Of a stretch of 40,671 bases of DNA, positions 1 to 40,671 are shown piece after piece. The number at the start of each line of letters is the position of its first letter. Within the stretch, counting starts at the first letter, position 1. The notes under the pieces were generated by a model. That model was given only the letters and a program-made list of their open reading frames with translations, made no database searches and was not told the origin of the DNA. The stretch is from Tubiluchus corallicola (Eukaryota > Animalia > Priapulida): assembly GCA_030141605.1 (NCBI GenBank), contig JAQGDQ010001444.1, positions 1 to 40,671 of the forward strand. Reading direction: 5' to 3'. Both the position numbers and the translations under genes were made by a program.

Positions 1-5
1 AAGTA

Positions 6-976
6 CCGTAAAACGGGGTGAGTTCGCCACTTTTTAGGGGTATTTTTTTACGTTTCCTGCCATAGCAAGAGAATTAGCCAACCGATTTTCTTAGTTCAAG
101 CTTTATATTGCCCTTCGAATAAAACACTATCGTGGGGTGAATTCGCCACTAACAATTTAACACTGTTTAATGCCATTCTAGGCAGCTGAAGTTAACTGAT
201 TGTGATTGGCTGGTTGGGGGTGAGTTCGCCACCCTATGAAAAAATTATAAAAAATGTCTAGTTTTAGTTTTCAAATAGAAACTTCTACGTTGGCAAGGAA
301 GGCTTGAACGTCTTGTGCACTGATCTTATTGCGGGCGCCCTTGACGTTGCCAGCCACTCTGAAAACCAGATTGTTCCTTCGGGCGAATGATTTGACAAAG
401 TCTATTCCAGGGGTGTTTGCCTTGAATCGTCGTTCCTGGATTCCCTTCGCGTCAAGAACACTCTTAATCAGTAGTCGGAGATCGATTGCAGTCATTGGGA
501 ACCCCCACTCAGCGGCCACTTGGAGTGTTGCCGATTTCGTGCTCCTCAGAGGCGGAGAACACTGACTGACCTCTGGTCTTCCGCGGATGACTTCCTGAGG
601 GTTTGTCAGAAAGGGTCTTTCTTGGAACTCCGAATTGCCTCGCCGCTGGGCTGATTGTCCTGTTGGTATTCTTGACGGCATGTAGGGCAGCTTCCAGAGC
701 TTCTGGGGTATAATTTTGGTATCTATGACCCGGTACAGGGGTGCAGGTGCGTGGCATGTTAAGTAGCAAGAAATAGTAGACAAATAATATGTAGCGCAGA
801 ATGGAATACTTCTAGTGCGAATTGAAAGAAGATAACTGTCGCAAACTGTTTATAATGACGGTGATCATGATATCTGTTCATTAAACACTGAACAATAGTT
901 ACAGCAAACCTACAATGGCCATTACGTAAGGGGTGGCGAACTCACCCTCGGGTGGCGAACTCACCCCGTTTTACGG
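6..976 (-). mobile_element. pogo/Tigger-like non-autonomous DNA transposon, copy 1 (971 bp)
   Basis: TIRs CCGTAAAACGGGGTGAGTTCGCCAC at 6 and reverse complement ending 976; TA on both flanks (4-5, 977-978); internal repeats of GGGGTGA(G/A)TTCGCCAC; near-identical inverted copy at 5133-6103. Confidence 0.92.
271..757 (-). pseudogene. truncated pogo-like transposase (Psq-type HTH plus CENP-B-type HTH, no DDE domain), frameshifted
   Basis: MPRTC..YTPEALEAALHAVK..SPAARQFGVPRKTLSDK resembles HTH_psq; continues in another frame as AAEWGFPMTAIDLR..FKANTPGIDFVKSFARRN (CENP-B HTH-like); stops at EVSI*. Confidence 0.8.
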
Positions 977-978
977 TA

Positions 979-1248
979 TCTCCCTTTCTTCCCCTTGCTC
1001 TCTCTTGAACTCTCACTCTCTCTCCCTTCCTCCCCCCTCTCTCTCTGTCTTTCTCCACTCTCTCTCTCTTCCTCCCCCTAGAGCTCTCTCTCTCTATTTC
1101 TCTCTGTTTTCCTTCCTCTCTCTCTCTCTCTGTTTTCTTTCCTCTCTCTCTCTCTCTCTCTCTCTCCCTTCCCCTTGCTCTCTCTTGCACTCTCACTCTC
1201 TCTCCCTTCCTCCCTCTCTCTTTTTCTTCCCCCCTCTCTCTCCCTCTC
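979..1248. repeat. CT-rich polypyrimidine microsatellite
   Basis: (CT)n/(CTCC)n tract with an internally duplicated block, abutting the transposon TA. Confidence 0.9.
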
Positions 1249-3785
1249 AAAAGTTTTGCAGGCAATGCACAGTAAGAAAGATTGGCAGTGAGAGAACAGG
1301 CAGTGGAAAAATCAACCAATGTTTTATTTAGAACGGTCAAGTGGATCCCAGAACATTGCAAGGAATTAGAATCAAATTAAAATAAACAATAATTTAAAGA
1401 ACCCGAAATTTATCTTAGTGCAAATTTGCAAAAATTATTTCTTAGGCCAGAGGTCATGCTACAATGTAGGCTAGGCATAATTTTTTTTGGAAAAAACTTT
1501 TCTTCAAATCTCCATCAGTGTCCCAGTACCACAAACTTGCTTATAACATTTTAGCAATTAATTATAATAACTAAGATCCATAATAACAGAATTCATTCAC
1601 TGGAATTGTTCAGATTACAATATTAGGAAAGTATTAAAAATGACAAACTTTTCCACATGCACACATTACTTACAAAAGAACAAGGACTTTTCCTAAAATT
1701 CAGGACAGAACCAGGATAAATTTTGCCAGAGTTATACACATATGTATATAAATATAAAAATATATAAAAAATTTATATTGTATTATGCATTTAACCCTTT
1801 TACATCTCTGTACAAACTGGTAAGATAAAACCGTCTCTCATAAAATTAACTAGAGCTTTATTTAAGGTTTCTTCTTTTTTTTAAAAATATGCCGTTTTTG
1901 GTACATGTATTAAGAACGTAACTATAATTGATCGTGTTGTATATATATACTCTTATATCATGATACAGTGCAGAACTATCAGCCTGCAAATAGAGGCCTT
2001 GCATGTATATGTATATAGTATATGATTTGTCATCATCATCATCTGTCGCAGTTCTATTCGCTCTATTCACTGCCCTGTTTTTTTCACACAATATTTACAT
2101 TTTACGTGACAAATGTAAGACGCCCATTATATGATTAATATGACTTGCACTTGCTGGTTTACAAAAGGTATCACACATCAACACAGTTGGCTTACCTTTT
2201 GCACCTAGACGCTTGTAATATAAACGTCCTTCTTTGTCTGCTTTGGAAAATGCTGCAATATCGCACAAGTCTTTTTCATTGAAGCGCATTCCCGGGTTGT
2301 TACGCTAAAGAAAGCACCTCTTTCACAATCTGGGCGGATACAACACGGCACCTAAAATGGTAAATATCATAATATAATACATTAGAGTAGCTCAAATTAC
2401 ACTTCCGAGAAGTTTTTTAACAACGAAAGTCATATAGTATGCATCGATTACAGGGTTTGAAGATAGAGTGACCATTGACCACCCGTCCAAATTTTACTGG
2501 ATCCATTTCACTTCCTTGCAATGAAGTGGCTTAAAGTAACAATAATAAATCTATTTATGAATAATATTTGAAAATTTACTAGACGAAGAAACACTTCTTA
2601 CCAGGTGGAAACATGTGTAAACGTTGCCTTTTCAATAACAATAACACACGATACAACACTAGTTACTGAAGCGATAAGTTCAGCGTCGGCAGTGCCATCT
2701 GTGAGCGGATTTATTTCAATTCAATTTTATTGCACAAATCTTCAATTATAAGAGTATATGGGCAAATTCTATATCTCTATTAAGGACACATTATTAAAAA
2801 AAAACACTAGTGAAAATCAGAATTTCAGAGTGCTTATCATGGATTATGAAAACGTTTTTTACTGCTGCAGATTTGCAAAAGAAAATTAATGGCAAAATAC
2901 ACTAATTTAACAGTGAGCGCCTTTAAAAAATTTATGTTTTCGTACTTAGAACCTTGTGCTAACAAAAGATATCTCACTTCTCAAACAAAATGTTCTCTTA
3001 AGATGGACTTGGCAGCTTATTTCTAGGACTCCAGCTGTTTTTGTGTTACTATCCCTATCCAGTCTTTACACCCAGCATTTTGTTATGTTTTACAAAGAAT
3101 GCACCTTCTATATTAAAGGAAAGTGGTGTTAACAAGACCCTGGCATAGCAATGTCTAATTTTTTACTGCGTTACTGCTATGTTTACCTGTTTTGAGGGCA
3201 AATTTCGTTTTCCTGCCCAATATAGCTAATTGGCTTATGATGGTGACTGGCAATGTCGGGTAAAGATTTCTACGATAGTTGCAGACTATATGTAACAGAG
3301 ATGACATTATATTTTTTTTTGAAAAGCAATAGAACATTTAATTCTTGAAACAAGCTGACATGTGATTTAGAAGAACTGTGAAATACAGGATAAAACAATA
3401 ATGTAATAATAATAGTTACATTATCTCTTTCTCTTAATTCTCACTTAACACAGAAATGAGTTGAAACAAAATTCTTAATCAAGCATTTTTGTAACAGAAT
3501 AGTTGAACGAGGGTTATATCACTGATGTCAACTAAGTTTTATCACACTGATGTTAAATCCATGTTATGCTGGCAAATTTTTTATAATACAAAATGGCAGC
3601 ATTTAATACTAGCATTCACTATTTTAAAAAAGTCATGCTTATGGACTAACACCTAAAAAATTGCATCAGAATGAAAATTTGTTAGAAATTTTGGTTTTTT
3701 GGCAGAGAGTTAGAGAAATGTTTCATTTCTCTTAGTTTAGAAGAGAAGCATTGTGTAGTAGTTTGCCTTCATTTATTGTAACATT

Positions 3786-3936
3786 ACTACGGCCAAATCA
3801 CGTTGAAAACACCGGGTCTCGTCTGATCAATGCCTGGTTAGTGCTTGGATGGGTGACCTCCTAGGAATACCAGGTGCAGTAGGCTTGCCGGATGTCCACA
3901 CTGTATCTCGACACTAGGCAGAGGAGCTGCACAAGC
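3786..3936 (+). mobile_element. 5S rRNA-derived SINE (SINE3-type), degenerate fragment
   Basis: TACGGCCAAATCACGTTGAAAACACC..GGAATACCAGGTGCAGTAGGCTT matches 5S with the box A region deleted, followed by the body start (CACACTGTATCTCGACACTAGG) seen in the other three copies. Confidence 0.85.
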
Positions 3937-5132
3937 TTATAAAGCTACAAGTTTATAGACAGAGCATAATGGATGACGTCAGAACAATGGCTTTGCATCA
4001 GCAGTTTTCCAAGCGAAAATTGCCAAAAATAGAACATCTAACTAATTCGTCAGTACTCCTTTTGGTGGACATGTCCTAAAATATAGCCCACACCATCGTG
4101 TAGCCCTGTTTTTCCGCTTTCTAAAGAGCTACATATCTCCTTCCGACAGTCCCACCAGGCGCCGCTAAAACGTTTTTTCCGCTGTTTCGTCAAAATTTCG
4201 AAAAAAATCCGTGTCGGAGAGTTGTGTCCGGGAAAACGCCCGTTGACCTCTCGCAAATTCTAAATACACCTATGACACACACCGATTAACGGGCTATCTA
4301 TCCATAGCCAGCACCACCCATGGCCCGTTCCCGAGTTCCAGATTTCAGACGTATAACTTTTGCAAAAAACGGCCGAAAATGGCCATTTTGGAGGTATGAG
4401 CAACTGCGTGTGCCGTTTTCAAGAATCATCACTTTTCCTGGGAATAATTGATGCAGAAATTGTCCCTTGTCTTCTTTTTTTACATGCACAGCTTCCTTAA
4501 AATTCTTGGTCAATTTTCTGCACAAAAGTCACTTACATTTAACCATCGAACTTGAATCTTTTTTGTGCAATTGAATGCATAAGATTTATACAATCTACAA
4601 CTCAGTTTGCATGCACATCTGCTAGCTTCGAAACAGAGGACATAGGTTATTAACTGCATGTGTGTGAGGGTGTGTGTTTGTAGAGAGGGGGAAGGCGAAC
4701 TGCCAAGGTATCAATATTCTTCATAGATCATTATCTGGCTTTAGCTTTTAGGATCACTATCTGGCATTGGCTTTTAGGAATAAGTTTGCAAACTATAAAT
4801 AATGATCCACCACAGTTGAAATATGACAGGAAGCTGTGCAATCGATTTTATAACTTGGGCATAGAACCATCTTGTTGCAATATCTTTGCTTGCTGGGAAG
4901 AAAAAAAACAACATCAGCACTACTAACTATTTATTCACTAACAAATGCTGTAAGCATATCAATATAAGGACATACAAAGTTCGATAATTGTGATTATACC
5001 AAGTTATTTGGTAGAAAAGTTGGAATAATAGTGTCTCATTATAATGGCATAATGCAGAAGTCAGGTTCATTTTGTCATTGTTACATTTCTCTTGCAGTGT
5101 TTATTTTGGAGCGCATTGTAAAATATATAATA

Positions 5133-6103
5133 CCGTAAAACGGGGTGAGTTCGCCACCCGAGGGTGAGTTCGCCACCCCTTACGTATTGGCCATTGTAGG
5201 TTTGCTGTAACTATTGTTCAGTGTTTAATGAACAGATATCATGATCACCGTCATTATAAACAGTTTGCGACAGTTATCTTCTTTCAATTCGCACTAGAAG
5301 TATTCCATTCTGCGCTACATATTATTTGTCTACTATTTCTTGCTACTTAACATGCCACGCACCTGCACCCCTGTACCGGGTCATAGATACCAAAATTATA
5401 CCCCAGAAGCTCTGGAAGCTGCCCTGCATGCCGTCAAGAATACCAACAGGACAATCAGCCCAGCGGCGAGGCAATTCGGAGTTCCAAGAAAGACCATTTC
5501 TGACAAACTCTCAGGAAGTCATCCGCGGAAGACCGGAGGTCAGCCAGTGTTCTCCGCCGCTGAGGAGCACGAAATCGCCAACACTCCCAGTGGCCGCTGA
5601 GTGGGGGTTCCCAATGACTGCCATCGATCTCCGACTAGTGATTAAGAGTGTTCTTGACGCGAAGGGAATCCAGGAACGACGATTCAAGGCAAACACCCCT
5701 GGAATAGACTTTGTCAAATCATTCGCCCGAAGGAACAATCTGGTTTTCAGAGTGGCTGGCAACGTCAAGGGCGCCCGCAATAAGATCAGTGCACAAGACG
5801 TTCAAGCCTTCCTTGCCAACGTAGAAGTTTCTATTTGAAAACTAAAACTAGACATTTTTTATAATTTTTTCATAGGGTGGCGAACTCACCCCCAACCAGC
5901 CAATCACAATCAGTTAACTTCAGCTGCCTAGAATGGCATTAAACAGTGTTAAATTGTTAGTGGCGAATTCACCCCACGATAGTGTTTTATTCGAAGGGCA
6001 ATATAAAGCTTGAACTAAGAAAATCGGTTGGCTAATTCTCTTGCTATGGCAGGAAACGTAAAAAAATACCCCTAAAAAGTGGCGAACTCACCCCGTTTTA
6101 CGG
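5133..6103 (+). mobile_element. pogo/Tigger-like non-autonomous DNA transposon, copy 2 (971 bp), with the same truncated frameshifted transposase (5352-5838)
   Basis: Same TIRs, TA flanks at 5131-5132 and 6104-6105, same length as copy 1, few substitutions. Confidence 0.92.
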
Positions 6104-6294
6104 TATAACTGATTTACTACAAAATTCTGGAATTAACTAATTTATATGTGCTGTCTGCTGTTTTTTGTCATAACATGATCAGCTACCAGGTTTTAACAGG
6201 CTAAGTCATCATAGCTTTGTTTATAAACTCATGATAATTTAAAGATTGAAATGATGACTTTTTTTACAATATTAGCAAACTTTACTACTTAACT

Positions 6295-7465
6295 CAGAAT
6301 GCAGGCAACCTTGAAATTATTTTTGTTGTTAAATATAACTTAATAGCATCCACTAGCAATATCTTAGCATCTATCAACTCTTCAAACGTCAAATATAATA
6401 AAAATGAAGTGGACAAATACATCAAAGTTTTATGGAGTAGAAAAATACATGTAAAGCAGTTGACCGGTAATCCACGAGAGTTAATTCCTGTATTCACAAC
6501 ACCATTAGATATCACAGTCAGTAAATATGACAGATTTATAGAAACAAGTGCGTTAGCTCTTCTACTTGGAAGAGGTTGCAAATCATTTAAATACAGGATA
6601 GGTATGACTGATTCAAATCTGTGTGATTGCGGTTTGGGCTGTCAAACCCCAGAACATTTTTTATTTTTTATTGTCCGTTACCATTTGTTAGACAAGATAT
6701 AAGAGTAAATCTCGAACGCAGCTTAGAAAATAATGACATTCGAAACATTTACAGAAAGAGAGACACTAATGTAATTAAAATGTATATAGATATTGTAAAA
6801 GAACTAACATAAAATGATCTTATAGTAAATTGATTACACACTGTTTATAAATATTGGATATATATTTAGAAAAGTAAATCCTAATGTAAAAAATTGTCAG
6901 CTTGTTTAGTGAGAAATTTATTTAATGTACATAGTGTATAGACTTACCGTATTTTCCCATGTATAAGAGACCCTTGTGTATAAGAGACCCCTTCAATTTT
7001 TAGGCAAAAATTCTGGAAAAAAGTTTTTTGGTAATGAATAACTTTATTCATCATAGAAATCATTAAATTCCTCATCACTCTCATCAAAAATATCAACTGG
7101 AGTCAGACCTTCAGCAATTCCAGCCAGTTCATCATCAGAGGAGTCACTCTGCTCAAAAATGGCATTGTCCTCTGTGCCGTCCATGGCATTGGAGATGCCA
7201 CACACTTCTTGATAGATTTAATAATGACCTCTGGCTTTACACCATTCCATGCCTTGAGGACCCAGCTGCAGACTTCTCCAAGGGTTGGCTTACTCCCATG
7301 TATAAGAGACCCCCTATTTTTAAAGTGAAAATTCTGAGCAAATAAGGGTGTCTTATACATGGGAAAATACGGTATTTAGCATTTTGTACTTTTGTGCCCT
7401 GCAAATAGAGGGCTTCTTGTATAATTTTCAATAAAGATTTTTAGTTAATTGTTAATAATAATAAT
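6295..7465 (+). mobile_element. non-LTR retrotransposon 3' end (C-terminal Cys/His knuckle, 3' UTR, AATAAA and TAA tail), interrupted by a MITE
   Basis: YRIGMTDSNLCDCGLGCQTPEHF motif; paralogous uninterrupted copy at 27832-28308; 5' boundary approximate. Confidence 0.75.
6947..7372 (-). mobile_element. pogo/Tigger-derived MITE (426 bp) retaining the transposase C-terminus
   Basis: TIRs CCGTATTTTCCCATGTATAAGA; TA TSD at 6945-6946 and 7373-7374, confirmed by the empty site in the paralogous LINE at 28224-28225; remnant EVCSWVLKAWNGVKPEVIIKSIKKC followed by an acidic tail. Confidence 0.9.
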
Positions 7466-8214
7466 ATCAACTCTTCTGAGGGAGATTTAAATGTCTTTCT
7501 CTCCACAGCAATTACAGTTATCCAGTAGTGATTATTCTTTGATAATAATAATGTTGATCCATTGGCATATTTCACATACATCATGATTTGGTCGATTGTT
7601 ATGCATGTATAAGTTGTTGTAAAAGATATACAATTTGAGTTGAGCTGAATTAACTCTCTATATACATTATTATGGTACAGAGTGCAGAGTTTACTGCAAC
7701 CTGTTCAATAAAGAAAAGCTTGCTGTACAGTAAACATGAATGTGCAAAATTCAGAATGTCAACTCAGCATAATCAGTTGTTGAAAAGAACATAAAAAACT
7801 TGCACAAACACTCAGTCAACAGTTCAGAAAAAGCTCTAAAAGCATTGTTCATTAGTATAAAAACAATGTACAAAATTACAATGTTGGCTGTACAATAGTC
7901 ATTATTGTAGTACATAAATAGAGATTCAATAATATGCACACTATTGGCCAGTTGCTCGCTTTTATCAAATGCTACATGCAATTCATTTTTGTCTTTGGGT
8001 GCCTGTTTCATTTAAATTTTTATAGAAGTGTAAAATTTCAGATATAATTTATTTATATCGCTAAAATGTCTTAACCACTAATCATGTTGTTAGAGCTTAA
8101 ATGCGAGAAAATTTTTAACAAGTTCACTTGTTATTATGTCCTTTGGTTTATTTGCCAGGTCCTGCAAGCTGCTTTACATTTCTCGCAATCTCAACTTTCA
8201 CATAAACTATATGA

Positions 8215-8491
8215 AAGTTTGATTATCATTTATTTGTATCAATAGGATATTGGTGTTAAACACAAAAACATAGCATAAAATTTAATGATCTAATTGTAAA
8301 GAATTGCTTAAAAGCAAATCATTTCTACAAATGTACATACATATGTCACACTTGAAGTTTGATTATCATTTATTTGTATCAATAGGATATTGGTTAAACA
8401 CAAAAACTTAGCATAAAATTTAATGATCTAATTGTAAAAAATTGCTTAAAACAAATCATTTCTACAAATGTACACACATATGTCACACTTG
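8215..8491. repeat. direct tandem duplication, two units of about 140 bp
   Basis: AAGTTTGATTATCATTTATTTGTATC...GTCACACTTG at 8215-8354 and 8355-8491 with few differences. Confidence 0.9.
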
Positions 8492-8895
8492 ATATTCTTT
8501 AAACTTATTATGTTAATTGAAATTTAAAGCTCAAGTTTTGTTTTAAAACGTTTATATTAATACACTAAGCGTAAAAACTAAACTTATACAATTCACGAAC
8601 ATTCACAAATGTTTTCATTAAACAGGCAGTTTGCTCAAACAAACCAAGATGTTTTCAAAATTTGTTCCGGTTTTGCAGAGGGTCCAGAAAATACTGTAGC
8701 GGAAAATAGTGTGAGAAGATTAGCATTCATTCCAAGCATGCATTCGTTCTCAGAATGTTCTATTCTTTAGTTTTTTGTTCATTTTTTCGAAAATGTGATA
8801 CATTAGCGATTGGTTTAGTAGTTACAATACATTTTGCAATTGCCACTGTTGTGAAAAAATGAAATATTAATGAACATGTTGAAATTATATAACAA

Positions 8896-9967
8896 CTACA
8901 AAATTAAGCACATCCATTCTGATGTTTTATTCCTGTCAGGGTGGCCACTCCTTTCATGGAAAGTATTTCTCCTTGAATGCATGTGTGCATTATTGCAAAA
9001 GGCTGAGTTGTAATGGCTTTCTTCTTCCACCGCGAAGTTGTAACTTCTAATGTGCATATGTGGATGTGCTCCCTGCTTTAAGCCATATCCATTGTTGGGG
9101 GGAGCACATGTATAAAGTGGTGGTTTTGGACGGCTTTCACATTGTCTTTGAAAGACATCATTTCTAGAGTACATGCGTGGGTTTGCTTCTCCGATCTCGA
9201 CAAATTCATTGCTTATACGAGTAGCTAGAATAGGTTGGGTATCAACTCTGCTAAATTCAACACTGACAGTTTTACATGGGACTGATTTTTGGTGACTTGG
9301 TGGTTTTGTTTCCAGGGAGACATTCCTAGTATGCACGAAGGCATCTGCTGCCTCAAATCTACCAAAACCTATGTTATTGTCACCTATGTAGAAACCAAAT
9401 GTAACGTGATCCCATCTACAGTATTTCTCATCAAGTATTCCACATTTTTTGTCCACAGAAACATTATATTTTGAGAGCATAGAGTCTGGCTTCCATATCC
9501 ATGTTTCGGCAGTTTCTGCACTGAGATAAACCATGCTGTTTTTTTTTACCTTTGGATAATTGTCAAATTCTTTAATACCTTGGGGGTGTATGACTATGAC
9601 ATGCATCACCTGTTGCTTATATAGAAATGCTCCCAACACCTTCAGGCTTGGCAGCTTACCCCCGCAGCATGCCATACCATATTTGGTTATTAAATCGGAT
9701 AGTTTGTAGCTGATTACATAATTTCCATATCTTGAACTGTGACGTCTAAATACAGGTGAGCAGCAATAGTCATTTATTTTTGAGTCTGTTAATTTGTAGG
9801 TGATGTCTATGCTCCACCAAGAAAGATTTCCAAAGTTGCGTTTCCGTTTTCCTATGAATTTTCCTTCCTTGGTTATCTTTAGCAAGGCATGCAGATTTGT
9901 ATCATGTCTCAAATTTGTAAATTTAAATTCTAGTGAGTGATGTATAGCTGGGTATTTAATATTCCAT
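8896..9967 (-). CDS. putative endogenous viral ORF2 (unknown, possibly matrix-like); natural start appears shifted by one base
   Basis: Intronless open frame of more than 338 codons directly downstream of the N-like ORF and a gene-junction-like motif; contains PPLY (PPxY); no family recognised by eye. Confidence 0.55.
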
Positions 9968-9969
9968 TC

Positions 9970-9990
9970 ATGTGTTTTTTTTTCTAAAAT
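9970..9990 (-). promoter_or_regulatory. putative mononegavirus gene-end/polyadenylation plus gene-start junction
   Basis: Sense strand ATTTTAGAAAAAAAAACACAT between the two ORFs; similar ATTTTCGAAAAAATGAACA at about 8776-8794 after ORF2. Confidence 0.55.
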
Positions 9991-10033
9991 TAAGTTGAAG
10001 TTGCAATCACAGAAAAATACTGGTATTCTTTAT

Positions 10034-11293
10034 TTATAGGTCATACTCATCTTCTGATTTTTGATCAGGTACTTCTCTTGTCCTTATCCCTCTTCCTCGT
10101 CTTAAGGTGCTGTACGTCTTGTCGATGCTTTTCTCTAATCCCATATCTTCAAGGGATGCCGCGGCCTTATCTGGGCCTTCCAAAAAGGCTTCCATGCCAT
10201 CTCTGCGAAGATTTTTGCCTACATATCGAGCAAACTTTTTTATTCGATCTGACACATCCGGTGCTTTGTAGTTCCAGATATAATTCCTTTCATCGACTAA
10301 AACATCTGGGTCAGAAATAATGTGCATTAATACTGTTGTTAAAACTTTGTTTCTTGCAGGACTAAGAGTTAAGAAGGCATTTTTGCAGAAGATTTTTGCG
10401 TAAATATAATCCACCTTCTCAGAGTCGACATATGTTTCCAAAAAATCTTTAAGACTTTCTAAATCTCCGTCGTCTAAATGTCCATCGGTCCAGAAGGATG
10501 TTATTTTTCTCACAAGCGTATTAGTGTCGAAGCCAGTCACATCGCAGGCTTCAGCTAGGAATTTTGGAAGAGCTAAAGAGGCCCATGCCAGATGTCTCAT
10601 TACTGAAAAGACAATTAAAGTATAGAGACCAGCTATTCTTTCTTGTTTTTTTTCTTGAACAATTTGAAGCCCATAGACTATGAGTGCTTGAGCTAGGTTG
10701 TCAGGTTCTGAAAAAGCAGAATGCATTGACAGAACTTCATCTTCTGTGAGAGTTAATGTTAAAATTTGGTAGGTAGGAAGGATATTTTTCATGGAACTCT
10801 GAATACCATGGGAGAATATTTTTCTCAGAACTTTTGGTGGATTGCCGGCACATCTGGTGAGGACCATAATAAGAAATCCAAGAGAGTCTAAGAATGATTG
10901 ATGAGTCTGAAAGCATTCTGTTCCTTTAAAGTAGTGCTCTATTTTTCTCCAAGAATCTGAGTGTAATGTTTGATCAGAGGCCCCAGTTAATCGACCATAC
11001 TGAGTTTTGAGCTCAGCAATTCTTAAGGTTATGCGCTCCGTGTCAAATTTAGCATCTGGAATCCATTCTTCTAGCTGTCTCCTAATGGAGGTGTTGACAA
11101 AGCTCCATTCTCGGCCTACTACCCAGGCACCCAACACGGCTCCTGCGTTTTGGGCGTGCTCTCTGATGAGCGTCATTTTTAGAGCTGTTTCTAGCCAATC
11201 ATAAGATCCTTCTATTGAGGAGAACCTGTTTGGGATTTCGTTGCTCGACCACTTGACATTCCCTACATCAAAAATTACATCAAATTCCGCCAT
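10034..11293 (-). CDS. endogenous viral element: Mononegavirales (rhabdovirus-like) nucleoprotein-like ORF, 419 aa
   Basis: Intact intronless ORF from ATG GCG (MAEFDVIFDVGNVKWS..); N-typical size; RHLAWASLALPK and YIYAKIFCKNAFLTLSPARN recall the conserved C-lobe motifs of cyto/nucleo/varicosa-type rhabdoviral N; charged C-terminal tail. Confidence 0.72.
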   Translation of the reverse strand: MAEFDVIFDVGNVKWSSNEIPNRFSSIEGSYDWLETALKMTLIREHAQNAGAVLGAWVVGREWSFVNTSIRRQLEEWIPDAKFDTERITLRIAELKTQYGRLTGASDQTLHSDSWRKIEHYFKGTECFQTHQSFLDSLGFLIMVLTRCAGNPPKVLRKIFSHGIQSSMKNILPTYQILTLTLTEDEVLSMHSAFSEPDNLAQALIVYGLQIVQEKKQERIAGLYTLIVFSVMRHLAWASLALPKFLAEACDVTGFDTNTLVRKITSFWTDGHLDDGDLESLKDFLETYVDSEKVDYIYAKIFCKNAFLTLSPARNKVLTTVLMHIISDPDVLVDERNYIWNYKAPDVSDRIKKFARYVGKNLRRDGMEAFLEGPDKAAASLEDMGLEKSIDKTYSTLRRGRGIRTREVPDQKSEDEYDL

Positions 11294-11486
11294 TAGTGGA
11301 ACGAATCTCTTCAACAGTCAAGACACGTCTGGACTTTTCAACTTCAAATTTGTTGGTGTTGTTTTTGGTCAAATAGAATCCTTTATTCTAACAATGTTGC
11401 AACATCAATCCACTTGTCCCATCTCAAATGCATTTTAGGATAGAAGAGTTCAGTTGCCCCTCTACGCATTGACCCGCAGCACTTTT

Positions 11487-11567
11487 CTGTAACAAAAATT
11501 AAGTGTTAGTTAACAAGCGAAACCAGTTTTTTTGCACACGTCACGTATATACATATAATTTTCTTAC
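11487..11567 (-). other. putative 81-nt spliceosomal intron upstream of the N-like ORF
   Basis: AAG|GTAAGA donor, AACTAAC branch-point-like motif, TTTTTGTTACAG acceptor. Confidence 0.6.
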
Positions 11568-14429
11568 CTTGTCCTGTTATTTAATACATAGATCGCAGAA
11601 TGTTAATCAACTAGTGGGGTCCACCTCGCAATGGCCATTCAGGCAGTCTGTTTTGGTTGTAAATCTGAAACTTGCGCAAGTTGTGCTTCAGATTTAACTC
11701 GTCGGAAAAGATGTTCTTACGCCTCCTCGAGTGAACCAGTAAACTCCCGTGGGGGAGGCCAACATAAGATGCCACCATGTTTTTGGTGGCCTGTTTGTAC
11801 GCCTCCAATGTGAGCTGACTATCTTCAGTGACAGTATCAGTTAATAGTTGGCACTAATTATGATGAAAATACCTGGATTTTATTTGGAAACGACGAGGTA
11901 GCGCGAGATTCTTCGGCGTCGACTTACGGTCTGTTTAAGGACGAAGAAAGTCGAACATCGATAACACTGAATTATCTTGTGCAGGTCAGCAACCACTGTC
12001 CTGAGTGTGGGAAGGTGATTCCCGACTGGAAGTCGACAAAATTGCATGTGAAAGAAAGCCACGAATTGGTCGTCGATAGGCTAAAGTTTCCATTGCCGGT
12101 ACCTGGAATCTCCCAAGTTCAGCGGTATTTATGTTAATGTACAGCAGAAGTATGTGTCCGTGAGCAGTGAAGAGAGTATAGAATGGTGAAGCATTGTGCT
12201 TGGGGTACATATGATGTGGATGTTCGGTACAACAAAAAACACTTAGACAAGTGTCACCAATTGATAGAAGCATGCAGGAGGGCACGTGAACCAATTCAAA
12301 ATTAATAAAAATCCCGCTGTCTGTTTAGAGATTCCTAACATTTTATTCATACTGCTGGCTACATGTAGAAATGTGACATGCTATATAAAGACTTAACACA
12401 CTGGAACAAGATACTCGTTACTGTACATCTTGACTGTAATTATTAATAGTCACTAAGTTTAGTTTTCTTCTAACTTACTGCTTTTTTTTATTTAATTCAT
12501 TCAATTTTCATGTTTATTGCAGGAATTTAAATCACTATATGCAGCTACCAAAAATAACTTGTATTAGATAGTAGTAAATAATTCTACTTAAACAATCTAC
12601 TTTATTCAAACATATTTGAAATGCTACTGATATCTCACAAAATTACTTATTGCAGGAAATAAAAGACACGTTATTTACTGGTCGTTTACTAGCTGATATT
12701 TTAAACATACTTTTTCTACTGGCAATAAATTAAACTGCTACATGCTACTACCAAACCAAACAAATACCAGTACTGTATCATATATGTGATAATAATAAAA
12801 CGGTAGTGATAAATGAGCTACGTAAACGATTTAGACAATGGAAACAAATCTCAAATGGTTGCTAATATTTCAAAAAAATAAATTACTAAAGCAAAGAATT
12901 AGTGGTTATAATAGACAACCATTATTTACTTGTCATTTTTCTGCTATTTTTCAAATTTTGCTCTTTTCTACTGGTTTTTAAACAAAAGACCTTGGCAGAT
13001 GACAACACAGTCAAATAGTGAATGTAGAAGTTTGAAGATTAGCAACTTGAAATAAATTTTGTGACATGAAACTTTTGACTTAAAACTGTTGTAAGTCCTG
13101 ACCAGTAAAGGCCATTTATTCCCTAGCCTCTATTCAATGATTTTCAGTCTCAGTCATTATTATCACTCTGTTCTGTGTGCTCAGTTCCTGGTTGTGTATA
13201 AATTCCTATCACAATAGTTCCTAAAATGTGGTCCTGTGTTGGACCGTCCCACTGGAGTCGGTTCATGCAATATGAATGAAATATAGGCGTAGATCTTACG
13301 TAAAAAAACTTACCCGAGTGTAATCAATTTCTCAACAATATTTATAAAGTATTTAATTTATAATGCGCTAGTAATTTATCAGCGTAATTGCTTACATAAA
13401 GTAAAGTACCACAAAGTCGAAATTTTGAATATACACTTGTTTCACCATTTAACTTCCTCTATCTTTAACGCCCCCCTATGTGTGCAAAATCGAAACTGAA
13501 ACTTTTGTTGCTTCCAAGAAGGCGCTAGTAAAACAAAGTCGAAGCGTGTTGTTTACATATAATAGCTGTAAACTAATCTTTCATTAGTGAATGAGTCACT
13601 GGTAACTTTTTCGTAAAAATATGCTTTGGTAATGGTAGTAAAAGTCATGAATGCTTTAAATATTTTATTTTGAAATGTTTTATAAGTAAAAACTGCGATG
13701 TAGTTTAGTCCTAGTTGCAGGTGCTAATTTAATTAAAGGGGGAAAAAGGGCAGTTTTAAAGTATATCCCAAAAACTTTAAATGCAAAGTTATATTTCTTA
13801 GCATTGCATATTGTGTTGACTTAATAAGTGAAAAAAAGTAAATTCCTAAAATATTTGCACCACGTGGCAGCACTACATCGCTATGCTTTAAAGTTATAAT
13901 ATTGGTTTACGGATCTCTCGACTTATCTCAAGTGTCGAAGTGTTAAACTTCGAGACTCAACTGTAACAATACCATAGATATGGTTTGTGTAGATCAAAGA
14001 TCTTGGTGATTGCTTAGGAGTGTTCTGCATTCTAGACTGTCATGTTGCTCTGATCTTCTTTGTTTAAGTTCATAATTAGTTTAATAAATACTACTTTATT
14101 ATGCACGCATTTGTCTGGTTGCTAATATTATTGTAGCGTGTAACATCAACTACTAGGGTCTGGGGGAGTGGTGTAAGCTCCTGCAGCAAGGCCGAAATTC
14201 TAGAAAGTAGATTAATTATTTCACAAATTGTTTCATTCTGTTTTATTGCATAGTAATGCATACACCCACTAAATTTATGGGAAATTATGAAAATATTTAT
14301 AACCTATTCGAGATTTCAGCAATAAGAGCCCACGGTAATAATGATAATTATCATGCACAGACTATTTTATAAAAAAATTATAGTGACTATAGTGGTTTTG
14401 CAAGTTTTGCGGAAAATGCTGAAAATATT

Positions 14430-15150
14430 TAACCTATTTTATACTTGCAATTTACGTCTATAGACTCTGTACATCTTTGGTTTGCTGAACGTATGTTTAT
14501 AATCTGAGCTGCTAGTAAGATTAAGGCAGGTAGACAAAAATTCAAAGCTTCAATAACTAACCTGAGAAAAACATTAAAATTCCCAATCATTGAAGCACAC
14601 AAAGAATATTTTATTCTGCTTTTTATATTTAAATACATTAACAACATCAGCAAACCATTCCAGAATAACAGATTTACCTTTTTTCCAAATCCCATCGTTA
14701 ATTCCAGAACAAGCAATCTAAAACAAATTAAGACAAATACCCACTATGGAACGAATTCTGTAATCAATCAAGCAATTCTACTTTGGAATTCTCTACCATT
14801 ACAGGTTAAACAAATAAAGTCGAAATCAGCATTTAAAACAAAATTAAAATCACTAATATTAACCAGATATGAAATACCATCACACCAGTACGACAACATA
14901 CACACTAATTCAGAATTCATATATCCACGGCCATATTAATTAAATCATAAGTTTTTCATTTTTTGTGCATAGTTGTAAATATGTTTGATTTTATTCGTCG
15001 TTACTTTCCATTACTGCACAGTAGTTTAGATTGCGCTGACGCATTTGCCTTCAACAGTGTAAGTTTTTATTAACTAACACTGATTTATCATCTCTGTAAA
15101 GTTTTTATCAGTGATTATCAATGTATTTTAATGGCAAATAAACATTATTA
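14430..15150 (+). mobile_element. CR1/L2-group LINE 3' fragment
   Basis: Frame ending at 14939 reads ..NTHYGTNSVINQAILLWNSLPLQVKQIKSKSAFKTKLK..YPRPY*, the typical LWNSLP/FKxKLK C-terminus; AATAAA and TTA tail near 15140. Confidence 0.8.
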
Positions 15151-16438
15151 TATATTATATACACATAAATCAAATGAATTTGAAAACAGTCGAGTCGAAA
15201 CTCGAAATCGATAAATTAAAGTTAAAGAAACGCAAGTTTTATTTAGTTGAGAAAAATATCACAACCATTTTAGTGAAAGCAACGAAGTACTGAACCGAAC
15301 AGAATTAAGAAGGCATTAGTAAAAAATTCGCTTCTCTTATGTAAGTGAATTCCTGAAACAGGGGCGCAGCGTGTCAAATTCTTCACGCCACCTATATACA
15401 AAAATGGCCAGAAACAACCTTGTGTTTTTACATCTTATGCTTGTATAATTTTTATATACAATTGTTTCCGAAAAATAGCATTATAATATTACGAACACAG
15501 TTACGTAGATTCAGCTATATATAACTAGGAAACTGACTGCAAATTAACATAATTTATTAAGGCCAGATATTTTAACAATATAAACATATTTTATTCTATT
15601 AAGACCAGACGGAATTTCCTTGAAGTTTTTCTCTAATTGGCAGCCGTAGATTTAGTATTGTAAAATAGAATCATACGTCTAAATCTAGAAAACGTCTTAC
15701 TTGTGACATACAATACTGACCCTGAACACTTGCCTTTACTTCTTGCACTAAACAGACTCGACGTGTAGAATTTGACTCACATCAGGAACGATGATTCCTC
15801 GTGATGTTGCTTCAACGGTCTGAGCAGTTTTGCATAACAAGACGACTTTTTGGAGTCGGAATCGTTACGCGTGCCTAGCAACTGTCACCGCTATAATTCA
15901 ATCTGCTGTACGATGCTTATCATTAATTAATGGCTTCTCTGTTCTAGACTACTGAGCCTAACTTATTCATTAGTAAAGTCTGTAAATGGTAAACACTAAA
16001 AAGTAAAGGTAGCGTACGTATTTTCCATAATTCACTTATAGAAGCATCATATTTTATCTTTTGTTTGTTTAAGACATGTAGATGCCACGAACACATTGTT
16101 CTTTCGCTCATTGTTCTTTCGTTCCATTTTAAATTATTTTTGATTGATAAATTTCCACGAAATGTTAACTACGACGTCTGTAATTATACACGGTAGAAAT
16201 TTGATCTGACTGGTCTAACCTATCTATACCAGGGCGACTTGTTAGTGTTGGTAAAATATTGAACAAATGCACCTAAGCCTATTGCTGTCGATTAATCATA
16301 TGCTAATTAATCATTTATCATCATTTCATCATTTGCCATTAGTACCAAGCATGCTTTCGCCTTTACATAGTGAGTCAGTTGACAATTTTGACTGAAACAC
16401 AACACGCTGCTTAAATACGTACCAAAAGTTTTATACGA

Positions 16439-16957
16439 GGAATACTTAGTACTTTCACGAACCGTAATCCTAAGCACGTGGAATACTTGGTACTTTCACG
16501 AACCGTAATCCTAAGCACGTGGAATACTTGGTACTTTCACGAACCGTAATCCTAAGCACGTGGAATACTTGGTACTTTCATGAAACGTAATCCTAAGCAC
16601 GTGGAATACTTAGTACTTTCACGAACCGTAATCCCAAGTACGTGGAATACTTGGTACTTTCACGAACCGTAATCCTAAGCACGTGGAATACTTGGTACTT
16701 TCACGAACCGTAATCCTAAGCACGTGGAATACTTGGTACTTTCACGAACCGTAATCCTAAGCACGTGGAATACTTGGTACTTTCACGAACCGTAATCCTA
16801 AGCACGTGGAATACTTGGTACTTTCATGAAACGTAATCCTAAGCACGTGGAATACTTAGTACTTTCACGAACCGTAATCCCAAGTACGTGGAATACTTGG
16901 TACTTTCACGAACCGTAATCCTAGGTACGTGGAATACTTGATACTTTCACGAAACGT
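16439..16957. repeat. 41-bp minisatellite, about 12.6 copies
   Basis: Unit GGAATACTTGGTACTTTCACGAACCGTAATCCTAAGCACGT at exact 41-bp steps. Confidence 0.97.
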
Positions 16958-16989
16958 CGATCAAGTGCTTATGAATGGTACAGACTTTT

Positions 16990-17570
16990 TATTGTATTTA
17001 CATACTCAACTCTCTGACTTCTAACAATTTTTCTTTTTCTCTGCTGAGTATTACATTTGAGTTCATTTTTTTCCATTCTCCATATCAGCTGCATTTAAAC
17101 AAATGTTCAGTAGTGTCTTCTTTCTTACAAGATGAGCATAGTAATTGATCCTTGAACTAATTCCTCTAACTTTTATCATATTAACCCTATTTTTTCAGAA
17201 CATCTTTGACCACCTTCTGGCTTGCATGTGTCTATATAACTTTGTAGTGTCTGCTCAGTATGTTTTAACAATCTTAATAAGCACTTTTCCTGCATTTTTC
17301 TGCACAATCGCTTTTTATGAAACATTCAATCATACTCTTTATTTCTTTTTTCATGATCTTCACCTTTTCCTTACCGGCGTCTAGTTTATATTTTCTTACG
17401 GCCTCAATTACTTCATTGTAGCACGACCATTCATATGCATTGTATGGGGGTGGGTGGGGGGGGGGGTGATTGTACGTGCTGTATATAGAAGTGTGTCTTA
17501 CTAATTTTTTTTGCATAATACTGTCTTTACGTTTTTAACTCCTGTTTTGTATATGGAAGAACTTCTGTAA
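16990..17570 (-). mobile_element. degenerate non-LTR retrotransposon C-terminal fragment
   Basis: Minus frame near 17090-17150 reads LLCSSCKKEDTTEHLFKC (CCHC knuckle); many stops; boundaries approximate. Confidence 0.55.
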
Positions 17571-17738
17571 TAAAGGTAATATGTTCAATTCAACTCAACT
17601 AAACTAAACTCAACTCAACTCAACTCAACTCATGACTGTTCAATTCAAATTCAAATCGCGTTGAATTGGTGGGTAGCAAGTCTGGTAGCAAGTCTGGCCC
17701 GTGTTTATAACTGCTACAAGTCATACACTGTATGTTCC

Positions 17739-18077
17739 TGTTGTGTTTTTTGTTTCTCTCGGAAGGCTCGGAGAGAAAACCAGAAAACACGTCGTCAAAT
17801 TAAACTAGTTTATTATGCGAGGATTCTACAACACAAAAGTATGAAGGAACGTGAAATGTTTACAGTAAACGTGATTATCTGGAAACGTGAAAGCGAGAAA
17901 GCGTATCTGAGAATATAAGGATACGAGAGAATGTGAGAGAATAATCTTCAGCGGCCAGCTCCGCCTTATATATCAGTGCAGAAAGTTCTCGAAACTTCTA
18001 CAAGGTAAGAAGATTGTTCTACTATACTATAGAACATTCTACAATATTCTATTTAATTCTAGTGGATCTCCACAACA
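17739..18077 (-). mobile_element. solo LTR, copy 1
   Basis: TGTTGTG...CACAACA termini; 5-bp TSD GTTCC/GTTGC; minus-strand TATATAAG and AATAAA; homologous to 24573-24931 and 34577-34941. Confidence 0.85.
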
Positions 18078-18253
18078 GTTGCTGTTCATCGCAGGTAGCA
18101 AAACCATTGAACAAAACTAAAATGAGCAAAGAAAAACAGTAACAGTTTAAGCCAAAATTTTATTATTAATTTATAACAGTTTTACAAATTTTGCCTAGTT
18201 TTTACAATTGTGTTATTAACATCTATTCTCACGCGAAAAAAACGTTTATTGTC

Positions 18254-18323
18254 GTCGATCACGTGTCGATCACGTGTGATCACGTGTCGATCACGTGTCA
18301 AACACGTGTCGATCACGTGTGAT
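18254..18323. repeat. 10-11-bp tandem repeat containing six CACGTG palindromes
   Basis: CACGTG at 18260, 18271, 18281, 18292, 18303, 18314. Confidence 0.9.
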
Positions 18324-18998
18324 TCAATCACCATAATTTCAGTTGTTTAGTCGACTGATATTTGCTGAATAAGTGTGAAAGAAATCGCAAAACTGCAGTT
18401 GCACAGAACACAATCGCAAACATTTTTGTATTATTATTTAATGCTATCTAACATCTGTAAAAATTACATGATTCGCGTGTGTTGTTAATATTGGTAGATC
18501 TTATCTTAGTACTATTATTGTAAGTTAGAAAAATTTCAACAATTCATACCTGCCAACTATAATTTTCTAATTAATAAGCCTTTTCACAAATTCGTTGTGC
18601 GCACGCGCAGTTGCTGTAGGTCAAAGACTAAGTGTATCACAGCAAAGTACAACCTTCACGTGACAGGTAGGTAAAGCAAAGCTGTATAGCGAATCAGTTC
18701 AGTAATTTCAATTGTTTTACGTGGCCTTTCCGAAGAGGAAAAATGAAATGCAACGAATGCAAAGAGGCAAAAATAAATAATAAAAAAGAGTGAAAACTGT
18801 GTACGAAAGTGAGAGCAAAACGGAAACAGCTAGGTTTCCCCGGGGGCTACTAGAACCAGGAAATCAAACGTAAGCATTGCACAAAGCTAAGGCTGGAAAG
18901 AGGCATGTGCTTAAGTGGGGACATATTTAATGATTGGTACAAAATGTATTCATCAATTCTCATCATAAAGGGACAAAAGGAAAATTACTGAAGGCAAA

Positions 18999-19023
18999 GA
19001 ATCAATCAATGAATCAATCAATG

Positions 19024-19057
<34 letters not shown>
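18999..19057. repeat. (CAAT)n microsatellite, probably the (ATTG)n tail of a minus-strand retroelement
   Basis: Tetranucleotide run immediately downstream of a minus-strand AAATAAA. Confidence 0.75.
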
Positions 19058-19058
<1 letters not shown>

Positions 19059-19579
19059 TTATTTCACTCCAGCAACACATATACAATACATCAACATACA
19101 ATATTATTGAAACAAAAAGAAACAGTATAGGTAAAAAAAACGTTGATGAAGTCAAATTAACCAAATAAAAGAGTTGCTGTATGCCAAGAAGCAAGTATAA
19201 TGGCAACATTCTACTGTGAGCAGACGGGAGGGGGGGGGGGCACAATAAAAGAAGTTTTGGCATTCGGGTCAGTTTTCTTGCATTCTGTAGATCCGTTCTC
19301 CCTCATCTGATTATTGTGGTGCTCGTTTGTTCTTGTTACAGAACAAGTAGTGCTGCACATTTCTTATGCACGAGGTTTAGGATGCTTATTAAATGTACGA
19401 ATAATTCAACAATCACGCGTCGTATCCAAGTATACAACTCTAGAAACAGAGCTAACGGCTAAGCAACAGCAGGTGACGTCATAACCCGGTAACACATTTA
19501 ATATTCACACATTCCCGTGGCCTTATTTCCTTTACTGAATTGATTTTTCTCGATATTGCCATGAATAATGTAAATATGT

Positions 19580-20010
19580 CAAACTTTACGAATACGTATC
19601 CTTAGTTTTTTCTACACAGTTTAGCTGTTTTACAAGCTTTGATTCCACAATCAGTGACTGTTTTAATGCTAGATATATCAACAATATTAATTTTCGTTTC
19701 AAAAACAATAAGCTCCCACTTCTTAATAACCCCAGTATGAATAACAGAACACTAAATTTAAGAAACATTAGAACGAACAACCAATATGGAAAGAATTCCA
19801 TTACTAAGCAAGCAATACAACTTTGGAATTCATTACTGACATCACTAAAACACAGCAGCTCTTTATCAATATTCAAGTCTAAATTAAAAAAACATTTAAT
19901 GACTCGTTTTGAATATACGACATACGAACACAATGATACTTACTCAAATCATAATTTAATTTTTCCTAGACCTTACTAAACTAGTATATTTTGTTTTTGT
20001 TATTTTGTAC
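19580..20010 (+). mobile_element. CR1/L2-group LINE 3' fragment, diverged relative of 14430-15150
   Basis: RTNNQYGKNSITKQAIQLWNSLLTSLKHSSSLSIFKSKLKK..FPRPY* aligns by eye with the other copy. Confidence 0.8.
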
Positions 20011-21029
20011 AGCTCAGACTACTCAACAGATAAAAAATACGACGTGTAATATTATATTGGACTGACTGAATTGTTGTGTTTAAAATACAGCAATTTTCTG
20101 TTAAAAACACAAGAAACAGATTTTTGCAGATACTGATGCTTAGTGCTGATTAGTGAGAGTGTTAAGCAATGCCACCACAGTTACACAGAACAATATTGAT
20201 CCTTGTTGAATATTGAACAATATTGTTGAATAAACTTTGTGTTACATCTAACAAATGAACAGGATTAGAGCATCAACCTTATTAGAGATTATGATCAGTT
20301 CATAATAAAGACATGTGACTTCATACCAAGTCATTCTAGAAACAGTGTACAAGAAATATTAGTTAATGATGTTACTTTTTAGTCGAGACTTAATAGTCTA
20401 GACGCAAAGCTCCACTTTTCTGGATGTTATTGTTCTTGATGTTGTTGGGAAATGACCTTTTGAAAAAAGTCCAATGTTCTGCCAGTTTGCAATGGATTGT
20501 CATGAAGCTTCACACAGATATACTGGAATGAATTCTGCGTCCACTGAAAAAGTCGGATTTCTGATTTACCATTTTGAAATCAAGATGATGGCAATAACGT
20601 CTTTTTTTCAGAAAAGCTTAAGGCTCTGTCTGTTTGCAATAGATCATCAGAAAACTGTACAGGAATATGCTTGAACGAAGGATTGAAGGAATCGGATTTT
20701 TCATCTACCATTTTGAGTTCAAGGTGACAACGATGACATTATTTTCGAAAACAGCCCAAGCCGCTGCCAATTTGCAACAGATTATGGAACTTTATAGGAA
20801 TTTATGTTAGGATGAATTGTGCACCTACTTACCTAATCTGAATTTCAGTCAGCCATTTTGAAGTCAACATCATGAAACTTTAAAGGAATATACTAAAGTG
20901 AATTCTGCATCTACTGATTTCGATCTGGCATTTTGAATCCAAGATGGTGGTAAACTTCATTTTATCAAGGCTCTGCCAACGCATAGTGGATTGTCACTAA
21001 ACTTTATAAGAATATACTAGAACAACTAA

Positions 21030-21189
21030 TGGCACGTTCAGACATAGAGACTGCTCTCTAAACCAAGCCGTTCACACGTTATAACACGTTGTGAGAGAAG
21101 TTGCCAAATCGTCCACAAGTTGCAACTTTACTCTCAGTGAGAAGTTGCGTAACGAGCTACGAGAGAAGTCTTTACGTCTGAACGTGCCA
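21030..21189. mobile_element. PIF/Harbinger-like MITE (160 bp)
   Basis: TIRs TGGCACGTTCAGAC / GTCTGAACGTGCCA extending imperfectly to about 29 bp; flanks TAA and TGA. Confidence 0.7.
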
Positions 21190-21660
21190 TGATATACTAC
21201 TTATGTCTTATAAGTTTCATAGATGCGCTCAAAATTTGATTTAAACTGATTTGGGGGAGGGGTACTTTTTGGGGCAAACTGTACAAACTGCTTTAATTTG
21301 AAAACTTGAGAGTGACCAATAAATAATCGCCAATAGAGACTGTCAATGAATTGCATCACTCAGATCTTTTGTACACAAGATGTAATAGAAACTTCCGTCA
21401 CTTCTCGCAGTGTAATTCAGAAAACAGTGACTTCCACTTCCATTTTTTCCTTATACATATATTAGTTATTGGGATTGTCAAATAAGTGTATTTCTGACTT
21501 TAATTTGTATAGTAATTTAAAGTAGTGTATGTTTATGTATAATTTGTGTAATAATTTATTTTAACTATAACCAGTTTTAAACAACTTCATATGGATCTGA
21601 TGTTTATTTATGCAGATTTTGTGTGTTTTTGTGTACAGTTTGTGTAATAATTTATTTTAA

Positions 21661-22096
21661 CCCTTTCATAACCGTTGTATCTCGTGGGATACGAGAATAT
21701 TTTCTGCCTTTAAAATTAATAAAATTTTAAAACTAACAGTTATTTGATCTGTTAATAGTTATTTTGATTTAAGCCAATAACAATAGACAAAAATGGTGAT
21801 AAAATGGCAAACTAGAAAATCTGCATAGCATAAAAACTGCGCAAGGTACAGTACTTTAGAGATGACTTTGTACAGATCAGCATAGCATGCATACTAAATG
21901 TCTTAAGTACTTTTAAAAATTATCAGCAGTCGCAAAATGAAGCACATTTTTTGCTTTTGTTGTGTTTTTAAAAAAATCGGACTTTGTTTTTTTGCATATG
22001 ACAAAGAATGTTGTGTATCCCACAGGACACATTGGGAACAAAAGTACCAAGCCAAAAAATGTTTTCTTATTCAAAAATAATTTGGGACTGAAAGTG
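21661..22096. mobile_element. piggyBac-like MITE, copy 1
   Basis: TTAA|CCCTTTCA...TGAAAGTG|TTAA; first ~295 bp nearly identical to 31739 onward. Confidence 0.85.
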
Positions 22097-23122
22097 TTAA
22101 CAAAACAACTTTATGATGTGGATCTGATATTTTTGATGCAGGTTTGGTATTGATGGGATTCAAACTGAGGTTTTATCTGAAAAGATATTATCACGTGAAA
22201 CCCGTGCAGTTTATTTATCCTGATGAATCTGTAAGTGAAGAAAGATTCAAAGATTGTTTAGTGTACTTCACTATCAGTTAAACATTAGACATTTATGTTT
22301 ATTTTTATTGGCATTCTTCTATATAAGCATTTAGAACGGGAAAACCCAGTTTCACTTTCCAGAACAAAATGACGTAATGAGAAACTGAGGAAACAAGACC
22401 TACTTACATACTTTTTGTGAAAACAGCATTTTTTAGCAATAGTTTTTGGATTAGCCCCCGACCCCAAGGTTGGAAACCCGTGGTTTAAGATATAGCAAAA
22501 GTTAAACGATTAATTATATTCGGAATGCCATTTCTAATTTAAACATTTTTGCTATATATATATATATATATATACATACATACAATATATATGTATAAAC
22601 AATCAGTTATGTGCTTATTATATATGTAGCTGAACTTAACTTACTATTAAAATACTTGTTTGATTTGTATTAGGCTGCTATTTTAAATGATAAGGACAGT
22701 GTCTTGTTTTAAAAAAAATTACATGCTTTTTGTTTTTATTGAAAACAACTACTGTGAATATATAATATCATAGTAGATATATTGTTGGATGATGTCCTCA
22801 AAATGAATCAAGATTTTTAGTCAAATTATTCTACTTCTGGATAACATGACAATGTCACAACTGTAATCTCATAGGCACTTCTGGCATGCAGTGTATGTTT
22901 TGCCAATTTGTTTGACAATATTTACAACTGAAAAAATGAAACATTGAAAATGAAAAATGAAAAAATGGAAATGAAAATGAAAAGTGAAACTCCTACACAT
23001 GAAACTATTTGATATTTTCATTATAACATTCTCTATAAGATTACCCTTTCTCTAGTGATACAGTAATACATTGATCTAGTTCTATAATCTTGTTATTGTT
23101 ATGACCACTTTTTTCCAGCTTT

Positions 23123-23314
23123 TTATATGGTTGTTGTCATCTGTTGCTTCTTGTTGAAGTGTTGAAGTTGGCCACTTTCCTTCCACAGCAGCCACTCATC
23201 CAGAGTTTCTGGAAGCACTTTGCCTTTGGTTTCGGGAAAAAACAAAATGATGATTGCGGCTCCTATTCCCATACTTCCAAACAGTGTTGGTTGTACCCAA
23301 GCGTGTTCTCTTTG
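23123..23314 (-). CDS. SLC22-like last coding exon
   Basis: TTGCAG acceptor; QREHAWVQPTLFG..FFPETKGKVLPET..TTTI*. Confidence 0.9.
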   Translation of the reverse strand, partial: QREHAWVQPTLFGSMGIGAAIIILFFPETKGKVLPETLDEWLLWKESGQLQHFNKKQQMTTTI

Positions 23315-26300
23315 CTGCAAAAATACAAAATGGTTGATTATTTTCATACATTTTTATGTCAGTACATGTATTAGAATCTTTTCGAGTCAGATAATTGGCT
23401 ATGCCACTACTTAACAAAAATTACGGCCATATCACGTTGAAAACACCCGTTCTCGTCTGATCACCGAAGTTAAGCAACGTAGAGCCTGGTTAGGGCTTGG
23501 AAAGGTGACCGCCTAGGAATACCAGGTGCTGTAGGCTTGCGGGATGCCCACACTGTATCTCGACACTAGGCGGAGGAGCTGCACAAGCAGCCAACGGCTA
23601 GAGGGCGGAGGAGGTCAAGTGACCCATGTGTAGAGGAGTAAACCTTCCAAATCAGGAGTGGAGCCCCGAAGGCGGACCAGTGCAGCAAGCTCACTGAGTC
23701 CGGCAGCTCCTGCAGCTAACCTGGTGCCAAACGTATCGCTCTGCTTTCCTTTGGACTACACCAGGGAGGAAGAGAGGGGGTTCCTGTTGTCTGGGCAACT
23801 CAGGATCTCCATACACCTTACGCAGGCGTGCGCCCTGGAGAGGCCAGTGGTTCAAGGGTCGGACTGCTCAGCCACAGTCGACGCTGCAGCTCCATCAATG
23901 TGATCAATAACTGACTCTCTTGGCGCACACTCCATTGTCTTCTGAGACAGAAGGATGCCAACATAACAACATTATATTTAATAAAATCAACAAATTAACG
24001 TGCCAAGCTGCACATCTAAGTAAAGATTTCCAAACACAAACCATAAAACTGCAATTACAATATGCATGTTTTCAGACTAACATACGTTAAGGTGTATCAG
24101 GAAGCAAAAACGTACCCAGGTAATAGTTAACGGAGCTATCATGCCTCCAACACGTGATGTACTAGAGCATAAGCCTAGGCCTCCATTTCTGAAATTTGTA
24201 AAAAAAGATTGAGTATTTAGCAACTCCTATAGAAAAAATAACCAACCAGTGAATATAAGGTTTTCTGCATGGCCCTAGTCAATATAGTTACTTCTTGGGA
24301 ATCAGCTGCCTTGAGTCCTGAGAGATGCTGATTTGGTATTTATTAAACGTTAGACTTATGGGTAGGTGAAGAAACTCTTAAGCATTTATCCGCACTAGAT
24401 GCCAACTCATCTAGTATTGATGTAGACCTTTAGGAAATTGATGTTTGGCTTGTTCTGACATTTACCGTAACGCCTGGTTTTTGATTGCTCATGCAAGCGA
24501 TTTTATTCGTCACTGCCTACAATTTCACAGGATGAAATACTGTTCACGATCTGCCTTAGGTTCGCTGCTCACTGTTGTGTTTTGTTTCTCTCGGAAGGCT
24601 CGTAGAGAAAGCTAGAAAACACGCCGTTAAATGTTATTACTTTATTGAGCGAGAATTCTTACAAAACAAAGATGAAGGACGTTGAAACGATTGCTATAAA
24701 CGTGAAAATGTGGAAAACGTTTAAGTATATCTGAAAATGTAAGTATTACGTCCGTGAGATCTGCGTGCTCTGTGTGCGATGTGCTCTGGTGTCGGCTTCG
24801 CTGTACATGGCGCGCTGTAGAAACTTCCCGAACAAATGTTCGAGAACAATCCAGAGGTAAGGCGGTTATTCCGACGGAACATTCTACGATGTTCTATGCA
24901 ATTCTACTTGACGTCAGCGATCTCCACAACACTCACAAGCAGCCAAAGATGAGCTGTAGCTACAATTATTTCCACCTCGAAATGATCCAATTCCGACTTT
25001 CATATTTCGCGCACAGTACAATTGCCCGTGTCATCTCAGTTCTGCACCTAGTTTCTGAAGGTAATGGAATTCCATCAACTCCACGTCTATATCAACAGCT
25101 TAAACGTGAGAACTCAATACTTGTGTTTTTCAATGTTCTGTAATAGCTCTTGTATTCTGTTAATCATCGGTGATTTACCAGTCTCTGTACTCTTAAGCTT
25201 GTTATCTGTGCTCATGGAGCTACTCGCTCTTATATCAAGTGCTCCATTAGAAATTATATACCCGATCTTGCAAGAGGTAGGTCTACTTAAGTACCTCTAT
25301 AACTAAAAAGTTTAGTTATAACTTTAACTTTAGTTATAATGTTCTAACTACAACTTTTGCTATAGAGGTGCTTGGCCTACTGTAGACATCTGTATCTGAA
25401 TCATTGCTTCCGTCTGTTGCTTTCACCCACGTGACACATTCTGAATCGTTCCTTCCACCTGTTGCTTTCACCCACGTAACACATTCTGAATCGTTCCTTC
25501 CGTCTGTTGCTTTCACCCACGTGACACATTCTGAATCGTTCCTTCCGTCTGTGGCTTTCACCCACGTAACACATTCTGAATCGTTCCTTCCGTCTGTTGG
25601 TTTCACCCACGTGACACATTCTGAATCGTTCCTTCTGTCTGTTGGTTTCACCCACGTGACACATTCTCAATCGTTCCTTCCGTCTGTTGCTTTCACCCAC
25701 ATGACACATTGCAAAATCTTGTTGCCAATCTGATTATCTGTGACATGACGTCTACCTCGCAATTCATTGCTCATCAAAAATCTGTTGCTATGCCAATCCT
25801 GTTATTCCTACTTTTGTGGATGGTATCTTCAAAATCTCTCCCCATTGGTGCGTAAATGCCGACAATTTTCTACGAGTTCTCGTGCTGCTTCTGTCTTCCC
25901 TATTCCCAGATTTTTCCTTGGGCATCATGTCTGTTATTGAAAAAGGGGTAAAGTATCTCTACGGAACATGTTTTAATATTAAAATTTGAACAACTTGCGT
26001 GCTTCTATGGTTCAGCCACATATCAACCATTTTTCTACCCTTATTTATTTGGAAAGTGGTGCTGACAAGCCACTTGTGAGGCAGTGTGTTGTTGTTTTTA
26101 CTGTATTAACTGTTGTCTGTCTTATCTGTCTGCAGAGCAGTTTTTTATTTTGAATTCTGCGTGCCCAATGTCTATAATAGGCGTAGTTGGCCAACGATCT
26201 TTGTACACCTGTAAGATGAGTTGATCTACAACTATACATGGTCCTCACATTTTTGCGGAAATTGTTTTCTAATCAGTACATGCAACATACCTAACGACTG

Positions 26301-26812
26301 TAGGCACCAGCTCAACCGTGTACAGGTAAACGGAGGCAAAGGCGGCAGAAGTGGCAGCCTTGCCTATCATCACTAATGTGGTCTCGACCCATCTGATGTC
26401 TGCACCGCTGGCTAATAACAAAACAACATCTGTTGAAAATTTGCGATACTATATGCTAACTGTAAAAAGAAATTTAAGTCATCTAGCAGTGATCACATTA
26501 CTTTATAAAATGCATTTTGCTGGCTGACGTTGGCCATTAAAATGAAAATTGGAACCAAAAGGTGCTAGAGAAGAGATACCAGATAGAGATGAATAAGAAT
26601 AAGAATTGATCATAAGCAGAACAAGTGGCTAACCTGTTTCTCAGTCATCTTTCTTTCCCTCTGCACAGTTGTCAATTAAAACTGAGTAGACCCAGGAAGG
26701 CAGCCAGAAATTATATATATATATATATATGTAGAAATTTCTGGCTGGCTTCCTGGGTCTACTCAATGTTCATCATTGATTGCTATTTATATAAGATTAA
26801 TCGCCATTTAGC

Positions 26813-26847
<35 letters not shown>

Positions 26848-29800
26848 TATATGTATGTATGTGTGTGTGTGCGTGCGTGCGTGCGTGCGTGCGTGCATGC
26901 ATGCATGCATGTATGTATGTATGTATGTATGTATGTATGTATGTATGTATGTATGTATACAGCATGAAAAATCAACATAACTGTAAACCAAATAACCACG
27001 TAAATGGAATTCGAACCCACTATCCCCGGATTGGGAACCGAGTGACATACTACGCTAGATGCGATGGAGGGGAGTTTCGAAAATTTGGGGATGGCCAACC
27101 TGCAGTCACAGGAGAAATTTCTGCACTGCAAAATCTGCTTTACTTTAATCTTCAAAAATCGAATCCCAACTCGACAAATAGATTGCAGTTTTAAATGAAA
27201 GGAGAAACTAAACGGCATCAGTTGGTCTTAAATTAGTTCTTTCAAATGGAACATGTTAAACTACAATGTTTACATTGATTACAAAACTAGCTACTAATAC
27301 ACTACTAGTTGTAATTTAGTGCAGTTTGTGTTAAAATATGCGCTGAGTGTAGTTAGTATACACCTGTATAGTGTAGCATAATTACCAAAAGTTTTTTAAA
27401 TAACCTTGTCATTCACCTGTTTTATCTGGAATTAGAAGATTGGAAAAGAGAGCTAAACCAGCTATGAAATGAAATGCACAGATGGATTTTATTCTACCAA
27501 ACCTGAATAAGAAGGAAACCAGGGTGTCATTATTTAATATTTAATTTAACTGTAAGTTCAACTTTTTATTTCACACTCAAGATGTATAGTATAATACATA
27601 CAATCATACACAAATACAATTACAAACATACACATAAAACGACTAGACCTTCTATAAACTAATTCCTTGCAACACAAATAAATTAAAATCACGATTACGT
27701 ATATTAGACTGATCGCCATTTGGCAGATATACTTGACGTGTACTTACTATCACTGTTACATAGATGATTCGCAATGGTATTACTACTCTTTATTATGCTT
27801 GTATCGCTAAACATACATTTTTTTCTAATAAACGTTGGCTCTTCTACTTGGAAGAGGTTGCAAATCATTTGATTGCAGGATATGTATAACTGATTCAGAT
27901 CTGTGTGTTTGCGGTTTGGGCAGTCAAACCCCAGAACATTTAATTTTTCATTGTCCGTTACCATTTGTTAGACAAGATACAAGAGTGAATCTCGAACGCA
28001 GCTTAGAAAATAATGACCTTCGAAACATTTACAGAAAGAGAGACACTAATGTAATTAAAATGTATATAGATATTGTAAAAGAACTAACCCAAAATGATCT
28101 TATAGTAAATTGATTATACATTGATTATAAATATTGGATATATATTTAGAATAAGTAAATCGTAATGCAAAATTGTCAGCTTGTTTAGTAAGAAATTTAT
28201 TTATTGTACATAGTGTACAGACTTATTTAACATTTTTGTACTTTTGTGCCCTGTAAATAGAGAGCTTATTGTATAATTTTCAATAAAGATTTTTAATAAT
28301 AATAATAATTTCTAATAAAAAGTATTTTAAATGATAGAATACACAAAGTTGTCTTGTGCAAAAGTCGAATGGTGTTCCGAAAAATTTACGCAGTAATATA
28401 TTGTTTGCTGAATTTAGTTTTTTTATATTATAAAGATTGTCGTTCCTTCACTATTTACTGTAGTGCGAATAGTTTCTTATAGACAGAGAGAAAACAGTCA
28501 TTTATCTATTCATTCTACTGCCTAAGAATTGACATTAACTTCCCGTTTGATGATTAATTAAGATTTATAATTAGTACCTGATTGAAAACCCATCAACATT
28601 AAAGTGCAGTAAGAACGTGAATGATTAAGTTTGTTCTAAGACAGAACCATTCCGAGATTAAAATTAATTACAAAAATTAGTCTGATTGGTTAGTAAGTAC
28701 TTTAGCGAATGTAATTTAGCACATGAAAATGTTGGAACGGTTGCTCAGCTTTTATGAATGAATTGATCTGCCATGATGTATTGGTCATGGGTTGGATGAT
28801 CAAAAGGTCCTTGGTTCAAATCTACTGCACTCAAATTCAGTTTTTCATATTTTTTCCCGCCCAAACTTAACAGTTATTGGTTTGTTCCACCACTAGGCAG
28901 TAAGTTTGTAATAGTAATAAATTTATTAAGCCACTAATATATCATTTCAGGTTCTACATTAATTCAAAAATAATTTAATTACTTAGTAATATCTCTAATG
29001 AGAGCAAACTAACATTTATAAATAAATGTATTGGGTTGGTCTCAAGGTGATCATACGCGCATGAGAATCGGATTTTCTCAGCTAAACTATGACCTTTGAC
29101 CTTTTCTCTAAAGGCTGTAAAGATAATAACGGTCATCCAATATTGCCGAATTGTAACTGTGGATTTCGATTTGAGTCTGTTGAACACTTTTTGTTGGACT
29201 GCTCATTGTATCCACAAACTAGGGTTGTTATGTTTGATAAATTAAATGAAATACTTCTGCCCGAAAACCTTAATATAGCTGCCTTAGGAAATAATGATCT
29301 GTTGAAGTTCTTATTATTCGGAAAAGATGAATTTAACTATGTTGCTAACTGTAAAATATTCCAATGTATACATGACTTTATATTACGTACTAAACGTTTC
29401 CAGTAGTTTCTATCTGATATGAAATGCATCAGTATTAAATATTCGTACATTAATATTTTCTAACCATCATTTTCTACTAATGTCTAAGGTAATCTTGTAG
29501 TAAAACTTGTCAGCTTGTGTATTTATAGTCTATTCTTACTGTAAATGTTCTTGTAAATAGTGTATAAAGTCTGTTGTGGTGAGAATCCTAAATCATGCTG
29601 TTCAAACTGTCTGATCCAATCCTAAATAAATTATTTTTGCCACATATTACCTTTCAGTGCACACCTTTGCTGCAAGATATGCAGGTAACTCTACTGCTCC
29701 CACGAGGAAGGCGTTCAAATAGAGGTTGCCAGACAGTTCCCCAACACCAAGCGACACAGCATAGTAAACCATGGAATCCGTCATCCTTTAACGAAAAATG

Positions 29801-32211
29801 TGTGATATATTTTTAAAAATCTGACGCTAGCTCTCGGTTTTGATTCTAGAATTTAAGTTTCTCCTACACAAAGTAAGATTAAATGTTTTTTTTTTAAAAA
29901 AAACAGATCGCTTTAAATTTTCACTTGTTCCCACTTCAGACAAAGCATTCAATGGTAGCTAAACTTTAAACAGTTTCTTTTTGTGTTTTGAAAGTTTTAT
30001 TTACATAGTGCCATTTAGATTTAGATTTACAGTTGCGAATTTGTTGCTCTAACCGTTTTTTTACTACGGCCAAATCACGTTGAAAACACCGGTTCTCGTC
30101 TGATCACCGAAGTTAAGCAGTGTAGAGCCTGGTTATGGCTTGGAAGGGTGACCGCCTAGAAATACCAGGTGCTGTAGGCTTTTTGGATGCCCACACTGTA
30201 TCTCGACACTAGGCGGAGGAGCTGCACAAGCAGCCAACGGCTAGAGGGCGGAGGAGGTCAAGTGACCCATGTGTAGAGGAGTAAACCTTCCAAATCAGGA
30301 GTGGAGCCCCGAAGGCGGACCAGTGCAGCATGCTCACTGACTCCGGCAGCTCCTGCAGCCAACTTGGTGCCAAACGTATCGCCCGCTTTCCTTTGGACTA
30401 CACCAGGGAGGAAGAGAGGGGGTTCCGGCGGTCTGGGAAACTCAGGATCTCCATACACCTTGCCCAGGCGTGCGCCCTGGAGACGTTCAAGGATCGGACT
30501 CTCTTGGCGCACATTCCATTTTTACTAATGGAACCGCTTTTACCAACAACCGCTTTTTACTAATCTGTGCAAAGCTGAAACGACAAATTTCATTTATATC
30601 ATGTGTAGTATATATGACCAATAAAGATCTGTATGTCTATGTCTAGATAAAGAAAGCCGAAGTTTGATTAGATCATCTTTCTTGGCGTGTTTGTCTCTGT
30701 AGTTAAAATACGGTTAATTTCCGTACTCACTTCGAAGTTTCACTAATAGTTACACTTGCTGACTACACATTATTGCTGGGTTCACATTTTGTACCAGTAT
30801 TAGGGAAAAGTAGAAACTTATCCTGTTTTAACATCCATGGGCTTACCAAATAAACAGCATAAGTGTCACACATGGGCTTACCAAATAAACAGCATAAGTG
30901 TCACACATGGGCTTACCAAATAAACAGCATAAGTGTCACACATGGGCTTACCAAATAAACAGCATAAGTGTCACACATGGGCTTACTAAATAAACAGCAT
31001 AAGTGTCACACATGGGCTTACCAAATAAACAGCATAAGTGTAACACATGGGCTTACCAAATAAACAGCATAAGTGTCACACATGGGCTTACCAAATAAAC
31101 AGCATAAGTGTCACACATGGGCTTACCAAATAAACAGCATAAGTGTCACACATGGGCTTACCAAATAAACAGCATAAGTGTCACACATGGGCTTACCAAA
31201 TAAACAGCATAAGTGTCACACATGGGCTTACCAAATAAACAGCATAAGTGTCACACATGGGCTTACCAAATAAACAGCATAAGTGTCACACATGGGCTTA
31301 CCAAATAAACAGCATAAGTGTCACACATGGGCTTACCAAATAAACAGCATAAGTGTCACACATGGGCTTACCAAATAAACACCATAAGTGTCACACATGG
31401 GCTTACCAAATAAACAGCGTAAGTGTCACACATGGGCTTACCAAATAAACAGCATAAGTGTTAAAAACACTCGCAATTTGGGCGTCTTGTATATGTCCAG
31501 TAGAGTAAATTTTTTTCCGTTTTCCTTATAGTAGGAAACTGCTGATTGCTTTTGTATCATAGAAAGACAATGTTCGTCTAAATGTACTTTGTTCATTTTA
31601 CTTGCTTTCTGAAGAACTTCCTCTGCCTTGTCTGTGCGATTCTTGGCTGCCAGCCAATGTACAGATTCGGGCAATATCCTGTGAAACACAAAAATATTCA
31701 GGCATATATATCAAGCGCAAAAATGTTATTAATTTTAACCCTTTCATACCCGTTGTATCCCGTTGGATACGAGAATATTTTCTGCCTTTAAAATTAATAA
31801 AATTTTAAAACTGACAGTTATTTGATCTGTTAATAGTTATTTTGATTTAAGCCAATAACAATAGACCAAAAATGGTGATAAAATGGCAAACTAGAAAATC
31901 TACATTGCATAAAAAACTGTGCAAGGTACAGTACTTTAGAGACGACTTTGTACAGATCAGTATAGCATGCATACTAAATGTCTTAAATACTTTAAAAAAT
32001 TATCAGCAGTTGCAAAATGAAGCATATTTTATGCTTCCATTGAATCCGAATCTATCCCGTGGGATACAGGCTATATTTAGCACGCGGGCACAGGTAGAAA
32101 AAATAATTATTATGTATAAACAAGATGGACATACTTAACAAAAGTACCAAGCCTATTATTCTTATTAAAAAAATAATTTGGGACTGAAAAGGTTAAGAAA
32201 TAAATAGAGAC

Positions 32212-32242
<31 letters not shown>

Positions 32243-35200
32243 GTCCTGGTAAGTCCTGTCCTGGCACTGGATAATTAACCGAATATGCCTGTACAGTATT
32301 ATTTAAATTAAATACACATAGCTAAGTGGACAGTGAAATGGATACAAAACACCAGTTTAACGTGTTGACCAAAAGTTTCTTTATTCTGAAAGACAATTAT
32401 TAACATTTAGTTTAATTTGCATCGAGTAGAAGAAAATTAGTTGCATGATTAAATGTACTGCTATAACTAAGTACTGATATAAAAAATATGTAAACTATAT
32501 TGAAATTAATTAATAACAACTTGCGTTGTTAGAGCCTTTAGCAGTTACAAGACAAGTAGTCTTAAGAACAATAATGTCACAACAATAAATTCGTAAGAAA
32601 TTCACAGTCATAATGCTCATCACAGACAGAAAAATAGAGCAATGGCGGAGAGAACTAAAAGACGGGTAAAATGTCAAACAACTACTATAGCTATAGCTCA
32701 CGAAAGGCCAAAATGCTAATGTATTCAACGATATTAGGTGCTTCAATTTTAAAAGAGTGACTACTGTAAAAGGTAAAAAGCCTACTAAATCAACAAACAG
32801 GTGGCAGCACCGTGGCAGTAATTGAAAACTAAATTAAAACCAAAAAAGGGTCTATGCACCCACTACAGACAGTTCCATCAATTTCCTACGAGCCATTCAT
32901 TTGGGCAATAGATAGCTTACAAACATAACACGTTATTTCGTTTTTACATACCAATAGTATGAAAAGGTGAGTAGAAGTGGAACTGTGATAATAATTTGAA
33001 TTTTTCTCCAATCATCCACTGCCAAGGCGATTAAAGGCGTCGTCATAATGCCTACACTCCATAACATTTGATCGCATGTGCCCACCCAAGCTCTTGAATC
33101 TGGTGGAACAGATTCACACAGTAGACAAAACATGGACAAATAACCTCCCTATAGAAAATTAATTATTTTTACATATCATTTTTGCCATTTGCATTACGAG
33201 GTATTTTATTACTGTTGTGAAAAAAATTTGCTACTTTAAAAGTGAAAAACTAGACTTACTGGCTTTTTACTCAAGAATTTAGAACTAGAGCCTGGTTAGT
33301 ACTTGGATGGGTTCCCGCCTAGGAATACCAGGTGCTGTAGGCTTGCGGGATGCCCACACTGTATCTCGACACTAGGCGAAGGAGCTGCACAAGCAGCCAA
33401 TGGCTAGAGTGCGGAGGAGGTCAAGTGACCCAACGGCCATGTGTAGAGGAGTAAACCTTCCAAATCAGGAGTAGAGACCCGAAGGCGGACCAGTGCAGCA
33501 TGCTCACTGACTCCGGCAGCTCCTGCAGCCAACCTGGTGCCAAACGTATCGCTCCACTTTCCTTTGGACTACACCAGGGAGGAAGAGAGGGGGTTCCTGC
33601 TGTATGGGCAACTCAAGATCTCCATACACCCTGCCCAGGCGTGTGCCCTGGAGAGGCCAGTGGTTCAAGGGTCGGACTGCTCAGCCACAGTCGACGCTGC
33701 AGCTCCATCAATGTGATCAATAACTGACTCTCTTGACGCACACTCCATTGTCTTCCGAGACAGAAGGATGCCAACAACAACAACTCAAGAATTTGCATAA
33801 TATACCACTAACACATATAATAAACACTCATCCATTGAATGGAATTGTTCTACATCTTCTTAATGTTACTTAATACATATTCGTTCTTTATAGTTGCGCC
33901 TAAATTGTCTGACGGCTTTGAATTGCCGTTTTTCGTACAGCTGTCACCTATCTAGTTACTGAGTGCAGCCTGGATTTGAACCAGGGTCATTCTGCTTTAA
34001 ACTGCAGGCGTTGTAGACCAGTAGGCTACCAATAATAACGGGAAGAGCAAAGTTCATCTCTTACAGATGGCCATCCAAATTCAGCATTTCCGTTACTAGA
34101 TCGCTTGCATTGTCGTTGTAAAAGTGCGCCCACCCCCCAACTTTGAGCCAGTGGTCCGGAGGAGGGCTGTAAGTTTCCTCATCGTGGCCCAGAGACTCAT
34201 TTTCCTGCAATTAAGCATTTTGGGGGTCTAAAGGGAATCTAAATTAGGATGGGTTTTTTCAAATGTGAAAAAATTGCTCAAATTTGGTGGTTATAAAATG
34301 TATTTTTAATAAACTGCTTCATATAATAGAATATAATTAATGTTATTTATACCATGGTGCAAGCATATACTATAGACTGTGTACTATATACTATATACAT
34401 TCAGAGCATTATGTGCTTCAAAATCTGAACCAAAGAATGACCGCGCACATACAGCGGCAGAAATAAAATTGAAGCAGTGCAAATACATGTAACTAAACAA
34501 TTTACGTTTTCTAGACATTTCTAGACGCTTTGCTTCGCAGTCTTTACTTGTTCAATTTTCTTCCCTCCTTTATTTCTGTTGTGTTTTGTTTCTCTCGGAA
34601 GGCTCGTAGAGAAAACCAGAAAACACACCGTTAAACATTACTACTTTATTTAGCGAAAATTCTACAACACAAAAAGATGAAGGAACAAGAAATGATTATA
34701 CTAAACGTGAAAATCTGGAAAACTTTTAAGTAAGTATGCGTAAGTAAAAGTCCGTGTTAGATCTGCGTGCTCTATGTGCGATGTGCGATGTGCGATCCGG
34801 TGTCGGCAGCCTTATATAGCGCACTGCAGAAACTTCTCGAACAAATGTTCGAAAACAATCCAGAGGGTAAGCCGGTCATTCCGACGGAACATTCTACGAT
34901 GTTCTATGCAATTCTAATTGATGCCAACGATCTTCACAACAATTTCACAGGACAAATTTTTGACGCCCTTACAAGAAATTCTTACACGGGGGGGGGGGCA
35001 CTCGATGTTTCCCTTCTGTCCACCAGTCATAACGCCAATGACAGCTAGCAAAAGCATGATTCTAACTAGTTAGATTATTTCTGTATGAATCAATGAATCA
35101 AAAAGATAAAATAATGAACTATTGGACTGCATTGATCACAGAGGAATACGGTGGTCTAGTGGCTTAAGGCGTTTGCCTTGTAAGCAGAAGACCCCTGTTC

Positions 35201-38200
35201 AAATTCAAGCTGTATTTTACTTCTTCACATTCCTTATCTTTCGATTTTGTATCAAAATTTAATTAATTATGGGCTTGTTAATGATTAATACCATCATTAA
35301 TGATAATCTCGATCTAAGATAAGATTGTAATATAGGTTTTACATGTCAAATGTAGACCTGCGTTAACTCAAATGTAAATTTAGGTAATTCAAATGTGTCT
35401 TGGTAACTCAAATGTAGACGTAGGTAGCTCAAATGTGTTAACAATGGTTTTCTAGAAATTTTAAGCGTTTTTGGTAAGTCAAATGTAGACACATGTCAAG
35501 TCAAATGTGACAATGGTATCTCAAATGTGGATAGGTGGTAAAGTTTAAGGAAATAAAATTTAATCTCCTTTAATCTTAATTTAATAATTGCTGTGAAAAT
35601 AATAACTTTATAGGTCAACTAATAGTTCACTAATATTCTGTAAACTTTACATACCATTGGAACTCTTAGAGAAAACAATACATTCTTAAAATAAACAATG
35701 TTTCTTGAGAGAAACTAATTCATTAATGCAGTGCTAATGCATTACTTGAAAAACTAATTAGTGATTCACTGTTCATTGGGAAGTGGGAACCAATATATTC
35801 TTTTCTATGGACGTTGTGGTTTATCAAAGAATTTAGTTTGACGATAAACAACACATTTTTCAAACTTATGAAAGAGGTGATGACGGTCTTTGGTTCATCT
35901 TTTTGTAATTTGCACTTAGATCAGTTAATTACCGATTTATTCAAAGTAATGCATCTACATTTGACTTACCTAAGTCACATTTGAGTTACCAAAACACATT
36001 CGAAATTCCTATGTCTACATTTGACTTACCAAAGTCACATTTGAGTTACCAAAACACATTCGAAATTCCTATGTCTACATTTGACTTACCTAAGTCACAT
36101 TTGAGTTACCAAAACACATTCGATATTCCTGTGTCTACATTTGACTTACCTAAGTCACATTTGAGTTACCAAAACACATTCGAAATTCCTATGTCTACAT
36201 TTGACTTACCTAAGTCACATTTGAGTTACCAAAACACATTCGAAATTCTCATGTCTACATTTGACTTACCTTAGTCACATTTGAACTTTCCTATGTCTAC
36301 ATTTGACTTACCTAAGTCACATTTGAGTTACCAAAACACATTCGAAATTCTTATGTCTACATTTGACTTACTTAAGTCACATTTGAACTTTCCTGTGTCT
36401 ACATTTGATGTGTAAAACCTATAATTAGACATGCAGCTGCTTTTGTTTTTGGTTTTTCGCTACCCTTTCTCCCATGTTCGTTTGTATTTTTCTGTATTTT
36501 ATTTTCAAATCATTGTAAATTTATGGAGAAAAATAAAATTACTATAGGTTTTACACGTCAAATGTAGACACAGGAAAGTTCAAATGTGACTTAGGTAAGT
36601 CAAATGTAGACATAGGAATTTCGAATGTGTTTTGGTAACTCAAATGTGACTTAGGTAAGTCAAATGTAGACATAGGAATTTCGATTGTGTTTTGGTAACT
36701 CAAATGTGACTTAGGTAAGTCAAATGTAGATGCATTATTTTGAATAAATCGGTAATTAACTTATTTAAGTGCAAAAAGATAAACCAAATTAAAATTATAT
36801 TTTATGGTCATGGTGCTATCAGCAGCATCAATTTTTATATATTATATTTAATTAATTTGCAATTATTTGAATGGATGCTAATGCGTTTTTCATATGTAAA
36901 GAAATTGTTTATTTGATAAGAACACTTAAAAGCGTTGTACATAAATAAGTTAACAATTATACAATTATAAATATAAACACCATTCTACATTTTATTTGTT
37001 AACGTTTTACAAAAACATTTTTTTGAATAATTAATGAAATCTGCAAAATTAAACGTGTAATCAATGCTCAAGACCAGCATTTTAAATATATAGTACCGCT
37101 GACTCATAAATAATAATTAAACAACAAACATGAACAAAAGTTTGATATGAACAAGATTTACATCAGAATATCATCGTAGGTTAAGCAGCGTGGTACATAC
37201 TGCTGCATATGCCGAAAATAATTGGCTGCATCTGCGGGCGTTATGATATTAACAGACTGTTCTGCTAACTGAGCTAATGTTGCCATTCTCTGACCATGAT
37301 TCTGCACTAGAAGATTTTCTCTAATATCTGCAAGAAGACGCTTCATTTCGGCCTTCCACTGACTGAATATGTTCTCGACAATATTTAAAAAGGGAGAATA
37401 AGGAGGAAGCCTCTTAATTTGAATTGGTAGGCGCAAATCTGGCGGCAAGGCTGCTCTCCTGTGAGCAGGTGCATTGTCAAAAACGAAAATTTTTTCCCGA
37501 CCATCGTCATGCAGGTTATCTGTTGCGTCTTGAAGAAATGCATTAAAACGTTCTCTGTTCATTCCACCTTCTGTTAAGGAATGATATATCAGGCCGTTTG
37601 TATTGCTAACTGCAAAAGTCATGGTAAGATTGCCTCCGCGACGACCAGCCACAACTCGCACGGCTCTTTGACCCTGTATTGCCCTTCCTCTCGTCCTCTT
37701 CATCCACAGGTTTATGCCCGCTTCGTCAATGAATATAATTTCACATTGCAAACCTCTCTCCATCAACCAGTGTGCATAAAGAAAGCGTTCGTGCTTCACT
37801 CTTTCACTATTTCTATCCGCTACAGCGTCTTCTAACTTTTTCATTACAATCAGACGCCCTTTTAACACATTAGCTAACGTTGAACGGGATATGCGTTTTT
37901 CTCAGGCATGTCTCGGCGCATAGACGCAATGATTTGCTCTAGCGTAAATTCTGGATGAGTCTCTATAAGATTAACAGCATAGTCTCCCATTTCTTCATCG
38001 ACGAGCTTTCTTCTGAAGCCGCCACGTGGTTTGACAATTCTACCCTCCAGTGCTCTCTTAATAATAGCCCACGCAGTTGATTTTTTATACCAAGTTGCCG
38101 TGCAAGATGTAAGTAATCATCACCTCTTTCATAACTTTGAAAAATGCGCTGTTTATCCTCAAACGAAATTCTTTGATAAACCATAATGTCGGCAGAAAAG

Positions 38201-39648
38201 AGTAAATCGGTTCCCACTTCCCAATGAACAGTGAATCACTCACAAATTAGTTTTTTAAGTAATGCATTATATGCAGTATAGCACTGTATTAATGAATTGG
38301 TTTCTCTCAAGAAACATTGTTTATTTTAAGAATGCATTGTTTTCTCTAACAGTTACAATGGCATGTAAAGTTTGCAAAATATTAGTGAACATATAACGTT
38401 GTTATTTTAACTTAAGAGCAATTATTAAATAGAAATTAAAGAAGATTAAATTTAACATCCTTAAACTTTAAAACCTATCTACATTTGAGATACCAATGTC
38501 ACATTTGACTTGACATGTGTCTACATTTGACTTACCAAAAGCACTCAAGATTTGTTTAAAACCATTGTTAACACATTTGAACTACCTAAGTCTACATTTG
38601 AGTTACCAAGACACATTTGAGTTACCTAAGTCTACATTTGACTTAACGTACGTCTACATTTGACTTGTAAAACCTATATTACTATTACTGTTACTGTTAC
38701 TGTTACTGTTACTGTTACTGTTACTGTTACTGTTACTGTTACTGTTACTGTTACTGTTACTGTTACTGTTACTGTTACTTTTACTGTTACTGTTACTGTT
38801 ACTGTTACTGTTACTGTTACTGTTACTGTTACTGTTACTGTTACTGTTACTGTTACTGTTACTGTTACTGTTACTATTACTATTACTATTACTATTACTA
38901 TTACTATTACTATTACTATTACTATTACTATTACTATTACTATTACTATTACTATTACTATTACTATTACTATTACTATTACTATTACTATTACTATTAC
39001 TATTACTATTACTATTACTATTACTATTACTATTACTAATACTAATACTAATACTATTACTATTACTATTACTATTACTATTACTATTGCTATTGCTATT
39101 GCTATTACTATTACTATTACTATTACTATTACTATTACTATTATGTTGCTATGCTATATTGTTATTGCTATTGCTATTGCTATTGTTATTGTTATTGTTA
39201 TTGCTATTGTTATTGTTATTGTTATTGCTATTGCTATTACTATTGCTATTGCTATTGCTATTACTATTGCTATTGCTATTACTATTGCTATTACTATTGT
39301 TACTGCTATTGCTATTACTATTGTTATTGTTATTGCTATTGCTATTGCTATTACTATTGCTATTGCTATTGCTATTACTATTGCTATTGCTATTGCTATT
39401 GCTATTACTATTGCTATTGCTATTGCTATTGCTATTGCTATTGCTATTGCTATTGCTATTGCTATTGCTATTGCTATTGCTATTGCTATTGCTATTGCTA
39501 TTGCTATTGCTATTGCTATTGCTTTTACTATCACTATCACTATCACTAATACTAATACTAATACTAATACTAATACTAATCTTATTAGTATTACTATTAT
39601 TGTTACTATTACTATTACTATTACTATTACTATTACTATTACTATTAC

Positions 39649-39718
<70 letters not shown>

Positions 39719-40668
39719 GTATTGTTATTGTTATTATTATTGTTATTGTTATTGTTATTGTTATTGTTATTGTTATTGTTATTGTTATTGTTATTGTTAT
39801 TGTTATTGTTATTGTTATTGTTATTGTTATTACTATTACTATTACTATTACTATTACTATTACTATTACTATTACTATTACTATTACTATTACGATTACG
39901 ATTACTATTACTATTACTATTACTATTACTATTACTATTACGATTACTATTACTATTACTATTACTATTACTATTACTATTACTATTACTATTACTATTA
40001 CTATTACTATTACTATTACTATTACTATTACTATTACTATTACTATTACTATTACTATTACTATTACTATTACTATTACTATTACTATTACTATTAATAT
40101 TACTATTACTATTACTATTACTATTACTATTACTATTACTATTACTATTACTATTACTATTACTATTACTATTACTATTACTATTACTATTACTATTACT
40201 ATTACTATTACTATTACTATTACTATTACTATTACTATTACTATTACTATTACTATTACTATTACTATTACTATTACTATTACTATTACTATTACTATTA
40301 CTATTACTATTACTATTACTATTTCTATTTCTATTGCTATTGCTATTGCTATTGCTATTGCTATTGCTATTGCTATTGCTATTGCTATTAACATTAATAT
40401 TACTATTACTATTACTATTACTTATTTCTACTCTTACCACTTCGCAGAAAGCAGTACCAAATCTCAATGCAACAAACATGACGTAACCATTAGAAAATAC
40501 TTGAACTGTAGCCACAATCAGGTAGCAAAGATTGGTCAGCATCAGTAACGTTTTTCTACCCAAGAAGTCTGAAATGGGTGGAAATACCAATGCACCGCAA
40601 AGCTTGCCTAAGAAGAACAAAGTTGAGGAGAATTCAACACGGTCCGCTCGGTCGCAAACCAAGTCCCA
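23123..40668 (-). CDS. SLC22 / organic cation transporter-like MFS gene, 3' eight coding exons (423 aa in window; 5' exon(s) outside window)
   Basis: Exons 40438-40668, 32952-33148, 31442-31678, 29651-29785, 27417-27502, 26291-26411, 24116-24188, 23123-23314 are all GT-AG bounded and phase-compatible, totalling 1272 nt; motifs WDLVC, SDFLGRK, LPESVHWL, VELPA, FGR, ELVPTVVR, SRVGGMIAP, PETKG. Confidence 0.93.
23421..23971 (+). mobile_element. 5S rRNA-derived SINE, near full length
   Basis: 5S-like head 23421-23538, ~420-bp GC-rich body shared with other copies, AAC-rich tail. Confidence 0.9.
24116..24188 (-). CDS. SLC22-like exon
   Basis: (R)NGGLGLCSSTSRVGGMIAPLTITW; TTTCAG acceptor, GTACG donor. 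Confidence 0.88.
24573..24931 (-). mobile_element. solo LTR, copy 2
   Basis: TGTTGTG...CACAACA with perfect 5-bp TSD CTCAC. Confidence 0.9.
25396..25710. repeat. 45-bp minisatellite, 7 copies
   Basis: Unit CTGAATCGTTCCTTCCGTCTGTTGCTTTCACCCACGTGACACATT at 45-bp steps. Confidence 0.95.
26291..26411 (-). CDS. SLC22-like exon
   Basis: SGADIRWVETTLVMIGKAATSAAFASVYLYTVELVPTVV(R); TTATTAG acceptor, GTATG donor. Confidence 0.92.
26683..26765. repeat. 30-bp inverted repeat around a (TA)n loop
   Basis: TGAGTAGACCCAGGAAGGCAGCCAGAAATT and its reverse complement with one mismatch. Confidence 0.9.
26814..27065 (-). mobile_element. tRNA-derived SINE-like head with compound microsatellite tail
   Basis: Minus strand CTCGGTTCCCAATCCGGGGATAGTGGGTTCGAATTCC (anticodon-arm-like plus B box), followed by (CATA)n(CGCA)n(TA)n. 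Confidence 0.6.
27417..27502 (-). CDS. SLC22-like exon
   Basis: (R)FGRIKSICAFHFIAGLALFSNLLIPDKT; ATTCAG acceptor, GTGAA donor. Confidence 0.88.
27832..28308 (+). mobile_element. non-LTR retrotransposon 3' end, 5'-truncated paralog of 6295-7465
   Basis: LCVCGLGSQTPEHLIFHCP; AATAAA then (TAA)n tail. Confidence 0.82.
29090..29632 (+). mobile_element. CR1/L2-group LINE 3' end (separate family)
   Basis: PNCNCGFRFESVEHFLLDCSLY..LLFG..NCKIFQCIHDFILRTKRFQ*, a typical C-terminus; AATAAA near 29626. Confidence 0.8.
29651..29785 (-). CDS. SLC22-like exon
   Basis: (W)MTDSMVYYAVSLGVGELSGNLYLNAFLVGAVELPAYLAAKVCTE(R). Confidence 0.92.
30064..30547 (+). mobile_element. 5S rRNA-derived SINE with internal 3' deletion
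   Basis: Full 5S-like head and shared body; imperfect flanking repeat AACCG(T/C)TTTTT..ACTA at 30051 and 30548. Confidence 0.88.
30836..31461. repeat. 35-bp minisatellite, 18 copies, spanning an exon/intron junction
   Basis: Unit CATGGGCTTACCAAATAAACAGCATAAGTGTCACA; the last copy overlaps the true donor at 31441. Confidence 0.97.
31442..31678 (-). CDS. SLC22-like exon (large intracellular loop)
   Basis: (W)ILPESVHWLAAKNRTDKAEEVLQKASKMN..FTLLDIYKTPKLRVFLTLMLFI(W). Confidence 0.93.
31739..32192. mobile_element. piggyBac-like MITE, copy 2
   Basis: TTAA|CCCTTTCA...TGAAAAGG|TTAA. Confidence 0.85.
32952..33148 (-). CDS. SLC22-like exon
   Basis: GGYLSMFCLLCESVPPDSRAWVG..DDWRKIQIIITVPLLLTFSYY(W). 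Confidence 0.93.
33281..33782 (+). mobile_element. 5S rRNA-derived SINE, 5'-truncated, with 12-bp TSD
   Basis: ACTCAAGAATTT at 33269-33280 and 33783-33794; (AAC)n tail; begins midway through the 5S head. Confidence 0.92.
33961..34030 (-). mobile_element. degenerate tRNA-derived SINE head (related head on + strand at about 35151-35215)
   Basis: GGTAGCCTACTGGT (A box-like) and GGTTCAAATCC (B box); no intact cloverleaf. Confidence 0.5.
34577..34941 (-). mobile_element. solo LTR, copy 3
   Basis: TGTTGTG...CACAACA with perfect 5-bp TSD ATTTC; minus-strand TATATAAG and AATAAA. Confidence 0.9.
35333..36421 (+). mobile_element. internally deleted Tc1/IS630-type element with expanded 60-bp subterminal repeats
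   Basis: TA|TAGGTTTTACA.GTCAAATGTAGAC ... GTCTACATTTGA..TGTAAAACCTA|TA; both ends homologous to the ends of 36545-38676; no transposase. Confidence 0.88.
36545..38676 (-). mobile_element. full-length Tc1/mariner-IS630 (Gambol-like) DNA transposon
   Basis: Same TIRs with TA flanks; reiterated ACATTTGA motifs at both ends; internal transposase. Confidence 0.92.
37158..38184 (-). pseudogene. Tc1/IS630-type DDE transposase with two 1-nt frameshifts
   Basis: MVYQRISFEDKQRI..LARQLGIK / STAWAII..RGG..HPEFTLEQI / RISRSTL..IFIDEAG..FDNAPAH..LPPYSPFLNIVE; shifts at T6 38081-38086 and T5 37896-37900. Confidence 0.88.
38677..40425. repeat. 1.75-kb compound hexa/trinucleotide microsatellite
   Basis: Blocks of TACTGT, TACTAT, TGCTAT, TACTAA, TAT, TGTTAT. 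Confidence 0.97.
40438..40668 (-). CDS. SLC22-like exon (TM2-TM4)
   Basis: CAG|WDLVCDRADRVEFSSTLFFLGKLCGALVFPPISDFLGRK..LRFGTAFCEV|GTAAG. Confidence 0.93.
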
Positions 40669-40671
40669 CTG

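Follow-up and report, generated by a model that had tools for sequence, protein, structure and literature searches.

Organization of the locus

The window analysed here is the whole 40,671-nucleotide stretch of contig JAQGDQ010001444.1 from Tubiluchus corallicola. On its minus strand lies a coding exon that is split by an insert of 1422 nt (Table 1). The insert carries a 419-codon frame (11293-10034) that begins with ATG, is free of stops and contains the motifs HLAWASL and YAKIFCKNAFLTL, as the preliminary description had reported. At the base composition of the window, the chance expectation for such a frame is about 1e-9 over the whole window. A second open frame follows on the same strand, and the two are the longest outside microsatellites among 24 frames of at least 120 aa. 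The mobile-element frames of the window are short or partial, in keeping with their earlier characterization as broken.

Table 1. Features of the interrupted exon and its insert
Feature	Position	Strand	Basis or remark
Putative splice-acceptor-like intron end (CTAAC, T-rich tract, CAG)	11487..11509	-	In-frame stop just upstream; P0004 similarity begins 12 nt downstream
5' piece of interrupted coding exon	11395..11486	-	P0004 tblastn
Left AACA copy, target-site duplication and/or viral gene-start	11395..11398	-	P0004 residue 49 aligns here and at 9975-9973
Viral mRNA 5' untranslated leader, 101 nt, no ATG	11294..11394	-	
Intact 419-codon N ORF	10034..11293	-	PF03216, plant-N profile, motif
3' untranslated end	9977..10033	-	AATAAA 10034-10029; TTTTAG 9989-9984; seven A 9983-9977
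Right AACA copy (target-site duplication)	9973..9976	-	1422 nt from left copy
3' piece of interrupted coding exon, still open	8896..9972	-	P0004 tblastn

The second frame (10029-8896) measures 377 codons stop to stop and starts 4 nt after the first. It had been described as an intronless companion gene reaching 8776, and the pair as a two-gene viral element. The frame is open and on the same strand, but it ends at 8896, lacks an ATG near its start (the first Met is codon 119) and does not form an intronless gene of its own. Codons 1-19 (10029-9973) consist of 3' untranslated sequence from the insert, and the remainder is the downstream piece of an interrupted gene, with the upstream piece at 11486-11395. 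This is seen by comparison with an uninterrupted homologue, P0004, which aligns on both sides of the 419-codon frame in tblastn. Residues 23-49 match 11475-11395 (19/27 identical, E 3e-8 within the window), and residues 49-284 match 9975-9277 in the same frame as the upstream piece (177/238 identical). Residue 49 is used twice, and no target sequence is lost.

P0004 is the only homologue of the interrupted gene that was found; metagenome, prokaryote, viral and phage collections yielded none, and Pfam, PHROGs, NCBIfam and PDB sequences gave no match. The AlphaFold model of its product has a pLDDT of 32. At rank 19 (score 0.88), the Atlas lists a DarT/PARP cluster in which 38% of members carry PF00644; ADP-ribosyltransferases have an H-x-T start motif. 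An ADP-ribosyltransferase-like product is no more than a lead. The 3' exon piece has near two-allele depth in contig sets X1 and X2 and is present at 88-91% in X5. Because of this single-copy depth, the acceptor-like site and the presence in X5, the target is probably a single-copy animal (host) gene. The viral insert lies in sense orientation, and a stop in its leader (11385-11383) is observed to end the host frame after three codons; the insert-bearing allele is therefore likely a null of the host gene.

Anatomy of the insert

The insert reads, in order, AACA, a 101-nt leader, the ORF, TTTTAG followed by seven A, and AACA again. These ends correspond to the gene-start and U7 gene-end signals of Rhabdoviridae, short as the motifs are, and agree with starts and ends in published and fetched rhabdovirus genomes. 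Read in mRNA sense, the rhabdovirus core start UUGU (PMC4334499) and the nucleorhabdovirus start UUG(U) (PMC5210121) both correspond to AACA. TTTTAG+A7 may be compared with the novirhabdovirus gene end AGATAG+A7 (PMC2820013) and the varicosavirus gene end TATTAG+A6 (PMC5210121). AG followed by at least seven A occurs four times in 38.5 kb, counting both strands. The A run at the 3' end of the insert comprises nine A, no more than the templated A7 plus two target A.

One target codon is doubled relative to P0004, as expected of a target-site duplication; the repeat is short (4 bp) and may double as the viral start signal. Two other repeats were considered as the duplication. A 6-bp TTAGAA (11391-11386 and 9987-9982; 1404 nt) ranks lower, with six extra codons relative to P0004 and a misfit with the X5 contig overlap, and the 7-bp TTGCAAC is longer but out of frame. 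As judged from its letters, the 1422-nt insert likely has the anatomy of one complete nucleoprotein (N) mRNA.

Identity of the probable viral frame

The sole Pfam match of the 419-aa protein up to E 1 is PF03216 (E 2.2e-5), with a score of 24.5 bits that falls just below the curated gathering cut-off of 25 bits. This family includes the N of novirhabdoviruses and nucleorhabdoviruses, in agreement with the rhabdovirus-type likeness noted at the outset. The match is collinear, residues 134-325 lying on model positions 107-293, and the model ends at residue 325, compared with 306-347 in four known members. A profile built from seven plant-rhabdovirus N proteins scores 8.2 bits, which none of 500 shuffles reach (maximum 5.8), and the C-lobe motif YAK..FL.LS..RN is aligned between the 419-aa protein and all seven. 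Identity over residues 134-325 is 16-24% to these plant N and 12-15% to four novirhabdovirus N.

Neither novirhabdovirus N (E 0.18) nor vesiculovirus-group N (E 0.21) gives a significant result in pairwise and profile comparisons, and our own profiles of these two groups do no better than shuffles, of which 210 and 189 of 500, respectively, reached the score. The best hhalign match to five nucleorhabdovirus N has an E of 0.008 but is off-register. A single-sequence AlphaFold model (pLDDT 36) provides no usable structure for comparison with the two-lobed helical N fold of Mononegavirales, and the zero Foldseek matches it returns at E 0.001 are meaningless given the quality of the model.

None of 4603 candidates is a relative of this N, and collections of 5.8 and 1.84 billion proteins hold no homologue of it. 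A pattern search for the cognate virus left nothing standing among 13 matches in viral (IMG/VR) contigs and 136 in metagenome contigs. PDB sequences gave no significant match, and no cellular or transposon protein was matched in these or in Pfam, PHROGs and NCBIfam. P0003 proved a spurious candidate, being a repeat protein, and the best Atlas match, at only 0.76, was not accepted. Queried with 137 rhabdovirus ORFs, the window gave nothing better than E 0.028 in tblastn and no other rhabdovirus gene; the six rows at E 0.028-0.05 were dismissed as chance.

The 419-aa protein is most likely a very divergent rhabdovirus-type N. Its closest relatives appear to be the plant nucleorhabdovirus N among the three groups compared (novirhabdovirus, plant nucleorhabdovirus and vesiculovirus-group). 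As far as the searched collections reach, the source virus likely belongs to an undescribed lineage, as had been proposed.

Junctions, depth and alleles

DNA contig sets X1 and X2 derive from one sample (S1), which may be the source of the window, and X3 from another sample of another study; their sequencing run types are guessed or unknown. The covalent joints to host DNA that mark an endogenous element, proposed earlier as a check, are present in contigs: both junctions in X1, the left in X2 and the right in X3. One X1 contig covers 9902-11438 with 1 difference and reaches 44 and 71 host letters past the junctions. With the caution that contig depth is not a copy number, the insert contig has a depth of 189 in X1 and 9.2 in X2. 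Single alleles at flanking heterozygous sites account for 158-197 of 319-364 in X1 and for 12 of about 20 in X2. One X2 contig has 1 gap letter within 10237-11438 that is absent from X1. Between X3 and the window, 2 of 587 insert letters differ; host-gene contigs of X1-X3 differ by 1.4-4.4%. The X3 junction contig shows a two-allele-like depth (16) and 12 gap letters, and the insert may accordingly be frequent and of sufficient age to occur on more than one haplotype.

An X5 contig departs from the window at 11401 with 37 letters left over. Resumption at 9972 would give it an overlap of 29 nt with the next X5 contig, which equals the overlap of adjacent X1 contigs; the alternative junction gives 11. 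This contig geometry suggests an empty allele in X5, and P0004 and the depth also point to an empty pre-insertion allele. The joint itself is not among the 15 of 43 joints listed. X5 also has no cover over the N frame, which was not taken as evidence of absence.

Two samples from separate studies share the right junction, and this, together with the single-allele depth in S1, bears on a possible germ-line inheritance. The insertion is probably recent, as first suggested, and not yet on every chromosome, and the single-allele depth in S1 makes it likely that the insert allele still segregates. At 0.3% divergence each copy should carry about 0.1 nonsense change, so the intact N frame needs no selection; we infer that it is open by age. 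Youth suffices to account for the frame, with or without the retention as dominant-negative N or piRNA source considered earlier. The copies seen are two near-identical ones, and a search for orthologues found none.

Origin of the insert

These features are probably best explained by a young, likely polymorphic LINE-type retrocopy of a whole viral N mRNA in a host coding exon, most likely a functionless passenger. Infection would have supplied a capped, polyadenylated N mRNA, with its AACA start, 101-nt leader, ORF and TTTTAG+A7 end, as template for a LINE-type reverse transcriptase. A nicked target strand ending in TT would have annealed to the A tail and served as primer. At the other end, the four letters AACA, common to the mRNA 5' end and the target, would have made the join, so that AACA now stands on either side. 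The copy would then have entered the germ line recently, splitting one exon of a single-copy animal gene within its coding sequence. Full-gene RNA-virus endogenous viral elements (EVEs) with target-site duplications and poly-A are described as LINE retrocopies (PMC2987831; PMC4865735). The window also contains a SINE-like repeat with a 5S head, which suggests that LINE machinery operates in the Tubiluchus genome. As counterpoints, the duplication measures just 4 bp and the A tail 7-9 nt, and the nick site does not resemble the L1 consensus. Invertebrate EVEs, moreover, mostly lack duplications and tails (PMC2987831; PMC4231630).

A rival account of the single-gene insert is a viral cDNA made by another reverse transcriptase and patched into a break through AACA and A-run microhomologies. 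The very short duplication, a tail equal to the templated A7 and the insect and crustacean EVEs without duplications or tails (PMC2987831; PMC4231630) are in its favour. We nevertheless hold it unlikely: the ends match those predicted for one monocistronic mRNA, no target is lost relative to P0004, and a bat EBLL retrocopy (PMC4865735) has the same pattern of gene-end signal, short poly-A and target-site duplication. Also quite unlikely is a functional gene trap, in which the host promoter would transcribe the insert to the AATAAA at the N stop, and re-initiated N protein or small RNAs would interfere with the cognate virus and keep the allele. The sense orientation behind an acceptor-like site, the ATG-free leader, the intact frame, the AATAAA and the presence of the insert in two studies all fit, with precedents in itEBLN (PMC4865735), the small RNAs of a dog-whelk rhabdo-N EVE (PMC6085071) and polymorphic AlbFlavi4 within an exon (PMC6379468). 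However, N would be a downstream cistron, the sense orientation yields sense small RNAs, and intactness is accounted for by the few nonsense changes expected. The boldest version, which we regard as decidedly improbable, is domestication in progress: an intact N mRNA from a deep undescribed lineage, nearest to plant nucleorhabdoviruses yet able to infect an animal germ line, would have trapped a host promoter by disabling an allele of a conserved orphan gene, and would be expressed and protect carriers against the cognate virus. If true, segregating carriers and non-carriers would be a natural experiment on EVE-derived immunity.

That the 419-aa frame is a cellular retrogene or part of an uncharacterised mobile element is very unlikely. 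The sub-threshold Pfam score, the lack of homologues in the billion-protein collections and the host-type AATAAA at the N stop speak for it, but the sole family match is a collinear one to rhabdovirus N, the shuffle test is passed, rhabdovirus-like signals sit exactly at the insert ends, the best Atlas match reaches only 0.76, and Pfam, PHROGs, NCBIfam and PDB sequences offer no cellular or transposon counterpart. A fragment of a negative-strand virus genome with two genes, N and a second viral one, would account for the two neighbouring open frames on one strand and for the gene-end-like signal that separates them. It is scarcely tenable, as the alignment with P0004 continues the second frame upstream of N, and this frame has no start, differs from N in depth and matches none of the 137 rhabdovirus ORFs. 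An assembly chimera or live-virus contamination is likewise extremely improbable: X1 and X2 may be the source sample and run types are guessed or unknown, but contigs from three runs of two studies bridge the junctions and one target codon is cleanly duplicated.

EVEs of N genes as such are already common. The favoured retrocopy would be a near-pristine record of a full transcription unit (start signal, leader, N and end signal) from a negative-strand lineage absent in the searched collections. It implies recent or current germ-line infection of Tubiluchus and offers a probe for the virus. It also places mRNA-retrocopy hallmarks in a probable invertebrate, where such marks are reportedly mostly missing, and presents a case in which RNA-virus sequence has mutated a coding exon by insertion. 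Should the allele prove polymorphic, its function is testable by genotype comparison.

Comparison with known elements

The open-access literature searched yielded no report of this insert. The bornavirus retrocopies EBLN and eEBLL-1 (PMC4865735; PMC2987831) share with it one intact mononegaviral gene, a gene-end signal, a short A tail and a direct repeat, explained by LINE copying of one mRNA. In contrast to these, the insert has a rhabdovirus-type N, a 4-bp rather than a 9-bp repeat and a start-like AACA that is kept; they are more than 11 million years old, whereas the insert is likely unfixed, young and inside a coding exon. Rhabdovirus-like N-only EVEs of animal genomes resemble it in that some are intact and their presence is variable. 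Their N, however, is PF00945-type or lyssavirus-like and, in insects, without duplications or tails, whereas the insert has a PF03216-type N, a duplication and the ends of an mRNA. The EVEs in this group have been shown to be expressed and to give rise to small RNAs.

AlbFlavi4 in exon 2 of Aedes albopictus AALF003313 is likewise a presence/absence-variable RNA-virus piece in a host exon. It is a 512-bp flavivirus fragment in a piRNA cluster (PMC6379468), unlike the whole mRNA-like copy with an intact ORF that stops the host frame here. With the N of plant nucleorhabdoviruses and novirhabdoviruses in PF03216 the insert has length, collinear match and C-lobe motif in common; its AG+A7 gene end is novirhabdo-like and its AACA start nucleorhabdo-like. 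Invertebrate relatives of PF03216 viruses include chemarfal virus 1 (PMC10458741) and the tunicate novirhabdo-like viruses (10.1101/2024.12.15.628590).

A Frame for a Probable Rhabdovirus-Type Nucleoprotein

The window is animal DNA, as seen from its SLC22 exons, DDE transposase remains (Pfam), 5S-headed repeats, and GC content (mostly 30–45%). Base composition and high heterozygosity suggest an invertebrate. Of its 24 frames that reach 120 aa, the longest two outside microsatellites are the N frame, which encodes a 419-aa protein, and a second frame that begins 4 nt past it. Chance would yield a 419-codon frame with an expectation of about 1e-9. The preliminary description had reported this frame with two motifs, both of which are present, and an adjoining same-strand open frame, which exists but ends at 8896 rather than 8776 and lacks an early Met.

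Among all matches to E 1, the only Pfam match of the 419-aa protein is PF03216 (Rhabdo_ncap_2), with E 2.2e-5 and a score of 24.5 bits where the cut-off is 25, aligning residues 134–325 with model positions 107–293. In a Pfam scan, this family takes in the N of novirhabdoviruses and of plant nucleorhabdoviruses, while a vesiculovirus N falls in PF00945 instead; the model ends at residues 306–347 in the four known members scanned. Reference N from natural genome stretches in IMG/VR were built into profiles of 4 novirhabdovirus, 7 plant, and 13 vesiculovirus-group N, the last after exclusion of 1 of 14 loci that had no N frame. Profiles containing plant N gave the 419-aa protein 8.2 and 8.0 bits, above all 500 shuffles (maxima 5.8 and 4.9), and its score was reached by 210/500 shuffles with the novirhabdovirus profile, 189/500 with the vesiculovirus profile, and 25/500 with the all-group profile. 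A C-lobe motif is common to the protein and plant N (YAKIFCKNAFLTLSPARN versus YARLVNNTFFLNLSSRRN and similar). Alignments by hhalign are in register with novirhabdovirus N (E 0.18) and vesiculovirus N (E 0.21) and off-register with five plant N (E 0.008); identity to reference N over residues 134–325 is 12–24%. Searches of 5.8 billion and 1.84 billion proteins and of contig collections brought up no relatives, and structure prediction gave no usable fold. The Pfam match, the plant-N profiles, and the absence of relatives in these collections make the protein a likely rhabdovirus-type N from a lineage not yet described, short of formal family membership.

The Interrupted Host Gene

A search with the second frame returned a single homologue, P0004, an uninterrupted protein of 337 aa encoded on a 1488-nt contig. 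By tblastn, P0004 aligns with the window in two pieces that lie in one frame with N in between, and residue 49 is aligned twice. A splice-acceptor-like site (CTAAC, T tract, CAG) and an in-frame stop precede the first piece. These alignments indicate that the second frame is the insertion target and no viral gene, being the rest of a gene split by N. The two-gene element first proposed is thus reduced to one gene, and a viral origin for both frames is scarcely tenable; 137 rhabdovirus ORFs gave no match to the window better than E 0.028.

The interrupted gene belongs to an orphan family, with one homologue among 5.8 billion proteins, a conserved core of about 260 aa, and indels that are all in-frame. 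Family profile and database searches with it gave no family match. An Atlas score of 0.88 offers a weak lead, no more, to a DarT/PARP-like ADP-ribosyltransferase, and the gene carries what we take to be a motif of that type. In X1 and X2, two sequencing runs of one sample (S1), its region has close to the depth of two alleles, and X5, from a third sample labelled as the same species, contains it at 88–91% identity; on both grounds it behaves like an inherited locus present in one copy. Upstream, the interrupted exon adjoins a low-copy repeat with a sharp start, many loose ends, and a depth 2–4 times that of its flanks. A tandem duplication lies 450 nt downstream of the gene's stop.

Coordinates of features in the window
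Feature	Position	Strand	Remark
N frame	11293–10034	minus	419 codons, ATG start, no stops
Second frame	10029–8896	minus	377 codons, stop to stop
Interrupted gene	8896–9972 + 11395–11486	minus	
P0004 residues 23–49	11475–11395	minus	19/27 identical
P0004 residues 49–284	9975–9277	minus	177/238 identical
AACA copies	11398–11395; 9976–9973	minus	1422 nt apart
Premature stop	11385–11383	minus	
Splice-acceptor-like site	11509–11487	minus	
Low-copy repeat	11583–~13000		
C2H2 zinc-finger-like frame	11832–12137	plus	broken, within low-copy repeat; sub-threshold Pfam match
Tandem duplication	8215–8492		~138 nt
SLC22-type transporter gene	40435–40671; ~33115 (~33000–33150)	minus	two spliced exons; strand of insert
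Dispersed repeat, ~500 nt	23419–23923; 30062–30483; 33228–33736; 3832–3936 (partial)		copies 90–95% alike
Inverted duplication, 976 nt	4–979; 5130–6105		99% alike; 192-codon transposase-like frame per arm
Nested inverted repeats	35300–38500		built from 60-nt tandem unit
Tc1-type DDE_3 frame	37158–37901		247 codons

Anatomy and Probable Segregation of the Insert

The N-like gene lies inside the frame of another gene, in sense orientation to it. The duplicated target codon sits in AACA, and the insert puts a stop into the host frame after three codons. From its 5' end it consists of a 101-nt ATG-free leader, the N frame with AATAAA at its stop, and a short 3' end leading to TTTTAG and seven A; AG with at least seven A occurs only four times in 38.5 kb. 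Published gene ends include UCURUC-U7 in novirhabdoviruses (PMC2820013) and AUAAUC-U6 in a varicosavirus (PMC5210121, Table 2), and gene starts include UUG in nucleorhabdoviruses (same table) and a UUGU core in animal rhabdoviruses (PMC4334499); the same signals are present in the rhabdovirus genomes compared here. With matching signals at its borders, the insert begins and ends like a single complete, monocistronic N mRNA. A 6-bp duplication, TTAGAA, was considered as an alternative; it leaves six surplus codons relative to P0004 and was ranked below AACA.

Four runs from two studies contain the stretch, in whole or in part, and contigs of four runs were compared, with 15 of 43 joints listed. 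One X1 contig spans 9902–11438 with one difference, crossing the two junctions and reaching 44 and 71 letters into host sequence. The left junction is bridged in X2, one of whose contigs has a gap letter absent from X1, and the right in X3, from another sample and study. DNA thus reaches across the host junctions, and the endogenous viral element of the preliminary description is real and holds one gene, not two. The X1 insert contig has a depth of 189, with single alleles at flanking heterozygous sites at 158/319, 165/353, and 197/364, and in X2 the insert depth is 9.2 versus 12 of about 20; contig depth is not copy number, and the simplest reading is that S1 carries the insert on one chromosome and lacks it on the other. 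In X5, a contig parts from the window sequence at 11401, 37 letters before its own end. An AACA junction would give this contig and the next X5 contig a 29-nt overlap, equal to that of adjacent X1 contigs, and a TTAGAA junction would give 11 nt. We infer an empty allele in X5 from this contig geometry, the letters themselves not being displayed.

Inside the insert, X3 differs from the window at 2/587 letters, compared with 1.4–4.4% in host-gene contigs, suggesting that the insert allele is young relative to locus diversity; about 0.1 nonsense changes are expected per insert copy. Two details complicate this picture. One is the gap letter in X2. The other is the X3 junction contig, with a depth of 16 and with 12 gap letters at an undisplayed position, a size equal to that of the 4-residue indel versus P0004; by this contig, the insert may be frequent and lie on several haplotypes.

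Origin of the Insert

The insert is probably a passenger retrocopy. A LINE reverse transcriptase would have copied a viral mRNA, priming on its A tail, and AACA microhomology would have closed the 5' joint, leaving a putatively null allele that would be polymorphic and young. Capture by another route is unlikely. A functional gene trap is somewhat less likely again: sense orientation, the ATG-free leader, and AATAAA would permit a putative host-promoter transcript ending past N, but N would be a downstream cistron in it. The chance that the 419-aa frame is non-viral is slimmer still, given a Pfam score just under the cut-off on one side and plant-N profile scores above every shuffle on the other. 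An assembly or other artefact, set against contigs bridging the junctions in separate samples, is very nearly negligible.

Mammals typically have whole-gene EVEs with a target-site duplication and poly-A, which were not apparent in insects (PMC2987831) or, likewise, in an isopod (PMC4231630). The insert resembles bat eEBLL-1 in its end signal, short tail, and repeat (PMC4865735). Rhabdovirus N EVEs are described in mosquito and tick genomes (PMC2987831; PMC6379468) and in dog whelk, as a probable small-RNA source (PMC6085071); a flaviviral insert of variable presence lies in a mosquito exon (PMC6379468), and horseshoe crabs have EVEs within spliced transcripts (PMC12282059). Novirhabdo-like viruses are described in mussels (PMC10458741) and tunicates (10.1101/2024.12.15.628590). 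The literature searched yielded no report of this insert. It would be a clean mRNA retrocopy, apparently young and still segregating, that stems from a rhabdovirus-like virus of unknown lineage and interrupts an exon of the host.

Other Repeats

Two copies of the ~500-nt dispersed repeat begin with a full 5S rRNA match, and the repeat looks like a 5S-derived SINE, presumably of the SINE3 type. A 976-nt inverted duplication occupies the start of the window. The nested inverted repeats, which enclose the Tc1-type frame, form by their arrangement a foldback-like element.

Follow-up and report, generated by a model that had tools for sequence, protein, structure and literature searches.

The window analysed here, that is the whole 40,671-nt stretch of contig JAQGDQ010001444.1 from the priapulid Tubiluchus corallicola, contains an intact 419-aa ORF, referred to below as N, that is probably of viral origin and lies within a 1418-nt insert. 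The two parts of what we interpret as one host exon flank the insert, and an intron-like element and a multi-copy repeat lie above it (Table 1). No Rfam match at gathering level was obtained over 8500-13500. Elsewhere in the window we identified a multi-exon SLC22/sugar-transporter gene on the minus strand (23126-40671, with exons near 40671-40438, 31678-31442, 29785-29651, ∼26410-26291 and 23314-23126), one exon of which matches Pfam Sugar_tr. The coding part of this SLC22-type gene ends ∼11.5 kb above the insertion, and the position of its last coding exon, which ends near 23126, rules out a location of N within one of its introns. A compound trinucleotide/hexanucleotide microsatellite of ∼1.8 kb (38642-40486) occupies the intron right after a transporter exon. 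A 976-nt element occurs in two copies (4-979 and 5130-6105) that are 98.9% identical and in opposite orientation and that carry terminal inverted repeats of 27 nt together with an HTH frame of Psq type; judged by these features it is a recently active pogo-like transposon derivative. Another element, of 430 nt with 31-nt terminal inverted repeats (6945-7374), sits inside a repeat whose copy at 27833-28309 is uninterrupted. Its depth is very high in X1, a run that behaves as genomic DNA, with cover over repeats and intergenic stretches, and that may represent the source sample; X1 joints skip the element. At 35324-38685, inverted ends of ∼560 nt surround a 60-nt tandem array and, at 37161-38235, a DDE_3 transposase of Tc1/IS630 type that is split. 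Two plus-strand fragments (14508-14939 and 19569-19979) are similar to each other and presumably resemble CR1/L2-type LINE 3' ends.

For the long ORF downstream of N, the sole match among 417 candidates was P0008, a 337-aa protein from a 1488-nt contig. Residues 49-284 of P0008 match 9975-9277 with 74% identity, and residues 23-49 match 11475-11395, previously reported as an upstream ORF, with 70% identity (19/27 residues; E 6e-13 in pairwise comparison), a match that tblastn also returned. The two halves adjoin on P0008 with zero residues lost, residue 49 being common to both as a duplicated codon. Since both halves are continuous on P0008, the N unit interrupts a single exon, and the ORF downstream of it cannot count as a second viral gene. 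A viral G at 8896-9975 was likewise ruled out, as this frame continues the upstream host exon. The earlier note had raised as a caveat that the EVE might have landed in a decayed host gene, and the match of both flanks to one protein, end to end, bears this out; its impression that the upstream ORF is faintly Tudor-knot-like did not hold, as no Pfam family was found for that frame or for P0008.

Table 1. Features at and around the insertion, in window coordinates
Position	Strand	Feature	Basis or remark
8896..9975	minus	3' part of interrupted host exon, frame still open	P0008 match at 9975-9277
9973..9976	minus	Right AACA: target-site duplicate	
9977..9985	minus	AG+A7, viral stop/polyadenylation-like signal	
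9977..11394	minus	Insert, 1418 nt: ATG-free 101-nt leader, N ORF, ∼50-nt 3' UTR, AG+A7 end	
10034..11293	minus	Intact 419-aa ORF, likely rhabdovirus-like nucleoprotein	Pfam PF03216
11395..11398	minus	Left AACA: target-site duplicate and/or rhabdovirus-type gene-start motif	
11395..11486	minus	5' part of interrupted host exon, with all four upstream ATGs	P0008 match at 11475-11395
11487..11567	minus	81-nt GT-AG intron-like element	Likely intron of interrupted host gene
11568..11582	minus	15 nt between repeat end and donor, probable remnant of upstream host exon	Sequence
11583..12400	.	Dispersed multi-copy repeat (the 'GC-elevated block'), holds the 11872 donor	Sharp end 11583, far end approximate

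The host gene is represented in our comparisons by this one protein, no relatives having been found among 344 shorter candidates, in viral or metagenome contigs, or in PDB, NCBIfam and Pfam. Together, P0008 and the window's 8896-9975 make up a family of cysteine-rich proteins that has one member in the databases. The Atlas rows for P0008 included a DarT/PARP cluster and a mollusc Tox-ART-HYD1 cluster (at 0.81), all scores being below 0.9, and the structure model (pLDDT 32) was too poor to use. The host protein has an H-x-T motif that we take to resemble the ADP-ribosyltransferase superfamily. These are weak leads that the interrupted gene may be ADP-ribosyltransferase-like: its likeness to such proteins consists in the Atlas leads, whereas P0008 differs from them in having no Pfam, NCBIfam or PDB match. 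Between the Q at the acceptor and residue 23, P0008 has 57 nt of codons and the window 11 nt, a net, frame-shifting loss of 46 nt; one X1 contig over the acceptor has a joint at 11480/11483, in the region of this loss, the letters between being not known. When the host remnant in the window was compared with two X1 contigs, 9 of the 10 SNPs were nonsynonymous (P 0.22 under neutrality, 5e-4 at dN/dS 0.2), which fits a pseudogene or diversifying selection. Based on the net 46-nt deletion, the repeat whose end lies 15 nt above the donor and the excess of nonsynonymous SNPs, we read this copy of the host gene as broken and probably drifting as a pseudogene. The open frame in its 3' remnant still spans ∼357 codons, which points to youth of the insertion.

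The earlier note had described an 81-nt intron on the same strand as N, and its motifs and coordinates (11567-11487, minus) all check out. The donor (AAG/GTAAGA) agrees with the consensus at 8 of 9 positions, a score equalled by 30 of 4482 GT sites, and is followed by an AACTAAC branch-like site and a T-rich tract ending in TTACAG; in sequence terms, a U2-type donor, branch site, pyrimidine tract and YAG are thus all present. Both ends are similar to splice sites of the window's transporter gene, and the acceptor lies 193 nt before the N ATG (11293). A bacterial-style ORF caller places the start of the host frame at a TTG within the acceptor tract, the first start codon after the tract's stop, and the frame then reads MLQK; the N-terminus of P0008 is MLQR. 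Since the start of P0008 seems to coincide with this acceptor, the acceptor is likely older than the insertion. The simplest reading of this agreement, judged at the protein level and on three residues, is that P0008 was likely called on genomic DNA with the same acceptor. The 81-nt element is likely a pre-existing intron of the now-broken host gene, not a capture device for N. A second intron candidate, with its donor CAG/GTATTT at 11872, had also been proposed; the motif exists but lacks an acceptor, as all seven downstream YAGs are preceded by at most 6 pyrimidines in 11 positions, and the donor itself lies within the multi-copy repeat.

The repeat nature of this block is evident from X1, where summed contig depth is 24-228 per bin over the repeat and 0-16 over the N unit. 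At least five X1 contigs part from the window at 11583 and continue in dissimilar flanks (agreement 0.55), consistent with many differing copies, and these exits rule out the repeat as coding exon 1 of the host gene. Because just 15 nt separate the repeat from the donor, the host gene has probably been cut off from, or has lost, its upstream exon and promoter. The 60-nt end of the repeat (11583-11644) is common to many X1 contigs with different interiors. A sub-threshold C2H2-finger-like motif (E 0.013) is present at 11832-12137 on the plus strand, and on the minus strand the frame with fewest stops has 6 in 272 codons. A 12/13 direct repeat at 11577/12488 may be a target duplication or chance.

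The X1 contigs also bear on the age of the insertion. One contig spans the 3' junction (9571-10230) with 5 SNPs and a 12-nt indel relative to the window, and since it differs from the window, at least two versions have the same insertion point. Neither a contig spanning the 5' junction nor an empty-site joint was present among the X1 contigs listed, and X2 gave just two 35-nt matches to the window. Pooled over pieces that may be different haplotypes, differences from X1 numbered 2 in 841 nt of the viral part versus 26 in 1046 nt of the host part; within one X1 contig the counts were 0 in 254 versus 6 in 406 (P 0.054). The N ORF showed one difference, nonsynonymous, from X1 (one other haplotype or copy) over the ∼700 nt covered, a comparison that leaves out part of N at ∼10670-11050. 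By our computation, an unselected N ORF would stay open with a probability of 0.39 at 0.7% divergence and 0.15 at 1.4%. Lower divergence of N would be predicted by a young insert in recombining flanks, and also by selection on N. We consider that the insertion is probably young and that N would owe its intact state to little elapsed time, not to selection.

Taken as a whole, we think it probable that a 1.42-kb unit with an intact, likely rhabdovirus-type N splits one exon of a host gene in the sense orientation, and that the 81-nt element is an older intron of that gene. As N is sense-oriented under a good acceptor, read-through expression would be possible, but we regard it as unlikely. It would require a surviving or repeat-supplied promoter, a transcript spliced from 11568 to 11486, and re-initiation past the upstream ORFs, with N protein or small RNA being made and kept. 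The orientation of N, an AATAAA that overlaps the N stop at 10034, the intact state of N and its closeness to X1 relative to the flank would all suit such co-option, as would the precedent of elephant EBLNs with a captured host exon 1 and donor. The four upstream ATGs listed in the earlier note were verified (11469, 11433, 11422 and 11405, the first opening an ORF of 28 aa), and all four ORFs end at least 90 nt 5' of the N ATG, a point in favour of this reading. The same four ATGs, one of them in a strong context, nevertheless stand between the acceptor and N, and the host frame, closed by a stop at 11385-11383 (90 nt 5' of the N start), gives neither an in-frame fusion nor a clean leader, so that N would need re-initiation. 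Co-option is further disfavoured by the repeat 15 nt above the donor, with the original promoter probably separated or lost, and by the nature of one of the two X1 differences listed for the viral part, which is in the ORF and nonsynonymous. Moreover, intactness is expected without selection, and where flanks recombine a recent insert should show lower diversity anyway. We consider equally unlikely a natural gene trap at an early age, in which the N mRNA of an undescribed, deeply divergent rhabdovirus-like lineage would have inherited the acceptor of a possibly ADP-ribosyltransferase-like gene and would be expressed, as protein through re-initiation or as antiviral small RNA, in a first step of domestication in a non-mammalian animal. 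If N were expressed, the locus would be a rare case of early-stage EVE co-option that could be genotyped in a population.

The sole family match of the 419-aa ORF was to Pfam PF03216 (Rhabdo_ncap_2; E 2.2e-5, ∼190 residues), and with 24.5 bits it missed the gathering cut-off of 25. No relatives of the ORF were found among 4603 candidates, in viral or metagenome contigs, in PDB or in the Atlas, and its 1 match in a representative library looked spurious (repeat). Its single-sequence structure model (pLDDT 36) was unusable, and a fold search with this model, which returned nothing at E ≤0.001, is meaningless. The insert itself has unusually sharp breakpoints. AACA is present on both sides (p ∼0.006), of which CA is an unambiguous duplication (p ∼0.06 for CA alone). 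UUGU, which is AACA in mRNA sense, is described in PMC4334499 as the core rhabdovirus start motif, and the stop signal of the N gene of IHNV is given in PMC2820013 as UCUUUUUUU, with UTRs of 112 and 80 nt. Both ends of the insert agree with rhabdovirus motifs, AACA being start-like and AG+A7 end-like, although the left AACA may equally be host. The A-run at the 3' end has 7 A, or 9 including two A of the right AACA, and is not longer than a templated viral A7. The leader and trailer of the N unit measure 105 nt and ∼50 nt, compared with the 112 and 80 nt of IHNV N, and the four upstream ATGs are all in host-derived sequence, with 0 in the 101-nt leader (P 0.13, weak). With its start-like and stop-like ends, leader and trailer, the insert looks like exactly one mRNA; it forms one transcription unit with no adjoining viral gene and contains no L gene, and it lies between halves of one non-viral-looking exon. 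Drawing on the one sub-threshold Pfam match and these end signals for the viral identity of N, we regard the protein as very probably rhabdovirus-like, without assigning it as a family member. The insert might instead be the processed copy of some unknown mRNA from the cell or from a mobile element, a reading that is helped by the Pfam score under the cut-off and by the lack of a viral homologue in the searches made (the Atlas being uninformative), but to which we give little credence. The only Pfam match is to a viral family, rhabdovirus motifs mark both ends, and a cellular parent should have given additional similar X1 contigs, whereas depth over the ORF is low, which is weak evidence.

Still less credible is that the 81-nt element arose by chance, as a motif in the AT-rich DNA that borders a repeat. 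Under loose criteria such triples are indeed common, with 12 in the window and one in 522 of 5000 shuffles. Under strict criteria the element is the sole combination of donor, branch site, tract and YAG on both strands of 1-38500, and when the 1107 nt above N were shuffled a triple arose in 2 of 5000 cases, a chance estimate that is optimistic in that the criteria were fixed post hoc with the site already known. The element also lies immediately above the homologue of a coding exon and appears to agree with the start of P0008. Finally, we regard it as most improbable that the locus holds two viral genes, N followed by G or M, along with an intron of viral origin, or that a live virus was joined to it as a chimera of the assembly. 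In favour of this, the A-run with AACAC right after it looks like the boundary between two viral genes, and some nuclear mononegaviruses splice. Against it, the second ORF carries on the host exon from above the insert, 92 nt separate the intron from the insert, and the 3' junction is spanned by an X1 contig that has SNPs and a 12-nt indel of its own (X1 may be the source sample).

The favoured reading, a viral unit inserted into a host exon, would imply that reverse transcription copied one viral N mRNA from gene start to gene end and that the copy entered the germ line. Priming at the A tail by LINE-type machinery would be the somewhat better explanation; PMC2987831 describes full-length EVEs of mammals in which a poly-A tail together with a target-site duplication marks viral mRNA copied by LINEs. 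Capture at a DNA break via AACA microhomology would be only slightly less probable, given that the duplication (2-4 nt) and the tail (7-9 A) are both short for LINE priming. With its base-precise ends and readable empty-site structure, the locus would be a record of the whole N mRNA, from start motif to stop motif, of a virus without a relative in the searched collections. It also serves as a warning that splice signals beside an EVE can be remnants of a gene that the EVE has broken.

We found no published report of this locus in a search conducted mainly by titles and abstracts, with most subscription journals and supplements outside its reach. Compared with the N of IHNV as described in PMC2820013, the unit is similar in size (419 vs 391 aa), in UTR lengths and in its AG+A7 end, but it starts with AACA, the general core of animal rhabdoviruses, where novirhabdoviruses have GCAC; it also fails to match the upstream portion of their stop motif, and the Pfam score is under the cut-off. 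The locus is likely a retrocopied viral N mRNA, of a kind already known from mammalian EVEs. It shares with the bornavirus EBLN and bat filovirus NP retrocopies of PMC2987831 a whole N unit, a 3' A-run, a duplicated target and the absence of a neighbouring viral gene, and it differs from them in being rhabdovirus-like and inside a coding exon, with a duplication of 2-4 nt and a tail of 7-9 A; in its insect EVEs the same source saw neither tails nor duplications. This suggests that the mRNA retrocopying known for bornavirus and filovirus elements of mammals has likewise fixed a rhabdovirus-like gene in this animal. The Afrotherian EBLNs, which captured exon 1 of TMEM106B with its donor (PMC4982594), are the nearest parallel to the host capture proposed in the earlier note and are alike in having an N ORF under a host splice site in the sense orientation. 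For those elements the same source describes in-frame use, mRNA, protein and promoter activity, and more than 83 million years of purifying selection, whereas the present locus is read from sequence, its host frame ends before N, four upstream ATGs intervene, the upstream exon is cut by a repeat, and the insertion carries signs of youth.
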